This document shows positions 1 to 64,000 of a DNA stretch of 64,000 bases, piece after piece. The position numbers and the translations under genes were made by a program. The stretch is taken from IMG/VR virus record IMGVR_UViG_3300042885_001472, one strand, 5' to 3'. This DNA comes from a virus (taxonomy: Duplodnaviria; Caudoviricetes). The notes beneath the pieces are model-generated. The model was given only the letters and a program-made list of their open reading frames with translations, was not told the origin of the DNA and did not search any database. Positions within the stretch are counted from its first letter, which is position 1, and every line of letters begins with the position of its first letter.

Positions 1-81
1 TATGTAAATGATGGTAAAGAACTTGTAGAACGAATTGAAAAAAAATTAGTTACCAGTGATGGTAGAAGATTGTTAATATAA
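1..81 (+). CDS. 3' end of a CDS that begins before the window
   Basis: Open frame YVNDGKELVERIEKKLVTSDGRRLLI ending in TAA at 79-81. Confidence 0.5.
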   Translation, partial: YVNDGKELVERIEKKLVTSDGRRLLI

Positions 82-102
82 TAAGAATTAATCATATACC
101 AA

Positions 103-789
103 ATGTCAAAAAATTTAAAATCAGATTTATCAGAAACTCTAAAGAGATATAACTTATTAACAGAATATAAATTCTATGTCCCTCGTATGGATGAAGAAAA
201 TTATGACCAAGATGATATATTCTTAGATGAACAAGATGTCCCTATGGATGATGTTCCAACTGAAGAAGTACCTACTGAAGATGTTCCAATGGAAGAACCA
301 ACAACCCCAGAGATGGGTGTGACACCAGAACCAACTATGGATACGACAACTCCCCCTATGGGTGGTGAAGTTGAAGTGGATGTAACAGATATCGTAAAAG
401 ATACTAAAGAAACTAAAGACGCGGTTAATAGTGGTAATCAAAAAGTTGATGAGTTATTAAATAAATTAAAAGATTTAGAAACTAAATTAGCGTCAATGGA
501 TAGTTTAACAGCTAAAATTGATAATTTAGAAAGTGAGTTTGAAAAAAGAAATCCTACACCAGAAGAAAAATTGGAAATGAGATCATTAGATTCTTTTCCA
601 TATAATCTTAAATTAACTGATTATTGGGCTGGTAAAGAAGGAGCTTACAATGTTTTAAATAATGATAATAACAATTTAACTTCAATGGGTAAACAACCCG
701 CTGAAAAAGAATATGTATTAACACGAGATGAAATAGAAAAAGATTACAGTGAAGGTGATGTTTCTGATTCATTTTATCCGGAAGATTAA
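103..789 (+). CDS. Hypothetical acidic protein with DVP(T/M)EE repeats and a coiled coil; possible head-associated protein
   Basis: 228-aa ORF; low-complexity DVPMDDVPTEEVPTEDVPMEE; heptads in VDELLNKLKDLETKLASMDSL; LSE/LTE motifs near the N-terminus. Confidence 0.6.
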   Translation: MSKNLKSDLSETLKRYNLLTEYKFYVPRMDEENYDQDDIFLDEQDVPMDDVPTEEVPTEDVPMEEPTTPEMGVTPEPTMDTTTPPMGGEVEVDVTDIVKDTKETKDAVNSGNQKVDELLNKLKDLETKLASMDSLTAKIDNLESEFEKRNPTPEEKLEMRSLDSFPYNLKLTDYWAGKEGAYNVLNNDNNNLTSMGKQPAEKEYVLTRDEIEKDYSEGDVSDSFYPED

Positions 790-810
790 TAATTTTTTAA
801 AAAAAAGACT

Positions 811-839
811 AAGGGGACTTTACAGTCTCCTTTTTTTTT
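811..839 (+). terminator. Intrinsic terminator
   Basis: AAGGGGACT-TTAC-AGTCTCCTT followed by a T run, just after ORF 103..789. Confidence 0.75.
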
Positions 840-841
840 AC

Positions 842-849
842 TATATTTG
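842..849 (+). promoter_or_regulatory. Bacteroidota sigmaA-type -7 element (TAnnTTTG)
   Basis: TATATTTG 38 nt upstream of the SSB start; same motif at 45229, 46577 and 50549. Confidence 0.5.
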
Positions 850-886
850 TTGAAATAGAATGTTTAATTAATTAAAATTAGTAAAA

Positions 887-1810
887 ATGTCAGAAAAAAC
901 AAGTTCATTACAATCGATTCTCGATCAGTATGAAAAAAACAAGTCATCACAAAGTGGTGGAGGATTTGAAAGAAAGGAAGTAGATCTTACCAAGTATTTC
1001 TCCGAAAAATTAAGAGAAGGTCAAAAATCAGATGAGAAACGAGTGAGAATCTTACCTACAAAAGATGGTTCACCTTTCACTGAAGCTCATTGGCACGAAC
1101 TTCAAATTAACAAACAGTATAGTAAAATTTATTGTACTAAGAAAAATGATGGCACTAGATGTCCATTATGTGAGGCTCATGAAGCTTTAAAAATGACTGG
1201 TAACGCGACAGACAAAGAACTCGCTAAACAGTTCGCACCAAGATTATTCTACATCACTAAAGTGATTGATAGAGATAAAGAATCTGAAGGTGTTAAATTT
1301 TGGAGATTCAAACATTATTATAATGGTGAGGGTGTATTTGATAAATTAATCCCAATCATTAAAAAAAGAGGTGACATCCAAGACGCTAGAACAGGTAGAG
1401 ATATCACTATGACTTTGGAGAGAGATTCAAAAGGTAGAAGTAAATTAACTTCAATTATGGATGAAGATCCTTCTTTATTAACAGATCCTAAATCTGAGTA
1501 CGCAAAAGTTTGGATGACGAATGAAGAAACATATAAAGATGTTTATCGTCCAAAAAGTATTGAGTATATGGAAATCATCGCAAAAGGTTTAGAACCAGTT
1601 TGGGATAAGGAACAAAAGAAATTTGTTTCTAAAGATGATTTAGATAGTAAACCAGGTGGGAGTTTAGAATCTGAAATTAAAATGATGACTTCTGGTACTA
1701 AAAGTACACCGGTAGTTAAAAAACCAAGTCCAGTTGTTGATGAGGTTAGTGAGGAAGAAGTAGATTTAGTTGAAACTGAAGCTACTGATGATGATGAATT
1801 ACCATTTTAA
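887..1810 (+). CDS. T4 gp32-like single-stranded DNA-binding protein
   Basis: Zn-type motif YCTKKNDGTRCPLCEAH, FWRFKH, acidic C-terminal tail ending DDDELPF; next to recombination genes. Confidence 0.85.
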   Translation: MSEKTSSLQSILDQYEKNKSSQSGGGFERKEVDLTKYFSEKLREGQKSDEKRVRILPTKDGSPFTEAHWHELQINKQYSKIYCTKKNDGTRCPLCEAHEALKMTGNATDKELAKQFAPRLFYITKVIDRDKESEGVKFWRFKHYYNGEGVFDKLIPIIKKRGDIQDARTGRDITMTLERDSKGRSKLTSIMDEDPSLLTDPKSEYAKVWMTNEETYKDVYRPKSIEYMEIIAKGLEPVWDKEQKKFVSKDDLDSKPGGSLESEIKMMTSGTKSTPVVKKPSPVVDEVSEEEVDLVETEATDDDELPF

Positions 1811-1836
1811 TTTTAAAAATATAAAAATATAAAAAT

Positions 1837-2952
1837 ATGTCAGTCGAAAAAAGACCTAAAAAATCCACTAGTGGAATAAAAAAACAAGAATTTAATCTAA
1901 CCGAATTTAAAAAAGGTGTCGGTTTAAATTCATCTGTTAAAGATAAAGAATTGAGTTGGATTCCATTTTCACCAGCTTTTCACGAAGCTACAGGTGTACC
2001 TGGAATTCCTAAAGGATACGTGTCATTGAGTAGAGGTTTCAGTAATACTGGTAAATCAACCTCTATTTATGAAGCGGTTGTTTCTTGTCAAAAAATAGGT
2101 ATCTTACCTATTATTATTGACACTGAGAATAACTGGAGTTGGGATCACGCTAAATGTATTGGTGTTGATTTTAATGAAGTCGCTGATGAGAATGGTGAAG
2201 TTGTTGATTATGAAGGTTTTTTTATGTTCATCAACAATAAAACATTATTTGATAAGTACGGTAAGTTTCACCACGATGAAGGTGTTTACAAACAAAAAGA
2301 ATTCCGTAGAAAAGCTTGTATTGAAGATATTTCTTTATTCATTGAAGACTTATTAGATTTACAACAAAAAGAAGAGTTACCATATGAATTATGTTTTTTA
2401 TGGGATTCTATTGGAACTATTGATTGTTTTAGATCTGTTGTCGCCAAAACTAAGAATAATATGTGGAACGCAGGGGCATTGGAAACCGCGTTTAAAGGTA
2501 TCTTAAATAATGATATACCTTCTTCACGAAAAGAAGATTCAAAATATACTAACACATTCTTAGCGGTTCAAAAGATTTGGATTGATAATATGAATGGTGG
2601 TGGTGTTAAACACAAAGGTGGTGAAGGATTCTTTTACGGAGCTCGTTTTATTTTACACTTTGGTGGTGTTATTGGTCACGGAACTGAAACATTAACCGCA
2701 AGTAAAGGTGATAAAAAATATGGATTTGGTGTTCAATCTAAAGTTAAAGTTTGGAAAAACCAAGTTAATGGCATCACGTTTGAAGGTAAAATATGTTCAG
2801 TACCACATGGTTTCTGGAGTCCGGACAAGTTAAACGAATATAAAGATAAATATAAACCTTACTTACTTGAAAAATTAGGTATGGAATATGGTGACTTTAA
2901 TATCGAAACTGAACTAGTTTCAGACGCATCAGGATTATACGCAGAAGATTAA
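1837..2952 (+). CDS. recA: RecA/UvsX-like recombinase
   Basis: Walker A GFSNTGKST, IIIDTEN, Walker B LCFLWDS, KGGEGFFY. Confidence 0.85.
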   Translation: MSVEKRPKKSTSGIKKQEFNLTEFKKGVGLNSSVKDKELSWIPFSPAFHEATGVPGIPKGYVSLSRGFSNTGKSTSIYEAVVSCQKIGILPIIIDTENNWSWDHAKCIGVDFNEVADENGEVVDYEGFFMFINNKTLFDKYGKFHHDEGVYKQKEFRRKACIEDISLFIEDLLDLQQKEELPYELCFLWDSIGTIDCFRSVVAKTKNNMWNAGALETAFKGILNNDIPSSRKEDSKYTNTFLAVQKIWIDNMNGGGVKHKGGEGFFYGARFILHFGGVIGHGTETLTASKGDKKYGFGVQSKVKVWKNQVNGITFEGKICSVPHGFWSPDKLNEYKDKYKPYLLEKLGMEYGDFNIETELVSDASGLYAED

Positions 2953-2978
2953 TTATTTAACCATTTAACACTTTAAAA

Positions 2979-4034
2979 GTGAAAAGACCACCGAGGTACA
3001 AAGACAAAATTGAAATTAAAGTACCTGAAACTATACTTGTAGATGGTAACGCACTATTAAATGTGGCGTATCATGGAGCTAAAAATCTATATAATAGTGA
3101 TGGTATTCACATTGGTGGGTTATTTCAATTCTTTACAATTCTTAGGAAAATAGTATTGGATCAAGAACCAAGTAAATTATTTGTATTTTGGGATGGTATG
3201 TGTAGTGGTAGATTGAGGTATGAAATCTATAAAGATTATAAGGCTAATAGGGAAAAGAATTTTGAATACCATTTAGATTCTGATGATCCAATTAGAGAGT
3301 CTCAAAAATTAAGAATTAAACAATACGCTGAGGAACTTTTTATTAGACAATACCAAGATGATATCGTTGAAGCTGATGATTGTATTGCTTATTATTGTAA
3401 TACAATGTCACCATACGAAAAGATTACGATCTGTACTGGAGATAAGGATCTTTGTCAACTAATAGATGACAATGTTAGAATTTATTTTTTATCAAAGAAA
3501 AAATTTATAACAAAAGAAAATTATCTCTCAGTATTTGATCATCATCAAGAAAATGCTACTTTAGTTAAAGTTATTACTGGAGATTCTTCTGATAATATTA
3601 AAGGTGTTAAAGGAGTACAAGAAAAAACTTTAATAAAATTAATTCCGGGTATTATACAAAAAAAAGTGACTATTGACGAAATTTTTACTATACTTAAGGA
3701 AGAACAAAGTAAAAGGAAAAAACCGCTTAAAGTTATTGATAATATTCTAAATGGGATAACCGATGGTATCCAGGGAGACAAATTATATGAAATAAACCAA
3801 AAAATAATAAATTTAAAAGAACCATTACTAACAGAAAAAGTGATTAACGAAATTAATGATTTAATAGATTCACCAATTGATCCTGAAGGTAGAGATAATA
3901 AAAATTTATTTAGAATGATGAGTGAAGATAAATTTTTAAAAGAAATACCTGGGAAAGAAAATGGATATATTGAATATTTTAAACCGTTTTTAAAATTAAT
4001 AAAAAAAGAAAAAGAATTATTTAACAACAATTAA
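2979..4034 (+). CDS. 5'-3' exonuclease/flap endonuclease (Pol I N-terminal, T4 RNase H family)
   Basis: ILVDGN, VFWDG, EADD, GDKDL, H3TH motif ITGDSSDNIKGVKGV; GTG start. Confidence 0.9.
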   Translation: MKRPPRYKDKIEIKVPETILVDGNALLNVAYHGAKNLYNSDGIHIGGLFQFFTILRKIVLDQEPSKLFVFWDGMCSGRLRYEIYKDYKANREKNFEYHLDSDDPIRESQKLRIKQYAEELFIRQYQDDIVEADDCIAYYCNTMSPYEKITICTGDKDLCQLIDDNVRIYFLSKKKFITKENYLSVFDHHQENATLVKVITGDSSDNIKGVKGVQEKTLIKLIPGIIQKKVTIDEIFTILKEEQSKRKKPLKVIDNILNGITDGIQGDKLYEINQKIINLKEPLLTEKVINEINDLIDSPIDPEGRDNKNLFRMMSEDKFLKEIPGKENGYIEYFKPFLKLIKKEKELFNNN

Positions 4035-4035
4035 T

Positions 4036-4494
4036 ATGAAAAAAGAAATCGAAAAACTACCTTACGAATTTATTCTGTACATTAACAATAATATTGTATG
4101 TCAAAGATACTTCAATGTTAAAGGATTTAACCATAAATCAATAAATTCATATGAAATTAGAGAAGTCATTGAAGACTCTTGTGATATCATCAAAAGAGAT
4201 TTGAAAAAGAAAACTTTAGAATATCTTTGGAAGTTTTTCAACTCTTATGTTGAACAAAAAACTGAAGAAATTGATAGAAGAAATGTCTATGAAAATGAAG
4301 ATTTCTTTGATTTAGAGATAAAATTTGATGATAATGGCGACCGAAAAACAATTGCTATGCAACGATTCACTGGGAATGTTTATCCACCAAAAGTACGTTA
4401 CTCTGTGGATATCAGAGAGTTAATACCAAGTATTATTTCAAATATTCAAGAAGGTTTGAGTAGAAAAAATTACAATGTAATAGAAACCATATAG
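4036..4494 (+). CDS. Hypothetical protein
   Basis: 152-aa ORF tightly packed in the replication operon. Confidence 0.7.
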   Translation: MKKEIEKLPYEFILYINNNIVCQRYFNVKGFNHKSINSYEIREVIEDSCDIIKRDLKKKTLEYLWKFFNSYVEQKTEEIDRRNVYENEDFFDLEIKFDDNGDRKTIAMQRFTGNVYPPKVRYSVDIRELIPSIISNIQEGLSRKNYNVIETI

Positions 4495-4530
4495 TAAAAA
4501 CAAGATATTTATAATAAAATAAGTTTTAAA

Positions 4531-5931
4531 ATGACAAATAAAAGTACAGACAGTTTAGGTTATTTAGGTCACACATTTCAATTAAAATTATTAAATCAGA
4601 TATTATTAGATGATAAGTTTTCATCAACGATAATCGATGTTTTAGATCCAACTTATTTTGATAATGAATACCTTAGATTAATTTCTAGTAAAATTAAAGA
4701 TTACCACGAAAAGTATGAAACAATACCAGAGGTTAACACTTTAGAACAAATGTTAATCGTTGAGATTAAAAGAGAAGTTACCAGACAACATACTTTAGAC
4801 TTATTAAATGAGGTTAAAGATATATCTCAAAAAGATAGTATTTATACCCAAGAAACTGGGTTGATGTTTTGTAAACAACAGGAGTTAAAAAAAGCTACTA
4901 AGAAAATTCAAAAAATTCTTGATATGGGTGATTTTGATCGATACCAAGAATGTGAAGAAATACTTAAACAAGCTTTAACTGTTGGTAATTTAAAAGATAA
5001 TGGGGTTGATATTTTTAGTGGTATTGATGATGTATTATCTGATGACTTCAGAAATCCAATCCCAACCGGTATTCATGGGTTAGACAATCTAATGGATGGT
5101 GGTTTATCTAAAGGTGAGTTAGGTGTTATATTAGCCCCATTTGGTGTTGGTAAAACAACTATGGTAACTAAGTTAGCTAATACAGCGTATAACTTAGGAT
5201 TTAATGTAGTCCAAATATTCTTTGAGGATAATCCTAAAGTAATACAGAGAAAACATTTTACGTGTTGGACTGGTGTTGAGTTAAATAAATTAAATGAAGA
5301 AAGAGAACGAGTTAAGTTTGAGGTTGAGAGTATTAAAGAAAATTCAACCGGAAACCTAATTTTAAAGAAATTCCCAAGTGATGGTACGACAATACCACAC
5401 ATCAAACAATACCTTAGAAAATTAACATCTGATGGGATTAGACCAGATATCGTATTACTTGATTATATTGATTGTGTACAACCATCTAAACGAGTTGATG
5501 ATGTAAACGTTGGTGAAGGTAATGTGATGAGAGAATTTGAATCTATGATTGATGAGTTAAGTCTTGTTGGTTGGACTGCGATACAAGGTAATAGAGGTTC
5601 AATTGGTGCTCAAGTAGTTGAAGCTAATATGATTGGTGGTTCTATTAAGAAAGGTCAGATTGGTCACTTTATAGTTTCTATAGCTAAAACATTAGATCAA
5701 AAAGAAGAGGGTAGAGCTACTATGGCGATTCTTAAATCTAGATTTGGTAAAGATGGTGTTATATTTGAAGATATTGTTTTTGATAATGGAACAATTTGTA
5801 TTGATACTACATCTTCAAGTGATGTTTCTTTCTTAAGTTTTGAGAAGGGGTTAGATAAAAAGAAATCAAATAGAATACAAGATGCTCTTAAACTAAGAGA
5901 AGAGTTTTTAAATAAAAATAAAAGTAATTAA
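4531..5931 (+). CDS. dnaB: Replicative DNA helicase (DnaB/T4 gp41 family)
   Basis: Walker [10 protein letters not shown], Walker [24 protein letters not shown]. Confidence 0.9.
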
Positions 5932-5932
5932 T

Positions 5933-6883
5933 ATGGAACCAATACTAGTAACAAATCCTGATAGGTTTGTATTATTCCCAATTGAACATCAAGATTTGTG
6001 GGAATACTACAATATTGAAAAAGCTGCGATGTGGACAGCTGAAGAATTAGATTTATCAAAAGATATTGATCATTGGGAAAACAAATTAACTGATAATGAA
6101 AGATTTTTCATTAAAAATGTATTGGCTTTTTTCGCCGCGTCTGATGGTATTGTAAATGAAAATTTAGCTATCAATTTTTTAAATGAAGTACAATATACTG
6201 AAGCTAAGTTTTTTTATGGGTTTCAAATTATGATGGAGAATATACATAGTCATGTGTATTCTTTATTGATTGACACTTATATAAAGGATATTAAAGAAAG
6301 ACATAAATGTTTTAAGGCTATTGAGTACATGCCACCGGTTAAGAAGAAGGCTGATTGGGCTTTGAAATGGATTGAATCAGAATCATTTGTTGAAAGACTA
6401 TTAGCTTTTGTGGCGGTAGAAGGTATATTTTTTAGTGGTTCTTTTTGTAGTATATTCTATTTAAAGTCTAGAGGATTAATGCCGGGGTTATGTGATAGTA
6501 ACGCTTTCATATCAAGAGATGAAGCCTTACATTGTGATTTCGCGATACATTTATTAAACAATCATATTGTTAATAAACCATCTAAAGAAAAAATAAAGGA
6601 GATATTATTATCTGCGTTAGATATTGAAAAAGAATTTATATTAGAATCATTACCAGTATCACTTATTGGTATGAACGCTGATTTAATGAAACAATATTTG
6701 GAGTTTGTTGTTGATGGTTTACTATCAACACTCAATTGTGAAAAAGTATTTAACACAAAAAATCCATTTGAATTTATGAATCAAATTGCGTTAAAAACAA
6801 AACAAAACTTTTTTGAGGGGAGATCTACAGAATATAAAGCCGCTGATTTATCAGGACCAATATCATTTGACGAAGAAATTTAA
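5933..6883 (+). CDS. nrdB: Class Ia ribonucleotide reductase small subunit
   Basis: [63 protein letters not shown]. Confidence 0.95.
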
Positions 6884-6903
6884 ATTTTAAAAAAAATAAT
6901 TAT

Positions 6904-8469
6904 ATGCGAGTAATAAAAAGAAATGGGTCTAAGATTGATTTCAACCCAAATAAAATTTTAACTAGAATAAAAAAACAAGCGGAAGGGTTAAAAATAAATG
7001 CTGATGAAGTATTTCTTAAAGTTACTCAAGGTATTGCTGATAATATGACAACCGATGAAGTTGATGATTTAATTTCAGTTGTGTCAGAATCATTAGCTAT
7101 GAATCATCCAGACTATTCTAAGTTGGCCGCTAACATATCAATTAGTAAATTACATAAAGAAACTGAAGATTCTTTTATGAAGGCTACTAAAAGATTATAT
7201 AACGCTGGTTTATTAAATGATTTCTATTATAATAAAGTAAAAGAAAATATTGATCTGATTGAATCAGTAATTGATTATAAAAGAGATTATAGATTTGATT
7301 ATTTTGGATGGTGTTCACTTAAAGATATCTACTTATTAAAAATTGGTGATGAAATAACAGAAAGACCACAACACCTATACATTAGAGTAGCTTTAATGGT
7401 GACTAATAACCCTACTGATTTTAAAGAAAAGTATGAAGATTTAAGTTTACAAAGGGAATCTCCAGCTACGCCTATAAAAATTAATATTGGTACTAATATA
7501 GGACAAATTGCGTCATGTAATTTATCTATAGTTCCGGATGACTCAACTGAGGGGTTATTAAGTATGTTAAATAGAATATCAGTATCATCATCTAAAGCTG
7601 AAGGTATTGGTTTAGCTATATCTAACATTCGTTCAAAGGAAAGTAATGTTGGACAATCAAATGGTAAAGCTGGTGGTATTTTAAAATATTTAAAAGTTGT
7701 AAATGAAGCTTTAAGATTTTGGAATCAAAGAGGTAAACGACCTGGATCTTGCGCTGTTTATATTGAACCTTGGCATAAAGATGTATTTGATATTTTGGAT
7801 ATTAGAAAGAAAACTGGTGATGAAACACTTAGAGCACGAGATTTATTTTCAGCGTTATGGATACCGGATAACTTTATGAGAGCTGTTGAATCAAATGGGG
7901 ATTGGTATTTGTTTTGTCCTAATGACATTAAACAAGCTGGTTTAAAACCATTTTATGATATCTATGGTGAAGAATATGAGTTAGAATATAATAAGGCTGT
8001 TGAGATGGGTTTAGGTACTAAAATCAAAGCTCACGATTTGTGGTTAAGAATTATTGAATCACAAATTGAAAGTGGTATGCCTTATATGTGTTTTAAAGAT
8101 CATGCGAATAATAAATCAAATCAAAAGAATTTTGGTGTTATACATTCAAGTAACCTATGTTGTTTACATAGTGACACATTAATTACGATTATGTATGGTA
8201 ATGGTGAGATTAGAGAAGTAACTATGAAAAATGTTGTTGAAGAAATTAAAAAGGATAAAAATATAAAAGTTTTAAGTCAAGATAATATTTTTAGACCAAT
8301 GTTGGCTGCTGCGAAAATGAAATCAAACGCTGAAATTATAGAAGTTAGTGATGATGAGTTAGGGGTAAAAATAGTTTGTACACCAGATCACCAAATATTA
8401 ACAAAAAACAGAGGGTATGTTATGGCCGGTGAATTAAATGAAAATGATGAATTAATTATTAATAAATAA
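6904..8469 (+). CDS. nrdA: Ribonucleotide reductase large subunit, fragment 1 (ATP cone to catalytic Cys) fused to split-intein N-half
   Basis: MRVIKRNG ATP cone, QRGKRPGS, IEPWHKD, IESQIESGMPY, HSSNLC then intein block A CLHSDTLIT. Confidence 0.93.
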   Translation: MRVIKRNGSKIDFNPNKILTRIKKQAEGLKINADEVFLKVTQGIADNMTTDEVDDLISVVSESLAMNHPDYSKLAANISISKLHKETEDSFMKATKRLYNAGLLNDFYYNKVKENIDLIESVIDYKRDYRFDYFGWCSLKDIYLLKIGDEITERPQHLYIRVALMVTNNPTDFKEKYEDLSLQRESPATPIKINIGTNIGQIASCNLSIVPDDSTEGLLSMLNRISVSSSKAEGIGLAISNIRSKESNVGQSNGKAGGILKYLKVVNEALRFWNQRGKRPGSCAVYIEPWHKDVFDILDIRKKTGDETLRARDLFSALWIPDNFMRAVESNGDWYLFCPNDIKQAGLKPFYDIYGEEYELEYNKAVEMGLGTKIKAHDLWLRIIESQIESGMPYMCFKDHANNKSNQKNFGVIHSSNLCCLHSDTLITIMYGNGEIREVTMKNVVEEIKKDKNIKVLSQDNIFRPMLAAAKMKSNAEIIEVSDDELGVKIVCTPDHQILTKNRGYVMAGELNENDELIINK

Positions 8470-8569
8470 GATGATAAAAATAAAAAAATTAGAAGAAAAA
8501 ATTGATGTATATGATATACAAGTAGAAGAAACTAGTAATTTCTTTGCTAATAATATATTAGTACATAAT
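8161..8569 (+). mobile_element. Split intein 1 in NrdA: IntN 8161-8466 (102 aa), IntC 8471-8569 (33 aa)
   Basis: Block A CLHSDT, block B CTPDH, stop, TAAGATG junction, then MIKIKK...VYDIQV...VHN/S. Confidence 0.9.
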
Positions 8570-9457
8570 TCCGAAATTATGGAGGTAACTGATAAAGAAA
8601 CCACCGCCATCTGTACGCTAACGTCAATACCGGTTCAAAAATTTGTCATAGATAATGAGTATGATTTTAATGAATTAGGTCGTGTTACACGATCAATAAC
8701 AAAATCACTTAATATTGCGATAGATGTTAATGAATATTCAACTAAAGAAGGTAGAAAAGGTGGTTTAGAACAAAGAGCTTTAGGTATTGGTATCCAAGGA
8801 TTAGCTGACACTTTCGCTATGTTACGATTACCATTTGTATCTGAAGAAGCTAGATCATTAAATAAAAAAATATTTGAAACAATTTATTATAACGCTTTAA
8901 GACAATCTTGTGATTTAGCGAAAGAAACTGGATTAACTTATGATTTTTATGAAGGATCTCCAATTTCAAAAGGTATTTTCCAATGGGAAATGTGGGGTGT
9001 TGATGAATCTGAATTGAGTGGTATGTTTGATTGGAAACAATTAAGAAAAGATATTAAAAAATATGGTGTTAGAAACTCACTTGTCACGACCTGTCCGCCA
9101 ACCGCAAGTTGTCAAGTTATTGATACTAGAATACATACTGAAAATGGTGTTAAATCATTTAAAGATTTACTAGTTGAAAATGGTGTTGATTATGTTAAAT
9201 TAGAAGAATCTAATGAACAACAATGGGTTGAATTTAAAACACCTATAAAAGTAAAAACTTATAATGGGTATGAAGATGTAAGTCAAATAAAATATAATGG
9301 TCATTCTGAAGTTTATAAAATTGAAATGGAAGATGGTTCTATATTTGAAGCAACACCTAACCATAAATTTAGGATTAAAAGAGGTGATACTGAAATTTGG
9401 GTTAAAGTTGAGGATTTATTAACTACGGACGATATTATAAATATTTTTGAAAAATAA
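8471..9457 (+). CDS. nrdA: Ribonucleotide reductase large subunit, fragment 2 (IntC1 - extein - IntN2)
   Basis: After VHN: SEIMEV, CTLTSI, RALGIGIQGLAD, GVRNSLVTTCPPTAS, then a second intein block A CQVIDTRI. Confidence 0.92.
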   Translation: MIKIKKLEEKIDVYDIQVEETSNFFANNILVHNSEIMEVTDKETTAICTLTSIPVQKFVIDNEYDFNELGRVTRSITKSLNIAIDVNEYSTKEGRKGGLEQRALGIGIQGLADTFAMLRLPFVSEEARSLNKKIFETIYYNALRQSCDLAKETGLTYDFYEGSPISKGIFQWEMWGVDESELSGMFDWKQLRKDIKKYGVRNSLVTTCPPTASCQVIDTRIHTENGVKSFKDLLVENGVDYVKLEESNEQQWVEFKTPIKVKTYNGYEDVSQIKYNGHSEVYKIEMEDGSIFEATPNHKFRIKRGDTEIWVKVEDLLTTDDIINIFEK

Positions 9458-9593
9458 AATAAGTAATCTAATAAAAACAAAAAATAAAATGAAAATAAAA
9501 AGTATAATTAAAAACGGAGTTAAACCAACTTGGGATATTGAAGTACCAAATGTTCATCATTATATAATGGAAAATGGTTGTGTTAGTCATAAT
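9110..9593 (+). mobile_element. Split intein 2 in NrdA: IntN 9110-9454 (115 aa), IntC 9489-9593 (35 aa)
   Basis: CQVIDTRI...EATPNH...stop; MKIKSI...TWDIEV...SHN/S. Confidence 0.88.
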
Positions 9594-10106
9594 TCGGCCC
9601 GTGTCATAGGTTCTAATGAAGCTTTTGAACCGTTTACTTCTAATTTATATGTTCGTAAGGTAACTGGTGGTGAATTCGCTATGGTTAATAAACATTTGGT
9701 TAAAGATTTAGAATTAGAAGGGTTATGGAATAGGGACATTCTTAATGAATTGATAAAAAATGATGGTAGCGTTCAATCAATCCCAGTTATTAGTCAAGAA
9801 ATGAAGGAAAGATATAAAACTGTTTGGGAGATATCACAAAAATCTCTTATTGAAATGTCGGCCGAAAGAGCTCCATTCATTGATCAATCTCAAAGTCTTA
9901 ACATATTTTTCGCCACACCAACGGTTGGTAAATTAACTACCTCACACACATTAGCTTGGAAGTTAGGTTTAAAAACTGGTCAATACTACCTAAGAAGTCA
10001 ACCGGTAGAAATGAAAGGTAAACATTTAGCTATTGATATGGGTAAACAAATTAAACCTGAGAAACCTACTGATAGTCAATTTGAATGTTATGGTTGTAGT
10101 GCGTAA
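9489..10106 (+). CDS. nrdA: Ribonucleotide reductase large subunit, fragment 3 (IntC2 - C-terminal extein)
   Basis: SHN/SARVIGSNEAFEP, FIDQSQSLN, WKLGLKTGQYYLR, C-terminal CYGC; ATG 9489 preferred over TTG 9447. Confidence 0.92.
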   Translation: MKIKSIIKNGVKPTWDIEVPNVHHYIMENGCVSHNSARVIGSNEAFEPFTSNLYVRKVTGGEFAMVNKHLVKDLELEGLWNRDILNELIKNDGSVQSIPVISQEMKERYKTVWEISQKSLIEMSAERAPFIDQSQSLNIFFATPTVGKLTTSHTLAWKLGLKTGQYYLRSQPVEMKGKHLAIDMGKQIKPEKPTDSQFECYGCSA

Positions 10107-10137
10107 CTAAAATAGTTAAATTTTATATAAAATAGTT

Positions 10138-10165
10138 AAACTAGGGAAAATATCTCTAGTTTTTC
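10138..10165 (+). terminator. Intrinsic terminator after nrdA
   Basis: AAACTAGGGA-AAATA-TCTCTAGTTT plus T run. Confidence 0.65.
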
Positions 10166-10212
10166 TTTTTTTAAAAATATACAAATATTTTTTATTGTAT
10201 ATATTTATAGTA

Positions 10213-10593
10213 ATGGCTAAACAGTTTATTAACATAAGATACCCCTTTATAAATAGTCCGGAAGGATTTTTCTTAGATTTAACGACAACAACTATTGATG
10301 CGGTTAAATCTGATTTACAACATCTTTTATTAACTGAAAAGGGTGAGAGATTTTATTTACCAGATTTTGGAACAAATTTAAAAAGATTTTTATTTGATCC
10401 AAGTGACGAAAAAACATTGGCAGATATTGAAGATGACCTTAAAGTAACGGTTACTAAATATTTACCAGGATTAACTATAACCGGAGTAAAATTATACTCT
10501 GAAGATGATCAAAAAGGTGTCGCTGTTAGAGTTCATTTTACCATTGGTGATGGTATTTTCTCTAGTAGTGATTTCATAGAAATTAACGTATAA
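10213..10593 (+). CDS. Baseplate wedge subunit, gp25/GPW family
   Basis: LLLTEKGERFYLPDFGTNLKRFLFDP motif; ATG 10213 follows the ATATTTAT motif. Confidence 0.88.
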   Translation: MAKQFINIRYPFINSPEGFFLDLTTTTIDAVKSDLQHLLLTEKGERFYLPDFGTNLKRFLFDPSDEKTLADIEDDLKVTVTKYLPGLTITGVKLYSEDDQKGVAVRVHFTIGDGIFSSSDFIEINV

Positions 10594-10594
10594 T

Positions 10595-12415
10595 ATGGCA
10601 TATCAAACAAACTATTCAGCTAGAAATTTCGCTGACATAAGATTAGAATTATTAAATTATGTAAAACAATATTATCCTGATATATTCAGTGATTTTAATG
10701 ACGCGTCTGTGGGTACAATGTTACTTGAATTAAACGCGGCCACAGCTGATATTTTATCGTATCATACTGATAGGATGTTTCAAGAAACTCAAATTGATTA
10801 CGCTTATGAAAGAAGTTCATTACTTTCATTGGGGAGAACATTAGGTGTTAAAATACCTAACACAAGACCCAGTGTTAGCGTGGTTAATTGGTCGGTAGTA
10901 GTGCCGGTTAATGGTGCTACATTTGATCTTGACTATTGTCCAATAATTAAAAGAGGTTCACAAGCTACTGGTGCTGGTAAAATATTTGAAGTTTTAAATG
11001 ATATTGATTTTACATCAAGATATAATAATTTAGGTATACCTAATAGAACTATAGTACCTAATACTAATTCTAATGGTTCAATACAAAACTATACTATAGT
11101 TAAACAAGAAATTGTATTTAATGGTTATACTAAGGTTTTTAGTAAAGTATTAACTGAAGCTAATTCAGTACCATTCTTAGAAATTATACTACCAGAAGAT
11201 GATGTCTTATCTGTTGAAAATTTAATAATATTACCTGGGACTAATTATACTACTATACCAACATTATCTCAATTTTTAGATGTTAATAACGCTTGGTATG
11301 AGGTAGAGTCTTTAGCCGAAAATAAAATATTCATTGAAGATACAAATGTAACTACCATTACAAATGGTGTTAGAAAAGGTATTTGGAAAAATATTAGTAA
11401 AAAATTTATTAGAGAATACACTGATCAGGGTTTTTCTAAATTAACATTTGGTTCTGGTTATAAAGATATTAGTTTTACTAGTGAGTTTGATGAAAATTGT
11501 AAATTTTTAGTAGAGAAAATTGGTGATTTTATTAATAATACGGCTTTAGGTGAGATACCACCTTCTAATAGTACTATGTTTATTAGATATAGAGTTGGTG
11601 GTGGTGCGGACACTAATCTAGGTCCAAATACTATTACTGAATTGGGTATTGTTGATATTATTGTTGATGGACCAGATAACGCTAAGAATAACGCGGTTAG
11701 ACAATCATTAGAAGTTAATAATCCAATCCCAGCTACTGGTGGTGCTGATCAACCTGGTACTGAAGAATTAAGAGGATTAATAAAGTATAATTTTTCATCA
11801 CAAAATAGATGTGTAACTATAAAAGATTATAAGTCAAGAATAACTTTAATGCCGGGTAATTTTGGTGCTCCATTCAGAACTAATGTATGGGAAGAACAAA
11901 ATAAAATTGTAGCCGCTATTATGACATTAGATGAAAATAGTAACTTAAGTAATATAACAAATACTATCTTAAATCAAAATATCTCAGAATATCTATCAGA
12001 TTATAGAATGTTAAATGATTATATAGTGGTTAGACCAGCGAGGATTTTTAATTTAGGTTTTGATATTGATTTATTTGTTGATAAGAGTGTAACTAAATCA
12101 GAAATAATCGGTAATGTTATAGAAATTGTTAAGAATTATTTTGATATTTCAAAACAAGAAATGGCTCAAAATATTTATTTAGCTCAATTAGTTGAACAAA
12201 TTAATAATGTAGCTGGAGTATTAAATGTAATTGATATTAAAGTATTTAATAAAGTTGGTGGTGGTTCTTATTCATTAAATGAAGTTAGTCAACCATATAT
12301 TGATTCAACAACAAGACAGATTAATTTAATGGGATTATTTACATTATTCGCTGATCCAGATAGTATGTTTGAAATAAAATATCCGGAGAAAGATATTAGA
12401 GTTAGTATACGATAA
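10595..12415 (+). CDS. Baseplate wedge protein, T4 gp6 / baseplate J-like
   Basis: NYSARNFADIRLEL, DFNDASVGTMLLEL, YRVGGG, NPIPATGGAD, QNRCVTIKDY; follows gp25. Confidence 0.85.
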   Translation: MAYQTNYSARNFADIRLELLNYVKQYYPDIFSDFNDASVGTMLLELNAATADILSYHTDRMFQETQIDYAYERSSLLSLGRTLGVKIPNTRPSVSVVNWSVVVPVNGATFDLDYCPIIKRGSQATGAGKIFEVLNDIDFTSRYNNLGIPNRTIVPNTNSNGSIQNYTIVKQEIVFNGYTKVFSKVLTEANSVPFLEIILPEDDVLSVENLIILPGTNYTTIPTLSQFLDVNNAWYEVESLAENKIFIEDTNVTTITNGVRKGIWKNISKKFIREYTDQGFSKLTFGSGYKDISFTSEFDENCKFLVEKIGDFINNTALGEIPPSNSTMFIRYRVGGGADTNLGPNTITELGIVDIIVDGPDNAKNNAVRQSLEVNNPIPATGGADQPGTEELRGLIKYNFSSQNRCVTIKDYKSRITLMPGNFGAPFRTNVWEEQNKIVAAIMTLDENSNLSNITNTILNQNISEYLSDYRMLNDYIVVRPARIFNLGFDIDLFVDKSVTKSEIIGNVIEIVKNYFDISKQEMAQNIYLAQLVEQINNVAGVLNVIDIKVFNKVGGGSYSLNEVSQPYIDSTTRQINLMGLFTLFADPDSMFEIKYPEKDIRVSIR

Positions 12416-12465
12416 TATCTTTACTAATTTAAAATTATAGTTAATATTTAAATAAAAAAATTAAT

Positions 12466-12867
12466 ATGGGGTGTGGTTGTAAATCAAACAAAAATAGTGG
12501 TACACAAAATGAATTAATGGAAAATGCCTTGGCCGATATGAGTGGTAAAGGTATGAGTTCAATTATTAATAATAATTTAATCGTTAGGTTATTATATTTT
12601 TCAGTGGCTTTACCATTGGTAATCTTATTATTACCAATAGTTTTTATCATTTTATTTAATCATTTAGTTATGGGTAAATCGGTTGATTTAAGTAGTTTAT
12701 TAAAAAAAGTATTTTTAATTGATTTCTATAATAAAATGAAGAAAAAAAGGGAAGATAAACTTGATGAGGAAGAATATGATGAAGAGGAAGAAGATGATGA
12801 TGAGTATGAATATGAAGATGTTTATGTTACACCAATTGAAAAAATAGATTCCAAAGAAATTAAATAA
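12466..12867 (+). CDS. Hypothetical membrane protein
   Basis: MGCGCKS N-terminus, hydrophobic stretch LLYFSVALPLVILLLPIVFIILF, acidic tail. Confidence 0.65.
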   Translation: MGCGCKSNKNSGTQNELMENALADMSGKGMSSIINNNLIVRLLYFSVALPLVILLLPIVFIILFNHLVMGKSVDLSSLLKKVFLIDFYNKMKKKREDKLDEEEYDEEEEDDDEYEYEDVYVTPIEKIDSKEIK

Positions 12868-12893
12868 TAGATATTTATCATTAAAAGAATTTT

Positions 12894-15800
12894 ATGTCTA
12901 AATCCATTAGGATAAATACAACACCTCTAGGGAATGATAAACACTTAAAAGTAAAAATTGATCAAGATTTTGATTTTTTAGAGATTTTAAGTTTAAAAAT
13001 AACCCAAACTGAAGCGTACACTAAGTATTGTTCGGATTATGGTGTTGTAGTTGGTAGAGTTGTAGTTAATAACGGATTTGGTATTCCAAACGCTAAAATT
13101 TCTATTTTCATCCCATTAGCGGAAGAAGATAAATCAAGACCAGAGATTAATGGGTTATATCCATTTGAAACTATTTACACTAAAGATTATAAGGGGATTA
13201 GATATAATTTATTAAGTAATGAACCAAGACCAGATGATGAATGTCACGTTGCGGTAGGTACTTTCCCAGATAAACGACAAGTTTTAGATTGTGGTACAAC
13301 TTTGGAAGTATTTGAAAAATATTATAAGTTTACTACTACTACTAATAGTGCGGGTGATTATATGATATTCGGTGCTCCAGTTGGAGAACATACAATTCAT
13401 ATTGATGTTGATTTAAGTGATATAGGATTTATTAGTCAAAAACCTTATGAATTAATTGGTCAAGGTTTTAGTAAAAATTTATTTGCGAGTAATAGTCAAT
13501 TTAAAACAGGACAAAATTTAGATGTATTAAGTCAAATAAAAAGTAGAAATACTAGTGCGAGTGTAATTCCATTTTGGGGTGATTTAGAAGAATGTGAAGT
13601 TGGTATTACAAGAGTAGATTTTGATTTAAATTATGATATAATACCCACAGCGATTTTTATTGGGAATATTTTTGGTGATAATGAAAAAAATAGTGTTAAT
13701 AAAAGATGTAGACCTAGAAGAAAATTAGGAAATCTTTGTGAAACTGTTACCGGTGAAGGGACTATTGAAATGATTAGAAAAACACCGGAAGGACTTATAG
13801 AAAAGTTTTCGGTGGATGGTGATAATTTAATTAATGAAAATGGTGTTTGGTGTTATCAAATACCAATGAACTTAGATAAGTTAGTTACTGATGAGTTTGG
13901 TAATTTAGTACCATCAGAAGATCCGGAAAAGGGTGTACCAAGTAACGCTAAAGTTAGATTTAGAGTTGCTATGAATGAAACTGGTGATACTGGTAGAATA
14001 CGTTCTAGAGCTAAATTTTTAATACCGAATAGAGGTCTTGATTATAATTTTGATGATTCAACACCAGATACTGAATTCGCTGATTTAAGGTGGAAAAAAG
14101 TGTATACTGTTAGACAATTTATTGCTCGGTATCAAAAATATTGTGAGACAAAAGTTTGTGGAACTAAAAGATCTTTTATTGGTATAAAGGATGTTGATGA
14201 TTGTGGTGATCATACACCATTCCCATACAATAGAATTGATACTGATTTAAATCCGTTATATAGTATTATATGTTTAATCGTAACTATATTAATGACATTA
14301 ATAGAATTAATTAATGTAAGTTTAATTAGATTACTTAACATTGTTATAGGTGCTTTAAATGCTATACTTTGTTTTATTTGTAATATTATCTACGGATTAG
14401 GTCAATTTATTGACTCTATTGTTAGTGCCATTAATGGTCTTATCCCTGGTAACGGACCATTAAGTTTTAATGTTTGTAATTTTTGTATTGGTACTGGTTG
14501 TTGTACTTGTGGAAGTATAATGAATTATATGTCATGTATTTCTATTAAGTGTGATGAAAAATCATTCGCACCAGGGTGTTATAAACCATCATCATGTTCT
14601 TTACCAAGTGGTTGTAGTATACCATCAGATGTAGATAAACTTGGATGGTGTACGGCTAATAGTGGTCAACCACCAGAAAACTATCCTGGCGATGGTGTTA
14701 CTAATCAAATTGATTGTGGATCATATAACGCGAGTGATGCTCATGGGTGTTGTGGTCCCGCGGGAAGTGGTTTTATTCCATTCGCTGGCGCTATGGATTG
14801 TATTGAAATACAATTAGCGAGAGCTCTAAATGTTTTTAAATTTGATTTTTATAATGATTGGATTAATGGTAGTCTTTACGCTTTTTTATTCAAATATAAA
14901 GTTAGAAGAAAAAAGAGTAAAAAAAGAACTGTAGAAAAGTTTTGTGAATATGATTGTCACGACACGTATGAAAGTGATACAGATTCACCGGAACATAAGT
15001 ATAATAAGTGTAGAGATAATTTATTCTTAGTTGATACTTGTGTTGCTAACGATAATAACCCTATTAGTTTTAATAAGGTTGGTATAGATGAAGGTATTAT
15101 AAAAGAACATAAAGATGAATTATATTATGCTGCGATGACACATGATACCGCCAACTTATTATACGCTACAGATATAACTTGTCTTGGTAGTGCGGTTAAT
15201 TGTGATATTGATGGTAGACAAAAAATAGTTACTTATTTAGTTAACACTTCATATAAAATGCCACCAGATACAGCTGAATTAGATAGTAATAATGTTTTGG
15301 AAACTACCGCGATAGACCCATTATTATTATCTTTAAATTGTTTTAGGGTTAAAGTTGAAGATTATAATTGTAAAAATATTAAAAGAATTTGTGAAATTGG
15401 TATTGGTTTGGATGAAAATAGAGTTGATGATACACCACCGGGGGTAGCCGCTAATTGTAATATTGAAATATTTGATAGTCCAATTACTATCGCCACAACG
15501 GAAGAATTAGAAGGTGAATTTTTAAGAAATGAATTAGGTTCTTGTGCTACTGGAATTTATCAGTTTGATTGTACACAAGAACAAACAGATTACAATATAT
15601 TTAGAGGGTATAATAATCCAAACCCATTGGGGCTACCAACAGAAAATTCATATTTTTATTATTTTGGGATTAATCCTGGTAAGAGTGCGTTGGATTGTGC
15701 TATGGCCTCATATTTTGTCCCTTGTAAGCGAGATAAACAAAATCAAATCCCAGCTCAAATTACAACTATAGATAATACTTGTAATAATCAAAACGCTGGT

Positions 15801-17378
15801 TCTGTTACCGTTAATCTATTAGGTGGTAAAGAACCATTTACGTACACATTTGCTGATACTAATTCTAATTCAATATTAGGAAGTCCTTCATCACCAACAA
15901 CATCTAATTTTATATCATTCACTAATCTATTTGCTGGTTCATATCAATTAAGTGTGACCGATAAATATGGTGATAATTCATTATACAATATCAATATCAA
16001 TGAACCATTAAGTTTAATTGCTGTACCAACAAGTGTACAAAATACAACATCACCTATTTTAAGTAATGGTAGTATAGATATTAATGTATTTGGTGGTAAT
16101 CCACCTTACACATATCTTTGGTCGCCAGGTGGACAAACAACACAAGATTTGTCTGGAATTGGTGTTGGTGTTTACAATGTAACCATTAAAGATACTGCGA
16201 CACCTACTTGTAGTCAACAGACTATAACATTAACTGGGTTAACTATAGCATCACCTTCTGCGTTGAATTTTAATTATACAACAGTACCATCTAGTTGTTA
16301 TAATCAAGGTGATGCACAAATAGTGTTATCAAATATTACCGGTGGAACTTCTCCATATACAATATTTATTAATGGAACATTAACTACAAGTAGTATTGGT
16401 AATTTAACTGGTAATACTAGTGGTATACCATATACAATAACAGTTTATGACTCAACATCAGCACAAACTGTGACACAAATTGTTACTTTAACATCACCAC
16501 CTTTATTAACAGCAACAGCAGTACCTGGTACTATTTTATGTAATGGTTGTACCACTAATATTACTGTTAACCCTAATGGTGGAACATCACCATATACTTA
16601 CAAATGGAATGATTCAAATAATCAAACTACACAAACAGCCCTTAATTTATCTGAAGGTACTTATGTGTGTATGATAAAAGACGCTAAAGATTGTGAATAT
16701 AAAGTTACAACTACAATCACAGCACCACCAAAATTAGATATAAATAATGTATTTGTAACTAATGCGGTTTGCTTTAATGGCACAGCTCAAGTTAGTTTTA
16801 ATCTTGCTGGCGGTACTGGTAATTTAAGTTATGCTATATACAATGCCGCATTAAATACAACTTTAACACCGACTTGTAATAATTGTAATACACCAACAAG
16901 TACACCATGTACTTCATCTTGTGTATCATCACCTGGTACATTAGCGCAACCAATAACTAGTAATGTAACACCTGGGACTTATACATTTAATATACCGCAT
17001 ATTATGATTAGTAAACAATATTATATGGTGGTAACTGATACTAATGGTTGTAAAACTTGTACAACATTTATTGTAACATCACCACCACAATTATCTGGTT
17101 TATTTACATATAATTTAACTAATAGTATACCGTTTAAACAATATTCATTAAATATTACTGGTATAGGTGGGACTTTAACTACATCGTATACTATTAATTT
17201 ATATAATAGTGTTTTAGGTAATACTAATTGTAATCTTAGTACAACTCCAATAACACCTAATAGTTTTACACCAACAACTAAAGATTACATAAATTTAGGT
17301 AGTGGTGAATATATAATACAAATAAAAGATGATAATAATTGTCTATGGTGTAGTTCAACGTTCACTTTACCCTCATAA
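12894..17378 (+). CDS. Large putative virion (baseplate/tail) protein with Cys-rich core and C-terminal SprB-like repeats
   Basis: 1494 aa in the structural block; repeats such as GGNPPYTYLWSPGGQTTQDLSGIGVGVYNVTIKD and GGTSPYTYKWND..QTTQTALNLSEGTYVCMIKD. Confidence 0.7.
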   Translation: MSKSIRINTTPLGNDKHLKVKIDQDFDFLEILSLKITQTEAYTKYCSDYGVVVGRVVVNNGFGIPNAKISIFIPLAEEDKSRPEINGLYPFETIYTKDYKGIRYNLLSNEPRPDDECHVAVGTFPDKRQVLDCGTTLEVFEKYYKFTTTTNSAGDYMIFGAPVGEHTIHIDVDLSDIGFISQKPYELIGQGFSKNLFASNSQFKTGQNLDVLSQIKSRNTSASVIPFWGDLEECEVGITRVDFDLNYDIIPTAIFIGNIFGDNEKNSVNKRCRPRRKLGNLCETVTGEGTIEMIRKTPEGLIEKFSVDGDNLINENGVWCYQIPMNLDKLVTDEFGNLVPSEDPEKGVPSNAKVRFRVAMNETGDTGRIRSRAKFLIPNRGLDYNFDDSTPDTEFADLRWKKVYTVRQFIARYQKYCETKVCGTKRSFIGIKDVDDCGDHTPFPYNRIDTDLNPLYSIICLIVTILMTLIELINVSLIRLLNIVIGALNAILCFICNIIYGLGQFIDSIVSAINGLIPGNGPLSFNVCNFCIGTGCCTCGSIMNYMSCISIKCDEKSFAPGCYKPSSCSLPSGCSIPSDVDKLGWCTANSGQPPENYPGDGVTNQIDCGSYNASDAHGCCGPAGSGFIPFAGAMDCIEIQLARALNVFKFDFYNDWINGSLYAFLFKYKVRRKKSKKRTVEKFCEYDCHDTYESDTDSPEHKYNKCRDNLFLVDTCVANDNNPISFNKVGIDEGIIKEHKDELYYAAMTHDTANLLYATDITCLGSAVNCDIDGRQKIVTYLVNTSYKMPPDTAELDSNNVLETTAIDPLLLSLNCFRVKVEDYNCKNIKRICEIGIGLDENRVDDTPPGVAANCNIEIFDSPITIATTEELEGEFLRNELGSCATGIYQFDCTQEQTDYNIFRGYNNPNPLGLPTENSYFYYFGINPGKSALDCAMASYFVPCKRDKQNQIPAQITTIDNTCNNQNAGSVTVNLLGGKEPFTYTFADTNSNSILGSPSSPTTSNFISFTNLFAGSYQLSVTDKYGDNSLYNININEPLSLIAVPTSVQNTTSPILSNGSIDINVFGGNPPYTYLWSPGGQTTQDLSGIGVGVYNVTIKDTATPTCSQQTITLTGLTIASPSALNFNYTTVPSSCYNQGDAQIVLSNITGGTSPYTIFINGTLTTSSIGNLTGNTSGIPYTITVYDSTSAQTVTQIVTLTSPPLLTATAVPGTILCNGCTTNITVNPNGGTSPYTYKWNDSNNQTTQTALNLSEGTYVCMIKDAKDCEYKVTTTITAPPKLDINNVFVTNAVCFNGTAQVSFNLAGGTGNLSYAIYNAALNTTLTPTCNNCNTPTSTPCTSSCVSSPGTLAQPITSNVTPGTYTFNIPHIMISKQYYMVVTDTNGCKTCTTFIVTSPPQLSGLFTYNLTNSIPFKQYSLNITGIGGTLTTSYTINLYNSVLGNTNCNLSTTPITPNSFTPTTKDYINLGSGEYIIQIKDDNNCLWCSSTFTLPS

Positions 17379-18961
17379 TGAATACTGAAAGATTATATAA
17401 AATATTAGATTCACAGATTTCAAAAAAGTCTGTGAATAAAGATTTTAATATTAACATTGGGTTAAGTAATACTAATAAACCATTACCACTCAATCAAATT
17501 GATAGTGTTGTTGATCAATCCCAAGTCTTTGAAGATGAAAGAAATGTTAGTAATTTATATAGATTTTTAGGTTCAATTAGACCATTAATATCAAATGTTT
17601 TATTTGATATCACAGGTCCGGATTCATTACAAACTATTAATAGTATTATATCTTTATCAGATGAACAATTTTCACAAGTGAATCAACTATTAATTGAACA
17701 AAATGGTTGGTTTGGTTATTTCGTTCAAAATGGTAATAATTTATGTGAATTCGTTGATTTATACCCTAAAAAAAAAGATTTATTAATTGTTAAAGATGGT
17801 GTAAAAGATAACTGGTCATTAAAGATAACTTACCCTTATACCGGTTTATCTAATACAGTTTATTTTAACGCTAATAATGATCCATTACGACCAATTTATT
17901 TAAGTGATGGTATCGCGATTAGTTCTGTTTATCAAACAAAAGTTGGTGATGTTGATATGACTGGGTTTAAAATACCAATTTCACATGGTTTAAATGTGGG
18001 TGATGAGGTTAAGATTACCGGAGGAACTTTATATGATGGTATACATACAGTGATTTTATTGGGTGATAATGTTAATAATGAGTTTATAATTAACACTTTT
18101 ATTACTGGTTCAACTAGTGGTATTACATTTACAAACGCGTCAATGAAAAGAGTGGTTAATAATGTAGAATCAAAATATTATGCGAGATACTTTAGTGCGA
18201 TCACACAAACTAATGAAATAGATTTTTATCCAACAGCGTTTAGTACAACCATTTTTGGTGATGAAGTCATAGGTTTCAATACCAATAATAATATAGATAT
18301 ATCATTATATAGGGATTATTTAGATAGACCTATTACCGAAGTATATTTAACGATGGTTAAAACAAAAACATCCTCAAATTATTGGGGTAATTTAAAAGTT
18401 GGATTAGAAACAAAAGTTGATTTAGTTAATTATGACATAAAACAAATAAATGATCAACCCTACCCATTACCTGATTTAGGTATAATTAGTTCGACTAATA
18501 ATGTTTTCTTCGGTGATATTATTGATTACAACGATGAAAATATTAGTGAGATAATATTAGAAGGGGCTAGACATAGATTCAATTCTAATAATAGAAATAC
18601 TAACTCATATTATGAGGGGTATTATTATAAACCACATTATAAAATAGTTACACAATATTATTCAAGTCAAGTGGAATATAGTGATCCTAATATACCAACT
18701 ATTAATATACCAGATTACGCTTTATTTTCTAATGGTAGATATAGATGGAGAGATATATTAACAAAGGGATACTTTGATGAAACTAATAGAGGTGTTAATT
18801 ATCCATTTTTAAATGGGGTTACATATATCCACGAGAATTATTTTTTAAGTTTAAAGCGTCAAGATCCTACACTTTCGTATGATCATGGAACTTCATCAAT
18901 TAATGGTGCGACTTGTTCAAGTACACAACAATTTACAATAAACGATAACGATGTTTGTTAA
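17378..18961 (+). CDS. Putative virion structural protein
   Basis: 527-aa ORF translationally coupled within the baseplate block; beta-rich composition. Confidence 0.6.
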   Translation: MNTERLYKILDSQISKKSVNKDFNINIGLSNTNKPLPLNQIDSVVDQSQVFEDERNVSNLYRFLGSIRPLISNVLFDITGPDSLQTINSIISLSDEQFSQVNQLLIEQNGWFGYFVQNGNNLCEFVDLYPKKKDLLIVKDGVKDNWSLKITYPYTGLSNTVYFNANNDPLRPIYLSDGIAISSVYQTKVGDVDMTGFKIPISHGLNVGDEVKITGGTLYDGIHTVILLGDNVNNEFIINTFITGSTSGITFTNASMKRVVNNVESKYYARYFSAITQTNEIDFYPTAFSTTIFGDEVIGFNTNNNIDISLYRDYLDRPITEVYLTMVKTKTSSNYWGNLKVGLETKVDLVNYDIKQINDQPYPLPDLGIISSTNNVFFGDIIDYNDENISEIILEGARHRFNSNNRNTNSYYEGYYYKPHYKIVTQYYSSQVEYSDPNIPTINIPDYALFSNGRYRWRDILTKGYFDETNRGVNYPFLNGVTYIHENYFLSLKRQDPTLSYDHGTSSINGATCSSTQQFTINDNDVC

Positions 18962-19808
18962 TAGGTATAGAATATTAGCCGGTAGTTTACCGGATACGAG
19001 TGGTACGACTATGGTAGTACCATTTTCATTAGATTTTTTTCCGGTGGATAATTCTGAATTAATCCAAACTAATTTCGTTGATATGGAGACGGAAAAAGCG
19101 ATTAACCCTATCATTGATTATGAAAAATCAAGATTTTTACCATTTGTTAGTGGGGGTACACAAATTAGTGAAATTAAATATAAATTATTTAATGGACCAG
19201 GTTCTCCACTATATTACTCTGATTTAGGGATAACAGATGATGACGTTAAATTTAGAAGAAATAGATATTTAAACACTTTTTTAAAGTTATCATTTTATGA
19301 TTCTGATGAGGTAACAAATAGTAACTTCTTATTCTCAATTGACCACTTTAGTCAATTAGGGGATGATCAAGTTGATTTAACTGGATGTCCACCAGCTAGT
19401 AGTAGTTGTACTGGACCTATTAATGTTAATTATGGTAAACCAAAAGTAGTAACTTCAATGCCAGTATCTTATTTAAGTAGTGATCCAATTTCATTACCAA
19501 AAAAAATGGCTGAAGGATATTATATTTATTGGTTATTAAAAGATGTAATAAATAAACCAAAAGATATTTATGTTAGGGCGACTTTGAATAACGCTGTAAC
19601 TGGTAAAATTACCCAATTTTATGGTGTTTTAGATTTGTACCCATTAGAATACGACTCATCTATGTTTAAGAAAAGAAATATTAAATGTAAAATTTTTAAA
19701 GACCCAGTAGATGGGATTTTTAAATATAATATTGATGACACTGATAGATCAATATCTATTAACCAATTATTAACAACAATAAATCTTTATAAATTAATTG
19801 TTAAATAA
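18951..19808 (+). CDS. Putative virion structural protein
   Basis: 285-aa ORF overlapping its neighbours in the structural block. Confidence 0.55.
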   Translation: MFVNRYRILAGSLPDTSGTTMVVPFSLDFFPVDNSELIQTNFVDMETEKAINPIIDYEKSRFLPFVSGGTQISEIKYKLFNGPGSPLYYSDLGITDDDVKFRRNRYLNTFLKLSFYDSDEVTNSNFLFSIDHFSQLGDDQVDLTGCPPASSSCTGPINVNYGKPKVVTSMPVSYLSSDPISLPKKMAEGYYIYWLLKDVINKPKDIYVRATLNNAVTGKITQFYGVLDLYPLEYDSSMFKKRNIKCKIFKDPVDGIFKYNIDDTDRSISINQLLTTINLYKLIVK

Positions 19809-20734
19809 TGGAAATAATAAATAGGATAGTACCTTTAGAAGATTTAATTAGTAGAAAATCACCATTAAATTTGGATGGTAAAACTATTTCATTGGGTGGT
19901 AATAATTGTATTGTTATTCAAACTAAAGATATTATTTTAGAAAACGCCATTGATATTAGTTTTAATTGGGGTGAAATTATAGCTGAATCTTTTAGTATTA
20001 ACATTTTTTTAACTCAAAACATTGATGATATTGGTATTTATAAAGATATTGATAGTGTTGATGAAACACCTGATTATAGTATATTAGAGGGTTATTATAA
20101 TTATTATTTAACTGGTCTAACTTGGACAACCCCTTTACCACATGATGTAGTATTTACAGGACCCTACACAATTGATCAAACTTTATTATATCGATTAAGA
20201 GGTCAAACAGCCGTTGACCATTATTTTAGTGGTGGTACAGTGACAGGGTTAACTAGTAGTTTAATAGATACGGTTAAAACATATAAAAAAGCTACCCCAT
20301 ATCAAGTTGGGACTAATCTTAACACAGAACCTACACAATACTTTACTGGTATATTATCTTTAACAACCGGTAGTACTAGTTATGTTTTGGACGCGTCAAT
20401 TACAGATATTTTTAATACTGGTATTCGTTATGTAGATGATAATACCAAAAGAACTGTGTATGATGATACATTTAACATTGATATTATTATAAATAAAACT
20501 ACATTTGAATATAGTGCTCTTGGGTGGGATAGTTCAAATACTTCACTTTCGGCCTTAACAAAAGAAGAGTTAGATTTAGGAATAGTTTTTCCTCACAAAA
20601 TATATAATGATGTATTTATAGATAGGAGTGAAATATCGGTAGAAGAAACTCAAATGAAGTTATCTGAAATTGATACATTAGCTCAATTAATAAGATATGG
20701 GAATAAATTTTATAACATTAAAACACAAGATTAA
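19808..20734 (+). CDS. Putative virion structural protein
   Basis: 308-aa ORF, Thr/Gly-rich, coupled start. Confidence 0.55.
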   Translation: MEIINRIVPLEDLISRKSPLNLDGKTISLGGNNCIVIQTKDIILENAIDISFNWGEIIAESFSINIFLTQNIDDIGIYKDIDSVDETPDYSILEGYYNYYLTGLTWTTPLPHDVVFTGPYTIDQTLLYRLRGQTAVDHYFSGGTVTGLTSSLIDTVKTYKKATPYQVGTNLNTEPTQYFTGILSLTTGSTSYVLDASITDIFNTGIRYVDDNTKRTVYDDTFNIDIIINKTTFEYSALGWDSSNTSLSALTKEELDLGIVFPHKIYNDVFIDRSEISVEETQMKLSEIDTLAQLIRYGNKFYNIKTQD

Positions 20735-20737
20735 GTA

Positions 20738-21649
20738 ATGGCAACAGGCGTATATGGAACAATAAGACCAACAGATGTATCACCAAATGATATGGAAATT
20801 TACTATCATTATAGTCCATCTAGATCTACAACTGGTAATGTGGATTTAATTAAAATTAGTGACCCTAATGAAATTATTAAGAAAGTTGATGATCCTAGTA
20901 ACCCTGGACAAATTTTTGGTGGGATGTATACACTTACATTACCAACAACTATTTTTAATTTAAAGGGGATTTATAGTATTATTATTAGACCAAAACAAAT
21001 TAAGACTACTATAATGGATTGTGGAATTTTATCCGCGTTTCCAGATATAAAAGGTATTGTTCTTGATTCTAGTACAATTTTACCGGAAGATATTAGTAAG
21101 TTTGAAAACCAAGGTTTAGTTGGATTTAGGGTAGAGTACTTATCAACGAATCCTACCGCTAATGAGAAGAAAGTTCAAAATGTATTTAGAATTGTTACAT
21201 CAAATAACAAATGTGAACCAGTTTTAGGTAATCAGAATAATACATCACAAAAATCAACTACATATAGATTTAACGATAATTCAACAACCGTATTTTGTAC
21301 ATTAACACCTAGCTCAGCTCCAAATGTAAAACCAAACGCTTTACCATTTATTGGTGTTCCAGGTCAAAAAGTTATTATAACTAATACTTTTTTCAATCCA
21401 GTTATGATTGAAATTGAGATGGTTGAAAATGATTTTGATACATTAGCTAATGGGTTATTTGGTAATCAAACTAAATCAGACGCTGATGGTGTTTATACCA
21501 TTTACAATAATAGTAATGAAATTTATAAACAATATAATCTTTTTGAAATTAAAGATGAATTCGGTAAACCACTTTATGAAGTTAGAGAGGAGAGAACTAA
21601 TATTGATTTCACAAAAGACTTTAATCAAATTATTACCGGTGTTCAATAA
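20738..21649 (+). CDS. Putative virion structural protein
   Basis: 303-aa ORF in the structural block. Confidence 0.55.
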   Translation: MATGVYGTIRPTDVSPNDMEIYYHYSPSRSTTGNVDLIKISDPNEIIKKVDDPSNPGQIFGGMYTLTLPTTIFNLKGIYSIIIRPKQIKTTIMDCGILSAFPDIKGIVLDSSTILPEDISKFENQGLVGFRVEYLSTNPTANEKKVQNVFRIVTSNNKCEPVLGNQNNTSQKSTTYRFNDNSTTVFCTLTPSSAPNVKPNALPFIGVPGQKVIITNTFFNPVMIEIEMVENDFDTLANGLFGNQTKSDADGVYTIYNNSNEIYKQYNLFEIKDEFGKPLYEVREERTNIDFTKDFNQIITGVQ

Positions 21650-24600
21650 TGGCGACAAAATATAAAGTAATTGGGAATAATTTTAATGAATCGTTAGTTG
21701 GATTACAATTCGCAGCTGAAAATGGAACACCCTTGTTTACCATAGGTAATTTTCAGTTAGAAACAACACTTACTGAAAAAGAGAATAAAACTTATAATAT
21801 AGGTGAGGCTTCTGATTATTATACTTTAACTGATTTAGGTGAAACAACTCAGGAAGATAATACATTAAGAAAAAATAAGACAAGATTAAATTTAAACCCA
21901 GATTATACAAATCCTAAAAGTTATTCGTATTTTGGTTCTATTAAAGAATATTTTAGGGTTAATGTTGAAGGTATTATACAACAATGGCCAGCGTCAATTT
22001 ATGTTGACAAAGTTTTTAATAATACAACCGGTAACACCGTAGAAAATTATACTTATAATCCAATATTAAAAAAATCTAATTTTAAAGTTAATAATAATTA
22101 CTTTAATAATACCTTTGATATTAAATATACTAGTCAATATACTACTAGTAGTAATCTTGATAATAAGTTAAGAAATTTAAATGTTGAATATGGTAGATAT
22201 ACAATTTTTTATGAAGGTATAGAATACCCTATTACAAATTTTACTGGATCAACATTATTCTCAAATGATTATGTTTATTTTGAGGTTGATGGGAATCCAT
22301 TTCCATTAGTTACAGGAACAACATTGTCGAGTAATTATCATATCAAACCTAATAGTGTTGAAGTAGAAACTTTCTTTTCATCATTATCAGATTTATCTTA
22401 TGAATTATTAAATAGGTATGTAGTACCGGTGAATACAATTAAGTTTACTTACATTAGTGAATCAACCGGTGGACCATTTGACGTTGTTGTTAATAGGGAA
22501 TACACTTGGCCAGTAGTTGATGGTTATAATATTGACATAACCACAACTTTATTTGATACCTATTTAACATCAATTTATGAGTTTTGTGATTATTTTGATG
22601 AGAATGACACTAACATTATGAATAGAATGTTGGTAGCTGATTCTATTAATAAGTTAAATACTATTAGAAGAGGTGATGGTAGTGAAGATGAGAATGACGC
22701 TGAAAAGGTATCTAAATTAATTAATATCTACGCTAGAGAATTTGATGAAGTAAAAAAATATATGGATGGGATTTCTACTATTAGAAATGTCACTTATAAT
22801 AAAAACGCTAATACACCGGATAGTTTAGTTAAAGATGTGGCTAAAACATTTGGTTGGGAATTATTAACACCAATGTCAGATGTTAATTTAATATCAAGTT
22901 TTATTCCAACTAAATCTGTATACTCTGGTTATACTATAAATTATTCAAAATATGATGCTGAAGTAGAATTTTGGAGAAGACTAATTATGAATACCACCCA
23001 CTTATGGAAAAGTAAGGGTAGTAGAAAAGCGATAGAATTTTTATTTCAATATATTGGATCACCAGAACAGTTAGTTAGTTTTAATGAATATGTCTATGTC
23101 GCTAAAAAACCACTTAATGTTGAATTATTTAAAGTAATTATAAAACAACTTACAGGTACTGATGATATTAGTATATATAATTTAGATGAAGAAGGTTTCC
23201 CTAAAATATTACCAGAAACTCCATACAATTATTACCAATCAAATGGTTTATGGTATAGAGAGACTAGTGGTAATAACGCGGGTATAGATATATTAGATGG
23301 TAATAATCCACATACTGGTCCGTATGACGCGGGTAAAAATTATTTAAACCAATTTAGGTCATTAATCGGATCATTTAGTTCTTATACACAAAATAATGGT
23401 TCTACAATTAGAATCACTAATGAGTATATTGAATTTAGTAATTTATTTAAAAACTATTCCAATGGATTAATTAATGATTATTCTGGACAAGTTTATTTAG
23501 AAGATTATAATGTGGATGGGAAACCAAATTTATGTTTTAGTGTTAGTGGTACAGTAATTACTGACCCTGACCCTCAGTATGTTTTAGGTATATGTGGTTG
23601 TCCAATTGGTGTTAGTGATCACGCTTTAATGTTAGGTTTCAAAAAAGAAACTACTTTAAAACCTTGTGTGGTACAAAGTACTGGTGAAACTGTATCAATG
23701 GGTAGATGTCAATTTGAATATCAAACAATAACTAATGAACCACCAATTATATTATTTTCTAGTACAACTAACTCATCGGTATCATTAGTGGCGAGGGAAT
23801 GTTGTACATCAACAGTGATACCATTAAAGGGTAATGTTCAAACATCACCACCAACATGGATTAGTGTTGGGGAGGGTTTGGGTTATTGTTATTGGGATAA
23901 AACTTGTGGCGAATTAACTATATACGCTGTTGATGATGATAATAAAATTATTTTTATTAATGGTAATGGTATTATTGGTACTACTAGTGCTGAGTTACAA
24001 CAAAATGAAGGTGGAATTTTTAATTGTTGTAGTTATTTTGGTGGTACTTATGACTCAAAATCTGATACTTGTAATTTAAGTATAGTAACAACTACTACTG
24101 ATAGTACTACCGGTGCGACATGTCAATTAAACATTATAAAAGATATTAATGATGATATAATTTTAAACACTGATGGCACAGTTTCTTTTACTGATGGTCA
24201 AGGTGGTATCGTAGCTGGTAATTTAGAATGTTGTAGATACAATAGTACAAATATAACACCACTAACTTTTTGTGGTGGAAATTGTTATTGGAGTAATCCA
24301 TCAAAAGATTGTGATTACTATAATGATATTAAAGTTACTCTCGGTGTTGACGGGTCTGATGGTATTTATATACTATCTGGTTCAAATGAAAATTGTTATT
24401 TTCAAGTTGAATTTGATATGTTAATAAATTTTGATTGTACAAATTTATTAAATTGTATTGGTAATAATAGTATATTGGAAAGTTTAAGTGCGTTTACGAT
24501 TGACGCTACCGTGGAGTCTGCCACTGGGACTACCCCAACCACATTACAAGTATTTCCAGCTTATCAGTTCAATATAGATAATAAACCAACCGGTATTTAT

Positions 24601-27456
24601 TTTACTGGACGAGAAAGTAATTGTAATAGTTTAAATAATCAAATACTAATAGAGTTAAGTGGTAATTGTGATACGGTTACTAGTGAAACATTTAGTGCTA
24701 AATGGGTTACGGTTAAATTTAATATAAATGATTATATTGTTGGACAAAAAATAAAATTAGGGTTTAATTTTAATAATGTACCTTGTGAATTTAATTTTTT
24801 AGTTGATAATATAAAGATAGATAGACTTTGTGTCGTTACCAATGAAGATATATTAAACTTAACAAATTCACCTGGATTTGATATCACAAGGATTGTAGAT
24901 AACAAAAAATCTTGGGATTATACAGAAACTATGGTTAAACGTACCGTAGATTATTTAGATTTTAGAGAAACGTCTTATTATGAAAAAGATAGTAGATTAT
25001 TACTTAATTCAAAAGAAGTTGACTTAACATTAGATGCGGCTCAAGCGATTGATAACGATGTGTTATGTTATATAAGAAAAAATGATTGTTTTTTTACCGG
25101 CAACACAGGTACAACAATTAGTGATCCTTACCTTAACGTATTTAAAACAGAAATTGATGTTATTGATGATGTTAATGAGTTTAAAAATTTTGTTTTAACA
25201 AGATTAATAGACCCAAAAAGTAGACAAGTAATTAGATCATACCCATTATTGAGATATCTTTTTGATAAGTATTTAAATCTTTGTGGTATGAATACTTGTG
25301 ATAATTTAGGTAATCAATATAATTACGATTCATTACAAAATTTTATTGATTTAATTGGTGATTATTGGATTAATTTGGTGGAACAATTAGTACCATCAAC
25401 AAGTATATGGAAAGGTGCTACTAGGTATTATAGAAATACGGTATTTGATCAACCAAAATATAAATATAAAAATTATTCTTTATCATTTGATTGTAACCCA
25501 GATTGTGAAACAATATCTAGTCCCGGTTATGATTGTCAATTAACAATACCTGAAAGTAGTTTTAATGGAATTGTTAAAAACATTTACGCGTTAAGTAGTC
25601 CTAAAACATATGAGAGTTTAATTTATACTTGTTGGGGTAATAGTTATGGTTATTCTACACCGAAGGGTGAAGTAGCTGTAGCAGTCCCCGCTATTAGAGG
25701 TAGATATGGTTATAATGATATAACCGATGAACCAATATTATTAACCCCAGATCAATATGGTGTGATTGACGCTAGTTATGCTAGTGGAGTTGGAATTACT
25801 ACTAGACCCATTAAATTTGTTAAAAGTCAATATGAGGGTGGTGGATTGTATTATACATTACCTGATCCAATCCTTAGTTGTCTAAGTACTAGTGGTAAGA
25901 CATTAGACCTTGGGACAATAAGTGTTACCGGAGTAATTGATGATGGACTTTCTGGTATAACTATATTTAATGAATTAGTTCTTACTGGTCAAACTATAAA
26001 TGAACTAACTAATGTTGATTATAATGACATTTATAATTCAATGATAAATGGATTCACTAATATTGGGTATACTATTACATATAGTGGTACTAGTTTAATT
26101 GTAACATCTAATAATGATAATGATTGTGGTAAAGATTTAAGTATTAATGTGTGTATTGATATTGATCTTTCATGTACATCTGGTGGTACTGATCCATCAT
26201 GTGTACCTTACACATATATTGATACTATTAATTTTGATCCTAAATTACCACCAAAGTATGGTGCTTATTCACCTGTAAATAATTGTACATATGTAATATC
26301 AGATAACGCTTTAACTATTATAAGTGGTGGGACTAATGTCGGTATAATTAGTAGTGTGTTTAGTACTACTATTATGGCTGATATTATATATTGTCCAACT
26401 AATGATTCAGTCTATGTTTTAGAAACGTCACCGGCTTTTAAAGTTAGTGTAACGGATTGTACAACGAATACGATAACAAGTGTAATATCATTATCACCTA
26501 ATTCGCCAGTGAGTAATATTATTTCTAATAGAATGGTTTATAATTCAACTGATAATTTAATTTTTGTTAGTCATTATTCTGGTGTCTTAACCATTGATTG
26601 TAACACAAATACTATTGTTAATGTTATCAATAAAACTACAATACCTTATAAGGGTTTTCAAATGACACATAATACATTAAATAACACCATTTATATTTCT
26701 AATGGTCTTGGTGGTATTGATACTGTATTTGGTACTACTTATACTGAAAATGTAATATTAGTACCAAATAATAATGGGGGTGTTGGGTATAATCCAACAA
26801 ATAATCTATTGTATAGTACTTCCGTAAGTTTAGGTAACCCAATCACAATCATAGATGGTACTACAAATTCAATCTTAAATACTATTTATCCTACCGGTAC
26901 TACCACTTACTCTGAAACTCTTTATAATCCTTTAAATGATGATATGGTGTTTGTGGGTTACAAGAGTATAAATTATTCAGTTTTATCAACATCAAATGTA
27001 TTAGAGGTTAAAACTTTAATAAATAATTATAATCCTTTAGGTACTCAGTTAACTAGTTTTGTTTACAATAGTACTGATGAAGTTTTATATGGTATATTAA
27101 AAGATAGAACTGTACCGTCTGTAGAAATTATATGTTTAGGTGGTGTTAGTTCAACTGGTGGGACTATTGATACAATCACAACTAGTTGTATTAAATGTAT
27201 CCCTTTATTGGAATTAACTTTTGAACAGATTAATGTTTCCGGTACACCTATTTTTGATTGTAATAAATGTGTTGGTTACCAAGATAGTGGTGTTGAAATT
27301 ATTATTGAACCACTAACAATACCATATGGTACTGGTGTAACAACCACAAGTTGTATTGAAGTAAATAATTCAACAACATGTTCAAACATATACATTAAAA
27401 GTATCAATGATGATGTCACTTTTAGTGGAAAATATAACAACATATTTATAAGATAA
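21649..27456 (+). CDS. Large baseplate/tail protein with P2 gpI/T4 gp7-like motif, Cys-rich modules and a C-terminal YVTN-like beta-propeller
   Basis: 1935 aa; LWKSKGSRKAIEFLFQYIG; repeats MVYNSTDNLIFVS, VGYNPTNNLLYST, LYNPLNDDMVFVG, FVYNSTDEVLYG. Confidence 0.65.
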   Translation: MATKYKVIGNNFNESLVGLQFAAENGTPLFTIGNFQLETTLTEKENKTYNIGEASDYYTLTDLGETTQEDNTLRKNKTRLNLNPDYTNPKSYSYFGSIKEYFRVNVEGIIQQWPASIYVDKVFNNTTGNTVENYTYNPILKKSNFKVNNNYFNNTFDIKYTSQYTTSSNLDNKLRNLNVEYGRYTIFYEGIEYPITNFTGSTLFSNDYVYFEVDGNPFPLVTGTTLSSNYHIKPNSVEVETFFSSLSDLSYELLNRYVVPVNTIKFTYISESTGGPFDVVVNREYTWPVVDGYNIDITTTLFDTYLTSIYEFCDYFDENDTNIMNRMLVADSINKLNTIRRGDGSEDENDAEKVSKLINIYAREFDEVKKYMDGISTIRNVTYNKNANTPDSLVKDVAKTFGWELLTPMSDVNLISSFIPTKSVYSGYTINYSKYDAEVEFWRRLIMNTTHLWKSKGSRKAIEFLFQYIGSPEQLVSFNEYVYVAKKPLNVELFKVIIKQLTGTDDISIYNLDEEGFPKILPETPYNYYQSNGLWYRETSGNNAGIDILDGNNPHTGPYDAGKNYLNQFRSLIGSFSSYTQNNGSTIRITNEYIEFSNLFKNYSNGLINDYSGQVYLEDYNVDGKPNLCFSVSGTVITDPDPQYVLGICGCPIGVSDHALMLGFKKETTLKPCVVQSTGETVSMGRCQFEYQTITNEPPIILFSSTTNSSVSLVARECCTSTVIPLKGNVQTSPPTWISVGEGLGYCYWDKTCGELTIYAVDDDNKIIFINGNGIIGTTSAELQQNEGGIFNCCSYFGGTYDSKSDTCNLSIVTTTTDSTTGATCQLNIIKDINDDIILNTDGTVSFTDGQGGIVAGNLECCRYNSTNITPLTFCGGNCYWSNPSKDCDYYNDIKVTLGVDGSDGIYILSGSNENCYFQVEFDMLINFDCTNLLNCIGNNSILESLSAFTIDATVESATGTTPTTLQVFPAYQFNIDNKPTGIYFTGRESNCNSLNNQILIELSGNCDTVTSETFSAKWVTVKFNINDYIVGQKIKLGFNFNNVPCEFNFLVDNIKIDRLCVVTNEDILNLTNSPGFDITRIVDNKKSWDYTETMVKRTVDYLDFRETSYYEKDSRLLLNSKEVDLTLDAAQAIDNDVLCYIRKNDCFFTGNTGTTISDPYLNVFKTEIDVIDDVNEFKNFVLTRLIDPKSRQVIRSYPLLRYLFDKYLNLCGMNTCDNLGNQYNYDSLQNFIDLIGDYWINLVEQLVPSTSIWKGATRYYRNTVFDQPKYKYKNYSLSFDCNPDCETISSPGYDCQLTIPESSFNGIVKNIYALSSPKTYESLIYTCWGNSYGYSTPKGEVAVAVPAIRGRYGYNDITDEPILLTPDQYGVIDASYASGVGITTRPIKFVKSQYEGGGLYYTLPDPILSCLSTSGKTLDLGTISVTGVIDDGLSGITIFNELVLTGQTINELTNVDYNDIYNSMINGFTNIGYTITYSGTSLIVTSNNDNDCGKDLSINVCIDIDLSCTSGGTDPSCVPYTYIDTINFDPKLPPKYGAYSPVNNCTYVISDNALTIISGGTNVGIISSVFSTTIMADIIYCPTNDSVYVLETSPAFKVSVTDCTTNTITSVISLSPNSPVSNIISNRMVYNSTDNLIFVSHYSGVLTIDCNTNTIVNVINKTTIPYKGFQMTHNTLNNTIYISNGLGGIDTVFGTTYTENVILVPNNNGGVGYNPTNNLLYSTSVSLGNPITIIDGTTNSILNTIYPTGTTTYSETLYNPLNDDMVFVGYKSINYSVLSTSNVLEVKTLINNYNPLGTQLTSFVYNSTDEVLYGILKDRTVPSVEIICLGGVSSTGGTIDTITTSCIKCIPLLELTFEQINVSGTPIFDCNKCVGYQDSGVEIIIEPLTIPYGTGVTTTSCIEVNNSTTCSNIYIKSINDDVTFSGKYNNIFIR

Positions 27457-27458
27457 CA

Positions 27459-29126
27459 ATGCAATTATTAGATACAAGTACAAATACAATATTTCCTTAT
27501 ATAACATCCACTGAATTTATAGATGTTAAAACATTGTTTGCTGATGGTTCTTGGATTAGTCTACCTAATTATAATGCTAGTTGGGTAGATTTTGGTAATA
27601 TACTTGATACTGAAGAAATGGTGTTACCACCTTATTTTGGTTCTGTTTTTACTAACAAAATTACTTATGATTTTACTACCGAATCATCTAATGTACAATA
27701 TAATGAGGAATTAACTTTTGATGTTAGACCTAACAATGTGGAAAATAATGTAAAAATTATGAGATCTGCCTATTGTTTATTTGAGTCACCATATTATGAT
27801 GTTAGTAGAGTTGGTAAGGTAATGACCGGTTTAACTAGTGGTAGTACTGGGATATTATTAACAGGTAATTTAGGTGGTGAAGAACCACTTACATTTACTT
27901 TTTCCGGTAGTGTTAGTTACATTAGTGGGACTAGTGCTAATTTTGATTATAATGTTTATAAATATTATCCGAGTTATTATAACTTTTTAAAACCAGAGGT
28001 TATTAGAAATAGTGTTGATTATACTGTGTATGAAAATAGTCTTTTCTTTTATGTTAATTTAGATTTAACAAATTATGTTGATAATGAATTTTTAATTAAA
28101 GGTGGTTACACATTCTCTAATTGTACTCCTGGTGCGAAATTATTAGGTCTTAAAACATCTACAATGTCTATTAATCCGTTAATTAATTATGCGGAATATG
28201 ATTCAAAACAAGATTGGTATTTCGCCTATATTTTATCCGCGTTAACACCAGAGGTTAAAAGTGTGGTTAGTTTAGGTCAACCAAATGGTGTTTTTAAAGT
28301 AGAGTCATTGATACCTCAAACATTAACTAATGTGTATTACCCAACAGCTTCAGCTTCAGGGTATTATTTAGTTCATATTAATGGGGTTGCTTTAGAAAGG
28401 GGTGTTGAATATACATCTAGTTTAGATAGTTTCACGTTATTAGTTTCGATTTTAAGTACTGATGTATTAACAGTGGCTTATGTTGCTGACAATCTTAATG
28501 GTACTGCCGCGTTAGTATCAAGTGAAAGTTATTTAGTACCAAGTACAATACCAAATGGGACAACTATCTCTGTTGGACAAAAGATGTTATATAATACATC
28601 CACCAATAAATATGAATATTGGTTAGATAGTGAAGCCAGTAATAATGTAATTTTTTTAGTGAATGGTATTCAACAGTCAAGTGGTGAATATATTGTTTCA
28701 AGTAGTAATAAAAGGAGAGTTATCTTATTTTTTACACCAACATTTAATGATATAATAGAAGTATTTTATGGTGCGGTAGTACCTAGAGTTCAAGGTATTG
28801 GTGGTAACACTGTTGAGGCGGTATTTACGATATCAATACCTCCATCAAAAATTAATGGTTATTTTACCGTTAATTTCTATGATGTTACAGATATAACTTT
28901 ATCAACACCTTTATTTAGTGAAACTATTGATTATATTATAGGTCAGGGTAGTTATAAAACAAATATTTTAATACCAACAACTTATAGTATTGGTCAACAA
29001 TTTTTGTGGAGAGTAACTAATACTAAAAATTTTAAATTAGAGGTTACAGGTGATATCATAACAACTGTAGCTAATAGTGAAGTATATAACGCAACATTAA
29101 CAAGTAATCAAAATAATAATTACTAA
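27459..29126 (+). CDS. Putative tail/virion protein with Ig-like repeats
   Basis: Repeated VHING..LERGVEY / FLVNG.QQSSGEY motifs typical of beta-sandwich tail repeats. Confidence 0.55.
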   Translation: MQLLDTSTNTIFPYITSTEFIDVKTLFADGSWISLPNYNASWVDFGNILDTEEMVLPPYFGSVFTNKITYDFTTESSNVQYNEELTFDVRPNNVENNVKIMRSAYCLFESPYYDVSRVGKVMTGLTSGSTGILLTGNLGGEEPLTFTFSGSVSYISGTSANFDYNVYKYYPSYYNFLKPEVIRNSVDYTVYENSLFFYVNLDLTNYVDNEFLIKGGYTFSNCTPGAKLLGLKTSTMSINPLINYAEYDSKQDWYFAYILSALTPEVKSVVSLGQPNGVFKVESLIPQTLTNVYYPTASASGYYLVHINGVALERGVEYTSSLDSFTLLVSILSTDVLTVAYVADNLNGTAALVSSESYLVPSTIPNGTTISVGQKMLYNTSTNKYEYWLDSEASNNVIFLVNGIQQSSGEYIVSSSNKRRVILFFTPTFNDIIEVFYGAVVPRVQGIGGNTVEAVFTISIPPSKINGYFTVNFYDVTDITLSTPLFSETIDYIIGQGSYKTNILIPTTYSIGQQFLWRVTNTKNFKLEVTGDIITTVANSEVYNATLTSNQNNNY

Positions 29127-29166
29127 AAGTAAAATAATAATATTTATATAATAAAAAAACATAGAA

Positions 29167-31260
29167 ATGAGTTATATTTTAAAACAAAATGATCCAATGA
29201 TTAATGTAAAACTTACCGAAACTGGTAGGAAAAAATTGGCATCTGGACTATTAAACTTCGCTAGTTGGGGTGTAGGTGATTCTGAGATCGATTATGGGTA
29301 TATGTCACCTAATACACCTGGGGTTGACGCTAAAATCCTTAGACCTAAAGATAGAAATCCTAATATAAAAACATTCCTAAAAAATTCTAATGGAACTTTT
29401 TTACAAACAGTAACGCCAGCTGTATTAAATTTACTATCATTGACAGTAAATAATGCTGCTGATGAGAGAGGGTTTTTTAATTCAACTAGTGGTGTGACTA
29501 CCGGTTGGACTGTGATGACATCTACAACCTATGTGAATAGTACTGGATTTTTAGATATTTCATCATTTACTGGTGGTACTACTATTGATTTAGGTATTAC
29601 TGGGTTAACTAATTGTGACTTAATTGAATTTGTGTTTACAAATCCGGTTTTAGGTCAATTAACACCTAATGTCACTAATGAAGCGACACCTTGGTTATGG
29701 TATAAAGTACAAGGTCAAACTGGAACTACAATAGAAGTTGATAGAACATTACCTAACATCCCAGCTCAATATACTGGTTCGACAGGTATTAATGTACAAT
29801 ATTTTACTTACAATAATTGTAATAATAATAATGGTTGTTACACATCTGGTTGTACTTCAGCGTATTGGAATACCGGTACTTTAGAGTTTAATAGTAGTTG
29901 TGATATTTCCATTACAGATGTACCATTTTGGTGTCAAAATAATGTGTGGTGTGAGGAATTAGCTGGATTGAGTGCTACAACATATCAAGGATATGAATTA
30001 TTTGGTTCAATGGATTATATTGGACAAAAACAATATTTAGGATATACATGTGAATGTACACCAAGTGGAACTTCAATTAACCTTTGTGCTGATCAAAAAT
30101 CTTTTGATGATGACGTAGTAAAAGCGATTGCGATTACACATTACACTAATAATACAATTTCAAATTTTTATGGTGAATTTTTCTATATTGATACATTAAC
30201 TAATAAATTATTACAAGTTGATTATCCTACAGTGATGTGGGATAGAAGATCAGGATTTTCCGGATCAACAACTGGTACTTATATGGGTATGTCATTCGTT
30301 TCAAGTGGAGATGTTAAAACCGTAGGATTAAGTTCAATAGAATATTATGATTTGATGGAACATCCAGATATGACTATTGATCCATCAAATCCATTAGTTG
30401 TGGGTAGAGTTTATCCTCAATTAAAAATATTTACTATTCACGATGAAGAGTTGTTAGCGGCTTTGAGTTATAAATCAAATAGGAATTGGACATTACCAAA
30501 ACTAAACGCGACACTTTCTAACCCAGCGACTGGTACTAATACTGGTGTTTTACCACCAAACAGTACTATGTTTTTAACTTATCAATTAGATACTGATAGT
30601 GGTTTTACATCAACATTACCTTGTCAAAAATATGTTAAAATTATTAACACAACAAGTAGTAGTAAAGATGTACAATTTAGTATAGAAAATTTAGGTTTAT
30701 TACCTTATATGAGACAAGTTGAATCTAGTACTTATGATGGTAGAGGGTTTTACGCTCATAACTTTAATTTACTTTCACAAATAGTTAGTGATACAGATTG
30801 TAGACCTTTACCAACAGAATGGAGACAAGTTACCTGGGGTGGTTTATCTGGACAAACAATTGACCCATTAACATTGGAAGATCAAAATCCAATTATAAAT
30901 GATTTCATATTAACAAATGTGAGATATACTGGTGCGTCTATTTTTGATTTATCTTATTTAGGTTTACCAACTATAGCTCAATCAGATGTTTTAAATTTTG
31001 GTGATGAAAGATTTATGTATGGTAATATAAACACTTGGATTGGGGCTAGAATATTTAAAACAATTTTTAATATGACAGTTGATGGTAATTATTATACAAC
31101 TACTGATAACCCAACTAAAGATACCGCTACAACTTTATACTTTAATGAAGTCGCTATCTACGATAATGTAGGTGACTTAGTAATCATAGGTAAATTTAGT
31201 ACACCAATAAAATTAGCACCAGGGTTAACCGTGGGTGTGGAATTAACATTAGACTTTTAA
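29167..31260 (+). CDS. Tail-collar/fibre-attachment-like structural protein
   Basis: N-terminal KLTETGRKKLASG...GVGDSEIDY and C-terminal FNEVAIYDNVGDLVIIGKFSTPIKL..ELTLDF, resembling tail-collar fibre folds. Confidence 0.55.
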   Translation: MSYILKQNDPMINVKLTETGRKKLASGLLNFASWGVGDSEIDYGYMSPNTPGVDAKILRPKDRNPNIKTFLKNSNGTFLQTVTPAVLNLLSLTVNNAADERGFFNSTSGVTTGWTVMTSTTYVNSTGFLDISSFTGGTTIDLGITGLTNCDLIEFVFTNPVLGQLTPNVTNEATPWLWYKVQGQTGTTIEVDRTLPNIPAQYTGSTGINVQYFTYNNCNNNNGCYTSGCTSAYWNTGTLEFNSSCDISITDVPFWCQNNVWCEELAGLSATTYQGYELFGSMDYIGQKQYLGYTCECTPSGTSINLCADQKSFDDDVVKAIAITHYTNNTISNFYGEFFYIDTLTNKLLQVDYPTVMWDRRSGFSGSTTGTYMGMSFVSSGDVKTVGLSSIEYYDLMEHPDMTIDPSNPLVVGRVYPQLKIFTIHDEELLAALSYKSNRNWTLPKLNATLSNPATGTNTGVLPPNSTMFLTYQLDTDSGFTSTLPCQKYVKIINTTSSSKDVQFSIENLGLLPYMRQVESSTYDGRGFYAHNFNLLSQIVSDTDCRPLPTEWRQVTWGGLSGQTIDPLTLEDQNPIINDFILTNVRYTGASIFDLSYLGLPTIAQSDVLNFGDERFMYGNINTWIGARIFKTIFNMTVDGNYYTTTDNPTKDTATTLYFNEVAIYDNVGDLVIIGKFSTPIKLAPGLTVGVELTLDF

Positions 31261-31271
31261 AAACTTAAAAA

Positions 31272-32483
31272 ATGGCTTTTCAAAATAATTTAATACCCTT
31301 TCAAGTAGATTTCTACCCAACAACAGTTGGGGCTACAACACTTTTAAATGGTGGTATATCAAAATTTAAATATTATTCGTTATGTGATAGATACGCTTTT
31401 TATCCGTCAGATGAAAGTCAATTTGTACCTTCATTAGTTGGTTCAGCGTCATTTGATGGCTTTACCCAGACAATTATACCTAATGAATTAATGAATAGTT
31501 CTATCAATCAAGTTCCGGTATCAAGTGGTACTAACTTTAAAGATGAATTGTTTTTAGTTGGAGATGGTAAATTAAATACTAGTAAAATTAGTAGTGGATT
31601 TTTAAATTATAATAGTGCGTTAGTTGATTATAATTTAATTAGTACGACAGCCACAACTAATAGTTTTTTAGGTGTTCTTAATGGATTTGGTTTTCCATTA
31701 ACATCAACTGTTGCCAATAAATGGAATTTTACACCATCTCAAGGTGGGTATAAAGATTCAGCTGTTAGTGGTATGAATACAAGTAATTATTTAATGTTAT
31801 CGGTAAATAAAGATTTTTGTGCGATAGCCAATGGTAATACTGTTAAAATTGAAATACCGGTTAATAGTGGTAGTGGTGACACTTTAGTACAAATGTACGG
31901 AAGTCAAACTAATACTGGTTTAAATTTAAGTAGTTATGATTTAAATGACTGGGATAATTCACCAGAAATGTTATCATTATTTAATAATAATAAAGCGATT
32001 TTATTATTTAGTCCACAAATTAATGTGGCACAAAATGGTGTTGGTTGGGATACTGGTTACATATCAAGTATGTTATCACCATATAGTTCTTCTAACAAAC
32101 CTTTGGCTACATATTATAACCCAAGTAATATTACTTACCCAGCTTCTAATTCTGTTGGTGTGTATTTTGTTGGATCAAATATTGCGGTTATTTGGGAACC
32201 TAGTTTTGTTAATGGTTTTGACTTAGCTACGGGTAAGACTAATAGGAATATTACATTAGAAAATAAAGTTTTAAAAAATTATTTTTCATTTAACAGTTTA
32301 ATTACTGTAAATAAGTTTTATAATAGTTTAAATGGAAGTTTTAGTTCAAATTATAAAGTTAGATTAGATACTATGTTAGTTTGGGATGATGCGAATAATT
32401 TGTTAGGGGTTGGTGTTTATAATAAACCATTATTACATGGGGCTGGAGATCAATTCATCACACAAGTTAATTTATACATTTAA
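31272..32483 (+). CDS. Structural protein, distant paralogue of the preceding ORF
   Basis: C-terminal DTMLVWDDANNLLGVGVYNKPLL..FITQVNLYI parallels the C-terminus of 29167..31260. Confidence 0.5.
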   Translation: MAFQNNLIPFQVDFYPTTVGATTLLNGGISKFKYYSLCDRYAFYPSDESQFVPSLVGSASFDGFTQTIIPNELMNSSINQVPVSSGTNFKDELFLVGDGKLNTSKISSGFLNYNSALVDYNLISTTATTNSFLGVLNGFGFPLTSTVANKWNFTPSQGGYKDSAVSGMNTSNYLMLSVNKDFCAIANGNTVKIEIPVNSGSGDTLVQMYGSQTNTGLNLSSYDLNDWDNSPEMLSLFNNNKAILLFSPQINVAQNGVGWDTGYISSMLSPYSSSNKPLATYYNPSNITYPASNSVGVYFVGSNIAVIWEPSFVNGFDLATGKTNRNITLENKVLKNYFSFNSLITVNKFYNSLNGSFSSNYKVRLDTMLVWDDANNLLGVGVYNKPLLHGAGDQFITQVNLYI

Positions 32484-32509
32484 AATTAAATAAAAATAAA
32501 AAGTTACAT

Positions 32510-33151
32510 ATGAGTGAAGGTAAAACGAGTAAAAGAATATTAGGTTTAGATGTATCAACAACTACAATTGGTGTTGCGTTATTTGACTGGAGTGGTAAAT
32601 TATTAGAATTAACCCATATCACACCTAAAATTAAAAATAAAGAAAAGTTATCAGACATTGAAGTCTTAATTAAGAAAGTTCAAGTTTTTGAAGAAGAATT
32701 TCTTGAAAAATACGCTGATGAAGATATTGAGAAAGTTATTATAGAAGAACCTTTATTGGGTTCTAATAATGTGTACACAATTGCCACATTAATTAGATTT
32801 AATGGTATGATTAGTAGATCTGTTTATGAAACATTAAACGTTGTCCCAGAGTTCATTTCATCTTACGACTCAAGAAAATACGCTTTCCCTGAGTTAGTTG
32901 AAAAAAGAACTGTCAATAAAAAGGGTATCAGTTATACTGAGAAAGAAGTTGAAAAGGCTAAACCAGTACTATTTGGGGCTTACCCATTTGAAATTGATAA
33001 AAAGATGGTTATATGGGAAAAGGTTGCTCAATTAGAACCACAAATTGTTTGGTTTTATGATAAAAATCATAAACTAAAGAAAGAAAATTTTGATATGACA
33101 GACGCTTTCGCTTGTGTAAGAGGTGCTATGAAAAAACAAGGTATTTGGTAA
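32510..33151 (+). CDS. ruvC: RuvC-like Holliday junction resolvase
   Basis: ILGLDVSTTTIGVA, VIIEEP, DMTDAFAC acidic catalytic pattern. Confidence 0.8.
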   Translation: MSEGKTSKRILGLDVSTTTIGVALFDWSGKLLELTHITPKIKNKEKLSDIEVLIKKVQVFEEEFLEKYADEDIEKVIIEEPLLGSNNVYTIATLIRFNGMISRSVYETLNVVPEFISSYDSRKYAFPELVEKRTVNKKGISYTEKEVEKAKPVLFGAYPFEIDKKMVIWEKVAQLEPQIVWFYDKNHKLKKENFDMTDAFACVRGAMKKQGIW

Positions 33152-33192
33152 TAAATTTTCCTTTCTAATTTTTTTTTACTATAATTGTATCT

Positions 33193-34131
33193 ATGTCAGA
33201 ATTGGTAGTAGATATTTTATGTGATGTTTTAGGTACAATTAGAAAACACGATGAATCAAAAGGTGAAATCGGTTTTGATTGTCCAACATGTTCCGAAGAG
33301 AAAGGTTCATATGATGGTGATGGTAAAGGTAATTTAGAAATTAATTATCACGCTGGGGTATTTCAATGTTGGTCTTGTTCACAAACAAATGGTACTAAAG
33401 GTACGATACGTAAATTATTTAAAATATTTGGTAATAAAGGACATCAAAAAAAGTATGAGTTACTAATCCCAGATGAGAATTACGCTGATAAAAAAGAAAA
33501 AGAAAAGGTTGGTGGTTTAGAGAAAGAATTTATTCCGATCATAAATGGTAATGGTAAAGAACACTTTAGAGCTACTAAATACTTAGGTTCAAGAAACATT
33601 AATGAGGATATAATTAAAAAATTTGACTTTCATTATGTGGTTGAAGGTGACTATAGAGGTAAAATTGTAGTCCCATCATTAGCTGTTGATGGTACATATA
33701 ATTATTTTGTTTCAAGGACATATTGTAATCAAAAACCTAAATATATTAACCCAGAAGCGGATAAAAATATTATTATATTTAATGAGGGTAGATTATCCTG
33801 GGATTCTACAATATATTTAGTGGAGGGTGTATTTGATCATATAGTAGTACCTAACTCAATACCTTTACTTGGTAAAGTGGTATCTGATTATTTAAATGAA
33901 CAATTACAATTAAAGGCTTGTGGGAATGTTGTTATTTGTTTAGATGATGACGCTTGGGAAGATAGTATTAAAGTATATAAAAAATTAAACTCCGGAAGGT
34001 TATATGGTAAGATAAGAGTAATTAAAATGCCCAAGGGGTATGATTTATCAGAACTACATCAAAACTTCGGTAAACCGGCCATAATCAAGTTATTAAAAAA
34101 ATCATTTAAATTAAAAGAAAGTTTATTATAA
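33193..34131 (+). CDS. dnaG: DNA primase (Zn finger plus TOPRIM)
   Basis: CPTC...CWSC zinc finger, KYIN, YLVEGVFD, ICLDDDA. Confidence 0.9.
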   Translation: MSELVVDILCDVLGTIRKHDESKGEIGFDCPTCSEEKGSYDGDGKGNLEINYHAGVFQCWSCSQTNGTKGTIRKLFKIFGNKGHQKKYELLIPDENYADKKEKEKVGGLEKEFIPIINGNGKEHFRATKYLGSRNINEDIIKKFDFHYVVEGDYRGKIVVPSLAVDGTYNYFVSRTYCNQKPKYINPEADKNIIIFNEGRLSWDSTIYLVEGVFDHIVVPNSIPLLGKVVSDYLNEQLQLKACGNVVICLDDDAWEDSIKVYKKLNSGRLYGKIRVIKMPKGYDLSELHQNFGKPAIIKLLKKSFKLKESLL

Positions 34132-34994
34132 TGGATAAAGAATTATTAGATATCTCCAATGAGATTAAAGAATTATTAAGTATAAGAAGAAATGAGTTAG
34201 AGTTAGACTTTACTGAAGATGAACATAAATATAGAATGAAAGATCTTACTGGGACTCTTAGAGATGATTACCCATCTGTTTCAAAAGTACTAAAACTATT
34301 CTATGATGAATTCCCCACCGAGGAAGCCGCGTTTAAAAAAAGTAAGGGTGATCCTATCTTAAAAGATAAATTAATTAAGGAGTGGGCTGAAGCTGGATTA
34401 ATGTCAACAAATATGGGTAGTAGAGTACATTACCTATTGGAAATTGAATCGGTAAAAATGTTTAATTTAAATAAGGAAGTTAGACAACCAATTTTTGAAT
34501 GTGATTCTAACCAAATAAAGGTTGGTGATTATATGGTTAGAGCCGGAACTAATTATTTAAATTTAATGAATGAACGTGGGGCTGTTTTAATAGATACGGA
34601 AATTGTTTTAGGTGATCCACATTTAGGTTATACCGGTCAACCAGACAAAGTTTGGTTGATGAAAAATAGAGAAGGTGATGGTTATGGGTTAGTGATAACT
34701 GATTGGAAAACCAATAAACCAAAAAATTTCTTAGAAACAATCTTCACTAAAAAAATGTATCCACCATTTAACGATTTACCAAGTACAGCTTTAGGTCATT
34801 ACTACGCACAATTACCATTTTATGGTAAATTAATGATAAAAATGTTACAAGGTAGTAAATATGAAAATATTAATTTACTGGGTTGTGTTGTGGTACTATT
34901 AAAAGAAGATGGGGAGTATGAAGAGTATAGAACACCAAAAAAAGTTGTTAACACAATTTTAAATATGGATATGAAAAAATATTTGATTAAGTAA
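34131..34994 (+). CDS. PD-(D/E)XK exonuclease (RecB/Cas4-like phage nuclease)
   Basis: YPSVSKVL, GSRVHYLLE, GQPDKV, ITDWKT, HYYAQLPFY. Confidence 0.8.
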   Translation: MDKELLDISNEIKELLSIRRNELELDFTEDEHKYRMKDLTGTLRDDYPSVSKVLKLFYDEFPTEEAAFKKSKGDPILKDKLIKEWAEAGLMSTNMGSRVHYLLEIESVKMFNLNKEVRQPIFECDSNQIKVGDYMVRAGTNYLNLMNERGAVLIDTEIVLGDPHLGYTGQPDKVWLMKNREGDGYGLVITDWKTNKPKNFLETIFTKKMYPPFNDLPSTALGHYYAQLPFYGKLMIKMLQGSKYENINLLGCVVVLLKEDGEYEEYRTPKKVVNTILNMDMKKYLIK

Positions 34995-35017
34995 AAAATT
35001 TTAACTAAATTTATAAA

Positions 35018-35830
35018 ATGATAAAAAAAATTATACACATAGCTGATTTACATTTCAGAACATTTAAAAGACATGAAGAATATAGAGAACAAGCTGAAAA
35101 GTTCTTTAAAGAAGTTGATTTAATACTCACTAAATATAGTCCTGATGAAGTTAGGATAGCTATACTTGGTGATTTAGTACATCAAAAGATTACTATATCA
35201 AATGAACTTAGTATGGTATTAAGTTGGTTTCTAAATGAGTGTGCGGTAAGATGTAAGACAATCATCATACCTGGTAATCACGATTTATTAGAACATAATA
35301 CTGATCGATTAGATAGTATCACACCGATAGTTGAGATGATGAGAAATAAAAACATTTTTTATTATAAACATAGTGTTTGTGATGTGGACGATAATGTTGT
35401 ATGGTGTCCATACTCAATGATTGATGGTAATTCAAGACCTAATATTGATGAGGTTAAATTAGAGTATGGTAAAGATAAAACTTATATAGGTTTATACCAT
35501 GGTCCGTTAACTGGATCAAGAACTGATTTAGGTTTTGATATTGAGGGTGGGGATTTAACACAATTTGAAAATTTGGATATTGTTATGTTAGGTGATATAC
35601 ATATGAGACAAAAATTATCTTATAAAGGTATTCCCATAATTTATAGTGGATCATTCATTCAACAGGATTTCGCTGAATCGGCTGGCCACGGACACGGATA
35701 TTTAGTTTGGGATTTAATGTCAAAAGAATATGAAGAAGTTGATATAGATACTGATCATGGATTCTATACTTTTAAAATAAACTCTTTAGATGATATTGAA
35801 TCCGATAAAGAGATATTAGTCAATTCATAA
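35018..35830 (+). CDS. sbcD: SbcD/Mre11/T4 gp47 nuclease subunit
   Basis: HIADLH, LGDLVH, PGNHD, LYHG, LGDIH, YSGSFIQQDFAE. Confidence 0.9.
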   Translation: MIKKIIHIADLHFRTFKRHEEYREQAEKFFKEVDLILTKYSPDEVRIAILGDLVHQKITISNELSMVLSWFLNECAVRCKTIIIPGNHDLLEHNTDRLDSITPIVEMMRNKNIFYYKHSVCDVDDNVVWCPYSMIDGNSRPNIDEVKLEYGKDKTYIGLYHGPLTGSRTDLGFDIEGGDLTQFENLDIVMLGDIHMRQKLSYKGIPIIYSGSFIQQDFAESAGHGHGYLVWDLMSKEYEEVDIDTDHGFYTFKINSLDDIESDKEILVNS

Positions 35831-36018
35831 TGAAAGAATTAATTCAAGGTATAAAATGTATTGGAACATTAGATAATATTGAACCTAATACATATTTTAA
35901 AATATACTCAAGAATCAATTCAATTGAGAGTGTATTATCATTTAATGGTAGTGTAGTGGGATTATTTAATGATTACTATTTACCATTTTACCAAAATTTT
36001 GATAGATTTGATGATTAA
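35830..36018 (+). CDS. Small hypothetical protein
   Basis: 62-aa ORF coupled to the sbcD stop. Confidence 0.5.
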   Translation: MKELIQGIKCIGTLDNIEPNTYFKIYSRINSIESVLSFNGSVVGLFNDYYLPFYQNFDRFDD

Positions 36019-36409
36019 TCAATTACCAGAAAAATTAAAATATGATATTACTGAATATTGTCGTGTAAACAATATCCAGGATACTAATTCATTTATTTTA
36101 AAATTAATAAGACAAGCTTTTACCACTGAAAAATTTGGTTCAGTTCCAGAGATTTTTCGTAAAAAAAATGAGGTTGAAATAGTTGTTGAGGAAACGATTA
36201 AAGAAGAACCATTAATACCGGTAATTGATGAAATTGTTAAAGATAATGATGAGGTTAAAAAGTATGAGATTGATATTGATTTAAAAAAAGAAGAAATAAA
36301 AATTGTTAAACCACCAATTAAAGTGGATGATGACATTTATGGTGAAGGTAAAACCGGTTGGTTTGGTAATTCAAATTTATATGATATAATAAAGGGTAAA
36401 AACAAATAA
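36011..36409 (+). CDS. Hypothetical acidic protein
   Basis: ATG 36011 overlaps the upstream stop; ORF runs up to sbcC. Confidence 0.6.
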   Translation: MINQLPEKLKYDITEYCRVNNIQDTNSFILKLIRQAFTTEKFGSVPEIFRKKNEVEIVVEETIKEEPLIPVIDEIVKDNDEVKKYEIDIDLKKEEIKIVKPPIKVDDDIYGEGKTGWFGNSNLYDIIKGKNK

Positions 36410-36410
36410 T

Positions 36411-37013
36411 ATGGAAAAAGAAATGATTAAAAAAGACGGAGTAACTAGTACATTACCATCAAAGGCACAAGTAAAAGTTTATTGGGATGATAGACCGGAA
36501 AATAATTCAAATGAAGGTAAACAACGAATTAAAGCTTATTTCTCAAAAAAGTATGGTGTACCACCCACATCAATTAATGTTATTTTTAGGGCGGTTAAAG
36601 AAGGTAATAAACCAGAGTTAATAAGATTGTCTGATGGTGTGGTTGATAATATTATGGATACTACATATCAAAAAAACTTATTTAAAGAATGGTTAGATAG
36701 AGAAAAAATTGAAACTAATTGGGATCGTATCGTTAAGTTGGATGATAAAGTTAATGAGGAATATAAACTAATTAAAGATACTGATTATAGATATCGTAAA
36801 TGGTTTATTAAAACTATTGAGATTGATAACTTATTAAGTTTTGGTGATGATAATGTAATTAACTATTCTGACCTTAACGGTGTTAGTGTGGTTGTGTCGG
36901 ACCCACCAAACCAGGGGGGTAAATGCGTTAGGGCTGATACTCAAGTACTTATAGATTATAATGAGGAATATATCATTAAAAAATTAGGTTTTTTGCCAGA
37001 TGAGTTAAAATAA
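36411..37013 (+). CDS. sbcC: SbcC/Rad50/T4 gp46 ATPase, N-terminal fragment plus 29-aa split-intein N-half
   Basis: WFIKTIEIDNLLSFG, Walker A first half PPNQGGK, then CVRADTQVLI (intein block A) and a stop. Confidence 0.88.
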   Translation: MEKEMIKKDGVTSTLPSKAQVKVYWDDRPENNSNEGKQRIKAYFSKKYGVPPTSINVIFRAVKEGNKPELIRLSDGVVDNIMDTTYQKNLFKEWLDREKIETNWDRIVKLDDKVNEEYKLIKDTDYRYRKWFIKTIEIDNLLSFGDDNVINYSDLNGVSVVVSDPPNQGGKCVRADTQVLIDYNEEYIIKKLGFLPDELK

Positions 37014-38523
37014 ATATATTACTTTATTTACCTTTTTGGTTAGTCGGTTATATTTATATAAAAATGTAACTAAAATGGGTAATAAAAAACAATTCACGGA
37101 ATTAGAAATTAAAGATATGATTAAAATGTATACTGAAGATTTTGAATCAACAAAAAATATTGGTTTAAAATATGGTGTTGATCGAGAAGTAATAATTAAT
37201 AGGTTAAAAATGAATAATGTTAAAATACCGAAAAGTTCACCATATAGTGAAAAGTATTGGTTAGATAGGGGCTTACCAGAGGATAAAATATTAGAACATA
37301 TTAAGACATTAAGACCGGTAAATAAAGAACATTGGATTAAAAAGGGGTACTCAGAGTCCGAAGCTATTCTACAAATAGAAGGTCAGAAATTGGTCTCTCT
37401 AAGAGGGTGTATCGCTAGATTTGGTGAAATTGAGGGTAAACAAATATGGGATAGTAGAATGGAAAAAAGGAGTGAAAATGGTAAATTAGGTTCAGCTAAT
37501 TTAGAATATTGGTTAAATAAAGGTTATTCTAATGAGGAAGCGGTGAAATTAAGGTCAGAAAGACAAAATACATTTTCTTTAGAGAAATGTTTAAAGAAAC
37601 ATGGTGAAGAAAATGGACGAAAAATATTTGTGCAGAGACAAAATAATTGGCAAAAAAGTTTATATAAAAATGGTAAATTAAAATCAGGTTATTCAGAAGT
37701 AAGTCAAGAATTATTTTTAAAATTAATTGAAAATATTGAGGTTAATGAATTAAATTATTTTTTATTCGCAAAAAAGGGTGGGGAGTTTGTGTTAAATAAT
37801 TCTAATGGGTTTTATAGGTATGACTTTACCGATTTAAAAAATAAGAAAATTATTGAATATAATGGTGATGTCTATCATGCTAACCCAGAGATTTATAATG
37901 AAACTGATACTCCAAACCCATTTAGGAAGTATTTGTCAGCCCAAGAAATTTGGGAAAAAGATGGGAATAAAAAAAATATAGCTAATGAACATGGGTTTGA
38001 GTTATTAGTCGTTTGGGATTCTGAATATAAAAAAAATAAAGAAAGTGTTATTAATAAGTGTAAAAATTTTTTAAATTTAACTGGTTAAAAGTTAATGGAT
38101 ATTAATAAAGTTTGTATAAATAAAAATAGTTTTTAAAATAAAAAAAATAAAATGGAGAAAAGTTTAACAATAGGTGAATTAAATGAAATTTATAAAAAAT
38201 ATGGTGATTTAAGTTTTAAAGTTAGTACACCTTATGGATTCAAAGATATTGAATGGTGTGGTATTACGGAAGAAAATGCTGATGTTTATCGATGTGAATT
38301 AGAAGATGGTAAATACGTGGAAGGGGCTGATTATCATAAATTGAAAAAAGAAGATGGTGAATTTGTTGTCCTTAAAGAAATTGAAGTTGATACACCAATA
38401 CAGACGATTGATGGTATTAAGAAAGTTAAAAGTATTAAATTAATGGATTTTAAAGATACTTTATATGACATACAAGTAGCGGAAGTACATCAATACTATA
38501 CAAATGGTATTGTTTCCCATAAT
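36924..38523 (+). mobile_element. Atypically split intein (IntN 36924-37010, IntC 38152-38523) enclosing a free-standing endonuclease gene
   Basis: IntN CVRADTQVLIDYNEEYIIKKLGFLPDELK; IntC MEKSLTIGEL...GADYH...LYDIQV...SHN/T. Confidence 0.88.
37075..38088 (+). CDS. Free-standing Vsr-like (PD-(D/E)XK) homing endonuclease
   Basis: C-terminal YRYDFTDLKNKKIIEYNGDVYHANP...WEKD..K...A.EHGFELLVVWDSEY; repeated YW..KGYS..EA modules; sits between intein halves; ATATTTAT motif upstream. Confidence 0.8.
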   Translation: MGNKKQFTELEIKDMIKMYTEDFESTKNIGLKYGVDREVIINRLKMNNVKIPKSSPYSEKYWLDRGLPEDKILEHIKTLRPVNKEHWIKKGYSESEAILQIEGQKLVSLRGCIARFGEIEGKQIWDSRMEKRSENGKLGSANLEYWLNKGYSNEEAVKLRSERQNTFSLEKCLKKHGEENGRKIFVQRQNNWQKSLYKNGKLKSGYSEVSQELFLKLIENIEVNELNYFLFAKKGGEFVLNNSNGFYRYDFTDLKNKKIIEYNGDVYHANPEIYNETDTPNPFRKYLSAQEIWEKDGNKKNIANEHGFELLVVWDSEYKKNKESVINKCKNFLNLTG

Positions 38524-40389
38524 ACCACTTTTTCAGTTGACGCCCTTAAATTTTTATTTTTTGGTGAAACTACTAAGACAGAAAAAAATGAAGATATTTT
38601 CAATAGTTTTAGAGAAAGTAATATTGTTAGAGTTAAAGGTTTAATTGAGATTGATGGTGATGATTTTATGATTGAAAGAGTTATCAATAGAAAACCCAAA
38701 AAAGCTGGTGGGTGGAGTGTATCATCATCTGTTGAATATAAAAAAATATTACCAGATGGTACAGAGGAAGATTTAAAAGGTGAACAAACACAAGACACCA
38801 CTAAAAAAATCGCTGAAGCCATAGGTAGTGAAAGTGATTTTATGGCCACGATTATAGCTACCGGTGATAACCTTACAGATTTAATTGATTCTAAACCAAC
38901 AGAGAGGGGTAAAACACTAACCAAATTTATTGGACTTGAAGTGTTAGATGATAAAGAAGAGATCGCCAAGAAAATGACATCAGAGTTTAAAAAAACTATG
39001 AAGTCTAACATTTATAATATTGAAACGTTAAAGAATGAAATCATTAACAATGGTCTTACGATTGAAAACTTAGGTGTATCAAATTATGATACTAATAAAA
39101 GTTTGGAAGAATCCATTAAAACGATTGAAGAATTGAACTACGAGAGAGATGGGTTACTATCTAAAAAAGTTCAAATAGATCCTGAGATTTTAAAATTAAA
39201 CCCTGAGACATTAAAAACTGATATTGGTTTATTAACTAAAAATGGTGTTAATAAAAAAGCGGAATTAGATACTATTATTAAAGAATTAGAAACTTTAGGT
39301 AAATCAACATATGATGAAGATGGACATAAAAAAACTAAAGATAGTAGGAATGAAGTAGAACTTTCTAGGAGGGGTAATATTAGTGAGATTAATAAATTAA
39401 GTAGTCACATTAAAGCTCTTAAAGAAGGTGAATTTTGTCCAACTTGTAAAAGATCATTAGAAGATGTTGACCATAGTAAAGAAATTAGTGATAGTGAAAA
39501 TAAATCTATTGAATTAACTAAAATTAATGAGGGGTTAGTAATTGAATTAGGTGAACTAGATCTATTGATTAGTCGATATGATGTTCAAAAATCCGAATCA
39601 GATTCTATTGATAGAAAATCTTTAATGAAAGATAAGATTGAAGTTGATTTAGAACGAATGAGAGTAACCCTTAAAGAGAAGAATAATCAACTTAAGGAGT
39701 ATGAGAGAAACACTGAATTTATTGATTCCAATCAAAAATTAGAAAGTCAGTTAACCGGAGTTAATTCAAGGATTAGAATGGTCGATATTGATAAGAATAA
39801 TTTTATGAAACTAATTGAAAAAAATAATAATGAAATCATTAGATTAGAAGAGTCAACAATTGATAAAACCAAATTAATAGAAACCATTAGGAAAGAATTA
39901 GATGTTGAAAAAATATTTGACATCTATTGTAAAATGATTGGTAAAAATGGAATTGGTAAGTTAGTTTTAAGATCTGTAATACCAATTATTAATTCAGAGA
40001 TTCAACAAATGTTAGATGGGGCTTGTGATTTTGAATTGGAATTAAATGTTAATGATAAGAATGAGGTTGAATTCCTGATCATAAAAAACTTTATACCTAA
40101 ATTGGTTAAGTCTGGGTCTGGGTTTGAGAAAACATTAGCGGCTTTAGCTCTTAGATTAGTATTAGGTAAAGTTTCTACACTACCTAAACCAAATATCATA
40201 GTATTGGATGAGGTATTGGGTAAAGTGGCTGATGAGAATTTATCTTTAATGAGACCATTTTTTGAAAAAATTAAAAGTAGTTTTGATAGTATCTTATTGA
40301 TAACACATAGAGAATTGGTGAGAGATTGGGCTGACAACATTTTAATGATTAAAAAAGAAAATGATGTTTCATCTATAGTTTCAATTTAA
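38152..40389 (+). CDS. sbcC: Split-intein C-half plus SbcC/Rad50/gp46 C-terminal fragment
   Basis: After SHN: TTFSVDALKFLFFG, coiled coils, zinc hook CPTC, signature SGSGFEK, Walker B IVLDE, LITH. Confidence 0.92.
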   Translation: MEKSLTIGELNEIYKKYGDLSFKVSTPYGFKDIEWCGITEENADVYRCELEDGKYVEGADYHKLKKEDGEFVVLKEIEVDTPIQTIDGIKKVKSIKLMDFKDTLYDIQVAEVHQYYTNGIVSHNTTFSVDALKFLFFGETTKTEKNEDIFNSFRESNIVRVKGLIEIDGDDFMIERVINRKPKKAGGWSVSSSVEYKKILPDGTEEDLKGEQTQDTTKKIAEAIGSESDFMATIIATGDNLTDLIDSKPTERGKTLTKFIGLEVLDDKEEIAKKMTSEFKKTMKSNIYNIETLKNEIINNGLTIENLGVSNYDTNKSLEESIKTIEELNYERDGLLSKKVQIDPEILKLNPETLKTDIGLLTKNGVNKKAELDTIIKELETLGKSTYDEDGHKKTKDSRNEVELSRRGNISEINKLSSHIKALKEGEFCPTCKRSLEDVDHSKEISDSENKSIELTKINEGLVIELGELDLLISRYDVQKSESDSIDRKSLMKDKIEVDLERMRVTLKEKNNQLKEYERNTEFIDSNQKLESQLTGVNSRIRMVDIDKNNFMKLIEKNNNEIIRLEESTIDKTKLIETIRKELDVEKIFDIYCKMIGKNGIGKLVLRSVIPIINSEIQQMLDGACDFELELNVNDKNEVEFLIIKNFIPKLVKSGSGFEKTLAALALRLVLGKVSTLPKPNIIVLDEVLGKVADENLSLMRPFFEKIKSSFDSILLITHRELVRDWADNILMIKKENDVSSIVSI

Positions 40390-40396
40390 ATAATTT

Positions 40397-40597
40397 ATGG
40401 AAGTAAAACAAAAAATTGAAAAAATTATTGGCTCTTTTGATAATAGAGCTGAAGTCGTATCCAACCTGGATAAATTATTTAAAAACAATCATCTACAACT
40501 TATAGAAGAGATCGGTGGTTCTTTAGATAAAAGGAGTCCGGATTACAATAGAATTGTTAATAGATTACTATCAATAAAGATGGATATCACTAAATAA
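40397..40597 (+). CDS. Hypothetical protein
   Basis: 66-aa ORF coupled to sbcC. Confidence 0.55.
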   Translation: MEVKQKIEKIIGSFDNRAEVVSNLDKLFKNNHLQLIEEIGGSLDKRSPDYNRIVNRLLSIKMDITK

Positions 40598-40620
40598 AAT
40601 ATTACAAAAAAATAAATAAA

Positions 40621-40848
40621 ATGGGAGAAATTTATACAAACATCGTTTATCAAAAACCAGTTCCAATTAGTGAATTTAAACCAACATCACCAATGATTAA
40701 TCCAATTACTTATGAATTAATAAACCCAGAATCATGGGAAGATGGTTTATATTTATCACCAAATTTAATGGATGAAAATCTAAAGATAAATATGGTATTT
40801 GAAGTAAAGGATAAAAAAGTGGTTAGAGTATATAAATCGAAGGTATGA
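40621..40848 (+). CDS. Hypothetical protein, possibly the relic of a cassette
   Basis: 75-aa ORF; stop is followed at once by the cassette flank GTAGTATTGGTTATAAC. Confidence 0.55.
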   Translation: MGEIYTNIVYQKPVPISEFKPTSPMINPITYELINPESWEDGLYLSPNLMDENLKINMVFEVKDKKVVRVYKSKV

Positions 40849-41065
40849 TGTAGTATTGGTTATAACGGTTGGATATTGGCTTTCTAACCATTTATATAAT
40901 GCCAAAATGAGCTAATATTTTGTTAGTATTTCGTTTACTTTTACTTTTTTAGGGGTCCATTATAAAATTAAACTATCTGATTTATAGCACTTTACAAAAA
41001 TAATGTAAATATATGAGATGTATATAATATATATAATGTATATTTACACTATAAAACTAAACAAT

Positions 41066-41347
41066 ATGAGAAATTTAATATCAGTAAGCAATCAAACAGT
41101 AAGAGTAGGTAACTTTATTATTAGCAATGTTGCAGAATATGTTTTAGATAATGGAAATAACCAAATAGAATTTAAACTTGTTTCTGCTACTGACAATTTA
41201 GATATGGTTGTCTTAAAAAGTTTAGGTATTAAAAAGGTAGAGTTTAATGCAATGAATAATAACCACATTGATAAATTTATTGAAGGGTCAAAACAAGTTT
41301 ATTTCACAAATGATTTTTTTAATTCATTAATAAAATTAACAGTATAG
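41066..41347 (+). CDS. Cassette hypothetical protein
   Basis: Probable ATG 41066 within ORF 41018..41347. Confidence 0.55.
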   Translation: MRNLISVSNQTVRVGNFIISNVAEYVLDNGNNQIEFKLVSATDNLDMVVLKSLGIKKVEFNAMNNNHIDKFIEGSKQVYFTNDFFNSLIKLTV

Positions 41348-41577
41348 TAAAATGAAAAAACTTACTAAAATACTTCAAAGTTTAAATCGCTTTGCAATCG
41401 GTTTGATTTGTAACAATGTCTACCGAAACGCTAATAACAAAGATAACTGCTTAATGGACTTTTGCAAAGAAAAATAATAAATGTCTACCGTTTTTGCAAA
41501 AGCTTATACGTCTGCCAAACTGTTGCCAAAGCGTGTGTTATGTGACGTTTTTTTATTAATAAACTAAAATTAAAATT

Positions 41578-41775
41578 ATGGAAATAGGAAAATTAAAAGT
41601 AGTATTCATTCTGTCTAATGGTCAAACTTTGACAATTAAATGTAAAAAGTTTAGTATGACAAAACTTAGCGGAACAAAAGGTGAAAGGGAAATTTCGGTT
41701 GAAGGAGCTGATAGAATATGGTCTGTTGACTTAGATGAGGTAGTGGGAATAACTGCTAGATGGTGTCTACTTTAA
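41578..41775 (+). CDS. Cassette hypothetical protein
   Basis: 65 aa; unit 41537-41788 flanked by GTTATGTGAC / GACACATAAC. Confidence 0.65.
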   Translation: MEIGKLKVVFILSNGQTLTIKCKKFSMTKLSGTKGEREISVEGADRIWSVDLDEVVGITARWCLL

Positions 41776-41942
41776 AATGACACATAACGGTTGCAAATAT
41801 AAAACGTTTATTAAACTAAACTTAAATTGAAAAACAGAATATAAATATAAACACAACAATAAATTTGGAACACTGGAATAAATGTTTTATATTTGTTGTT
41901 ATAAGTATGTATTATTTTTTAAACACTAAATTAAATAGAATT

Positions 41943-42149
41943 ATGAAAGACATTAAAGAAATGGAAGTAGAAGAACTTCGCAAAGAAATGGACGAACTTT
42001 GGGGATATTTATATATGACAAGAGAAGTCGGTGCTTATGATAAATTTGAGTGGAACGGATTAGATTATTGGGATGCTGATAGAAGACATCACAAAGTATC
42101 ACAAGAAGTTCTTCTACGGAGTATATTAGAACTCACTGATAAAAAATAA
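41943..42149 (+). CDS. Cassette hypothetical protein
   Basis: ATG 41943; unit 41898-42162. Confidence 0.65.
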   Translation: MKDIKEMEVEELRKEMDELWGYLYMTREVGAYDKFEWNGLDYWDADRRHHKVSQEVLLRSILELTDKK

Positions 42150-42223
42150 TATTACCTATAACGATTTGCGTATATACGCAGTGCTAACGAAAATTTAATT
42201 TGAAATACAAAATTTAATAATAT

Positions 42224-42415
42224 ATGAAAACTTTAATTGGAAAAATGAAAGCATTGCGTATATACGCTGTTATAAGCAGTGCTTTTAAACACGATTGTTG
42301 GATGAACAAGAAAATGGTATCAGCTTCTTATTTCAAAGATGGTGATAGCAGTGTAATATTTTCAACTGGTAAAAAATATTGTTGTGAAAAATGTGGGAAT
42401 CAGTGGTCTGAATAG
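42224..42415 (+). CDS. Cassette protein with Cys motifs; start codon lies inside the hairpin loop
   Basis: HDC...CCEKC; reads through the right arm as ALRIYAVISS; unit 42269-42428. Confidence 0.6.
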   Translation: MKTLIGKMKALRIYAVISSAFKHDCWMNKKMVSASYFKDGDSSVIFSTGKKYCCEKCGNQWSE

Positions 42416-42519
42416 CATTGCTTATAACGTTTTGCAGCTAATAAATCGGCTTGCTGTTTATTAGGTGCGGTTATAGGTATGTGTTTTTTGCGTAGGAATT
42501 AACAACTAAAATTATAAAT

Positions 42520-42687
42520 ATGAAAATTAAAATTAAAACCGAAAAAGTAGAATTTGAATTTGATGATGAGAAAATTTTTCAAATGGGAAATTATTTTGAA
42601 AAGGAAAATAAAGCTGTTTTAGAATTTCTAAAGGAGTGTATTCAAAAGGTAAGTGAGGAATCGATTAAAATTAATAAACGTGAGTAG
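42520..42687 (+). CDS. Cassette hypothetical protein (55 aa, below the ORF-track cut-off)
   Basis: MKIKIKTEKVEFEFDDEKIF...KINKRE*; unit 42470-42715. Confidence 0.6.
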   Translation: MKIKIKTEKVEFEFDDEKIFQMGNYFEKENKAVLEFLKECIQKVSEESIKINKRE

Positions 42688-42772
42688 TGCGGTGGGTAAA
42701 AACATTACCTATAACGGTTTGCAGCTTTGAGCCGTTTAAACGAATATTAATTTAAAACAATAATTAACGAAT

Positions 42773-43000
42773 ATGAAAAATGAAACAATAAAAAATGGCT
42801 TAAAGGTGCTGTTAGTAGCTGTTATTTTTTGCGGTTGTGATACTACTGTAAGGAAAAATTTAACAGGTGAAAAATATTTTGGAAGTGATATAGAAGTGCT
42901 TGTAGTCGATAGTTGTGAGTATCTGATTTTTGCTTCTGGTACGAGAAGTGTAACGCATAAGGGGAACTGTAAATATTGTGCAGAACGTAGCAAAAAATAA
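42773..43000 (+). CDS. Cassette-encoded putative small lipoprotein
   Basis: MKNETIKNGLKVLLVAVIFCG-C signal/lipobox; C-terminal THKGNCKYC; paralogue of 52583..52846. Confidence 0.65.
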   Translation: MKNETIKNGLKVLLVAVIFCGCDTTVRKNLTGEKYFGSDIEVLVVDSCEYLIFASGTRSVTHKGNCKYCAERSKK

Positions 43001-43116
43001 TTGCTACTAACGGTTGAGGCTATGAGTAGTTGCCTTGTAAATACTGCTCAATTAACCACAAACGCTGATAGGCAATTGCTTATAGCCTTTGTTATAGGTT
43101 GTAAAATTTATGGATT

Positions 43117-43359
43117 ATGAAAGTAACAGATTTTATTGGAGTGAAAGCTAAATACGATGAAGATGGACAATTTATTTGGGGAATTGAAAAGGATGGTGGA
43201 CATCAAAAACTTGCTGATTTAAGAGGTTGGGGAGCAATTCAAAACTTATTCATCAATAAGGATAAAACTATTGATTTAGATGCAGCAGCAAGTTTTCAAG
43301 ATGAATTTGGCAGATGGATTGTCGAGGCTATAAACGAGAAATTGGAATGGGAACGGTAG
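43117..43359 (+). CDS. Cassette hypothetical protein
   Basis: 80 aa; unit 43091-43379. Confidence 0.7.
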   Translation: MKVTDFIGVKAKYDEDGQFIWGIEKDGGHQKLADLRGWGAIQNLFINKDKTIDLDAAASFQDEFGRWIVEAINEKLEWER

Positions 43360-43500
43360 TAAATTTTATTACCTATAACGGTTGGCGATTGGTGTCTGTT
43401 ATTTTGCCTTGCAGACATTTCAATTTTACGATAAACTTAATAGGCAAAATTATAGCACCAATTGCTTGTTAGCAGTATGTGTTTTTAAACTTTTTTAGCG

Positions 43501-43695
43501 ATGGCAGGATTAAATTATGGAAACTCTTTTACAAAAAAAAGAGGTATGTATAAAAATAAAAAGGTTGGAGTTAGTTACGCTGAGTTGGCGGATAAATGGA
43601 TTGTAAGAATATTAAAAAATGGAACAGTAACAACAATTGCACAATTTAAAACAAAGGAGGAAACGGATGAATATTACGGTGCGTTGGCAGTTTAA
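43501..43695 (+). CDS. Cassette hypothetical protein, possibly AP2-like DNA-binding
   Basis: VGVSYAELADKWIVRI...IAQFKTKEE loosely resembles AP2 domains; unit 43468-43711. Confidence 0.45.
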   Translation: MAGLNYGNSFTKKRGMYKNKKVGVSYAELADKWIVRILKNGTVTTIAQFKTKEETDEYYGALAV

Positions 43696-43762
43696 AAACA
43701 TTACTGCTAACGTTTTGCAGCTAAACTTAGTTTATTAACCGAATTTAAAACACAATGTAATT

Positions 43763-44011
43763 ATGGAATACAAATCAGAAGATTTTATATCATTTATAGA
43801 GAATAACAGACGAGATAAGGTAAGCCCTAACGGACTTGAATTAATTGCTAAACGTTTTAGGGAACTGGAATGCGAGGTTAATAAATTGAGTTTAGCTGCT
43901 GTTAGCGGTTCGTTGAGTAGTAAATGTTTTACGTTAGCGAATGAATTGGCAATAGCTGGTTATGGAAACGAAGCCGTTATGTTACACTCAATTAGTAATT
44001 CAATACAATGA
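43763..44011 (+). CDS. Cassette protein whose N-terminal half is encoded in the loop of a 195-nt hairpin
   Basis: Reads through the right arm as VNKLSLAAVSGS; unit 43901-44019. Confidence 0.6.
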   Translation: MEYKSEDFISFIENNRRDKVSPNGLELIAKRFRELECEVNKLSLAAVSGSLSSKCFTLANELAIAGYGNEAVMLHSISNSIQ

Positions 44012-44108
44012 CCGCTAACGTTATCGAGCCTTGCACAGCTAAGGTGTCGCCCGGGTTGGGTTATAGGTAGGTTGTAACGAATGTTTAATTAATACACAAT
44101 TTAAAAAT

Positions 44109-44369
44109 ATGGAAAATACAGATTTAATAGGAGAAGATTTTTATCAAATAGAAAAACAAAAAGGTAATATTTTAGATGTAAATAGTGCTATGGCTTTTAA
44201 AATAGCTTGGGATTATGCAATTGGTTATCATAAAAATAAGGTTAAAATAATAGAATTAGAGCTATTAAAATACAAAGAATTAGAAAAAAAAGTTCGTGAA
44301 ATTTCTGATAATATTAATACTAAGCAAAGTATATCTTATTGCGTTATGGAACATTTTAAAATTATATAA
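44109..44369 (+). CDS. Cassette hypothetical protein
   Basis: 86 aa; unit 44060-44408. Confidence 0.6.
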   Translation: MENTDLIGEDFYQIEKQKGNILDVNSAMAFKIAWDYAIGYHKNKVKIIELELLKYKELEKKVREISDNINTKQSISYCVMEHFKII

Positions 44370-44520
44370 TCAAAAATGTTTCTAAATGATACACAACTTA
44401 CCTATAACGTTTTCGAGCTAAGCCCTCGTTTTAATGGGGCTTAGGTTGTGTTACCTGCTGGCGGCAGAGAAATGTTGCTATAAGACTTTAATATAAAAAA
44501 TAACTTAAAATAAATATAAA

Positions 44521-44991
44521 ATGGAAAGAAGCGATTTTAGAATCATAGAAAGACTGAACTCATTTGGTAAATCTGAATTTATTATCCAACATAAAAAACA
44601 TAAAATGGTTGGAGGTTTCTTCGGACTATTTGGTGGTACTATGCAAGATGTATGGGAAGACTTCTACCTAGAAGTATATGAATGCTATGTAAACGACCAA
44701 CACAGATTTCATAAATATCTATTTATACAAAATTGGAAAGAAAATACAGAAGAAGAAATTGAGTTCTATATAGAACACTTCAATAGAAAACCAATTGAGT
44801 ATAGAGGATATAAATTAATTCCGATTGTTTCATACTTTGGTCAAAAATGCCTAACCTATTATGACCCTAAATCATTTTGTAGAAGAGGTAATTACAACTA
44901 TGGTTATAGAATATATAGTAGTGAATATGAATCCAAGAAGTATATAGATGATAAATTAGATAAAGGCAGAATATTAAATATTTATGAATAA
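44521..44991 (+). CDS. Cassette hypothetical protein (last cassette of array 1)
   Basis: 156 aa; unit 44450-45084. Confidence 0.7.
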   Translation: MERSDFRIIERLNSFGKSEFIIQHKKHKMVGGFFGLFGGTMQDVWEDFYLEVYECYVNDQHRFHKYLFIQNWKENTEEEIEFYIEHFNRKPIEYRGYKLIPIVSYFGQKCLTYYDPKSFCRRGNYNYGYRIYSSEYESKKYIDDKLDKGRILNIYE

Positions 44992-45081
44992 TATGAAGAT
45001 TCCAATAGGTGAAAATGAAATAGTTTAGATTTTTTTAACGGCACATACAAAACTATTTCAAAGTAGCTACCGCTTGCAGGT

Positions 45082-45170
45082 AACTATTATATATAAACAA
45101 GTATAGTCTAAACCCTTTAATAACAATACTTTGAACCAAAAAATTATAAAGATTTGTAAATAAAAGTTTA
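45082..45170. repeat. attI-like array-terminal site, copy 1
   Basis: AAC-TATTATATATAAACAAGTATAGTCTAAACCCTTTAA...GATTTGT..AAAAGTTTA; 83/89 identical to 54821-54909 by manual alignment; no hairpin. Confidence 0.75.
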
Positions 45171-45251
45171 ATTATCTTTTAAAGATGAAAATCACTAAAT
45201 AAAATTAGGAAAATATAAATTAATATGTTATCTTTGTAAAAAATATATGTT

Positions 45252-45710
45252 ATGGAAAGTTTAGATGTTAAAAATTTTTGTTTAGTTATATTAGGTAAAC
45301 AAAATGACGTTAAAAAAGAGTTAGAATTTATTTCTGAAGGACCAATAAATTATGTTGAGGGAAAATATTTATTCATCGCAACTTTTAAATCAACATTGTT
45401 CGCGAAGGATATTGAAATCTTTTTAAGTAGTTCCAATATAAATTATATCTTATCTGAAATGGTTTCTTCATTATTTTCGGCTGATCTTGGTGAGTTTAAT
45501 TCAGCACTATTTAATTTAAATCAAAATACTAATATTTTTGAGAAAAAAATTGTTGTAGATTATACTGGAACTGAAGAAGCTGTAATTATTGATGAAGAAG
45601 ATGAAAATTTAACTTTAGATGAATTATTGGATTTAGTGTCTGAAATAGGATTGGATAAATTAACAAGTAAACAAAAAGAACTTTTAAATAAATTTTCACT
45701 AAATAAATAA
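45252..45710 (+). CDS. Hypothetical protein
   Basis: 152 aa; TATCTTTG promoter element at 45229-45236. Confidence 0.7.
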   Translation: MESLDVKNFCLVILGKQNDVKKELEFISEGPINYVEGKYLFIATFKSTLFAKDIEIFLSSSNINYILSEMVSSLFSADLGEFNSALFNLNQNTNIFEKKIVVDYTGTEEAVIIDEEDENLTLDELLDLVSEIGLDKLTSKQKELLNKFSLNK

Positions 45711-45711
45711 T

Positions 45712-46521
45712 ATGGTAAATAAAAAATTCATTAATGGTCAAGAAGATTCAATTTCAAATTACCTTAAGGATGTAAAAAAGTGTGGTGTTATTAACACTGA
45801 CACTGAAGTTGAATTAGCTAAAAGAATACAAGAAGGTGATCAAGTTGCCGCTGATGAATTGGCTAAAGCTAATCTTAGATTTGTTATATCAATCGCCAAA
45901 GAATATCAAAATCAGGGATTACCATTAGCGGATTTAATTTCAGAAGGTAATTACGGATTGATTATAGCGGCTCAACGATTTGACTATACAAAAGGGTTTA
46001 AATTTATTTCTTACGCTGTATGGTGGATAAAACAATCTATTATGCAGTCACTAAACGAACATTCCAGAACTGTTCGGTTACCAACTAATGTTATCAATAA
46101 ACTTTCTAAAATTAAGAAAGAGATAGATGCGTTTGAGCAAAAGTTTGAAAGAAAACCAGTATTAGGTGATGAAATTGAAATGGTATTCCACCCAACAGTG
46201 ATATCGTTAAGTACAACAATAAATGATGATGGTGATGAGTTAATTGAAGTTATTGAAGATCCTAACATTAATAGTCCGGACAATGATCCATATAATGAGT
46301 ACGACATTAAAGAACGTATGAATAAAATTCTATCAATTCTTTCTGAAAGGGAGAAAAATGTGATTGAGTTATATTATGGTATAAATGGATCACCTTTAAC
46401 ATTGGAAGAAATTGGTGAGGAATATGATTTAACTAAAGAAAGAATTCGTCAAATTAAAGAAAAATGTATCAGAAAACTTAGAAATAATGCTGATGTCTTA
46501 CAACAACAATTATTTGGATAA
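45712..46521 (+). CDS. rpoD: RNA polymerase sigma70-family factor, Bacteroidota primary-sigma-like
   Basis: ANLRFVISIAKEYQNQG, DLISEGNYGL, GFKFISYAVWWIKQSI, RTVRLP, region 4 LTLEEIGEEYDLTKERIRQIKEK; no region 1.1. Confidence 0.92.
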   Translation: MVNKKFINGQEDSISNYLKDVKKCGVINTDTEVELAKRIQEGDQVAADELAKANLRFVISIAKEYQNQGLPLADLISEGNYGLIIAAQRFDYTKGFKFISYAVWWIKQSIMQSLNEHSRTVRLPTNVINKLSKIKKEIDAFEQKFERKPVLGDEIEMVFHPTVISLSTTINDDGDELIEVIEDPNINSPDNDPYNEYDIKERMNKILSILSEREKNVIELYYGINGSPLTLEEIGEEYDLTKERIRQIKEKCIRKLRNNADVLQQQLFG

Positions 46522-46666
46522 ATATGAATAAATTTAATGAGTGGTGGAACGAAGTTTTATTCGTTATTAATATTAGTATCTTTGAAATATCTGTTGATAA
46601 TGGAATGATTTGTTCATTGATATTGATAATTTTTGGATTAATGAGTTTATAAATAAAACAAATAAT

Positions 46667-46846
46667 ATGAAAAAAGACATTGAAATTAGTGTAACTGAAA
46701 CAAAATCAGTTGAACATGTTAGTTATGAAGAGTTGTATAACTCATTAAGAGATAGAATTAGATTAATTCAACAACTTAATGATAAATACGAAAATGATGA
46801 AGATTTTGGTAGAAATTTAAGAAAATTATTGAATTTAGGTGGGTAA
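46667..46846 (+). CDS. Hypothetical protein
   Basis: Probable ATG 46667; ends GGTGGGTAA just before the first hairpin of array 2. Confidence 0.55.
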   Translation: MKKDIEISVTETKSVEHVSYEELYNSLRDRIRLIQQLNDKYENDEDFGRNLRKLLNLGG

Positions 46847-46933
46847 AAATATTGATACTAACGGTATCGGACTTGGCGATGTTGCCGAAAACAAATGTTA
46901 ATTAGAATTACTAAACTTTAAATTATAGATAAA

Positions 46934-47230
46934 ATGTCAAACGAAGAAATGAACGGCAATATTGTCAAACCCGTGTTACCTGTTGTACTTATTTGCGATT
47001 GCAGTAGCCGTGAACACCAAATTATCATTGAACACAACAATGAAGATAACTTAACCTACTGCCATATTCATTTGGTAAAACACGGCTTTTGGCGAAGATT
47101 GAAAGTTGGTTTAAAATACATATTTGGTTATAAATGTAGATACGGTCAATGGGATGAATTTATATTAAAACCCGAACACGCTAACCAGCTTCGTGAATTG
47201 TCGAATTTTCTTTCACAGCATAGCAGGTAA
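46934..47230 (+). CDS. Cassette hypothetical protein starting in a hairpin loop
   Basis: MSNEEMNGNIVKPVLPVV...CDC...EH; stop TAA is part of the AAC core; unit 46975-47231. Confidence 0.65.
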   Translation: MSNEEMNGNIVKPVLPVVLICDCSSREHQIIIEHNNEDNLTYCHIHLVKHGFWRRLKVGLKYIFGYKCRYGQWDEFILKPEHANQLRELSNFLSQHSR

Positions 47231-47351
47231 CGGTTGAGTAGTAAAAAATTCTAAAACTAAAAATTATGTATACAAAAGATTTATATGGATTTAATCCAGT
47301 TACAATTGGCCAACACAGGTTGGTTATATTTATTTATTTATAACTAATAAC

Positions 47352-47651
47352 ATGAAAACTAAACAAGAAATAGAAAAGTTAGCTGAGCAATATTTACAAA
47401 AAAATAAACATAATTTTGATACTTGGAAAGAGATAGAACATGTTAAAATTAGTTATATAGATGCTTACACTCAATGCCAAGAAGATGTAGATTGGGAATT
47501 ATTAGTGAAGTTGATTAAAAGGTATACAGAAGAAGATTTACTTCACGCTTTTAGAGAAGGAGTTTTATTACCTAACTCACAAATTGGTATAATGGAAGAT
47601 ATATTTAAACAAGTAGTTCAATCACTAAACAAACAAGACAATGAAAACTAA
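47352..47651 (+). CDS. MKTK(E/Q)EIE..LAE family protein, copy 1
   Basis: Shared blocks MKTKxEIExLAE, YTQCQED, YTEED, SLNKxD. Confidence 0.7.
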   Translation: MKTKQEIEKLAEQYLQKNKHNFDTWKEIEHVKISYIDAYTQCQEDVDWELLVKLIKRYTEEDLLHAFREGVLLPNSQIGIMEDIFKQVVQSLNKQDNEN

Positions 47652-47907
47652 AGAAGAAATAGAACAGTTAGCTGAAGAATTTGGGGATAAATATGCTGAT
47701 AACGGAAATCATAAATATGGTTTTATCAAAGGCTACACTCAATGCCAAGAAGATATGGCTGATAAGAAATCCACAGAGGAAGATATTAGAAAGGCTATTG
47801 AAGTTGGTGTAAATGCAGAAGCCGGTGATTATCCAAAAGGTTTTACACACAAACTTGGAATTAGCTTAGAAGATTATTTTATTAACTCACTAAACAAAAA
47901 AGACTAA
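47641..47907 (+). CDS. MKTK(E/Q)EIE..LAE family protein, copy 2
   Basis: Same conserved blocks. Confidence 0.7.
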   Translation: MKTKEEIEQLAEEFGDKYADNGNHKYGFIKGYTQCQEDMADKKSTEEDIRKAIEVGVNAEAGDYPKGFTHKLGISLEDYFINSLNKKD

Positions 47908-47908
47908 T

Positions 47909-48196
47909 ATGAAAAGCAAAGAAGAAATAGAACAGTTAGCTGAAAATCAATATCCAATTGAAGTAGGAGGTTCGATGTGGATGCCTAATACTAATGATAT
48001 TAAAAAGGCTAATGAACAAGAAGGTTACATAAAAGGTTACATTCAATGCCAACAAGATATGGCTGATAAGAAATATACAAAGGCACAAATTATATGGGTA
48101 ATACAAGAAGCATACGGACACGGTAGAGATAGTGAAGACACTATTGAAGAAAGTATTGATTATATTTTTAACTCACTAAACAAACAAGACTTATGA
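47909..48196 (+). CDS. MKTK(E/Q)EIE..LAE family protein, copy 3
   Basis: Same conserved blocks. Confidence 0.7.
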   Translation: MKSKEEIEQLAENQYPIEVGGSMWMPNTNDIKKANEQEGYIKGYIQCQQDMADKKYTKAQIIWVIQEAYGHGRDSEDTIEESIDYIFNSLNKQDL

Positions 48197-48298
48197 TACA
48201 AAAGATTTATCTAAATGTAATTAGTTTTATATTTTTATTAATTGCAAAATTGATTATTAAATGTTTAGATTTTATCAACTCATTAAACAAACAAAACA

Positions 48299-49183
48299 AT
48301 GACCAGTAAAGAAGTAATGGATGCAGCATTTAATTTAGCTAATAATAAACAAAAGACAATGAAAAACATACACATATTGCCAACGGATAAACCAAGTATA
48401 TTACATTTATATACTGATGAAAATGGCACAAGACTTGAAACTTTTGAAGTAGAATATTCACACACAAGAGATACTCAACACATCTACATCACTTCTGATG
48501 AAGAAATTAAAGATGGAGATTGGTATTTAGACACCTTTAATAATCAAAGAATTAAAGCTAATGAATTTTCAGACCATAAACATTACGGAAATGCTTGTAA
48601 AAAAATCATCCTAACAACAGACCAAGACTTAATTACAGATGGTGTTCAAGCTATTGATGATAAGTTTTTAGAATGGTTTGTAAATAACAGTAGTTGTGAA
48701 AGTGTTGAGGTTGTAAAAGACGGTTTAAAAGTTAAAGAGGGAGGTATTCAAGAACTAATGGAAGATGAGTATTATCAAAAATTCCCAGAAGAGCTTCCAA
48801 ACTGCGTTTTTATTGATAAATATGAAATCATCATTCCACAAGAAGAACCTAAACAAGAAACACTTGAAGAAGTTCAATTAGCTATTTTATTTCATAATAC
48901 TTATGAGAATTTAGCACCAAATTTTGGTTATGAAACAAGAGCAGATACAAAATCATTTGAAACTACTACTCCAAATGGAATGTTAATGATTGCTGTTTGT
49001 AAAGAAATAATTAAATGGCAACAAGAAAGAAGTTATAGTGAGGAAGAAGTAAAAGAAATAATTAAACTTTCTTGTGAAAAAGGTATGCTGATTCAAAGAA
49101 CTATAAATGATAAAGTTAAAATTCCATATACAAGAATAAAAGACTTTACGATTAAAATGTTGGAACAATTTAAAAAGAAATAG
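48299..49183 (+). CDS. Hypothetical phage protein
   Basis: 294 aa; KNIHILPTDKPS, HIYITSDEEIKDGDW, CKKIILTTDQDL; C-terminal YSEEEV resembles the YTEED block of its neighbours. Confidence 0.7.
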   Translation: MTSKEVMDAAFNLANNKQKTMKNIHILPTDKPSILHLYTDENGTRLETFEVEYSHTRDTQHIYITSDEEIKDGDWYLDTFNNQRIKANEFSDHKHYGNACKKIILTTDQDLITDGVQAIDDKFLEWFVNNSSCESVEVVKDGLKVKEGGIQELMEDEYYQKFPEELPNCVFIDKYEIIIPQEEPKQETLEEVQLAILFHNTYENLAPNFGYETRADTKSFETTTPNGMLMIAVCKEIIKWQQERSYSEEEVKEIIKLSCEKGMLIQRTINDKVKIPYTRIKDFTIKMLEQFKKK

Positions 49184-49184
49184 T

Positions 49185-49511
49185 ATGAAAACTAAAGAAG
49201 AAATAGAACAGTTAGCTGAAAGCCAATATGGAACTGAAATAGGCAGTATAAGAGGGAGTAATCCTTATGACTTAGAAGGAAATAGAAAAAATGGCTTAAA
49301 GGTGCTGTTAGTGGATGATAAAATTAAGTATGATGATTTAAAAGACGGAGATATTTATGAGCAGGAACAAAGCAAAGGCGAATGGGTAAAAGGAAAAATT
49401 TGCCACCATTGGAGAGGTAGTTTAATGATAGAATTAATTGAAGGAAGATTGAATGGGAAGCAATGGTATTTGTTTCCTGATTTAAAGAGATTAAGGCGTG
49501 TGGCAGCTTAA
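49185..49511 (+). CDS. Chimeric ORF: MKTKEE-family N-terminus fused through an att right arm to a cassette gene
   Basis: First 36 nt identical to 47641; contains AAAAATGGCTTAAAGGTGCTGTTAGT, identical to 42792-42816; unit 49307-49528. Confidence 0.65.
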   Translation: MKTKEEIEQLAESQYGTEIGSIRGSNPYDLEGNRKNGLKVLLVDDKIKYDDLKDGDIYEQEQSKGEWVKGKICHHWRGSLMIELIEGRLNGKQWYLFPDLKRLRRVAA

Positions 49512-49774
49512 TTTTATTTGCCACTAACGGTTGAGTGTATGAGAAGGTTTGCTTTGTTAAACTTTCAAATTACCACCGACCTTTGTAGCTAACTTTCTTA
49601 TACACCTTGTTATAACCAGTACGGATAAATTAGCACTGAACTTGATACGAAGAACGAATAAAAACTTTTTAAAAATGTGCGGTGGAAAACTTGATTAATT
49701 TAAAAATAAGTAGTATATCTGTAATATCATAATAATAATAAACTAATAAACTAATAAACTAAAAAATTAAACAA

Positions 49775-50368
49775 ATGGCAAAATTTATTGAAACAATTTA
49801 TCCAACTATTGAAGATAGAGTAAGTAGATGGGAAACAATGGGAATGTTACATATAGTTAAATCTGATGATTCTAAAAAATTGGTGGCGATGGCACTTGAT
49901 GCAACTGCAATATATCTTACAGAATTTAATTTTAAAAATTTTGATAACGATACAAAAACGGTTTTAATACCAGTAATTGTAAGAATTTTCAACGAAACAA
50001 ACAAAGATTTCACATTAGAAACATTAACTAAATCAGTTAGAAGAATAATTGAAGATTTTGTGGAAAAATATGAAGAAGCAAAACCTAAGTTTAACCCATT
50101 AACTTCCGAAAGAGATGATGATGCTGAATTTATTGCGTTATATTGCGAAAACTATTCTTTTGATGAAAACAAAATTAAAATTAAATTTAAAATTACATTT
50201 TGGAAAGATATTCCAGAAAGAACATTTATAATTGATGATACCAACTTCTTTCCAAAATATTTTATGGGGTTGGATGGTATTTTATATGAAAATTATGGAA
50301 CAGAGGAAAAACCAATGTGGGAAAATGTTTTTGATAGTGACTATGAGATTGAAATTGTTAATCTTTAA
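49775..50368 (+). CDS. Cassette protein resembling the N-terminal region of T4-like major capsid proteins
   Basis: RWETMGMLH...MALDATAIYL...IPVIVRIF parallels gp23-type KW..GLL.GL...A.LLEN.A..L...P.VRR.F (recalled pattern, not searched). Confidence 0.4.
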   Translation: MAKFIETIYPTIEDRVSRWETMGMLHIVKSDDSKKLVAMALDATAIYLTEFNFKNFDNDTKTVLIPVIVRIFNETNKDFTLETLTKSVRRIIEDFVEKYEEAKPKFNPLTSERDDDAEFIALYCENYSFDENKIKIKFKITFWKDIPERTFIIDDTNFFPKYFMGLDGILYENYGTEEKPMWENVFDSDYEIEIVNL

Positions 50369-50570
50369 GGTGGGAAATTTTTAAAAAGTTTTTCTCACAG
50401 AACTTAAATATGGAACACGAATGTAGTATTGGTTATAACGGTTGGGTGTATGAGAAGGTTTGCTTAGATGAACTTTCAAATTATACACAACTGTTATAAC
50501 CAGTACGGTTAATTTAAGATAAAACTTGATTAAATGAATAATAATTAGTATATTTGTAAAAAAATAAATT

Positions 50571-51044
50571 ATGGAAAACATATTAAAAAGGCTTGAATAT
50601 AAAATATTTAAGAAATACGAAAAAAAGATTGAAGATGTAAAAGATTATGTATGGGATTATAAAAAAATCAATAATGACATTACTCAACTTGAACACAATG
50701 AAACATTGAGTCGTTTTGTGTTATATTATATGAAAGAATTTAACTTAGATGTAATAATTACATCTGGAGAAATTTGCACTATATTTCAAAACTTTAGTAA
50801 TTTTTATATTATTGGTGAAAACGATGTATATAATTATAAAAGATATAAATCTGACATTAGTAATGATTTTGAACCATTTTACCTTATCAAAGAAGAAGAT
50901 AATAATATTGGGGTTGTAATTAAAACCAATATTAGAATTGAACCGAATAATATTATACTAACAAACACTGAAGGTTCTAATTATAAAATAATTGATGTTT
51001 GGAATTTACCAAGTGTTAAACTAACTGAATGTTTTAAAAAATAA
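50571..51044 (+). CDS. Cassette hypothetical protein
   Basis: 157 aa; TATATTTG promoter at 50549; two-gene unit 50493-51405. Confidence 0.7.
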   Translation: MENILKRLEYKIFKKYEKKIEDVKDYVWDYKKINNDITQLEHNETLSRFVLYYMKEFNLDVIITSGEICTIFQNFSNFYIIGENDVYNYKRYKSDISNDFEPFYLIKEEDNNIGVVIKTNIRIEPNNIILTNTEGSNYKIIDVWNLPSVKLTECFKK

Positions 51045-51048
51045 AGAT

Positions 51049-51387
51049 ATGGAAAAAGAAAATTTAAAAACTGGGGTGTACCTCATAAAAGCGGATAGTA
51101 AAGATTATTCCTTAACAAAAGAGAAAGAAGAGAAAATAAATTCATTAGAAATTAATGAAGAACATAAAGATTTTTTCAAAAATCTTTTTAGAGAAGAACC
51201 AACACCAAAAGGTTATGATTTATTAGTTGAATTGGTTGGTCAAAATCCTTTTTTAAAAATCAAAAGTGTTAAAAATAATGATACTGGTGAAAATATTACT
51301 GAACAATTTACTGATAAAAATATTGATGATGTTAATTCTTTATGGTTATTTACTAAACATTTAGAATGGGTTCTTCAGAACATATAA
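51049..51387 (+). CDS. Cassette hypothetical protein
   Basis: 112 aa; second gene of unit 50493-51405. Confidence 0.7.
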   Translation: MEKENLKTGVYLIKADSKDYSLTKEKEEKINSLEINEEHKDFFKNLFREEPTPKGYDLLVELVGQNPFLKIKSVKNNDTGENITEQFTDKNIDDVNSLWLFTKHLEWVLQNI

Positions 51388-51532
51388 CGTAGTATTGGTT
51401 ATAACGTTTTGCAGCTTTAAGAAGTGGCTGCCTAACGGAAAGTTCAAAGTTCGCACAATGTTTATGGCAGCTTTTGCCAAACCGCTGTTATGTGCTGGGC
51501 GGATTATCAGTACTAATTTTAATTTAAAAACG

Positions 51533-51745
51533 ATGTACAAAGCATTTCAAAACAAAAAGTATTATTTGGCGTTTAACCGATTTCCTAAAACTGCCAAAAA
51601 AGTAGGGGGTGTGCATAAAGCATATTCAACAGGATTTAGAAAATGGAATTCTGATGATATGATTACCTACGCAATAGTTGTCGGCACATTCAGGATTATG
51701 TTTGGAATTAAAACGCCAAATTATACTTGTGATGAAGGATGTTAG
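51533..51745 (+). CDS. Cassette hypothetical protein
   Basis: ATG 51533 (the longer track ORF runs through the hairpin); unit 51487-51758. Confidence 0.6.
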   Translation: MYKAFQNKKYYLAFNRFPKTAKKVGGVHKAYSTGFRKWNSDDMITYAIVVGTFRIMFGIKTPNYTCDEGC

Positions 51746-51815
51746 CCTTGCACATAACGCTTTGCAGCTTTGAGCCGTTTACCAAATATTAATAACAAAA
51801 AAATAAATAACGAAT

Positions 51816-51995
51816 ATGCCAAAAACAATACATGCAAAAAGAGAAGATTTAATTTGCGGAAAAATAGACTTAGCACAAGATATGGCTATTAAATTAAAAA
51901 GTATCGAATTACTTGAATTATTAGATAGTATCAGATATGATGCTGTAAGAATGGAACAAAAACTTATTAGCAGAAAACAGGAATCAAAAATATAA
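51816..51995 (+). CDS. Cassette hypothetical protein (59 aa) starting at a hairpin-loop ATG
   Basis: MPKTIHAKREDLICGKIDL...QESKI*; same AACGAATATG context as 42773 and 53389. Confidence 0.55.
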   Translation: MPKTIHAKREDLICGKIDLAQDMAIKLKSIELLELLDSIRYDAVRMEQKLISRKQESKI

Positions 51996-52176
51996 ATAAC
52001 AGAACCACCGCTTGCAGGTAACGGTTTGCAGATTGCCGAAGGTGGCGAAATCGAAGCACTAAACTTGATATAAAAACGAATGTTAAACCGAAGCACAACA
52101 GTTGATATTAGCACTAAACCGCCACTTTTGGCAATGTGCTGTTATAAGCCGTTTTTCTTCACAAATCAAAAAATAA

Positions 52177-52516
52177 ATGGATTTACGAATTGAATACATT
52201 TTCAGAGAAGAAATGAAAAGAGATACATCTTTTCAAGAAAAAAAAAACTGGGTTAAGTTTGCTTTTCGGAACAAACAAATACTCTAAACAAGAAATGAGA
52301 GAAACTTGGGATAGAGGTATTAAACTTGGAATAGAAATAGGATTGCGAAAAGCAAGTTTAGAAGGACAAAGGATTGAACTTAATCACAATACACCCGAAG
52401 GAAAGCATAAGGAATTTCTTGAAAAGTTTTATCAATTGGCTGATGAATATAAATGTGCTGTCCAATTTCATCTCGAATTTGGAATGGTAGTAGTTGCTCG
52501 TCAAAATGGCTTATAA
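52177..52516 (+). pseudogene. Cassette gene frameshifted at an A10 tract (or slippage-controlled)
   Basis: ATG 52177 joins ORF 52259..52516 in frame if A10 at 52238-52247 were A9; unit 52141-52517. Confidence 0.55.
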
Positions 52517-52582
52517 CGGTTTGCAGATAAGCGAAGGCAAAGATTTAGAAACGAAAATTTTAACTTAAAAACAAATATAATT

Positions 52583-52846
52583 ATGAAAACGAGAACATCA
52601 TTAAACCACAGAACCTTTGCTTTTGCTTATGTGCTGTTAGTAGCTGTTATTTTTTGCGGCTGTGAGGATATGAATAGAGCCGAAGAACGCTCAAAAGTAT
52701 TTAAAACAGCAGTAGAAGTTAATGGCTACCAAATATCAATAATAGAATTTGATAGTTGTCAATACTTAATATCAGGCGTTGGCTACTCACAAATGATGAC
52801 ACATAAAGGGAACTGTAAATTTTGTACAGAACGTAGCAAAAAATAA
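52583..52846 (+). CDS. Cassette-encoded putative small lipoprotein
   Basis: ...FAYVLLVAVIFCG-C; C-terminal THKGNCKFC; unit 52636-52857. Confidence 0.65.
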   Translation: MKTRTSLNHRTFAFAYVLLVAVIFCGCEDMNRAEERSKVFKTAVEVNGYQISIIEFDSCQYLISGVGYSQMMTHKGNCKFCTERSKK

Positions 52847-52976
52847 TTGCTACTAACGTTTTGCAGCTAATAGACGGGCTGGAAACTTATATAATTCCGC
52901 CTGTTTATTAGGTGCTGTTATAGGTAGTGCCAAATATAAATACTAAAAGAATATTAATAATTAAAAAATAGAAATA

Positions 52977-53318
52977 ATGAACTTAAAAGAATTTGTAAAA
53001 TTTACATTTGAAAAATACGAAAAAAACGGGTATTGTTTTAGACCTAGAATAGTTTGTAATGATGGGTTTTCAATGAGTGTACAAGGTAGTAACGCATTAT
53101 ATTGTAGACCGAGAATTACACAAGATTGGTATGATAAAATGGAAATAGGTTATCCATCAGCAGAAGAAATTGATATAATAGAATTTGCTGAGGATATTAC
53201 AAAACCAACTGATACCGTTTATGGTTATGTGCCATGTGAACTTATTGAAAAAGTTATTTTAAAACACGGTGGTATTAACTCGGTTGAAACATTTAAAGCT
53301 TCTAAGGATATTAAATAG
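52977..53318 (+). CDS. Cassette conserved phage hypothetical protein
   Basis: CNDGFSMSVQGS..YC.PR...EIGYPS...PTDTVYGYVP...KHGG; unit 52917-53332. Confidence 0.7.
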   Translation: MNLKEFVKFTFEKYEKNGYCFRPRIVCNDGFSMSVQGSNALYCRPRITQDWYDKMEIGYPSAEEIDIIEFAEDITKPTDTVYGYVPCELIEKVILKHGGINSVETFKASKDIK

Positions 53319-53388
53319 GCATTACCTATAACGGTTTGCAGCTTTGAGCCGTTTAAACGAATATTAATTTAAAACTAAAACAACGAAT

Positions 53389-53484
53389 ATGAATAACAAT
53401 GAAATAGAAAATGGCGCAAAGGTGATGTTGGTACCAGTAGCCAAATTAAAATTTAAAAACAATAACTTAAAAATACAATTATGA
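53389..53484 (+). CDS. Hairpin-encoded leader peptide (31 aa) whose TGA overlaps the next ATG
   Basis: MNNNEIENGAKVMLVPVAKLKFKNNNLKIQL*; ATGA overlap at 53481-53484. Confidence 0.45.
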   Translation: MNNNEIENGAKVMLVPVAKLKFKNNNLKIQL

Positions 53485-53741
53485 AAAACAACAAAGAAAA
53501 ATCGTACCAATACGCATCGATGATACAAGAGGCAATAGCTGAATTGATTTCAGAACACGAATTATTAGCTGATTTTGATGATGAAAATAACGCAACTGCA
53601 TTTTTACACGCATTAGCTAATGTAGTGCCATGTAATATTTATAAGAAATTAACTAATGATAATACTGATATTTTAGGTTTTAATCATATTGCTAATAGAT
53701 TAGTATATCAATTTACAAAGCAGGACGAAGCCGAAGCGTAA
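53481..53741 (+). CDS. Cassette hypothetical protein
   Basis: 86 aa; unit 53427-53765. Confidence 0.7.
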   Translation: MKNNKEKSYQYASMIQEAIAELISEHELLADFDDENNATAFLHALANVVPCNIYKKLTNDNTDILGFNHIANRLVYQFTKQDEAEA

Positions 53742-53885
53742 ACGCCAAGGGCTATTGGTACTAACGGTCGGCAATATGAAACGGTTGCCCTTGTAAGACG
53801 TTTCAAAATATGATGCAGTTTTCTGGCAACTGTTTTATATTGCTTGTTATAGCCAGTTAATTTTAATCAATAAAAACGAAAAAAG

Positions 53886-54086
53886 ATGGAAGCACCTAAA
53901 TTAAATGAAGTATGGCATGTTCAATATGGAGAAGCCATTGGTAAAGAATACAATATCCTTGTAAGAATAGATGAGGATAAAAAAGAGTTAAATCCACCGA
54001 ATTGGAGAAGAAACAAGTATAAATGTGAGCATAAAAGTAAGGAACTGATGGTAGGTGGAAATATGTTCATTGAACGGTTTTCTTAA
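53886..54086 (+). CDS. Cassette hypothetical protein
   Basis: 66 aa; unit 53846-54097. Confidence 0.65.
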   Translation: MEAPKLNEVWHVQYGEAIGKEYNILVRIDEDKKELNPPNWRRNKYKCEHKSKELMVGGNMFIERFS

Positions 54087-54297
54087 TTGGCTATAACGGT
54101 TGGGTGTATGAGAAGGTTTGCTTAGATGAACTTTCAAATTATGCACAAATGCTGATAGCAAACTTTCTTATACACCTTGTTATGTGTAGGTGTGGTTAAT
54201 TAAGGTAGAATGTTCAATTGGATAACTGAACAAAAATTTTAAAAGAAAAAGAAAGGTGGATTTTTATTATTTTAATATTTATATATAAAAGAAAACA

Positions 54298-54747
54298 ATG
54301 AAAGATTTGAAACAATTTATTAAAACAACCATACGAGAGTTTTTGAATGAGAGTTCAATTGGGAATATTGAATATAAAATAACATATTCACCACCAGAAA
54401 ATATTCATGTTGTAGCAAAGATTGATGGTGTTATAATTGGAACATTATCTATAATAGATGATAGTCATTTCTTATCAACAGAAGATGAACCAACATTTAC
54501 AATTATGTCAGTATTTGTAGATAAAGAATATAGACAAAAAGGTATTTATATAAATTTAATCAAATATTTTTTACTAAATAATAAATATGGTGTCAAATCG
54601 TTATATTCTTCAAAAGAACCAGAATTTGATACAGAAAAAAGAACATCGGTTGCTGATGGTTTTTGGAAAAATGTTTATACAAATCAAAATAAATATGGTG
54701 TAAATGTTGATAAAATAGATAATGATTATGAAATTTCTTTAAAATAA
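54298..54747 (+). CDS. GNAT-family acetyltransferase-like protein (last cassette of array 2)
   Basis: FTIMSVFVDKEYRQKGIYINLI acetyl-CoA-binding motif A; ADGFWK; leader MKDLKQFIKTTIREFLNES. Confidence 0.7.
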   Translation: MKDLKQFIKTTIREFLNESSIGNIEYKITYSPPENIHVVAKIDGVIIGTLSIIDDSHFLSTEDEPTFTIMSVFVDKEYRQKGIYINLIKYFLLNNKYGVKSLYSSKEPEFDTEKRTSVADGFWKNVYTNQNKYGVNVDKIDNDYEISLK

Positions 54748-54820
54748 GTGCGGTGGTATTTTTCTTTTAAAATTTCCAACCGAAATATTGATTAGAAGGA
54801 TGAACGGAACACTTACACAT

Positions 54821-54909
54821 AACTATTATATATAAACAAGTATGGTCTAAACCCTTTAAAATTAATACTTTGAACCAAAAAATTATAAAGATTTGTTAAG
54901 AAAAGTTTA
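54821..54909. repeat. attI-like array-terminal site, copy 2
   Basis: Near-identical to 45082-45170 and begins at the AAC core of the last cassette. Confidence 0.75.
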
Positions 54910-55020
54910 TATATTATAAAATATAACCCAATAACACATAATTAATTCATTAATAACCTCCACTTTAACAATAAATTGATTATTTTTTTATTATAATAAT
55001 ATTTATATTAAAAAAAAGAT

Positions 55021-55326
55021 ATGGTTAAAGTAGTAAATTTTTTAAAAGTATGGGGGATATTAATTATTTCCGTACTATTATTCTTTAAAACTTGTTCAAT
55101 AACAAGTAAAGTGGAGAAGTTATCAAAAGAAACTAAAGAAGAACTTGTTAAGTTAGATAGTACGGTTAAAAGTGAGACTATTTCTGAAGAAGAATTCAAA
55201 AAAATGATCACTATTGAAGGTTTGAAATCAGAAAAAAGAATGATTCAATCAACAGATAGAAAAATTTTAGATGTTAATAGACAATCTGAAATTGATAAAG
55301 AAATTGAAAACTTAGAGAATAAATAA
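55021..55326 (+). CDS. Membrane-anchored coiled-coil hypothetical protein
   Basis: N-terminal WGILIISVLLFF then charged helices. Confidence 0.65.
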   Translation: MVKVVNFLKVWGILIISVLLFFKTCSITSKVEKLSKETKEELVKLDSTVKSETISEEEFKKMITIEGLKSEKRMIQSTDRKILDVNRQSEIDKEIENLENK

Positions 55327-56060
55327 TGGTGGGGGATGTGATTATATATACATTAGAATGTCCTTTAAGTAATAAAATTAAATATATAGGTAAAACTATG
55401 AATTTAAAGCTTAGATTATATGGTCATATTAACAAATCTAAAAATAAAAAAACATATAAAGATAAATGGGTTAATTCTTTAATAATTAAGGGTCATAAAC
55501 CAATTATGAATGTTTTAGATATTGTAAATGAAAATGAATGGGAATTTTGGGAAAAATTTTATATTTCTTTATTTAAGAGTTGGGGGTTTTCTTTGACTAA
55601 CCATACGGAAGGTGGTGATGGAGGATCTTTTAAAAAACATTCCATTGAAACCATAAAAAAAATGTCAAATAAAATACCGTGGAATAAAGGGATTCCATTT
55701 TCTGAAGATGTTAAGAAAAAAATGAGTGAGTCAGGAAAAGTAAAAGTTTTTACAAAAACTCATTTAGAAAATATGTCTAAATCACTTAAAGGTAAAAAAA
55801 GAGGTAGTTTTAGTGAAGAATGGAAACGTAATATCAGTAAAGGTAAGTTAAACACGATAATGTCTGAAGAAACTAAAGAAAAATTAAGAAATACGTCACC
55901 AAAAAGAAAGAAAATTATTTGTACAAGTACAAATATTATTTATAACAGCATATCTGAAGCTAGTAGACTTTTAAAAATACCAGTTAGTACAATTAATGGT
56001 GTGTTAAAAAAAAGAAGAAAGTTAGCTCATGGATTATTATTTAATTACTACAATGATTAA
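55326..56060 (+). CDS. GIY-YIG homing endonuclease with NUMOD3/NUMOD1-like repeats
   Basis: IIYTLECP....KYIGKT, LTNHTEGGDG, KHSIETIKKMS-type repeats, YNSISEASRLL. Confidence 0.88.
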   Translation: MVGDVIIYTLECPLSNKIKYIGKTMNLKLRLYGHINKSKNKKTYKDKWVNSLIIKGHKPIMNVLDIVNENEWEFWEKFYISLFKSWGFSLTNHTEGGDGGSFKKHSIETIKKMSNKIPWNKGIPFSEDVKKKMSESGKVKVFTKTHLENMSKSLKGKKRGSFSEEWKRNISKGKLNTIMSEETKEKLRNTSPKRKKIICTSTNIIYNSISEASRLLKIPVSTINGVLKKRRKLAHGLLFNYYND

Positions 56061-56928
56061 TTTTTTTAAAAAAAATAAGTTTAATATGATAAGATTTATG
56101 CTTATTATTCCAATAATACTAGTTAGTATTATAAGTATAAGTCATGTCACTATTTGGTATAACCTTTCAAATCCGTTAAGTTGGGCTTTATATTTATCGG
56201 TAGCTATTGAAATTGCCGCTATGGTTGCGGTAATGGCCGCTTCATTGAAAATGAAGGGTGGTGCGTGGTGGATTTTCATAATAGTTTCATTTATTCAATT
56301 TATAGGTAATATTTTCTATTCTTATAATGAAATAAACGTTAATAGTCCAGAATTCAAAAGTTGGGTAGAATTGGTCAGTCCAATATTTGATATTGTAGGT
56401 TTAGATTCTTCAGACGTACTTAGTCATAAAAGGTGGTTAACTTTATTAGAGGGAGGATTATTACCAATAATATCTTTAACTTGTTTACATTTCTTTATCA
56501 AATATAGTGGTGTGGATGAATCTAATCCAATACCAGAAGTTATTGAAGAAACTATCGTTAATGAGGATAAAGAGGAATTTTATGTAGTGGAAAATACTGA
56601 AGATGAAGAAGTAAAACCATTCAAAGAAGAAGATCTTATACCCTATGAAGAAACTGGGGATGAAAGTGAAGGGATATACTTTGAACCAGACACTTCACCC
56701 AAAGAAGAAATTGAAGAAATGGTTGTTGAACCAGAGATTTTAGTGGAAGAACCCAATTTAGAAATTTCTCAAATTGAGGAAGAAAAAAAAAATAACGATG
56801 ATTCAATCACAGATGTTGAATCAGGAGGACAACCTAATGAGGGGACCTTTAATAACTCCAAAATCCAAATGGGTTCGTCCAAATCAGGAGAGGGTATAAT
56901 CTATAAAAATCGTGGTCTTAGAAACTAA
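56053..56928 (+). CDS. Multi-pass membrane protein with acidic tail (holin/antiholin candidate)
   Basis: About four hydrophobic segments; immediately upstream of the amidase. Confidence 0.55.
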   Translation: MINFFKKNKFNMIRFMLIIPIILVSIISISHVTIWYNLSNPLSWALYLSVAIEIAAMVAVMAASLKMKGGAWWIFIIVSFIQFIGNIFYSYNEINVNSPEFKSWVELVSPIFDIVGLDSSDVLSHKRWLTLLEGGLLPIISLTCLHFFIKYSGVDESNPIPEVIEETIVNEDKEEFYVVENTEDEEVKPFKEEDLIPYEETGDESEGIYFEPDTSPKEEIEEMVVEPEILVEEPNLEISQIEEEKKNNDDSITDVESGGQPNEGTFNNSKIQMGSSKSGEGIIYKNRGLRN

Positions 56929-57523
56929 AAAGTATAAATTATCTGAATCTAATTATTATCAATCTGATAATCAAAAAAAACAAATTGTTATTGGACATTC
57001 TTTATCTAATGATATGTCATTTTTTAATGGATGGCTTAATAGGATGAATGGTAAGTATAAGAAAACAACACCTTACACTATTGACGTTAATGGTAAAGTG
57101 TATAACCATTATTCACCTAAAAATCACTCCGATTTTTTAGGTTTTGAACCACATGATTTGAATACAATTCCTATACTATTAGTTAATGAGGGTTGGTTAA
57201 TAAAAGATATTATAAATAATCGACACATAGACTGGGTTGGTAATATTTATAATAGAAAGGATAAAATTGTTGAACGTAGATGGAGAGGACATAATTATTG
57301 GTCTCCATATCCGGATAAACAAATTAAATCTTTGGTAAAACTAATAAATGATTTAACTAATGAATTCAATATTGAGAAAAAAGTTATAGAACATAATACA
57401 CAGGTAAGTGGAATTAACAAGTTTGAAGGTATTGTTTTTCGTAGTAATTATAATAAGAATACCACAGATCTAAGTCCCGCGTTTGAGTATAATAAATTTA
57501 AAAAATTAATAGAAAATGGATAA
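56912..57523 (+). CDS. N-acetylmuramoyl-L-alanine amidase (endolysin, Amidase_2-like)
   Basis: IVIGHS, YTIDVNGKVY, ILLVNEG, YPDKQIKSLVKL, IEHN, DLSP. Confidence 0.75.
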   Translation: MVLETKKYKLSESNYYQSDNQKKQIVIGHSLSNDMSFFNGWLNRMNGKYKKTTPYTIDVNGKVYNHYSPKNHSDFLGFEPHDLNTIPILLVNEGWLIKDIINNRHIDWVGNIYNRKDKIVERRWRGHNYWSPYPDKQIKSLVKLINDLTNEFNIEKKVIEHNTQVSGINKFEGIVFRSNYNKNTTDLSPAFEYNKFKKLIENG

Positions 57524-58058
57524 CACTGAAGAACAATTAAATGAATATGATGAATCAAAAAGAATACTTGATATCATTAGAGAAAGTAATTATAACCATA
57601 AAAAAAGTCGTTTTAAGGGTAGTTTATTAACGGAAGCTGTACAACCAGATCGAGTTGTTTTAGACGCTGGACAACAAAAAGATGAGGAAAAGAAGTTTAG
57701 AACTATAATTTCTTCTAGGGTTAAATTTGATCCATTGATAATTTACCCTAAAACTGGTAATGTTGAATGGGGTGGAAGTTTCCAAGACTCAAAAATACAA
57801 TGGTTTTACTCATTGGATGATACTCGTGGTGTTTACATTAGTTGTGAACTTTTAAAACTAGATGATAGTACTATTACGACCATCAAAAAATTAGTTGGTT
57901 TTTATGATAATTGGGCTAATGAATGGGGTAATAAATTGGCGGATGAGTACAGAAATGATGAAGTAACTGAGGAAGTTCCTAATGAAGAAGTTCCCAATGA
58001 AGATAATAACGATGAAGAAGTAACCGGTGAAGAACCACCAGTAGGTAGAGGTTTATAA
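57516..58058 (+). CDS. Hypothetical protein, possible head-internal protein
   Basis: LNE/IRE/LTE motifs; acidic EEVPNEEVPNE tail. Confidence 0.6.
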   Translation: MDNTEEQLNEYDESKRILDIIRESNYNHKKSRFKGSLLTEAVQPDRVVLDAGQQKDEEKKFRTIISSRVKFDPLIIYPKTGNVEWGGSFQDSKIQWFYSLDDTRGVYISCELLKLDDSTITTIKKLVGFYDNWANEWGNKLADEYRNDEVTEEVPNEEVPNEDNNDEEVTGEEPPVGRGL

Positions 58059-58420
58059 TGAAAGATTTAATCAAAAAATATATTAAACCAATTGGTATTG
58101 TGATTGGGGTTATTATTTTAGGGTATTTTATTTTTTTAGGTATTGACACCTATACTCAAAATAAGATTGAAAAACGGATAACTGATGAAAAAAGTAAAAT
58201 TGAGAAACTTGAAAAAGAATCTATTTATTGGAAAGTTAAATCTGAGATGGCCGAAAAGGAATCTAAAGATTTAAAAGATATCGTTGAGAAATCAAAACAA
58301 AACATAACTACAATTATAAACAAATATGATGAAAAACGTAATTCTACTAATCACCTTAGTGATGATGAATCTATCAAGTATCTGTCAGACAGGCTTAATA
58401 AAAAAAATAGTACTAAATAA
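58058..58420 (+). CDS. Rz/i-spanin-like protein
   Basis: N-terminal TM helix IGIVIGVIILGYFIFLGI followed by a coiled coil; near the endolysin. Confidence 0.55.
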   Translation: MKDLIKKYIKPIGIVIGVIILGYFIFLGIDTYTQNKIEKRITDEKSKIEKLEKESIYWKVKSEMAEKESKDLKDIVEKSKQNITTIINKYDEKRNSTNHLSDDESIKYLSDRLNKKNSTK

Positions 58421-58748
58421 TGATACTGGGGTGTTTGTCCCAATGAAAGGGGTTAGACAAATAAATAGTGTATTTGTTGATTTGGATGAGTGTAAAGAGA
58501 TTAATGACACTTTAAAGGGTATCATAACTAAATATGATTTAGCGTATGGTAAATTGGATAGTGCGTTAAAATATAAGAAAATTGAATGTTTAAAAAAAGA
58601 TAGTACGATTACATCTTATGATAATATCGTAATCAATCAGGAAAAACTTATTAAAAAAAATGATCGTAAAATACGATTGTTAAAAATACAGAGAAATGTC
58701 TTAGTACCAGCTTTAGGTGTCCTAATCTTACTTTTATTTATTATTTAG
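58326..58748 (+). CDS. Overlapping spanin-like protein (signal with Cys, coiled coil, C-terminal TM)
   Basis: MMKNVILLITLVMMNLSSIC; C-terminal VLVPALGVLILLLFII; overlaps the 3' 95 nt of the Rz-like gene. Confidence 0.5.
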   Translation: MMKNVILLITLVMMNLSSICQTGLIKKIVLNNDTGVFVPMKGVRQINSVFVDLDECKEINDTLKGIITKYDLAYGKLDSALKYKKIECLKKDSTITSYDNIVINQEKLIKKNDRKIRLLKIQRNVLVPALGVLILLLFII

Positions 58749-58796
58749 GGTAATTATACTAAGTAAACACATATTTATATATTAAATTAAATAGAT

Positions 58797-59924
58797 ATGA
58801 AACGTCCAGTTAAAGAAAGTATTAACCTTGGTAATAATGTAACAAAAGAATTTAAAAAAGCTTTCGTTGGTGTTAATCAAGCTATTAGTGGTAGTGGTTC
58901 TAAAACACCTAAATTAAAGGCTGAAACTATCTCACCAGAAGAAATGTTTGATGTTAACGCTTTTACCAATGATGAGATTGAAGAACAAACAACTACCGGT
59001 AGTGTTGGTGGTAGTTTTGTTGGTCCAGTAGGATTTACCCCTAAAAGAATGAGTTTATTCGCACCAAAAGGTTCTAAGGAACATGAGGAAGGTCGTAAAA
59101 TACTTAAACAATTAGAAAAACCGATTGGTGGTGTTTACACTAAAAAAAGTTTAAAAGAAATGTTTTCAAGTGTAGATGATATTGAAGAACAAACTACAGC
59201 TGGTTCTGTTGGTGGTTCTTATGTTGGTCCTAGTATGTGGGCTAAAGATCGTAAAAACTGGAGAGGTAACAAAAAACAATACCCTGGTGGTAAATTTGTT
59301 AAACCTAAAGAAAAATGTAAAAATTTCCCTTATTGTGATGAAGGTCCTGGAGCTATTGAATTAAGTGATACTCCACATAATAAGTTAGATAATTTATTCG
59401 GTGAAAGTAAAAGTTTTTATGAAATGGATTACGATGATGAAATTTATGAAAAAAGAGACAGTGACTATTCTAAATTAGAACAAATTATTTCAAGTGTTAA
59501 TAACTTAGTTCAATTACCAGCAATTAATAAGTTATGGGAATTATTCCAGAAAAAGTTTGAAGGTTATATGAGTGAAAACTTAATAAATCATATTGAAGAA
59601 TTATTGAGTTCAAAATATGATGAATTAACTAATAAAACTAAAATGGATGAAAGTGATGAATCTATTGAAACTATTAAAAAAAGTGGTCAAAAAATGAATG
59701 ATTTTGAAAAAACTCTAAAGGTGTTGAAAAGTGTTACAAATCAAAAACAATTTAATTCAGCTTTAAAAATGTGGATGAATTTATTAATTAAATATAAAGA
59801 TACTTTAACTAAAAAACAAGTGGAAGATGTTAAGGAACTAATCCATAAAAAAATTGAAGAGATAAAGGATGTGAAAGAAGAGATAAGTGAAAATAAAAGT
59901 GTACATCGTAAAATAACTACCTAA
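58797..59924 (+). CDS. Hypothetical protein with a duplicated EEQTT.GSVGGS.VGP motif
   Basis: 375 aa; two repeats; ATATTTAT motif upstream. Confidence 0.65.
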   Translation: MKRPVKESINLGNNVTKEFKKAFVGVNQAISGSGSKTPKLKAETISPEEMFDVNAFTNDEIEEQTTTGSVGGSFVGPVGFTPKRMSLFAPKGSKEHEEGRKILKQLEKPIGGVYTKKSLKEMFSSVDDIEEQTTAGSVGGSYVGPSMWAKDRKNWRGNKKQYPGGKFVKPKEKCKNFPYCDEGPGAIELSDTPHNKLDNLFGESKSFYEMDYDDEIYEKRDSDYSKLEQIISSVNNLVQLPAINKLWELFQKKFEGYMSENLINHIEELLSSKYDELTNKTKMDESDESIETIKKSGQKMNDFEKTLKVLKSVTNQKQFNSALKMWMNLLIKYKDTLTKKQVEDVKELIHKKIEEIKDVKEEISENKSVHRKITT

Positions 59925-59963
59925 TTTTTTACTTTAGGGTAATATTTATTATATAAACAATAA

Positions 59964-61286
59964 ATGATGAAAAAAAGAGATATATTAAAAAAAATAAGTG
60001 AACAAGTGGCTAGAGGTATTTTAAATCCTGACGCTGGTGAACCGGTGGGTTTAAAAATAACTAAACAAGCTTTAGTTAAATCTAAAAAAGAAAATGACGA
60101 TTACTATAAGAGTTTAGATAAAAAATTCACTGACTACCTTAAAATGGGTGGTAAAGATGAACCTTCTCCAAAAGTAAATATGACTGATGAGGAACGTAAG
60201 ATGTATTATGGTACTGGTATGGAAGGATTGAAATATGATGATGAAGGTACACCTAAATACGAGAAATTCGTTAAAAGAAATGAAGAGTTGAATAAACCCA
60301 GTAAAGATTATTATTTAGATAAAGATGAGGTTGATGATTCTTATGATAGAATTATGAAAGATGGTAAGACTTATAAGAAACATAAGTATGAAAAACCTGA
60401 TGAATATCAAAAAACACCTAAAGTAAGAGTAACTAATGAATCTACAAATAAAAAAACAATGAAACAATTAAATTTTAAAAAACCATTCATTACTCAAGAA
60501 AGAGTTATGAAATTAATACCAGAATCTTTTAAAGTTAATGGTAATAAATTTAAAATGACTGATGGTGTGGAAACTTACACTATTAAATGGGAAGGTGACA
60601 CCAAAACTGGTACACCAACACCATTACAATATAAAAATGGTACATTAATTAAAGAAGATGTTAGTAAAATGAAACATCTTTATGATTATAACTCTCAAGA
60701 TACTTTAATGAAAACCAATGATGCCTTAACGGAAAATCAAATTTTCTCTGAATTATTAGGTAAAAGTCGTTCTATTTTAAAAGAACAAGACGCTCAAGTA
60801 AGTACAGATCAAACTAAAACAGTTACACCTACGGATGGTGAAAAGAAAAAAGAGACGTTAACAATCGCATCAACAATTAATGGGGTAAAATATAAGTTAC
60901 CTAAAATTAAAACTGAAGAAGATATTAGTAAATTTATTAATTGGTCTCCAGATGTATTAGCGGGCGTTAAAAAATTAGTTGGTGAAGGTAGAGCTTTTCA
61001 ATATCCAATTAAGGAAGATGGTACTGGTGTTGGTAATAAACTTGTGTCATCATTAACGAATTTATTAAAGTTACACGCACTTCTTGGTGTGGTAAAACCA
61101 TATAATAATTTAGATAGTTTATTATCATGGACACCACCAACGGCTAGTTATGATAAAGATACGTTAGATAGTATAAAAAGTACACAAGCTAGTGTAAAAA
61201 ATGGTTTTGAATTTGTTAAAAAATACCCAGGGGATCTTAAATCATACTTGAAAGTTTATGCTGATGAGTTAAAGGCTAGAGTTTAA
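59964..61286 (+). CDS. Hypothetical protein, possible head-internal protein
   Basis: 440 aa, highly charged; ISE, TNE, IKE, LTE, LKE motifs; ATATTTAT upstream. Confidence 0.6.
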   Translation: MMKKRDILKKISEQVARGILNPDAGEPVGLKITKQALVKSKKENDDYYKSLDKKFTDYLKMGGKDEPSPKVNMTDEERKMYYGTGMEGLKYDDEGTPKYEKFVKRNEELNKPSKDYYLDKDEVDDSYDRIMKDGKTYKKHKYEKPDEYQKTPKVRVTNESTNKKTMKQLNFKKPFITQERVMKLIPESFKVNGNKFKMTDGVETYTIKWEGDTKTGTPTPLQYKNGTLIKEDVSKMKHLYDYNSQDTLMKTNDALTENQIFSELLGKSRSILKEQDAQVSTDQTKTVTPTDGEKKKETLTIASTINGVKYKLPKIKTEEDISKFINWSPDVLAGVKKLVGEGRAFQYPIKEDGTGVGNKLVSSLTNLLKLHALLGVVKPYNNLDSLLSWTPPTASYDKDTLDSIKSTQASVKNGFEFVKKYPGDLKSYLKVYADELKARV

Positions 61287-61309
61287 TATTACTAATCTGA
61301 TTAAAATAT

Positions 61310-61342
61310 AAATGTGAGTAGTTATCTACTCACATTTTTTTA
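61310..61342. terminator. Bidirectional intrinsic terminator between convergent genes
   Basis: AAATGTGAGTA-GTTATC-TACTCACATTT plus T run. Confidence 0.75.
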
Positions 61343-61777
61343 TTTAGAACAAACCACTTTTACATTACGTGAAAAGTAGCCTTCAGATTTAGTATCCCCC
61401 TTTTCGTAGTCAAACATTACAACTAATACGTAACCACCAGAAACTTGTTCTGTAACAGTAAATTTAGTTGTATATTTTCCATGAGTAAGTTCAAAATTAT
61501 ACCCAGTTTTAGATTTAGTGTAATTAACAAGATTAAATTGTTTTACAACTCCATTATGACATAAAAGATTAGCTTTCTTTTTATTTAGGTCAAATGTATA
61601 AGTAGAGTTACTAAGACTTAAATTAGTATATTCAACTAAATCATATTTCTCAGCTTCAGATAAAGTTACATTTAATGGCCAGCTCATTTCTTGTATAGTA
61701 TCTAAACTAACTTTTAATACTTGAGAGTGTGTTGTTAAACTTAAAACTAATACACTAAATAAAACTAATTTTTTCAT
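61340..61777 (-). CDS. Secreted/periplasmic hypothetical protein (the only credible minus-strand gene)
   Basis: Signal peptide MKKLVLFSVLVLSLTTHS-Q; occupies an otherwise empty gap. Confidence 0.75.
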   Translation of the reverse strand: MKKLVLFSVLVLSLTTHSQVLKVSLDTIQEMSWPLNVTLSEAEKYDLVEYTNLSLSNSTYTFDLNKKKANLLCHNGVVKQFNLVNYTKSKTGYNFELTHGKYTTKFTVTEQVSGGYVLVVMFDYEKGDTKSEGYFSRNVKVVCSK

Positions 61778-61910
61778 AACTTTAAAATTTAAATTGTTAA
61801 ACTATTTATTTTTATCTATAACAAAGGTATATTTAATAATTGGATTATACAAGTGAAATTTCATTTTTTATTGTAATTAACTGATAATCAATGTAATTAA
61901 TTTTTAATAT

Positions 61911-62384
61911 ATGAATGAATCTGAATTTTTAAGATATGTGTTAAGACCATTAACGGAGGAAGAACTAACCTTATTGTATAAGGCCAATAATATATGTTAT
62001 GAGAGGTGTTTATTATACTCAGACTTTATACAAACATTAATGGATCTAATCAAACACACCTATTTAGGTGATGATGTTATAACTAATAATAAAGAGAAAG
62101 AATCACATTTTAACTGGTGTTTCAATAAGGTGGTGTCTAATTTTAAAACTGAATTGATAAGTTTTAGTAAAACTAGTGATGTTTATGAGTTATTATACTC
62201 ATATTCTTTCGATTTTTTCTATAATGAAAAGGAAAAAGATAATATGGATGATAAAATCGTTAAATATTGGGCTCATATATTTAAATACTCAGCGATCAAA
62301 ACTAAATCAGAACTTGATACAATGGTAGATGTTTATAAGATATTAGAAAAAAGTTTGTTTAGTTTAGAAAAAATAGTTGATTAA
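61911..62384 (+). CDS. Hypothetical protein
   Basis: 157-aa helical ORF. Confidence 0.7.
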   Translation: MNESEFLRYVLRPLTEEELTLLYKANNICYERCLLYSDFIQTLMDLIKHTYLGDDVITNNKEKESHFNWCFNKVVSNFKTELISFSKTSDVYELLYSYSFDFFYNEKEKDNMDDKIVKYWAHIFKYSAIKTKSELDTMVDVYKILEKSLFSLEKIVD

Positions 62385-62422
62385 AACTTTATTTATTCAA
62401 TTTTAATGTATATAATTATGTT

Positions 62423-62653
62423 ATGAATATATTAGAATTAGTTTTAGGTGGTTTAGTACAAGAAAAAAATATCTTAGAAGCTGAATTAGAAAGAGTTATT
62501 AATGATAATAACTTAACTACATTAGAAAGGGTAGATAGATCAAAAAAATTATTGGTTACTATCACGGAAACATTTAATAATATTAATACAGTAACTGGAT
62601 ACCTCCCAGTTAAAAAACATAATGATGAGGTGATAACAAATAACGATAAATAA
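62423..62653 (+). CDS. Hypothetical coiled-coil protein
   Basis: 76 aa. Confidence 0.6.
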   Translation: MNILELVLGGLVQEKNILEAELERVINDNNLTTLERVDRSKKLLVTITETFNNINTVTGYLPVKKHNDEVITNNDK

Positions 62654-62663
62654 ATTAATTAAA

Positions 62664-62849
62664 ATGAGTACAACTAAATTTAATGAATTAAAAAATCTTT
62701 TGGAAGAAGTGGAATCTGATTACACTAAATTTAATGAAAAAGGTGTTAAAGCCGCTGGAGTTAGAATTAGAAAGTCGATGCAAGAAATTAAAAAAATAGC
62801 TCAAGAAATTAGAGTTGAGGTTTCACAAAAGAAAAGTAAAGAAGTGTAA
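62664..62849 (+). CDS. Histone H1-like Hc1-family nucleoid protein
   Basis: FNELKNLLEEVESDYTKFNEKGVKAAGVRIRKSMQEIKKIAQEIR matches the KF..KG.KAAG.R.RK..QE.K..AQ.IR pattern. Confidence 0.8.
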   Translation: MSTTKFNELKNLLEEVESDYTKFNEKGVKAAGVRIRKSMQEIKKIAQEIRVEVSQKKSKEV

Positions 62850-62860
62850 AAATAAAATAT

Positions 62861-63058
62861 ATGGTAATTGAAATAATCAACAAAGTATTAATTTTCCTAT
62901 TCTTCCTTTCAGGGTTGAATGTAATAAGAGCTTCATATTTTTTTGTCCAACACTGGATAGATAAAGAAAAGTTTAAATTAAATGAAAAATCTTTATTATT
63001 TTTAGGTATTTCAATTGCCTATATATTATTATGTATTATTAACGGTATAAAATTATAA
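62861..63058 (+). CDS. Small membrane protein with two TM helices
   Basis: 65 aa, two hydrophobic segments. Confidence 0.6.
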   Translation: MVIEIINKVLIFLFFLSGLNVIRASYFFVQHWIDKEKFKLNEKSLLFLGISIAYILLCIINGIKL

Positions 63059-63059
63059 G

Positions 63060-63506
63060 ATGAGTAGTATACAAGAAAGACTTGATAAGTTAAAACCATA
63101 TATTAAAGGTATGAGGTTTGTTAATAACTCAACAGTTGTTGACGCGTTATTAAAAGAAAATTGGAGTATACCCTCTTCAGAAACCATAATGGTTAAAAAG
63201 GGTAAAAGTGAAGAAAACTATTATATGTTTTATTCGGAAGAAAGTGGTAGTACCTTTGACTATATATTAGATTATGTTGAACAGGTAATTAATTTTAATA
63301 TTGAAAATGAAAAAAAATTAGAATTAATTAAGGTCAACATTGAGGAACTAAAAAAACATTTTGAAACTAAATCATTAGATGTTTTAAAAACATTAAAATT
63401 TCAATTTGATGAATTAACACCAGAGCGTGATAAAACTGTTTATTATGAAAATAGTAGTTTAAATCAAGAGAAATTAGAATTAGAACCTACTGAAGATACC
63501 CACTAA
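63060..63506 (+). CDS. Hypothetical protein
   Basis: 148 aa. Confidence 0.65.
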   Translation: MSSIQERLDKLKPYIKGMRFVNNSTVVDALLKENWSIPSSETIMVKKGKSEENYYMFYSEESGSTFDYILDYVEQVINFNIENEKKLELIKVNIEELKKHFETKSLDVLKTLKFQFDELTPERDKTVYYENSSLNQEKLELEPTEDTH

Positions 63507-63521
63507 TAAGTGGGTTTTTTT
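63498..63521 (+). terminator. Intrinsic terminator
   Basis: ACCCACT-AATA-AGTGGGT plus T run, overlapping the stop. Confidence 0.7.
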
Positions 63522-63553
63522 ATCTATAACATATTTACTAAAAATCAAAAATT

Positions 63554-63913
63554 ATGAATTTATTATTATTTATTTTAATCGCTTATGGGATATCTAACAT
63601 CCTTATCTTTGGATCTATTTTTAATGGATGGAGAACATTCTGGGAAAAACATAACCCAAGTTTTTTTGGGGCTTTATTTACTTGTATGATTTGTTTACCA
63701 ACTTACATTGGATTCATTGGTTCTTGGTTAATTTGGTCACCAACTGAGTATTATGGTATTGTGACAGATAGTTTAGATGTTTTTAATATCATAACCATAC
63801 CAAAAGGACTTATAAGTACATTTTTAGATGGATGTTTAACTTCTGGTTCTGTATGGTTAATACATACTTTCCAGGAAACTATGGAAAAAAGTCAAACTTC
63901 AAGTGAAAAATAA
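63554..63913 (+). CDS. Membrane protein, DUF1360-like
   Basis: LIAYGISNILIFGSIF, LFTCMICLPTYIG. Confidence 0.55.
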   Translation: MNLLLFILIAYGISNILIFGSIFNGWRTFWEKHNPSFFGALFTCMICLPTYIGFIGSWLIWSPTEYYGIVTDSLDVFNIITIPKGLISTFLDGCLTSGSVWLIHTFQETMEKSQTSSEK

Positions 63914-63941
63914 ATTTACAAAGTATTTATAATGAAACGAT

Positions 63942-64000
63942 ATGTCAGACATTGTAGGTTGTATTTTTATAAGTAATGATAGTGGTAAAGTTCTACTATT
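63942..64000 (+). CDS. 5' end of a CDS cut by the window edge, possibly a NUDIX hydrolase
   Basis: MSDIVGCIFISNDSGKVLL resembles NUDIX N-termini; the Nudix box is not visible. Confidence 0.35.
   Translation, partial: MSDIVGCIFISNDSGKVLL

Follow-up and report, generated by a model that had tools for sequence, protein, structure and literature searches.

The closest described systems are the fractured loci reported from ocean metagenomes by Dassa et al. in 2009 (PMC2677866), which comprise NrdA-1 to NrdA-7, NrdJ-1, NrdJ-2, and gp41-1 to gp41-8, each with one split intein. One of these loci, gp41-7, already shows a split intein that lacks an endonuclease gene (PMC2677866). NrdJ-1 is a fast natural split intein (PMC2677866, PMC7090010) and is widely used in protein ligation (PDB 8UBS and 9OMB). 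Split NrdA of the type found in Aeromonas phage Aeh1 arises differently: an endonuclease gene breaks the gene without an intein, and short tails assemble the pieces (PMC3045599). Tandem trans-splicing with two orthogonal split inteins has been engineered (PMC12707363, PMC7090010).

The window analyzed here is a stretch of viral DNA 64,000 nucleotides long (IMG/VR record IMGVR_UViG_3300042885_001472; Duplodnaviria, Caudoviricetes), and its nrdA locus comes from a T4-like giant phage of freshwater or lake water. Within it, three adjacent nrdA genes most likely yield one protein by means of two unrelated split inteins. The three ORFs lie at 6904-8469 (521 aa), 8471-9457 (328 aa), and 9489-10106, in the order extein-IntN1, IntC1-extein-IntN2, and IntC2-extein, where IntN and IntC are the two intein halves. 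The features are as follows.

5933-6883, + strand: nrdB, the ribonucleotide reductase (RNR) small subunit, directly upstream of nrdA (Pfam Ribonuc_red_sm, E 1.3e-102)
6904-8160, + strand: N-extein, 419 aa, C-terminal SNLC; abuts the middle extein in 47 uninterrupted relatives
8161-8469, + strand: IntN1, 102 aa, CLHSDT...TPDH...ELIINK, with TAA stop (phmmer to 8UBS; Pfam Intein_splicing 4-94)
8470-8470, + strand: junction-1 spacer, the single base G between the IntN1 TAA and the IntC1 ATG
8471-8569, + strand: IntC1, 33 aa, MIKIKK...NILVHN, followed by the +1 Ser (Pfam Intein_splicing 124-155)
8570-9109, + strand: middle extein, 180 aa, SEIM...CPPTAS, with the catalytic Glu and the next conserved Cys
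9110-9457, + strand: IntN2, 115 aa, CQVIDT...TPNH...NIFEK, with TAA stop; collinear with the contiguous intein of phage IBB_35
9458-9488, + strand: junction-2 spacer, 31 nt, A/T-rich, with two more stops in the ORF2 frame
9489-9593, + strand: IntC2, 35 aa, MKIKS...GCVSHN, followed by the +1 Ser (alignment to relatives)
9594-10106, + strand: C-extein, 170 aa, SARV..., with stop; carries the YY radical-transfer pair and a C-terminal CxxC
10138-10172, + strand: terminator-like hairpin and T-run, 3' of the third ORF

The third ORF was started at ATG 9489; the ORF lister gave TTG 9447 as an in-frame upstream alternative, and the relatives of this ORF all begin at MKIK. ORF2 and ORF3 are preceded by A/T-rich leaders with no Shine-Dalgarno motif, as are all other genes in the window. 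No terminator-like hairpin was found inside the three-piece nrdA, and nrdB and nrdA are probably in one operon. A sigma-70 promoter scan returned 25 matches versus 33 in shuffled sequence and is uninformative on internal promoters.

An earlier note on this DNA had proposed that nrdA consists of three ORFs with two split inteins and no endonuclease gene, that each IntC half starts at its own Met (MIKIKK and MKIKS), and that removing the inteins leaves intact SNLC-SEI and PTAS-SARV motifs. ORF layout, Pfam, and alignments bear out this anatomy: the gaps between intein halves measure 1 nt and 31 nt and hold no endonuclease ORF, the IntC starts recur in relatives, and the exteins sum to 769 aa (419+180+170) with both motifs intact. 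The sum is a class Ia NrdA, the large (alpha) RNR subunit; it has three domains, the Cys/Asn/Cys/Glu/Cys catalytic residues, the YY pair, and the Cys pair at the C-terminus, and nrdB is its neighbor. The N-extein comprises the ATP-cone, the all-alpha domain, and the start of the RNR barrel domain, whose profile positions 1-213, 213-396, and 393-523 fall on ORF1, ORF2, and ORF3, respectively (Pfam). The motifs ASCNL, SNLCSEI, AICTL, GQYYL, and CYGCSA are all present in the spliced sequence, and the uninterrupted NrdA of one relative (L010) aligns end to end with human RRM1 (3HNC; E 8e-211). The first break separates the thiyl-radical Cys from the catalytic Glu two residues further on. The predicted junction peptides of spliced NrdA are NFGVIHSSNLCSEIMEVTDK and NSLVTTCPPTASSAR.

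Intein 1 is of the NrdJ-1 type and is inserted at the thiyl-radical Cys (SNLC / SEI). IntN1 matches the NrdJ-1 intein 8UBS over residues 16-106 of the fused structure (phmmer, E 6.5e-17), an alignment that spans the block B TxxH (TPDH), and IntC1 matches residues 118-147 (E 7.6e-4). The MIKI start of IntC1 is kept in most IntC1-bearing clusters among those listed. In the textbook picture, split-intein halves are electrostatically complementary; IntN1 (net charge -4) and IntC1 (-2) do not complement each other overall, and may do so locally. Intein 2 is inserted inside PTAS / S. In Campylobacter phages (IBB_35), this site holds a contiguous mini-intein of 146 aa, to which the two halves of intein 2 align end to end; phmmer matches of IntN2 to DnaE inteins are weak. 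Identity to relatives is 68-77% for IntN2 and 86-94% for IntC2. Pfam Intein_splicing matched ORF1 and ORF2 only, and IntC2 was not detected on its own in a Pfam search of ORF3. The breaks had been placed at the canonical split position, which agrees with the NrdJ-1 alignment for intein 1 and with the contiguous mini-intein for intein 2.

Both inteins have the residues of class 1 splicing: Cys at position 1 (CLHSDT in IntN1, CQVIDT in IntN2), TxxH in block B (TPNH in IntN2), and a C-terminal His-Asn followed by a nucleophile (VHN / S and SHN / S; VHN / S or C and SHN / S or T in relatives). As in natural split inteins, the two halves of each intein are on different ORFs, the break falls at the endonuclease-insertion loop, and no residues are missing. 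With dN/dS of 0.06-0.28 in the intein halves, against 0.02-0.11 in the exteins, both inteins are under purifying selection. This selection, and relatives whose pieces could be joined by trans-splicing alone, lend indirect support to splicing in trans. In a close relative, the IntC1/extein boundary is covered by a single metatranscriptome contig of 215 nt. RNA run X24 otherwise gave short contigs with mismatches, too thin to claim expression.

The locus resembles the fractured genes of Dassa et al. in that a phage DNA-metabolism gene is split by an intein, at the RNR thiyl-radical Cys site, with a stop ending IntN and a separate Met starting IntC; in close relatives, the halves are also separated by a free-standing endonuclease gene of the GIY-YIG or Vsr-like kind. 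Unlike those loci, two split inteins lie in one gene, and both are endonuclease-free. A fractured gene sensu Dassa et al. 2009 includes an endonuclease gene, which is absent from the window and present in relatives. Intein 1 shares the split point of NrdJ-1 and, like it, follows the radical Cys with the +1 Ser next. Being one residue past the Cys, it occupies the NrdJ site, yet its host is a class Ia NrdA rather than a class II NrdJ; identity to NrdJ-1 is partial, and the gap is without an endonuclease gene.

The same two intein sites are used in Klebsiella jumbo phage KP13-7 (Alcyoneusvirus, OP617745) and in Campylobacter phages IBB_35 and CPt10 (Firehammervirus). The KP13-7 order is extein-IntN1, a GIY-YIG-like ORF, IntC1-extein-IntN2, a 323-aa ORF, and IntC2-extein, and its IntC2 piece has the same start as that in the window. 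Unlike the window, KP13-7 has free-standing ORFs in both gaps and an extra, intein-less break. The Cys-site intein of IBB_35 is split; unlike the window, this phage has a contiguous (cis-splicing) intein at site 2 and a third mini-intein. The nrdA pieces of these cultured phages have been labeled hypothetical proteins or a pseudogene, or described as degenerating, and the KP13-7 layout is unannotated. A DNA search of GenBank phages returned only distant extein matches of no more than 70% identity.

Among relatives of the window, most close ones have an uninterrupted nrdA; in 47 related viral contigs with such a gene, the three exteins join exactly at the predicted splice sites. One relative of 92-96% nucleotide identity, L092, has the identical IntN1 TAA and IntC1 ATG with an insert of about 1.2 kb between them that encodes a 396-aa GIY-YIG endonuclease gene; intein 1 must therefore act in trans there. 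The same contig lacks intein 2 exactly (484 bp), and an assembly from lake run X10 that skips 9109-9592 is a second such empty intein-2 allele. Free-standing ORFs of 353-501 aa, for which no Pfam family was found, lie between IntN2 and IntC2 in L002-L004, L009, L084, L088, and L090. The endonuclease-free three-piece layout recurs in a lineage about 75% identical (L006-L008). Middle pieces of the form IntC-extein-IntN make up 47 of the 120 protein clusters examined. The three-piece layout is widespread in phage metagenomes and occurs in cultured phages, and it is present in lake metagenomes from 2016 to 2024. Dozens of diverged clusters keep the same MIKI Met start and the same NIFE(K) end position.

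We consider it highly probable that nrdA was invaded at two conserved active-site loops by two split class 1 mini-inteins, that its pieces are trans-spliced, and that the endonuclease genes were lost. The three ORFs would probably be co-transcribed with nrdB and translated separately, and the start of ORF2 1 nt past the ORF1 stop suggests translational coupling. IntN1 would make up a complete HINT fold with IntC1, and IntN2 another with IntC2. Trans-splicing would then take place twice, independently, via Cys1, TxxH, His-Asn, and the +1 Ser, and convert precursors of 59, 38, and 23 kDa into a single 87-kDa NrdA. In the ancestral fractured-gene alleles, the two halves of either intein would have been separated by a free-standing homing endonuclease gene; on loss of these genes, the stop and start codons that they had imposed would have stayed. 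Since its gaps are without an endonuclease and those of L092, L090, L002, L005, L084, and L088 have one, the window appears to be an endonuclease-free derivative. The variation of intein and endonuclease gene among near-identical strains points to the behavior of a selfish mobile element. This variation, together with the uninterrupted nrdA of most close relatives, leaves the proposal that splicing gates dNTP synthesis unsupported.

The two inteins should be orthogonal, as the earlier note had reasoned. That logic is sound and fits both their low similarity (29% for IntN, 34% for IntC) and the published finding that unrelated split inteins rarely cross-react (PMC7090010). The SbcC intein, which that note had counted as a third of the kind, is indeed split but of another type, with a 29-aa IntN, a 124-aa VidaL-like IntC, and a free-standing endonuclease-like gene. 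It is doubtful that the two canonical nrdA inteins and the atypical SbcC intein are a co-evolved orthogonal set in which the nrdA pair is a stable, selected three-fragment ligation system and not a transient remnant. Were it so, the pair could be reused for one-pot three-segment protein assembly, and RNR activity might depend on balanced co-expression of the three pieces.

Two other fates of the pieces are each very improbable. The intein halves could act as docking domains without splicing, as in Aeh1, where insertion of mobE gave rise to the tails by which NrdA-a and NrdA-b assemble into an active enzyme (PMC3045599); the intein-less break in KP13-7 nrdA would also fit. At both window breaks, however, complete intein halves flank the gap, unlike the intein-less Aeh1 split, and all splicing-chemistry residues are kept in both inteins and in relatives, with dN/dS well below 1. 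A retained 135-aa intein complex between the radical Cys and the Glu would probably block the active site. Alternatively, nrdA could be decaying under selfish elements. In the view of Dwivedi et al. (2013; PMC3653736), the interrupted nrdA of Campylobacter phages is degenerating, and the CPt10 gene carries a pseudogene flag in RefSeq. Against this, the three extein frames and all catalytic motifs are intact, the extein dN/dS values are low, the adjacent nrdB is intact, and the layout has persisted in lake metagenomes over the years sampled.

More improbable still is programmed +1 ribosomal frameshifting or slippage at each junction, giving one long cis-splicing precursor. The ORF3 frame is open from 9447, overlapping the end of ORF2 by 11 nt, and the closeness of the ORF1 stop and ORF2 start would suit such a mechanism. 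Neither AAA-TAA-G nor GAA-AAA-TAA is a slippery motif or allows +1 re-pairing, however, and the start contexts of both IntC ORFs are normal for the genome. Spacers differ in sequence and in length from lineage to lineage, with 1 or 19 nt at the first junction and 31 or about 53 nt at the second, and whole genes occupy the gaps in close relatives. With the L092 stop and start 1.2 kb apart, a frameshift-made cis precursor is unnecessary for the layout.

The junctions themselves match independent data. Contigs from X10 (2020) and X11 (2024), runs not flagged as the source, cover 8000-8774, 9050-9551, 8000-8765, and 9108-9830 and match the window there without a difference or a gap, both junctions included; the indel errors that the earlier note had asked to be looked for at 8461-8473 and 9446-9491 are thus absent from independent lake assemblies. 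Its proposed comparison with homologous loci likewise favors genuine junctions, given the exactly contiguous exteins of the uninterrupted relatives and the IntN1 stop and IntC1 start kept in L092. Single-base errors that broke one continuous cis-splicing gene can be dismissed, for although both junctions are A/T-rich and homopolymer-rich with a +1 frame change at each, the X10 and X11 contigs, L092, and dozens of diverged clusters reproduce them. Contig joints at 8100->8660, 8457->9434, and 8808->9028 were rejected as coming from other organisms or from A/T-rich similarity.

The novelty of this probably trans-spliced nrdA is its two-intein, three-piece design; the split-intein and fractured-gene components were already known. 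A literature search of incomplete coverage found no paper on a natural protein built by two split inteins, which is absence of evidence only. As in engineered tandem trans-splicing, there are three segments, the middle one bears the IntC of one intein and the IntN of another, and cross-reaction must be avoided. Unlike the engineered combinations, which draw on inteins of different sources, the pair is natural and lies within one gene.

Three-segment tandem trans-splicing is currently engineered and needs efficient, non-cross-reacting intein pairs. The nrdA pair is a natural candidate set, matched to the junctions C / S and S / S, with one member related to the very fast NrdJ-1. The nrdA genes of Campylobacter and Klebsiella phages that are annotated as a pseudogene or as hypothetical proteins are probably functional genes in pieces. 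The allele series in the lake population offers an unusually full view of how split inteins originate and persist.

The ribonucleotide reductase gene nrdA is divided among three ORFs bounded by the halves of two split inteins, in a window of 29% G+C that also encodes the T4-like replication and baseplate proteins gp32, UvsX, gp41, gp25, and gp6:

5933-6883: nrdB, upstream of the three nrdA ORFs
6904-8469: ORF1, same strand as ORF2 and ORF3, 419-aa extein ending in SNLC and 102-aa IntN1
8470: spacer 1, one base, G
8471-9457: ORF2, 33-aa IntC1, 180-aa extein, and 115-aa IntN2
between ORF2 and ORF3: spacer 2, 31 nt
ATG at 9489 to 10106: ORF3, 35-aa IntC2 and 170-aa extein

Positions 1-213, 213-396, and 393-523 of the Pfam RNR barrel profile fall on ORF1, ORF2, and ORF3, respectively, the Pfam intein splicing domain is broken at profile positions 94/124, and neither intein gap contains an endonuclease ORF. 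The 769-aa length counted in an earlier note after intein removal is exact, as are the junction motifs SNLC-SEI and PTAS-SARV that it read. ORF1 holds the first catalytic Cys and the radical Cys, ORF2 the catalytic Glu and the next conserved Cys, and ORF3 the YY pair and the C-terminal Cys pair; because the catalytic machinery is shared out in this way, all three pieces need joining or at least assembly.

IntN1 and IntC1 match the split intein NrdJ-1 (8UBS; E values of 6.5e-17 and 7.6e-4), with an identical break position. Intein 1 lies one residue after the thiyl-radical Cys, with Ser at +1; this position corresponds to the "NrdJ site" in Dassa et al. 2009 (PMC2677866), but the host here is a class Ia NrdA. 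In the related loci L005 to L008 the intein is a different one and lies one residue further upstream (SNL/C...VHN/CAEI, the "NrdA site"), with an IntN just 38% identical to IntN1. Campylobacter phage IBB_35 has at the intein-2 site a contiguous mini-intein of 146 aa, with which IntN2 plus IntC2 is collinear, no segment being missing; the two halves also align with metagenomic protein P0033, in which the intein is contiguous as well. Inteins 1 and 2 are 29% (IntN) and 34% (IntC) identical, and in both of them Cys1, TxxH, His-Asn, and the +1 Ser are conserved. Non-covalent assembly of the pieces, as in phage Aeh1 (PMC3045599), would leave this conservation of every splicing residue unexplained. 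Ribosomal frameshifting joining the ORFs is unlikely, as the junctions have no slippery motif, the spacers differ between lineages, and relatives hold whole genes in the intein gaps. Decay into a pseudogene is contradicted by intact frames, intact motifs, and strong purifying selection (dN/dS of 0.02-0.11 for exteins and 0.06-0.28 for intein halves).

Sequencing error is excluded by contigs from two metagenome runs not flagged as the source of the window, X10 (2020; 8000-8774 and 9050-9551) and X11 (2024; 8000-8765 and 9108-9830), which span both junctions with 0 differences and 0 gaps. The stretch is present in 24 freshwater/lake metagenome runs spanning 2016-2024. In one X10 contig 9109-9592 is missing, which matches the 484 bp of intein 2 (345 + 3 + 31 + 105, within a 2-nt joint ambiguity), so this contig represents an intein-2-free allele living in the same lake. 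An uninterrupted nrdA is found in 47 of 80 related viral contigs (extein identity, 74-90%), with the three exteins joined directly at precisely the splice sites predicted for the window. One such NrdA (L010) aligns end to end with human RRM1 (3HNC; E value, 8e-211) and reads SNLC(S/T)EI and PTAS(S/T)A at sites 1 and 2.

No Shine-Dalgarno motif was found at 56 gene starts in the window (e.g., 887, 4531, 8471, and 9489), the ORF2 and ORF3 leaders are A/T-rich like those of all other window genes, and the sole terminator-like hairpin comes after ORF3. The nearest RNR matches are in Tenacibaculum and Cellulophaga phages, which, with the missing Shine-Dalgarno motifs, hints at a Bacteroidota host. 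We propose that one transcript would yield three products of 59.2, 37.8, and 23.2 kDa, whose cognate intein halves would pair and, through two trans-splicing reactions, form an 87.3-kDa NrdA. Orthogonality of the two inteins is a logical requirement, because pairing of IntC1 with IntN2 would make the middle piece circular and pairing of IntN1 with IntC2 would leave it out, and is plausible given their low mutual similarity. In published data on 24 functional split inteins, 15 did not cross-react with one another, and most of the cross-talk involved inteins with an atypical split (PMC7090010). Nothing supports the suggestion that splicing gates dNTP synthesis; the variable presence of inteins and endonuclease genes among relatives, described next, points to selfish elements.

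The near-identical strain L092 (92-96% DNA identity) has the same IntN1 TAA and IntC1 ATG, wholly lacks intein 2, and carries in its intein-1 gap an insert of ~1.2 kb with a 396-aa GIY-YIG/NUMOD endonuclease gene where the window has the single G. Free-standing ORFs occupy both gaps in L090 (extein identity, about 83%), L084, and L088; nrdA is split into still more pieces in L086; and L002 to L004 and L009 have intein 2 alone, with a 353-aa ORF in the gap. The endonuclease gene in intein 1 distinguishes L005 from L006 to L008. By this allele series, nrdA of the window is a doubly "fractured" gene in its endonuclease-free end state, with stop and start codons that outlast loss of the endonuclease gene. 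At synonymous sites the intein halves (8161-8569 and 9110-9593) have diverged well below the level of the flanking exteins (0.00-0.05 versus 0.20-0.36 against L092, and 0.7-0.96 versus 1.3-1.8 against L090). This is expected of elements moving between genomes and suggests that the inteins recently moved horizontally or underwent gene conversion.

Several relatives are interrupted elsewhere. The gp41-type helicase gene upstream of nrdB is broken by a split intein in L006 (66-1394), L007, and L008 (...QGNR/CVRIDT... stop; MIEHN...THN/SS), unlike the uninterrupted window gp41 (4531-5931). In L016 and L017 (both 2143-2999), ~850 bp inserted near residue 205 of the first extein, close to its catalytic Cys, are the only interruption of nrdA and may mark a third site of intein or intron insertion. 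An IS605 OrfB/TnpB-type gene (6849-7981) lies directly downstream of the doubly fractured nrdA in L084, a 163-kb viral contig.

A third split intein had been noted in the SbcC/gp46-like gene:

36411-37013: N-piece, ending ...PNQGGK/C plus 29-aa IntN, after the Walker A GK
37036-38088: free-standing gap ORF, 350 aa, with a weak restriction-endonuclease-like C-terminus
38152-40389: C-piece, beginning with a 124-aa IntC ending SHN/TT, VidaL-like (6VGV; E value, 5.4e-7)

This intein is indeed split, but not of the same type as the nrdA pair: it is atypically split and keeps the 350-aa endonuclease-like gene in its gap. The 353-aa gap ORF of L002 to L004 and L009 is related to that gene.

Similar layouts occur in cultured phages. 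Klebsiella jumbo phage KP13-7 (OP617745.1, 30907-37905) has the order extein-IntN1, GIY-YIG-like ORF, IntC1-extein-IntN2, 323-aa ORF, IntC2-extein; its nrdA is in at least four pieces, since besides the two split inteins, whose gaps both hold ORFs, it has an intein-less break with an HNH-like ORF after it. The middle pieces are annotated only as hypothetical proteins. Campylobacter phages instead combine a split intein at the Cys site with a contiguous intein at site 2. Their nrdA has been read as interrupted or degenerating (PMC3653736), and the CPt10 record (NC_027996.1, 117359-124330) flags it as disrupted or as a pseudogene. In IBB_35, which is 88% identical to CPt10, the ORFs show a mini-intein, a contiguous intein (PPAGN/C...SHN/S), and, at the radical Cys, a split intein whose gap contains two ORFs. 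The gene probably functions in this divided form.

Phage RNR genes interrupted by split inteins have been on record since 2009, and gp41-7 is a precedent for an endonuclease-free split locus (PMC2677866); in the literature, incompletely covered, we found no natural protein described as depending on two split inteins. Of the best 120 protein clusters retrieved with ORF2, 47 are middle pieces of the form IntC-extein-IntN, whose extein identity goes as low as about 35-45%, and 55 are IntC1-extein-extein; nearly all of these have a conserved MIKI or MLKI start. The nrdA layout with two split inteins is widespread, not unique, and has practical interest as a natural candidate pair for tandem trans-splicing.

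Follow-up and report, generated by a model that had tools for sequence, protein, structure and literature searches.

The analysed window, the whole 64-kb stretch of DNA, belongs to a large Flavobacterium phage from fresh water, a myovirus of the T4-like type that encodes gp32, gp46/47, and a DnaB-like helicase, and very probably contains mobile gene cassette arrays of a phage-borne, integron-like site-specific recombination system. Permuted cassette orders, covariation of the hairpins, breakpoints at TAAC, and an attI-like site with a recombinase support the view of the earlier note that this is a site-specific platform for accessory genes.

We found 26 sites, all on the + strand within positions 40863-54837: 20 complete TAACG...GTTA hairpins (one with GTTG), which are 48-197 nt long and lie within 40863-54182, four half-sites, and two non-hairpin end sites. 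The hairpin count rests on a constrained-fold scan, a core list, and a covariance model. The model, whose construction the earlier note had recommended, yielded 15 matches at E<0.12, every one on the + strand and inside the array region, and no match better than E 0.49 in the rest of the 64 kb. The palindromes described earlier (about 24, of 46-195 nt) are thus present, and the arrays, previously counted as two, form three segments. The hairpin given as an example, at 43008-43094, has exactly the reported sequence, and the alternation of hairpins with small + strand ORFs is borne out by the ORF list, every ORF having the same direction as the hairpins. The features are as follows.

40863-45098, +, array A: ten complete hairpins, one right half-site, cassettes, attI-like end
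40863-40927, +, hairpin 1, degenerate (covariance model, 31 bits); its head, GTAGTATTGGTTA, is found again at 50423 and 51389
41531-41540, +, right half-site (..GCGTGTGTTA); tail against hairpin 2 head, 8/10
41785-41901, +, hairpin 2 (fold, -19.6 kcal/mol)
42159-42272, +, hairpin 3, loop with the start codon of ORF 42224-42415 (fold scan, covariance model)
42425-42473, +, hairpin 4, short class (fold scan, covariance model)
42712-42814, +, hairpin 5, 3' arm encoding the N-terminus of lipoprotein-like ORF 42773-43000
43008-43094, +, hairpin 6, the example above (covariance model, 75.7 bits)
43376-43471, +, hairpin 7 (fold scan, covariance model)
43708-43904, +, hairpin 8, 197 nt, loop with the start of ORF 43763-44011
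44016-44063, +, hairpin 9, short class (fold scan)
44405-44453, +, hairpin 10, short class (fold scan, covariance model)
45081-45170, +, attI-like end site A: head of the last cassette, then TAAC/TATTATATATAAAC
45131-45163, +, remnant of a recombinase gene 5' end (LNQKIIKICK, then stop)
46859-47245, +, single-cassette segment: hairpin 11 (46859-46978), ORF 46934-47230, left half-site at 47228
47228-47245, +, left half-site of this segment (TAACGGTTGAGTAG)
49293-54837, +, array B: right half-site, nine complete hairpins, one left half-site, attI-like end
49293-49310, +, right half-site (GGCTTAAAGGTGCTGTTA) inside ORF 49185-49511, an in-frame fusion into a paralog of the MKTKEEIEQLAE family
49525-49612, +, hairpin 12 (covariance model, 74.4 bits)
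50436-50496, +, hairpin 13 (fold scan, covariance model)
51402-51490, +, hairpin 14 (covariance model, 42.1 bits)
51755-51790, +, left half-site (TAACGCTTTGCAGCTTTGAGCC..) without a 3' arm
52019-52144, +, hairpin 15, 126-nt class (fold, -31.5 kcal/mol)
52514-52639, +, hairpin 16, 126-nt class (fold scan), 3' arm encoding the N-terminus of a second lipoprotein-like copy, 52583-52846
52854-52920, +, hairpin 17 (fold scan, covariance model)
53329-53430, +, hairpin 18, 3' core mutated to GTTG (covariance model)
53762-53849, +, hairpin 19 (covariance model, 72.2 bits)
54094-54182, +, hairpin 20 (covariance model, 85.9 bits)
54820-54909, +, attI-like end site B: TAAC/TATTATATATAAAC and downstream sequence common with site A
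54870-54899, +, remnant of a recombinase gene 5' end (LNQKIIKIC, then stop)

From 5' to 3', a hairpin is comprised of the TAAC core, a 3-5 nt bulge in the 5' arm, a covarying stem of ~18 bp, a loop of ~10 to 160 nt, and the GTTA core, with a conserved G.T pair next after the TAAC core. The lengths fall into classes of about 49, 61-78, 85-94, 117-131, and 187-207 nt. As the earlier note had it, the bodies vary around fixed cores; only TAACG and GTTA are invariant, and the palindromes do covary. Across 38 family members, pairing holds for 88.8% of cells compared to 66.2% in shuffles, and the covariation score is 0.546 vs 0.163 in shuffles, a value reached by none of 500 shuffles (slid controls yield ~0.11). 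Longer hairpins fold 7-14 kcal/mol better on the + strand than on the - strand, and G.T pairs are confined to the + strand (column pair 5/96 in 38/38 sequences, 25/82 in 34/38); on the coding strand such pairs would suit RNA folding equally well. Several ORFs have their start codon or N-terminus within a hairpin. No Rfam family matched the hairpins, promoter-like and terminator-like motifs are not enriched, and, with respect to a role solely as terminators, the sequences do not look like intrinsic terminators and lack terminator tails.

The complementarity across the gene, noticed earlier in 21 units, is strong. In 21 consecutive window units, the 10 nt after GTTA and the 10 nt before the next TAAC are on average complementary at 7.76/10 positions, compared to 3.45/10 for the head and tail of the same hairpin and 3.55/10 for non-consecutive pairs; the observed sum was reached in 0 of 100000 permutations. 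For 197 units from many contigs, complementarity spans positions 1-11 with background beyond, and 151 of them have G opposite T at position 7. The head and tail of a hairpin itself are unpaired in the arrays, leaving a basal box of 4-5 bp only. A cassette begins with a single variable hairpin, after which come one to three small ORFs and the 11-nt head. Of ten cassette ORFs tested against Pfam, none had a match, while four of ten compared with PHROGs (six of the ten also Pfam-tested) had weak matches, which in three cases were to families with no enzymatic function assigned.

Cassettes change place between relatives. Near-identical Flavobacterium siphophages have arrays of this kind in which the cassettes are shuffled, their order differing between siphophages of 97-100% identity. 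Between phages lillamy9-2 and lillamy9-7, a single 439-nt unit, a hairpin plus an ORF, has been translocated; TAAC is common to all four junctions, one of which is the terminal non-hairpin site. This precise move with a shared TAAC means that the cassette is a hairpin and then its ORF. The crossover falls inside the four nucleotides of TAAC, at the hairpin's 5' foot, and insertion occurs at other hairpins or at the non-hairpin TAAC/TATTATAT(A/G)TAAAC, at the downstream array end. Contigs with 100% identical recombinase and attI also have permuted cassettes, e.g., c9 c10 c11 c2 c3 vs c11 c10 c15 c16 c9. The earlier note would have given up its reading had related phages kept identical arrays and shown no breakpoints at the core; neither cassette order nor content is kept among relatives, and the rearrangements break exactly at TAAC. 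One cassette, that at 46859-47245, is common to the window myovirus, siphoviruses, and a Flavobacterium MAG, being ~90% identical to the copies in the Flavobacterium siphophages and the MAG, with homology stopping at the cores. In the public-run data, which consist of contigs, contig breaks and alternative joints are seen at hairpins, but paralogous arrays could also explain these. The proposed cassette platform holds with a corrected gene polarity: the hairpin goes with the downstream cassette and new cassettes enter at the array's downstream end, so that the genes are inverted relative to classical integrons.

The attI-like 18-mer is present in 39 viral contigs, with at least two hairpins upstream in 21, none downstream in 37, and a recombinase start 47-98 nt downstream in 17. 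In five contigs, the array is followed closely by a tyrosine recombinase gene of the same orientation. The recombinases next to arrays, encoded in viral metagenome contigs, are Xer-like and 264-289 aa long. They score 150-165 bits against TIGR02249 (cut-off 265), with profile positions 181-238 missing, and have no IntI-specific insertion, the segment used by canonical integrases to read folded attC sites. In addition, a search of 301 host-family genomes yielded no IntI. The integron likeness claimed in the earlier note stands, with the correction that the associated recombinase is Xer-like.

No recombinase gene is encoded in the 64-kb window. Its end sites A (45081) and B (54820) have about 90 nt in common at 89% identity and align with attI-recombinase junctions, the alignment taking in the recombinase gene's first 9-10 codons. 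In particular, the remnant at 45131-45163 aligns with the attI-integrase junctions of contigs L184, L176, and L179, and site B matches the attI region of L184 at 91% identity. As both window arrays keep just these 9-10 codons, they must be served in trans. Similarly, none of four complete array-bearing siphophage genomes has a recombinase gene, so action in trans seems to be required there too.

The enzyme would be the Xer-like tyrosine recombinase, whose gene adjoins the end site and whose activity we infer. Because the + strand folds well, it is the likely single-stranded substrate; this coding strand would match the "bottom" strand of classical attC. Once a cassette is circularised, the 11 nt that follow GTTA would pair with the 11 nt that precede TAAC, adding 11 bp to the stem with the conserved G.T at position 7. 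By analogy with integrons, single-strand exchange would be followed by replicative resolution. The window arrays, having lost the recombinase gene, would be served by a copy elsewhere in the phage or in a co-infecting phage.

PeSLs of T4-like phages are also stem-loop modules before small accessory genes in plastic regions, and shuffling of hyperplastic regions through general recombination has been credited to them (PMC2839356, PMC4122927). By this account, the hairpins here would be terminator/promoter modules, with homologous or microhomology exchange at the motifs and without a dedicated recombinase. The carrier is indeed T4-like (gp32, gp46/47, DnaB-like helicase), a hairpin stands before each small ORF, some cassettes have promoter-like leaders, and neither the window nor the siphophages encode the recombinase. 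However, PeSLs are sequence-conserved and their proposed exchange is homologous (PMC2839356, PMC4122927), while the array hairpins are variable, their bodies being too diverse for such exchange. Moreover, the junctions are exact at the 4-nt core, one of them with a non-hairpin site, and a recombinase gene and a conserved primary site mark the array end in at least 17 contigs. Homologous recombination gives no cause for the 11-nt head/tail complementarity with its fixed G.T, the promoter-like and terminator-like motifs lack enrichment, and the same arrays occur in siphoviruses unrelated to T4. We consider this explanation very unlikely.

Even less probable is transposition of the IS200/IS605 or REP/RAYT type, with an HUH enzyme cutting 3' of a hairpin-guided TAAC and a single-stranded circle reinserting. 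It agrees with the strand asymmetry of the hairpins, their position at one end of the unit, and insertion 3' of TAAC of an element whose own end is also TAAC. Yet there is no HUH or Y1 transposase among the conserved array neighbours, the recurrent enzymes being only DNA methyltransferases (cargo), an HNH endonuclease, a DnaB helicase, and the tyrosine recombinase; it is the latter that adjoins the conserved end site, and the units are stacked head to tail in arrays, not scattered over the genome. Just as improbable are hairpins acting solely in RNA, where they would govern the processing, stability, or translation of a polycistronic transcript, the cassette signature being historical. G.U-compatible pairs on the coding strand, start codons and N-termini within hairpins, and the common direction of ORFs and hairpins would fit, but the precise translocation with a shared TAAC, the permuted orders beside an identical recombinase, a head/tail stem whose formation requires a circle, and the attI-recombinase junction are left unexplained, and Rfam matches and terminator tails are absent. 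Along with site-specific recombination, the hairpins may still have a secondary role in RNA.

Since no IntI is present, the phage arrays are not a canonical integron. Like integrons and CALINs, they are arrays of promoter-poor small genes between sequence-variable, structure-conserved hairpins with ..TAAC / GTTA.. cores. As in integrons, the core flank travels with the neighbouring cassette, a signature of circular intermediates, the crossover is within the AAC/GTT core, one strand is the better folder, and a non-hairpin primary site lies beside a tyrosine recombinase gene directed away from the array. Integrase-less arrays also occur, as in CALINs (attC clusters without integrase). Read on the - strand, the arrays have the canonical order integrase, attI, (gene, attC)n and the G/TT junction. 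Unlike in integrons, the recombinase is Xer-like (264-289 aa) and the ORFs are all inverted: they occupy the folding strand and their transcription runs in the direction of attI and the recombinase, so the Pc-type promoter logic does not apply. In addition, head and tail are complementary over 11 nt, including a fixed G.T, instead of over 4 nt, the spacer is a one-sided bulge of 3-5 nt instead of 1-2 nt, hairpin lengths form discrete classes, and the carriers are virulent phages of Flavobacteriia.

Xer/dif-type systems also act on folded or short sites, as in CTX phage integration and Acinetobacter pdif modules. They share with the arrays an Xer-family tyrosine recombinase, a folded single strand as a possible substrate (CTX phage), and a binding arm of 11 bp, implied here by the head/tail stem and the same as in dif arms. 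By contrast, the phage arrays have long, variable hairpins and no dif-like 28-bp site, and their cassettes are arrayed in one orientation, with a single primary site.

The hairpin family is not wholly unreported, as the earlier note cautioned. According to the available text of Qi et al. (2023, Front Microbiol; PMC9892861), virulent phages carry 2-4 predicted attC flanking genes such as DNA methyltransferases. One of these sites, P12002L_attC1 of Polaribacter phage P12002L, belongs to our family, being identical to positions 30008-30056 of contig L123 (- strand). It was called attC by HattCI only and was the sole site of six not recombined by IntI1 (PMC9892861). For its family, the same portion of that paper mentions no large arrays, dedicated recombinase, attI-like site, inverted polarity, or cassette turnover. 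The arrays described here represent an integron-like gene-swapping system common to unrelated phages, which stocks small accessory genes as cassettes.

Every TAAC-GTTA pair lying 44-230 nt apart in the window was subjected to constrained folding, complemented by a list of cores and a covariance model. Constrained folding was used in place of an ungapped palindrome scan, which misses the hairpins because of their one-sided bulge. Strong hairpins were confined to positions 41785-54182 and to the + strand. The resulting catalogue contains 20 complete hairpins, four half-sites, and two lone TAAC cores, both joined to a common sequence of ∼90 nt. This is far beyond chance and bears out the palindrome array that the earlier note had described. 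The covariance model, also proposed there, retrieved 15 sites at E<0.12 when run over the window, all of them on the + strand within 40863-54182, and nothing comparable in the rest of the 64 kb. The same note had claimed complementarity across the gene in 21 units, that is, between the nucleotides following GTTA (the tail) and those preceding the next TAAC (the head). We confirmed this: tail and next head are reverse complementary at 7.76 of 10 nt, versus 3.45 for the hairpin's own flanks and 3.55 for non-adjacent pairs, and none of 100000 permutations yielded a sum as high as the observed one.

To characterize the hairpin, we aligned 38 members of the 85-93 nt class from the window and many viral contigs. 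TAACG and TGTTA are invariant, and a bulge of 3-5 nt lies 3' of TAACG. The sequence of the two-part stem of ∼18 bp varies freely, while pairing is retained: 88.8% of cells are paired in the given structure, whereas shuffles reach 66.2%. For covariation, the score is 0.546 vs. 0.163; no shuffle out of 500 attained the observed value, and slid controls gave ∼0.11. An absence of covariation, which the earlier note had regarded as an argument against its reading, was thus not observed. The G.T pairs are frequent and one-directional, being present at the column pair 5/96 in all 38 sequences and at 25/82 in 34 of them. On the − strand, A.C mismatches would occupy the same positions, and folding of the + strand is much better. 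Hence, the asymmetry of pairing favors the + strand as the one that folds; it is the coding strand as well. The RYYY/RRRY pattern of attC sites is absent beyond the T/A beside the core, TAAC and GTTA being invariant, and the spacer is a one-sided bulge. Over all arrays, the hairpins fall into length classes of ∼48-52, 61-78, 85-94, 117-131, and 187-207 nt. The 117-131 nt class is by far the commonest, with a peak at 126-127 nt, and the long classes contain an inner stem-loop and an A-rich leader.

The window encodes a gp32-like protein, a DnaB-like helicase, a ribonucleotide reductase, baseplate wedge proteins, a gp46/SbcC-like protein, and a sigma factor, and is part of a large T4-like myovirus. 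Its G+C content is 29%, and almost all genes are on the + strand. One of its cassettes is 84-90% identical to Flavobacterium siphophage DNA, and the metagenomes containing this stretch come from freshwater and lakes sampled from 2016 to 2024. This makes a freshwater Flavobacterium the most likely host. At 55326-56060, ∼400 nt downstream of the end of the second array (49293-54837), the window encodes a free-standing GIY-YIG homing endonuclease with NUMOD domains.

The vB_FspS siphophages of Flavobacterium (Muminvirus, Lillamyvirus, and Hattifnattvirus) have arrays of the same architecture, with 10-14 hairpins each and head/tail matches of 8-9 of 10 nt. Their original description mentions neither hairpins, nor cassettes, nor an integrase (PMC7077304). 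As the closest backbone relative of the window phage that we found is only 47-48% identical to it in gp46, cassette order, suggested by the earlier note as a check, was compared in these siphophages and in IMG/VR contigs instead. Order and content differ; in particular, siphophage genomes that are 97-100% identical carry arrays differing in order and by whole units. Between lillamy9-2 and lillamy9-7, one 439-nt unit comprising a hairpin, its tail, an ORF, and a head has been translocated precisely. In one phage it lies between two hairpins, and in the other at the terminal array site, the latter insertion being seen in lillamy9-7. The empty sites read ..TTTTACA-TAAC-GTTAAAGC.. and ..CTTGCTTA-TAAC-TACAATATT..., and TAAC alone is common to all four junctions, which are thus breakpoints at the AAC/GTT core such as the earlier note had named. 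This means that the crossover falls within the 4-nt core, where the hairpin has its 5' foot, that the cassette consists of a hairpin and the ORF 3' of it, and that a non-hairpin acceptor site exists at the downstream end of the array. Hairpin bodies are constantly linked to the downstream gene (body-gene pairs B10-g11 and B26-g29), which contradicts the classical layout where a hairpin is owned by the upstream ORF. In a cassette common to the window, the siphophages, and one Flavobacterium MAG, homology stops at the cores.

The signature of a circular intermediate, the flank after GTT travelling with the next cassette, was found in the 21 window units, in 197 contig units, and in the translocation. 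In the 197 units, which are non-redundant, the complementarity of tail and head spans positions 1-11 and then drops to background, and at position 7 of this closing stem G stands opposite T in 151 units. A closing stem whose length is defined and whose wobble is fixed is sensible only if the head meets the tail, as in a circular cassette. Eleven nucleotides is the length of a Xer-type binding arm.

Lake contigs from four public metagenome runs (X3, X5, X9, and X11) break at hairpins in the region corresponding to 40500-55300, and some join non-adjacent cassettes: 52920 to ∼44471, exactly at GTTA, and 52001 to 42421. These joints may stem from polymorphism in the population or from cross-talk with an array paralogous to this one; given such a possible array and data at the contig level, we do not regard them as proving rearrangement.

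We found no recombinase encoded in the window, and no PF00589 domain in four complete siphophage genomes. To find conserved neighbors, we clustered the proteins of 57 array-bearing loci. The commonest neighbor family was that of cargo methyltransferases, and the sole recurrent non-cargo enzyme was a tyrosine recombinase of 264-289 aa, encoded directly downstream of the array and on the same strand in five independent contigs. In the viral contig L099, TAAC followed by TATTATATGTAAAC lies between the last cassette and the recombinase start codon, with close variants in other contigs; the recombinase of L099 has 277 aa and is encoded at 3108-3938. Both window arrays end in TAAC followed by TATTATATATAAAC (45081 and 54820). 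The 18-mer of these end sites occurs in 39 viral contigs versus a few expected by chance; at least two hairpins lie upstream of it in 21 contigs, no hairpin lies downstream in 37, and in 17 of the 39 TAAC followed by TATTATATRTAAAC is located 47-98 nt 5' of the recombinase start. Among contigs whose recombinase and site are 100% identical, the cassettes differ and their order is permuted. The window end sites align to the site-recombinase junctions over ∼120 nt, including the first 9-10 recombinase codons, and there the alignment ends, which marks them as orphaned primary sites. An attI-like primary site beside the recombinase gene is present in related contigs; the window has the site twice, with the gene cut to these codons.

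A second type of end site, TAAC followed by G(T/G)GGGGTTAGA.., precedes a more distant recombinase branch in viral contigs (L090:8669-8913, L093:2513-3359 (− strand)), and a third type is found at L020:6240-6324. The primary sites appear to co-vary with recombinase lineages. Two short contigs in Flavobacteriaceae assemblies, L142:1-215 (G191:C23) and L141 (G347:C16), start with a cassette end. In L142 it is followed by ..TGCA-TAAC and TACTATATATAAAAC, while the core of L141 is CAAC; the recombinase after the site is 48-51% identical to the phage enzyme. Both are probably phage or prophage DNA within these assemblies.

The array-adjacent recombinase matches the Pfam family Phage_integrase. The best NCBIfam models are XerA-type (169-206 bits), along with XerD/XerC. 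With TIGR02249, the model of the integron integrase, the array recombinases score 150-165 bits versus the cut-off of 265, in two pieces omitting profile positions 181-238, which is the place of the IntI-specific insertion (I2 helix region). By this score and gap, they fall outside the IntI clade. Among solved structures, the best matches are archaeal XerA and XerD, and the match to IntI4 ends at residue 175. The family comprises 2908 clusters at E<=1e-30, annotated as XerD or integrase only.

Canonical IntI was absent from 301 Flavobacteriaceae genomes, a search that had no positive control, as the control genomes were also without IntI. Homologues of ∼380 aa with 36-45% identity to the phage enzyme are encoded in 256 of 401 Flavobacteriaceae genomes. 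Single hairpins of the array family, mostly of the ∼125-nt class, were found in 20 of 151 genomes of this family, some at 0.7-42 kb from such a ∼380-aa recombinase. Examples are as follows.

Chromosomal hairpins in Flavobacteriaceae
L151:673-798, + strand, hairpin, with ORFs 800-1441 and 1495-2625 on the − strand
G013, G104, G120, and G124, genomes with further examples from the hairpin and recombinase searches

Such chromosomal hairpins may serve integrative elements as attachment sites, or else represent the bacterial source of the system.

Profile searches of the window cassettes hinted at a cargo function in one case only, a weak acetyltransferase-like match at 54298-54747. Start codons and a lipoprotein signal peptide are encoded within hairpin arms. 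A lipoprotein-like cassette (..VIFCGC..) is present in two diverged copies, 42773-43000 and 52583-52846, and in each the start codon and first residues come from the 3' arm of the hairpin upstream, which differs between the two; the N-terminus therefore varies with the hairpin body. A tandem family of paralogs beginning with MKTKEEIEQLAE occupies 47352-49511 (47352, 47641, 47909, and 49185). Its member at 49185 is fused at the half-site 49293-49310 to an unrelated C-terminus ending at hairpin 49525, as if a cassette had inserted into a non-cassette gene or recombined with one. A short G-rich motif, GTGCGGTGG at 42687, 49677, and 54748 or GGTGGGTAAAAA at 42691 and 46838, is located at the 3' ends of cassette ORFs (42687-42691, 46838, and 54748) and, at 49677, in the leader that precedes ORF 49775.

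Other explanations of the arrays are conceivable. In T4-like phages, PeSL-type shuffling (PMC4122927) is proposed to operate by homologous exchange at a conserved early promoter with a terminator stem-loop. It does not fit the arrays, as the hairpin sequences are diverse, scans for terminator and promoter motifs showed no enrichment of either, the junctions are exact at 4 nt, and a recombinase is associated with the arrays. Mobility as a single-strand transposon of the HUH type would require an enzyme for which there is no candidate among the conserved neighbors of the arrays. Action of the hairpins in RNA only, including the role as mere terminators considered by the earlier note, cannot explain the data either: it leaves the translocation and the primary site unaccounted for, the Rfam scan of the hairpins gave no family match, and the terminator signals are, again, not enriched. 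Still, a second role in RNA besides that in DNA is possible, given the start codons and the signal peptide inside the hairpin arms. We conclude that these phage arrays are a genuine cassette platform of the integron-like kind.

Read on the − strand, a phage array resembles an integron, having a recombinase gene pointing away, a primary site, and (gene, hairpin) units joined between the G and the TTA of the core, and its folding + strand corresponds to the bottom strand of a classical attC. By contrast, its recombinase belongs to another clade, the closing stem is 11 nt long, the spacer is a one-sided bulge, and every ORF is inverted and transcribed towards the primary site. The canonical order, an ORF followed by its own attC, with Pc at the attI end, is not found, as the hairpin travels with the downstream ORF. 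Since the co-oriented ORFs have the primary site at their 3' end, they are inverted compared to a canonical integron, and Pc-type promoter logic is inapplicable. Thus, the integron-like platform claimed by the earlier note is upheld as regards cassette boundaries, the primary site, and translocation, but not as regards the IntI clade and the layout with the ORF preceding its attC.

Integrons are regarded as bacterial devices, and standard integron finders rely on IntI and canonical attC models. Our literature search, incomplete in coverage, yielded no account of such arrays, of the recombinase beside them, or of their polarity. One site detected here is identical to P12002L_attC1 of Polaribacter phage P12002L, which hence is a member of the array family. 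It illustrates an annotation blind spot: this sole earlier-detected site of the family came to light through a HattCI prediction only, and in the published assay it was the only one of six phage sites without verified IntI1 recombinants (PMC9892861).

In the mechanism we propose, the array-adjacent Xer-like recombinase would be the enzyme of the cassette system, with the folded single + strand as its substrate. Cassettes would pass through circular intermediates, exchange would be followed by replicative resolution, and the enzyme would be supplied in trans to the window arrays. On balance, we favor the view that these arrays form a separate “inverted integron” lineage, based on a Xer-like recombinase without the IntI insertion and abundant among the phages of aquatic Flavobacteriia, with recombinase clusters numbering in the thousands. 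This lineage would maintain a cassette market among unrelated virulent phages, such as a jumbo myovirus and 37-kb siphoviruses, trading accessory and anti-restriction genes, with many arrays lacking a recombinase and dependent on its supply in trans by another phage or the host.

Such a system places the logic of integrons inside virulent phages, with another recombinase clade and inverted gene polarity. If a Xer-like enzyme handles folded hairpins without the IntI insertion, this bears on the origin of integron integrases from Xer. Cultured phage-host pairs exist, namely Flavobacterium sp. LMO6 and LMO9 with the vB_FspS phages. The cargo of these siphophages (L122, L124-L131) includes one to five DNA methyltransferases per array, HTH regulators, and DUF proteins, and differences in methyltransferase content have been linked by the isolators to plating efficiency on alternative hosts (PMC7077304). 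Therefore, cassette turnover plausibly tunes host range and counter-defence. More generally, the arrays provide a concrete, testable mechanism for the gain, loss, and reordering of small accessory genes in phages, until now put down to vague ‘mosaicism’.

Follow-up and report, generated by a model that had tools for sequence, protein, structure and literature searches.

The flanks of each gene unit in a cassette-bearing region of phage DNA are complementary to each other across the gene, well past the seven bases of an integron R box, and these paired flanks are probably the two halves of the R arm (the putative recombinase-binding part) of an integron-like site that would be folded as a single strand. 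This variant of the integron principle is the best reading of the sequence comparisons and predicted folds. The DNA comes from a virus of the Caudoviricetes (record IMGVR_UViG_3300042885_001472), of which a whole stretch of 64,000 nucleotides, here called the window, was analysed. Across positions 41537-54823, 21 gene units were defined, each bounded by the G of GTT and the C of AAC, and in these units the bases after the start GTTA are the reverse complement of those before the end TAAC. The units, the attI-like junctions and two orphan 3' arms are the following (mismatch positions counted from the G of GTT):

40850-40866, + strand: orphan 3' arm at the left edge of array 1, with the sequence of the 3' arm of units n and o; no matching 5' arm was found upstream
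41537-41788, + strand: unit b, 15-nt stem, mismatches at nt 9 and 11 (5' arm starts at 41537, 3' arm ends at 41788)
41898-42162, + strand: unit c, arms of 24/23 nt, mismatch at nt 7, 2:1 bulge at nt 10-11, stop codon (42147-42149) inside the 3' arm
42269-42428, + strand: unit d, 15-nt stem, G/T at nt 11, ORF start at 42224 in the upstream hairpin loop
42470-42715, + strand: unit e, arms of 19/18 nt, 2:1 bulge at nt 10-11
42811-43011, + strand: unit f (small lipoprotein), 22-nt arms, mismatches at nt 10 and 11
43091-43379, + strand: unit g, 20-nt arms, mismatches at nt 10 and 11
43468-43711, + strand: unit h, arms of 23/22 nt, 2:1 bulge, stop codon inside the 3' arm
43901-44019, + strand: unit i, arms of 15/14 nt, ORF start 138 nt upstream, within a 189-nt hairpin
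44060-44408, + strand: unit j, 16-nt stem, G/T at nt 11
44450-45084, + strand: unit k, last of array 1, 15-nt stem, mismatches at nt 10 and 11, non-hairpin sequence after TAAC
45085-45175, + strand: attI-like junction of array 1, following the last TAAC, starting with TATTATATATAAAC, about 89% identical to 54824-54914
46975-47231, + strand: unit l, pairing of the 8-nt core only, weak arms, stop codon formed by the TAA of the TAAC core
49307-49528, + strand: unit m, 22-nt arms, mismatches at nt 9-11, ORF 49185-49511 fusing the 5' arm and half of the hairpin
49609-50439, + strand: unit n, 14-nt stem, G/T at nt 11
50493-51405, + strand: unit o, arms identical to those of unit n, different genes inside (two ORFs)
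51487-51758, + strand: unit p, 14-nt stem, mismatches at nt 10 and 11
52005-52022, + strand: orphan 3' arm ending in GCAGGTAAC; the interval 51758-52022 holds no 5' arm that matches it
52141-52517, + strand: unit q, 15-nt stem, G/T at nt 11, stop codon formed by the TAA of the TATAAC core
52636-52857, + strand: unit r (lipoprotein, homologue of that of unit f), 22-nt arms equal to those of unit f, hairpin and N-terminus different
52917-53332, + strand: unit s, 15-nt stem, G/T at nt 11
53427-53765, + strand: unit t, 16-nt stem, mismatches at nt 4 and 11
53846-54097, + strand: unit u, 15-nt stem, G/T at nt 11, stop codon inside the 3' arm
54179-54823, + strand: unit v, last of array 2, 15-nt stem, G/T at nt 11, same non-hairpin sequence after TAAC as at 45085
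54824-54914, + strand: attI-like junction of array 2, following the last TAAC

True 5'/3' partners have an anchored extension score of 13.8, non-cognate ones 5.9 (sd 2.2); in all 21 units the cognate arm is ranked first, and the observed sum was matched by none of 20000 permutations. The signal persists when the first 7 nt are skipped (6.95 for cognate and 1.89 for non-cognate arms) and also when the first 10 nt are skipped (4.81 and 0.92; 0 of 20000 permutations). Related to this, a sequence-only reading of the window had proposed complementarity far beyond the 7-bp R box and had named in advance a comparison with shuffled flanks; both the proposal and the comparison came out in its favour, and the coordinates of the four pairs that it quoted (42811/43011, 43091/43379, 49307/49528 and 53427/53765) are all correct. 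The arms differ in sequence between units and covary within each unit, and selection probably acts on this pairing; homologous units with differing arms are too scarce for a count of compensatory changes. By contrast with these cross-gene partners, the two arms beside one array hairpin are complementary at chance level only.

The usual stem is 15 nt long: GTTA is followed by five paired bases of free sequence, then by a conserved G/T mismatch at nt 11 (often with a T/T mismatch at nt 10) and by four further paired bases. In the position profile GTTA never varies, nt 5-9 and 12-15 vary freely yet remain paired, and pairing from nt 16 onwards is at background; nt 11 is T in 99-100% of the 3' arms and G in 74-84% of the 5' arms. 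This general length of 15 nt replaces the 14-23 bp given earlier. In the window, stems of 19-24 nt are found in seven units (c, e, f, g, h, m and r) and stems of 14-16 nt in thirteen (b, d, i, j, k, n, o, p, q, s, t, u and v), whereas unit l pairs only at the core. The recurring mismatch does exist, slightly displaced from the 8-10 nt first assigned to it: it lies at nt 10-11 from the G of GTT, that is, 3-4 nt past the 7-bp box.

It had also been noticed that the 3' arm is often the end of the gene, and this holds in 14 of the 21 units, where the stop codon is located within the final 22 nt and ends at most 19 nt from AAC; in units l and q it is the TAA of the core itself. However, stop codons fall inside the arm only because the compact phage genes reach the site, TAAC and the A/T-rich outer stem supplying them. 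The 5' arm is also coding in six units (d, f, i, l, p and r) because the ORF begins in the upstream hairpin loop; in unit f, part of the signal peptide is encoded by the 5' arm, and the last codons with the stop by the 3' arm.

The extended arms are real in the window but not peculiar to its phage, as they characterise a class of sites found in Bacteroidota and phages: the same pairing rule is followed in 25 other phage contigs, in a cultured Flavobacterium phage and in chromosomal arrays of Bacteroidota. (A cultured phage-host pair exists, Flavobacterium sp. LMO6 with phage hemulen6-1.) In an independent retest, in which the 5' arm was set by hairpin closure and nine variable stem positions were scored, cross-gene partners gave 6.2 matches in 68 units of 25 other phage loci, 6.6 in the window and 7.0 in 19 bacterial units, against 2.8-3.4 for same-hairpin partners and 3.0-3.9 for shuffled partners; the cross-gene value was reached in 0 of 5000 shuffles. 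Of 80 phage units, 71 have their genes on the + strand of the site, and 18 of 19 bacterial units have them on the - strand, whereas the G/T asymmetry tracks the orientation of the site and not that of the gene. Since the bacterial genes are on the opposite strand, the arms are part of the DNA site and not of the mRNA.

The relatives also carry the enzyme that may act on these sites. The bacterial arrays adjoin an attI-like junction and a gene for an Xer-like recombinase without the integron-integrase insertion; in four bacterial genomes a junction of the form 3' arm-TAAC|T(A/T)G(T/C)TTAT lies about 90 nt past the stop codon of this gene. Homologous recombinases stand beside the arrays in five phage loci, and recombinase, attI site and cassette array adjoin one another in the bacterial relatives G002-G005 and in phage contig G007. 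The array-adjacent recombinases match the TIGR02249 model only at positions 2-179 and 237-314, with 155-202 bits (cut-off 265), and their best family is NF040815 (XerA-like), with 206-217 bits (cut-off 220). Within the 64-kb window, which holds the arrays and the attI-like end, no recombinase gene was found.

Unit g is about 98% identical to a unit of relative L014 only from the GTTA of the 5' arm to the TAAC of the 3' arm; the sequence differs on both sides, and the hairpin upstream of unit g is unrelated in L014. Unit r is shared with relative L006, upstream hairpin included. Breakpoints at TAAC| are found at both array ends of the window, at the bacterial attI-like junctions and in the L014 homology to unit g. 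On this evidence the array ends and the bacterial junctions would place the crossover at TAAC| on the + strand of the window, at a resolution coarser than one base for the position of the cut. The metagenome contigs aligned with the stretch are of insufficient length for excision products to be visible in them.

The folding predictions agree with a site split between the two cassette ends. Simulated circle junctions, with a hairpin between the unit's own 3' arm and its own 5' arm, have a mean energy of -24.1 kcal/mol and 16.6 arm pairs. In the array arrangement the corresponding figures are -15.8 kcal/mol and 7.7 pairs, and with wrong arms they are -15.6 kcal/mol and 6.7 pairs. Circle-type sites are thus predicted to form one continuous long hairpin, 8 kcal/mol better than the others, near-perfect except for a one-sided bulge of 3-5 nt, and the L stems have a single 1x1 mismatch (GCAGC-type) or are fully paired. 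The + strand folds better than the - strand at the 17 sites tested (17/17). The earlier expectation that folded circles would show a stem lengthened by the cognate arms is borne out in these models; the arms do not appear as a second, separate duplex but prolong the R stem across one conserved G/T mismatch.

In integrons, the start of a cassette is complementary to its own far end over seven bases, which was an early clue to the existence of cassette circles. By analogy, the same circle logic with a longer stem would give exactly the arm pattern observed here. Read inwards on the + strand, the complete site would comprise an outer stem of at least 4 bp, the mismatch at nt 11 in which a T of the 3' arm faces a G of the 5' arm, a stem of 9-10 bp ending in TAAC/GTTA, the one-sided bulge of 3-5 nt and the inner hairpin. 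If the crossover takes place at TAAC|, within the long stem, the 5' arm and the 3' arm would be left after insertion at opposite ends of the cassette with the gene between them. Each cassette would bring its own matched pair, and the arm across the hairpin would be that of the neighbour cassette and would not match. As no match exists between adjacent arms, only the two ends of the cassette itself could supply the binding arm, either in the circle or in a unit folded on itself with the gene looped out; there the full 15-bp duplex, which has the size of a tyrosine-recombinase binding arm, would exist. The strand presumably folds in vivo and the recombinase presumably binds to the R arm. It is possible, although held with rather low confidence, that an Xer-like recombinase without the integron helix runs the cassettes, the long stem and the fixed T/G replacing extrahelical bases in recognition and strand choice.

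Some facts count against the split-R-arm reading, among them the lack of a recombinase gene in the window. Homology blocks also break at L'|GTTA (unit g compared with L014, and the hairpins of unit f compared with unit r), so a single crossover point is insufficient as an explanation. Besides, the chance-level complementarity of adjacent arms leaves the array-type site a canonical local attC fold with an R stem of just about 4-6 bp, and excision from an array is hard to explain by the split arm alone. Alternatively, the cross-gene fold might itself be the working substrate in the array: each unit would close on its own arms with the gene looped out, each TAAC would lie in a perfect R duplex beside a perfect inner hairpin, and excision would resolve a branched structure. 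This proposal is compatible with the split-R-arm reading and would mean that the circle is not the sole selected state. The large stem-loop suggested by the sequence-only reading is indeed predicted when whole array segments are folded as single strands, with cross-gene arms paired in 11 of 14 units and adjacent R stems never paired in the minimum-energy folds. However, these are equilibrium thermodynamics; pairing over 200-4000 nt competes with local structure, single-strand binding proteins and the short life of single-stranded DNA, and one cognate pair of bacterial array L247 spans 4.35 kb, where folding in cis is unlikely. As the working state it is considered rather improbable.

A transposon origin, in which each unit is a small non-autonomous element, its terminal inverted repeats are read as double-stranded DNA and the hairpins are spacers or preferred targets, would fit the exact limits of the homology between unit g and L014, as well as a high-depth metagenome contig that appears to join a 5' arm straight to its 3' arm with the gene absent. 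Nevertheless, the repeats used by one transposase should be shared, whereas conservation here is limited to GTTA and nt 10-11, the rest differing between units and covarying within each; no target-site duplications flank the units, which always adjoin hairpins with conserved flanks, and the associated enzyme is a tyrosine recombinase. Terminal-inverted-repeat transposons and MITEs were rejected as a model on the arms and the duplications, and the proposal is very unlikely. Stems between genes, either processed by RNase III-type enzymes or stabilising, occur in other phages, and the arms might act likewise in phage mRNA: the + strand is the sense strand in the phage, it is the better folding one, and the conserved mismatch would become a legitimate G-U pair at nt 11. 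But the same arms and G/T asymmetry occur in the bacterial arrays, where the opposite gene strand gives a C/A mismatch in the transcript; the arms are accompanied by attI-like junctions and a recombinase, and no Rfam family was matched. A role in mRNA is hardly credible.

Compared with known systems, the split-R-arm site is closest to the integron in its plan. The canonical attC (R''-L''...L'-R') recombines as a folded bottom strand, with crossover between A and C of RYYYAAC (PMC7439510, PMC4792948). The present sites fit this imperfect inverted repeat as TAAC-G(G/T)TTT-GCAGC...GCTG-GTTA, with predicted hairpin folds, and share with integrons the arrays of single-gene units separated by imperfect palindromes, the conserved AAC/GTT, and an attI-like junction with a tyrosine recombinase at one end of the bacterial arrays. 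The crossover would likewise lie inside the R stem, the distal part of the R box being that of the neighbour cassette and matching its far end (PMC7439510, PMC4792948). On the other hand, the stem is 15 nt (up to 24) instead of 7, with an invariant T opposite G at nt 11, and adjacent array arms pair only at GTTA/TAAC. The box is GTTAnnn and not GTTRRRY (positions 5-7 are free, TAAC/GTTA invariant), and a GTTRRRY scan misses the sites of the window. The predicted folds show neither two extrahelical L-stem bases nor a two-sided central spacer, the array-adjacent recombinase lacks the IntI-specific insertion, and the phage genes lie on the strand equivalent to the recombined (bottom) one, unlike those of the bacterial arrays, which have the opposite orientation.

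The Xer-type recombinase without the integron-specific helix recalls CTXphi attP(+), whose hairpin stem mimics double-stranded DNA with no display of extrahelical bases (PMC4792948). However, in CTXphi a whole phage genome enters dif via the host XerCD, whereas here there are dozens of small cassettes in arrays, with individually covarying arms and, in some phages, their own recombinase. Against the Xer/dif site (two arms of about 11 bp, a centre of 6-8 bp and cleavage at the arm/centre boundary), the R arm measures 11 nt as far as the conserved T, followed by 4 bp, the bulge at the centre is one-sided and 3-5 nt long, and the L arm is unrelated to the R arm. The PeSL (promoter-early stem-loop) cassettes of T4-type phages, attributed to Arbiol et al. 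2010, reportedly shuffle when conserved motifs undergo homologous recombination. Their likeness to the present units is that the hyperplastic region of a T4-like phage carries small accessory genes with repeated stem-loop motifs between them; PeSLs are not known to have gene-specific covarying arms, an AAC/GTT core or a recombinase. The CALINs of virulent phages consist of attC-like sites without integrase, in clusters of minimum two predicted canonical-model sites (the example has three), and also hold methyltransferase genes among their cassettes, but their description mentions neither extended stems across cassettes nor a conserved mismatch nor large arrays (Qi et al. 2023, PMC9892861).

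The signature is two to three times the length of that of integrons, gene-specific, with one invariant mismatch and absent between neighbouring arms. The arms define the true extent of the recombination site in a large class of cassette arrays, apparently not described before, that occurs in Bacteroidota as well as in phages of fresh and marine waters. In Bacteroidetes, IntegronFinder has revealed only cassette-less integrases and one complete integron, in Salinibacter ruber (PMC9024848); a site model with a 15-nt split arm would make such arrays annotatable. The finding also bears on the evolution of integron-type recombination from Xer recombination. If an Xer-like cassette system is indeed at work, a second strand exchange at L'|GTTA might swap inner hairpins between cassettes, and the system would be a living intermediate between single-strand recombination of the Xer/CTXphi type and integrons, common to the chromosomes of Bacteroidota and their virulent phages.

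The window appears to be a section of a large T4-like phage. All its long ORFs lie on the + strand, its G+C content is 27-32%, and ORFs were matched to a UvsX-like recombinase, a DnaB-like helicase, ribonucleotide reductase, baseplate wedge and Hoc-like proteins, a sigma factor and a GIY-YIG endonuclease. The N-terminal part of an SMC/SbcC-like ORF (38152-40389) also weakly matches an intein splicing domain. A megablast search of 24 kb of the window against cultured phages gave no match and an Rfam scan of the window returned zero family matches. An exact 34-mer of the window is absent from IMG/VR; the phage is present in lake metagenomes dated 2016 to 2024. Small genes with hairpin sites between them form two arrays that occupy approximately 40.85-54.82 kb. 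The layout of the sites is ...nnnnTAAC, then G(G/T)TTT GCAGC...loop...GCTG, then GTTAnnnn..., and the same non-hairpin sequence follows the final TAAC of both arrays (45085 and 54824).

The 21 gene units (b to v, 41537-54823) were delimited with the G of GTT as first base and the C of the following AAC as last base. Each 5' arm, that is, the bases from GTTA at the start of a unit, was scored by extension from the core against the reverse complement of every 3' arm, the bases up to TAAC at the end of a unit. The four cross-gene arm pairs quoted in the sequence-only reading (42811/43011, 43091/43379, 49307/49528 and 53427/53765) were found at these coordinates. Cognate arms, belonging to the same unit, reached a mean score of 13.8 against 5.9 for non-cognate ones, the cognate partner was ranked top in 21/21 units, and 0/20000 permutations attained the observed sum; that reading had named shuffled flank pairings as good as the true ones as fatal to its proposal, and the proposal passes this test. 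The signal extends beyond the conserved core: without the first 7 nt the cognate score is 6.95 versus 1.89 for wrong partners, and without the first 10 nt it is 4.81 versus 0.92 (again 0/20000 permutations). The arms on either side of one hairpin, which are the pair expected of a canonical attC site, score 5.8, the non-cognate level.

The stem formed by the 5' arm and the 3' arm of a unit has a defined anatomy, counted from the G of GTT. GTTA is invariant across units, nt 5-9 are free in sequence yet paired, at nt 10 an A or a T faces a T, and at nt 11 a G of the 5' arm faces a T of the 3' arm; 99-100% of units have this T and 74-84% the opposing G. Positions 12-15 are again free in sequence yet paired, and from nt 16 onward pairing is at background. 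The first position profile selected pairs by score and so overstated pairing at nt 12-15; a repeat of it took the 5' arms from hairpin closure. In the window, stems are 14-16 nt long in 13 units and 19-24 nt in seven (c, e, f, g, h, m and r), while unit l has the core only; in some units one extra base of the 5' arm at the mismatch gives a 2:1 bulge. The stop codon often lies inside the 3' arm, as had been noticed from the sequence; it ends 19 nt or less from AAC in 14/21 units, and in two of the window units the TAA of TAAC is the stop codon itself. Both arms are coding in six window units, because the ORF starts in the loop of the upstream hairpin. ORFs at 42224, 42773, 43763, 46934 and 52583 start in this loop and extend across L' and the 5' arm; the lipoprotein homologues of units f and r have identical arms and different hairpin-encoded N-termini.

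The sequence-only reading had further suggested that the hairpin stem would be extended by a second duplex in an excised circle, and the predicted folds show such an extension, as a continuation of the R stem. Simulated circle-type sites, composed of a unit's own 3' arm, the upstream hairpin and its own 5' arm, have a predicted energy of -24.1 kcal/mol and 16.6 arm pairs; the array-type arrangement, with a neighbour's arm instead, folds to -15.8 kcal/mol (7.7 arm pairs) and sites with a wrong arm to -15.6 kcal/mol (6.7 arm pairs). The circle-type fold is a single long hairpin made of outer stem, G/T position, R stem, bulge and inner stem. The predicted bulge is one-sided, 3-5 nt long and placed after TAAC, and the inner stem is perfect or carries one 1x1 mismatch, two bulged bases being absent. 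The other proposal, that a gene unit can itself fold as a large stem-loop, also held in single-strand folds of whole array segments: cross-gene arms were paired in 11/14 units and adjacent arms in none. The + strand gives a more stable fold than the - strand in 17/17 sites. In canonical integrons the folded bottom strand is cut within RYYYAAC, between A and C (PMC7439510), and by this rule the + strand of the window is the equivalent of the recombined strand.

A 15-mer from the left half of the site matches many IMG/VR phage contigs, with several sites per contig, as well as arrays in Bacteroidota genomes. Loci with a single match are mostly due to chance, and only those with at least 3 sites were kept. 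The arms were here defined independently of their pairing, the 5' arms from closure of the inner hairpin alone and the 3' arms from the next site motif alone. In all three sets, 0/5000 shuffles reached the observed cross-gene matches.

Table. Mean matches at nine variable stem positions (5000 shuffles).
25 other phage loci, 68 units: cross-gene 6.2; same-hairpin 3.2; shuffled 3.05
Window, 11 units: cross-gene 6.6; same-hairpin 3.4; shuffled 3.9
Bacterial loci, 19 units: cross-gene 7.0; same-hairpin 2.8; shuffled 3.05

A comparison of homologous units for compensatory changes comprised six pairs only, with mostly identical arms.

Related to these arrays, a Xer-like tyrosine recombinase adjoins them in five phage loci, at the downstream end of the array and on the same strand as the genes. 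The recombinase genes found beside arrays are the following.

L247, 9608-10723, - strand: recombinase gene adjoining the array
L254, 9177-10073, + strand: recombinase gene adjoining the array
L248, L249, L250, L096, L087, L090 and L022: further loci with a Xer-like recombinase by the array

Four Bacteroidota genomes have a typical 3' arm ending in TAAC, followed by T(A/T)G(T/C)TTAT..., and this junction lies about 90 nt beyond a tyrosine recombinase's stop codon. Both the bacterial recombinase and a phage protein 36% identical to it are Xer-like, with NF040815 as best family (206-217 bits, cut-off 220). Their match to the integron-integrase model is limited to positions 2-179 and 237-314, so the IntI-specific insertion is absent. 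A tblastn search with the phage and bacterial recombinases gave no match in the 64-kb window. Genes lie on the + strand of the site in 71/80 phage units (loci L002-L117) and on its - strand in 18/19 bacterial units (loci L121-L234); phage cassettes are thus reversed relative to the bacterial ones, the hairpin preceding the gene.

The arms could be thought to act in mRNA, but the asymmetry tracks the orientation of the site and not that of the gene, which speaks against it. Terminal repeats of the transposase type are another conceivable origin of such paired ends, made less likely by the diversity of the arm sequences. The simplest account of the arms is the integron principle extended to a longer stem. 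The covarying variable positions, the invariant T/G and the length of 11+4 nt fit a putative binding arm of a tyrosine recombinase that is read by structure. A crossover at TAAC| would fall within the stem of the site, and every cassette would consequently retain half of its R arm at either end.

Homology breakpoints were found at both edges of the gene unit. Unit g is 98% identical to a unit of locus L014 from the GTTA of the 5' arm to the TAAC of the 3' arm only, behind an unrelated hairpin, and homology blocks break at L'|GTTA too. Unit r and its upstream hairpin are both common to L006, and many matches span a hairpin alone. Homologous recombination via the conserved hairpin flanks could account for the breaks at L'|GTTA, as could a second exchange at the central bulge's other edge.

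Four lake metagenomes were compared with window 40500-55200. Their contigs, 200-800 nt long and broken at repeats, are too short to reveal excision products; no circles were seen among them, and none bridges an excision or an empty site. Joints inside 48.4-49.2 kb stem from abundant relatives of one gene. In runs X17 and X23 a contig at depth 66-72, more than 10x the phage depth there, appears to join window 41923 to 42141, so that the 5' arm of unit c runs directly into its 3' arm and the gene is absent. This contig also links 42163, via 22 other letters, back to 41881, a joint seen in run X13 as well (depth 5.65). The sides of the joints are short (24 nt) and the sites involved are window 41881-41923 and 42141-42163; the contig could represent a gene-less arm-arm unit, a small circle or a tandem repeat in some abundant relative.

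Units n (49609-50439) and o (50493-51405) agree over about 120 nt at their 5' ends and about 30 nt at their 3' ends, stretches that include the arms, and the genes between these shared ends are unrelated; their 3' arm is also found alone at 40850-40866. Four paralogous ORFs starting with MKTK(E/Q)EIE(Q/K)LAE lie in 47352-49511. The last of them (49185-49511) is fused in frame with 49290-49306, the 3' half of a hairpin, and with the 5' arm of unit m, and it looks like a deletion of the left half of a site.

Virulent phages have been reported to carry small clusters of canonical attC sites (PMC9892861). In Bacteroidetes, IntegronFinder detected integrases without cassettes only, apart from one complete integron, that of Salinibacter ruber (PMC9024848). 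A literature search that did not reach most subscription journals yielded no account of extended cross-cassette arms or of this class of sites, which does not prove novelty.

The same arms surround accessory genes in a cultured phage, Flavobacterium phage vB_FspS_hemulen6-1, a siphovirus with a 39-kb genome (MN812208.1, locus L255). An array of at least 8 such sites extends over 2099-7898 around a methyltransferase gene and accessory genes, and the complete genome contains no recombinase of this kind. vB_FspS_hemulen6-1 is an experimentally tractable system for such arrays.

Follow-up and report, generated by a model that had tools for sequence, protein, structure and literature searches.

Probable re-pairing of hairpin bodies and gene units at two fixed cores in integron-like arrays of a T4-like phage

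The window, a stretch of 64,000 nucleotides from a T4-like phage, carries two arrays with a total of about 23 attC-like hairpins over positions 40863–54182 (Table 1). Both arrays follow the same modular order, in which a gene unit is followed by TAAC, a hairpin body, GTTA, and the next gene unit, and all of the hairpins are co-oriented with the genes. The geometry of the hairpins is constant and consists of TAAC, a bulge of 4–5 nt that reads GGTT or GTTTT directly after TAAC, a stem of 17–24 bp, one further nucleotide, and GTTA. A non-hairpin site common to both arrays lies directly 3' of the last TAAC, at 45085 and 54824. A stringent hairpin scan returned 12 elements in the window versus none in five shuffled sequences and none on the minus strand, and chance can therefore be excluded. 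The hairpins have no match in Rfam, and no tyrosine recombinase was found among the ORFs scanned in the 64-kb window. The surroundings of the arrays are a hyperplastic region of small ORFs.

Table 1. Arrays, hairpin bodies, and gene units in the window.
Feature	Position	Strand	Remarks
Array 1	40863..45175	+	left cores (TAAC) at 40863, 41785, 42159, 42425, 42712, 43008, 43376, 43708, 44016, 44405
Array 1, degenerate hairpin	~41487-41540		
Array 1, right end	45073-45175		non-hairpin site (repeat)
Array 2	46859..54914	+	left cores at 46859, 47228, 49525, 50436, 51402, 51755, 52019, 52514, 52854, 53329, 53762, 54094
Array 2, hairpin at 51755			left arm only
Array 2, right end	54812-54914		non-hairpin site, same as the end site of array 1
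Body GCAGCTAATA, short form	42425..42473	+	
Body GCAGCTAATA, longer form	52854..52920	+	
Body A, copy 1	42712..42814	+	ATG in loop; right arm encodes start of lipoprotein 1
Body A, copy 2	51755..51815	+	left arm and part of loop; lacks right arm
Body A, copy 3	53329..53430	+	right arm diverged; downstream unit differs from that of copy 1
Body A, orphan right arm	49286..49314	+	inside ORF 49185-49511; matches 42790-42818
Body B, copy 1	49525..49612	+	
Body B, short copy	50436..50496	+	most of right arm missing
Body B, copy 3	54094..54182	+	precedes GNAT acetyltransferase unit
Chimeric hairpin	51402..51490	+	arms from two body families
Lipoprotein unit 1	42811..43011	+	GTTAGTAGC and GCTACTAAC at its ends form a 22-nt inverted repeat
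Lipoprotein unit 2	52636..52857	+	ends as in unit 1, but other bodies on either side
Gene unit	43091..43379	+	97% identical to L181:1600-1888, both R boxes included

Megablast of 10.6 kb against isolated phages returned no match, and among isolates the Flavobacterium 'immuto' phages come closest, with 40% UvsX identity. In a synteny search through the sigma-70 gene that lies between the arrays, the arrays were absent near this gene in 57 viral relatives (identity of at most 63%); metagenome relatives of sigma-70 reach 89% identity, only on contigs of 1.4–3 kb. Close relatives of the arrays in this phage were not found among these viral and metagenome relatives, so that no exchange event could be dated or given a direction.

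Several hairpin bodies recur within the window. The motif GCAGCTTTGAGCCGTTT (body A) occurs at 42721, 51764, and 53338, GTGTATGAGAAGGTTTGC (body B) at 49535, 50446, and 54104, and GCAGCTAATA at 42434 and 52863; the initial annotation had listed these repeats at their correct sites, giving the coordinates of AAC, with the motifs beginning 8–9 nt later. Its statement that copies 1 and 3 of body A are identical for about 46 nt agrees with the identity of 42703–42759 and 53320–53376 over 57 nt, 46 of which follow AAC. The right arm that it placed at 49291 is indeed present as an orphan arm, the R' box of which (GTTAGTGG) is complementary to the R'' box at 49517–49528. The hairpin that it described as joining arms from different families is likewise chimeric, as its left arm matches the family of hairpin L139_4 and its right arm resembles the GCCAAACC family. 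The two lipoprotein units, said to have identical flanks behind two unrelated bodies, share the segments 42806–42845/52631–52670 and 42953–43013/52799–52859, with identity extending from about 5 nt before GTT to TAACG, and the bodies that precede and follow them are unrelated. The occurrence of one body before different genes in the window is itself a weak argument, because classical integron logic, in which the attC belongs to the upstream gene, expects likewise. The decisive evidence for separable modules is the cross-contig comparison only.

This comparison covers 283 related viral-contig loci with 1,155 hairpins, retrieved via body-derived patterns and with imperfect hairpin calling. A permissive hairpin finder returned as many hairpins in shuffled as in real sequence and was replaced by a geometry-constrained finder; some right cores are still mis-called, which spoils a count of hairpins with arms from different families, and chimeras are used here as single examples only. 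The hairpins fall into 699 body clusters, and only the 4-base cores are universal. Near-identical bodies are found between unrelated flanks, and in most of the 6,909 same-body pairs similarity stops 4–6 nt outside TAAC/GTT. Neither flank is shared in 6,497 of these pairs, whereas only the right flank is shared in 296, only the left in 24, and both in 92. Breakpoint histograms provide further evidence for exact junctions. In the case of the gene unit at 43091–43379 and its counterpart at locus L181, identity runs from the G of GTT, beginning at most 1 nt before it, to the C of TAAC, while the sequences outside are unrelated on both sides, upstream bodies included. Another exact junction is seen between W_20 and L333_0, and L310_0 and L338_0 differ by a body-only swap with exact junctions at either core. 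Between conserved neighbours, body swaps amount to 1–2 among about five pairs that are not near-identical, which is too few for a rate.

These results bear out two proposals of the initial annotation, namely that exchange occurs at the GTT end as well as at the AAC end, in view of the exact junctions at both cores across contigs, and that hairpin bodies are separable modules, in view of the near-identical bodies between unrelated flanks and the body-only swap. Homologous recombination through UvsX had also been suggested, and this part of the proposal stands only in a reduced form. Such recombination cannot generate the key junctions, since unrelated sequences lie on one side of each, and may explain the rare chimeric bodies; the crossovers in the window's hairpin at 51402 and in L095_0 lie inside shared apical stems.

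The ends of the gene units provide a second line of evidence. Each unit has its own complementary pair of 8–12-nt boxes just outside the cores, so that, as in an integron cassette, the R' box at its start is complementary to the R'' box at its end. Scored over the 8 variable bases beyond the TAAC/GTTA cores (n = 848), the complementarity of distal R boxes is 4.98/8 across the gene, compared with 2.66/8 within the hairpin and 2.51 for random pairs, and the across-gene value is the higher one in 661 pairs and the lower one in 114. In the window, almost all units conform to this chain from R' to the next R'', and the last one in either array is no exception. Boxes that are complementary across the gene and random within the hairpin are a signature of site-specific exchange at the cores, and such box pairs would be the trace expected from a circular intermediate closed through the hairpin.

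T4-type phages are known to carry PeSL promoter/stem-loop cassettes, which are sequence-conserved motifs exchanged by homologous recombination (Arbiol et al., 2010, PMC2839356; Comeau et al., 2014, PMC4122927). The present arrays resemble them in that repeated stem-loops in hyperplastic T4-like regions flank small novel ORFs and mediate modular shuffling. However, the phage hairpins share only 4-base cores, have gene-specific complementary boxes, and are joined by exact junctions; judged on stem-loop sequence and junctions, they are not one conserved motif with homologous exchange inside it. PeSL-type homologous recombination as the main process was rejected on account of the exact junctions between unrelated sequences. 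We also regard it as highly improbable that the hairpins act at the RNA or regulatory level, as terminator, processing, or stabiliser stem-loops of the PeSL kind, with shuffling only by homologous recombination between repeats. The setting in a hyperplastic region of a T4-like phage, as reported for PeSLs (PMC2839356, PMC4122927), the tolerance of G:U-type pairs on the sense strand, and the co-orientation of hairpins with genes would suit such a function, but only the cores are common to all copies, Rfam offers no match, and a tyrosine recombinase adjoins the arrays in relatives. Furthermore, homologous recombination does not predict gene-unique boxes that are complementary across the gene, nor exact junctions between unrelated sequences.

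Independent assortment of bodies and genes, as originally proposed, is only partly upheld: reassortment is evident, but independence was overstated, as a body stays with its downstream gene about 2–4 times more often than with its upstream gene. Pairs in which only the upstream flank is homologous retain the same body in 4% of cases, versus 46–53% for pairs in which only the downstream flank is homologous. At the family level, the body has changed in 57 of 70 contexts with a shared upstream gene and in 46 of 132 with a shared downstream gene (Fisher p = 2e-10); this polarity is weaker once the large body-B cluster is left out (52 of 62 versus 42 of 73, p = 0.001). Overall, the body differs in 81–84% of shared-upstream-gene contexts versus 35–58% of shared-downstream-gene contexts, and in informative comparisons an upstream gene keeps its following body in 4–19% and a downstream gene its preceding body in 42–65%. 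For full-length shared gene units, with few (about 19) independent informative events, only the upstream body is kept in 18 of the 26 informative pairs, only the downstream body in 3, and neither in 5. Clustering of bodies and flanks across the 283 loci, the check suggested for strict linkage of each body to one adjacent gene family, thus yields a linkage that is neither strict nor absent. An ATG reads through the core in 35% of bodies; since the polarity is also seen when only non-coding bodies are considered (0.59 versus 0.14), selection acting on bodies with a start codon was rejected as its sole cause.

This polarity bears on two further explanations. The first takes the gene unit as the mobile element, with its own inverted repeat (GTTA-box ... 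box-TAAC) pairing across the gene and both cores cut and pasted in one reaction; the bodies would be a resident scaffold, loosely like the repeats between spacers, and selection would account for the downstream bias, given that leaders and start codons are provided by the bodies. The high across-gene complementarity, the units shared without either body, and the frequent ATG read-through are in keeping with it, as are 29-nt 'empty' units, each an R'/R'' mini-hairpin with a TCGTTTTAATG loop. However, the bias is kept for bodies without a read-through ORF, the upstream body is retained in most of the informative full-length pairs, and the TAAC joined to a non-hairpin site at the end of both arrays suggests single-core insertion, and we consider this explanation improbable. 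The second, which is somewhat less improbable but still unlikely, holds that only the AAC-side crossover is enzymatic and that the cassette is 'body plus downstream gene', differing upstream bodies being produced by cassettes that form de novo and repeatedly on few body templates, by gene conversion, or homologous/microhomology recombination (UvsX). The clearly stronger linkage to the downstream gene agrees with it, and so do the two chimeric bodies and the dominance of few body families, an 18-mer of body B having exact matches in 111 viral-contig stretches. On the other hand, the unit at 43091–43379 and its L181 partner are near-identical, both R boxes included, behind unrelated bodies; their upstream side offers no homology for a homologous crossover, and independent capture would not recreate the same boundaries. 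The swap between L310_0 and L338_0, exact at both cores, also argues against a one-sided reaction.

From these sequence comparisons, we consider it somewhat probable that the T4-like phage carries an integron-like cassette system, with three kinds of module joined at two fixed 4-base cores. With about the same confidence, exchange appears to take place at both cores, the AAC side being favoured. The crossovers would be site-specific at either core, and bodies and gene units would thereby reassort. The AAC-side crossover would be the commoner, accounting for some two thirds to four fifths of events and having a cassette of 'body plus downstream gene', which implies a polarity reversed relative to bacterial integrons and fits the non-hairpin docking site directly after TAAC at the right ends of both arrays. 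The GTT-side crossover, with roughly one fifth to one third of events or more, would uncouple a gene unit from the body in front of it.

In each of the three related large contigs with a recombinase gene, a Xer-like tyrosine recombinase is encoded 1–1.5 kb downstream of the hairpins on the same strand, and the hairpins point towards its gene. This protein scores 154.8 bits, in two stretches, against TIGR02249 (cut-off 265), and its best matches are XerA (NF040815, PDB 4a8e); no integrase of the IntI type, with the extra segment specific to IntI, was found beside the arrays. Such a Xer-like enzyme may cleave the 5' arm (AA|C) of the folded single strand. Wobble pairs favour the sense strand 4:1 (2,073 G:T and T:G versus 514 A:C and C:A), and the plus strand is the more stable in 791 of 915 hairpins (86%; DNA parameters), with the minus strand averaging -12 kcal/mol. 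This stability is no proof of which strand recombines. The tolerance of G:T pairs would also fit selection on the mRNA. By analogy with IntI, the better-folding sense strand may give rise to AAC-side events and the antisense strand, which still folds, to GTT-side events; strand choice might be relaxed because the enzyme is without the IntI-specific segment that reads extrahelical bases in integrons. We suggest only tentatively that a Xer-type recombinase acting on hairpins of either strand makes gene units and hairpin 'connectors' independently mobile, and, on the same tentative reading, that the connectors frequently contain ribosome sites, start codons, and N-terminal or signal peptides.

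In classical integrons, a cassette consists of a gene with its downstream attC and recombines only at the G|TT of R'; the attI site and the neighbouring intI mark the promoter-proximal (5') end of the array, and the recombined strand is the bottom strand, antisense to the cassette genes. The phage arrays exhibit considerable similarities to this system: small co-oriented genes alternate with imperfect hairpins that have AAC...GTT cores, conserved structure and variable sequence, qualifying by structure as attC-type sites; the cassette ends are complementary; and in relatives the end of the array adjoins a gene for a tyrosine recombinase of the Xer/IntI superfamily. Few hairpin families serve many genes, and sedentary chromosomal integrons also have homogeneous attC families. 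However, there are also differences. The phage body travels mainly with its downstream gene and crossovers occur at both cores, so that a unit of gene plus downstream attC recombining only at G|TT does not describe these arrays, and the misfit with classical integron logic noted in the initial annotation is borne out by this polarity and these junctions. In addition, the sense strand is the better-folding one, a 4–5-nt bulge replaces the usual spacer and extrahelical bases, the R consensus differs from that of classical attC, and the arrays have their docking site at the 3' end rather than in the position of attI. The relatives' recombinase falls under IntI cut-offs and is closest to XerA, and the host is a virulent-type T4-like phage.

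Virulent phages, among them one of Polaribacter, have been reported to carry CALINs, clusters of attC sites without an integrase (Qi et al., 2023, PMC9892861). Such clusters can be as small as two sites; the sites conform to the classical attC model, and IntI1 recombines them with a preference for the bottom strand (PMC9892861). The present arrays are similar in having clustered phage attC-like sites with no integrase nearby, and the host phylum, Bacteroidota, is probably common to both; compared by description, they differ in their 10–13 sites, non-canonical geometry, reversed polarity, and two-sided exchange.

Finally, in hundreds of phage contigs, hairpins and genes re-pair at two exact points with a measurable polarity, which challenges the assumptions that an attC is owned by one gene and that there is a single exchange point. 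This touches on long-standing questions, namely the birth of cassettes and the attC families shared within chromosomal arrays. Relaxed strand choice by an insertion-less recombinase offers a testable model, and the system is suited to the study of attC origin, strand selectivity, and leader/gene shuffling. It also bears on the acquisition and rearrangement of accessory genes in large lytic phages. If hairpins of either strand are indeed read by a Xer-type enzyme, this would be a natural combinatorial re-pairing of leaders with genes across many large aquatic phages.

The window source is an AT-rich T4-like phage. Its encoded products include baseplate proteins, a sigma-70 factor, gp32, RNase H, a UvsX/RecA-like protein and a gp41-like helicase, and inteins interrupt its ribonucleotide reductase. 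Among isolates, the Flavobacterium 'immuto' phages come nearest, with a UvsX identity of only 40%. An imperfect hairpin lies 3' of nearly every ORF in its two arrays, and comprises, in order, a variable 8-nt box, TAAC, 4-5 unpaired nt G(G)TT(T), a stem of 17-24 bp that closes a loop of 10-150 nt, a single nucleotide, GTTA and a second variable 8-nt box. The sequence between TAAC (left core) and GTTA (right core) is termed the body, and that from GTTA to the next TAAC the gene unit, which begins with the R' box and ends with the R'' box. A stringent scan detected 12 hairpins in the window, whereas shuffled sequence and the minus strand yielded none; curation gave about 23, including the three incomplete or degenerate forms in the table, and an Rfam search of the hairpins returned no match.

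Arrays and hairpin features in the window
Feature	Position	Remark
Two arrays of small ORFs	40.8-54.9 kb	plus strand
ORF between the arrays	45252-45710	stands there with the sigma factor gene
Shared non-hairpin sequence	45085, 54824	joined to TAAC of the last gene unit in both arrays
GIY-YIG/NUMOD homing-endonuclease-like gene	55326-56060	~400 nt past the shared array-end site
Five tandem ORFs (47352, 47641, 47909, 48299, 49185)	47352-49511	hairpin-free part of array 2; repeated 5' ends, four of five starting with near-identical MK(T/S)K(Q/E)EIE(K/Q)LAE codons; in-frame fusion of the last ORF with the orphan right arm
Body A hairpins	42712, 51755, 53329	copies 1, 2 (left arm only) and 3
Orphan right arm of body A	49286-49314
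Body B hairpins	49525, 50436, 54094
Degenerate hairpin	41487-41540	left core TACC, not TAAC; R' box (GTTATGTGAC) still matches R'' box at 41777-41788
Minimal body, 40-nt class	44405-44453	closed by TCGTTTTAATG loop
Bodies with read-through ATG	42159, 42712, 43708, 46859, 51402, 52514

In all left cores (e.g., 42712-42720 and 42425-42432), TAAC is nearly always followed by unpaired G(G)TT(T), and these cores thus read AAC-G-GTT or AACGTT, a near-palindrome resembling a body-less R''/R' junction. Gene-free units of 29 nt, of the form GTTAT-xxxx-TCGTTTTAATG-x'x'x'x'-ATAAC, stand between consecutive hairpins in five related loci (L131, L186, L347, L354 and L362), each being an R'/R'' mini-hairpin; the same TCGTTTTAATG loop also closes 40-nt minimal bodies.

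Relatives retrieved through the sigma factor had no arrays nearby, and a search for close relatives of this phage's arrays found none. Arrays were recovered with short hairpin patterns, namely left-arm 14-mers, a body B 18-mer (exact in 111 viral-contig stretches, from IMG/VR contigs of up to 464 kb, behind loci L286-L391) and a body A 17-mer (6 stretches). The resulting 283 oriented loci and the window yielded 1,155 called hairpins, a set ascertained via body patterns and with imperfect hairpin calling.

Within the window, all repeats listed in the initial annotation are present, its coordinates marking AAC and the motifs themselves starting 8-9 nt further on. Copies 1 and 3 of body A share an identical stretch that starts 10 nt ahead of TAAC and extends to 46 nt past AAC. 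The two lipoprotein units, described there as having identical flanks after unrelated bodies, indeed have unrelated bodies on both sides; they have only their ends in common, with identity running from ~5 nt before GTT and stopping at TAACG, and a 22-nt inverted repeat flanks each.

Across a gene, the box that follows GTTA and the one that precedes the next TAAC show complementarity at 4.98 of 8 positions, in most cases at 6-7, whereas the value is 2.66 of 8 for the boxes flanking a single hairpin and 2.51 of 8 for random pairs. In 661 comparisons the across-gene value was the higher one, in 114 the lower. This complementarity matches the trace expected of site-specific exchange at the cores through a circular intermediate closed through the hairpin, much as integron cassettes leave complementary ends from a circular intermediate. 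The test is silent on which neighboring body belongs to the gene. A rival view, that the stem-loops are purely regulatory and are shuffled via homologous recombination, does not predict such complementarity.

Bodies common to different contigs are near-identical from just past TAAC to just short of GTTA, and both boxes differ. For the 6,909 pairs with the same body, similarity mostly ends 4-6 nt beyond the cores; neither flank is shared for at least 30 nt in 6,497, and the others share the right flank only (296), the left only (24) or both (92). Body B alone, with 105 members, combines 38 left-box and 19 right-box types in 74 ways. Bodies are thus bounded by both cores, and the shared array-end sequence constitutes a docking-type site after the last TAAC.

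Individual junctions are exact. The window unit at 43091-43379 is 97% identical to positions 1600-1888 of the related locus L181, from the G of GTT, or no more than 1 nt before it, to the C of TAAC, with unrelated upstream bodies and unrelated sequence throughout downstream, and the GNAT unit (54179 onward) follows body B in the window and a 40-nt minimal body in locus L333. Such units would fit a less likely rival reading in which the gene unit is the mobile entity. Between hairpins L310_0 and L338_0, both flanks are homologous (89% and 76%) and the bodies unrelated, the swap being exact between TAAC and GTTA. Homologous recombination is excluded as the source of these junctions, since the sequences on one side of every one of them are unrelated; of the two routes initially proposed, exchange at the AAC and GTT ends or recombination through UvsX, the former fits both cores and the exact junctions, and the latter does not account for them. 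Some bodies have nevertheless undergone internal crossovers (window 51402, earlier noted as an element with arms of different families, and L095_0), which yield mismatched stems and are a side process. Among gene-homologous pairs with different bodies, similarity is lost 0-3 nt past C in 75% of upstream cases and 0-3 nt before G in 45% of downstream cases.

Linkage was assessed starting from genes rather than bodies. At the nucleotide level, the body is kept (identity at least 0.8) in 4% of pairs in which only the upstream flank is homologous and in 46-53% of those in which only the downstream flank is, regardless of alignment length. At the family level, with vertical copies collapsed, the body changed in 57 of 70 contexts with the same upstream and a different downstream gene, versus 46 of 132 in the converse case (Fisher p = 2e-10), and in 52/62 versus 42/73 once the over-sampled body B cluster was removed (p = 0.001). 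With protein-level, older homology, the body was kept in 6% (upstream) and 20% (downstream) against a baseline of 2.7%. Among 26 informative pairs of full-length homologous gene units, the upstream body alone is kept in 18, the downstream body alone in 3 and neither in 5, tracing to about 12, 2 and 5 independent loci; independent events are few. The initial claim of independent assortment is partly supported: strict linkage, the outcome that would have counted against it, is not seen, but linkage is not absent either, the body being kept with its downstream gene in a 2-4-fold preference. This stronger downstream linkage would also suit a less likely rival in which only one core is used enzymatically and other processes do the rest; the exact ends of unit 43091-43379 and of the L310_0/L338_0 swap speak against it.

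About 35% of bodies in the 1,155-hairpin set contain an ATG with a reading frame that continues across the GTT core and is open over 25 codons or more, so that the hairpin supplies the first part of the protein that follows. In several unrelated proteins, the hydrophobic 'LLVAV' stretch is encoded by the R' box GTTAGTAGCTGT. Selection for start-codon-supplying bodies as the sole cause of the bias was rejected, as bodies without a read-through ORF keep it (0.59 vs 0.14).

G:T and T:G wobble pairs in stems outnumber A:C and C:A pairs (2,073 vs 514 with symmetric scoring; 1,891 vs 185 under the original scoring), and with DNA parameters 791 of 915 hairpins fold more stably on the plus strand (mean -14.3 vs -12.1 kcal/mol). 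By these folding models, the sense strand is favored and the antisense strand still able to fold, a pattern that would also suit an RNA-level role as a possible additional function. By analogy with IntI acting on attC, a phage enzyme would cleave AA|C in the 5' arm of the folded strand; sense-strand hairpins would then give AAC-side exchange and reversed cassettes of a body plus its downstream gene, and antisense-strand hairpins GTT-side exchange. IntI has a segment that reads extrahelical bases, and an enzyme lacking it would be expected to be less strict in its choice of strand. No tyrosine recombinase was found among the window ORFs scanned. Three of five large related contigs encode one, with hairpins 1-1.5 kb upstream on the same strand in all three; that of the 170-kb contig L398 best matches XerA-type models and PDB 4a8e and falls below integron-integrase cut-offs, its IntI match lying in two separate stretches. 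Between the last detected hairpin of that contig (282-398) and the recombinase gene is an adenine DNA methyltransferase-like gene (L398:356-1150), whose start falls within the hairpin. The 362-kb contig G005, rated complete and with terminal repeats, has a body B match and no PF00589 match.

Clusters of attC sites are known in virulent phages, including a Polaribacter phage, but those conform to the classical attC model and use chiefly the bottom strand for recombination (PMC9892861). In T4-type phages, PeSL cassettes are shuffled through homology (PMC2839356, PMC4122927). A limited literature search turned up neither two-sided exchange nor hairpin bodies described as separable modules. Overall, the compared arrays show a three-part modularity with exchange at both cores, to which this analysis adds a quantitative test of body-gene linkage.
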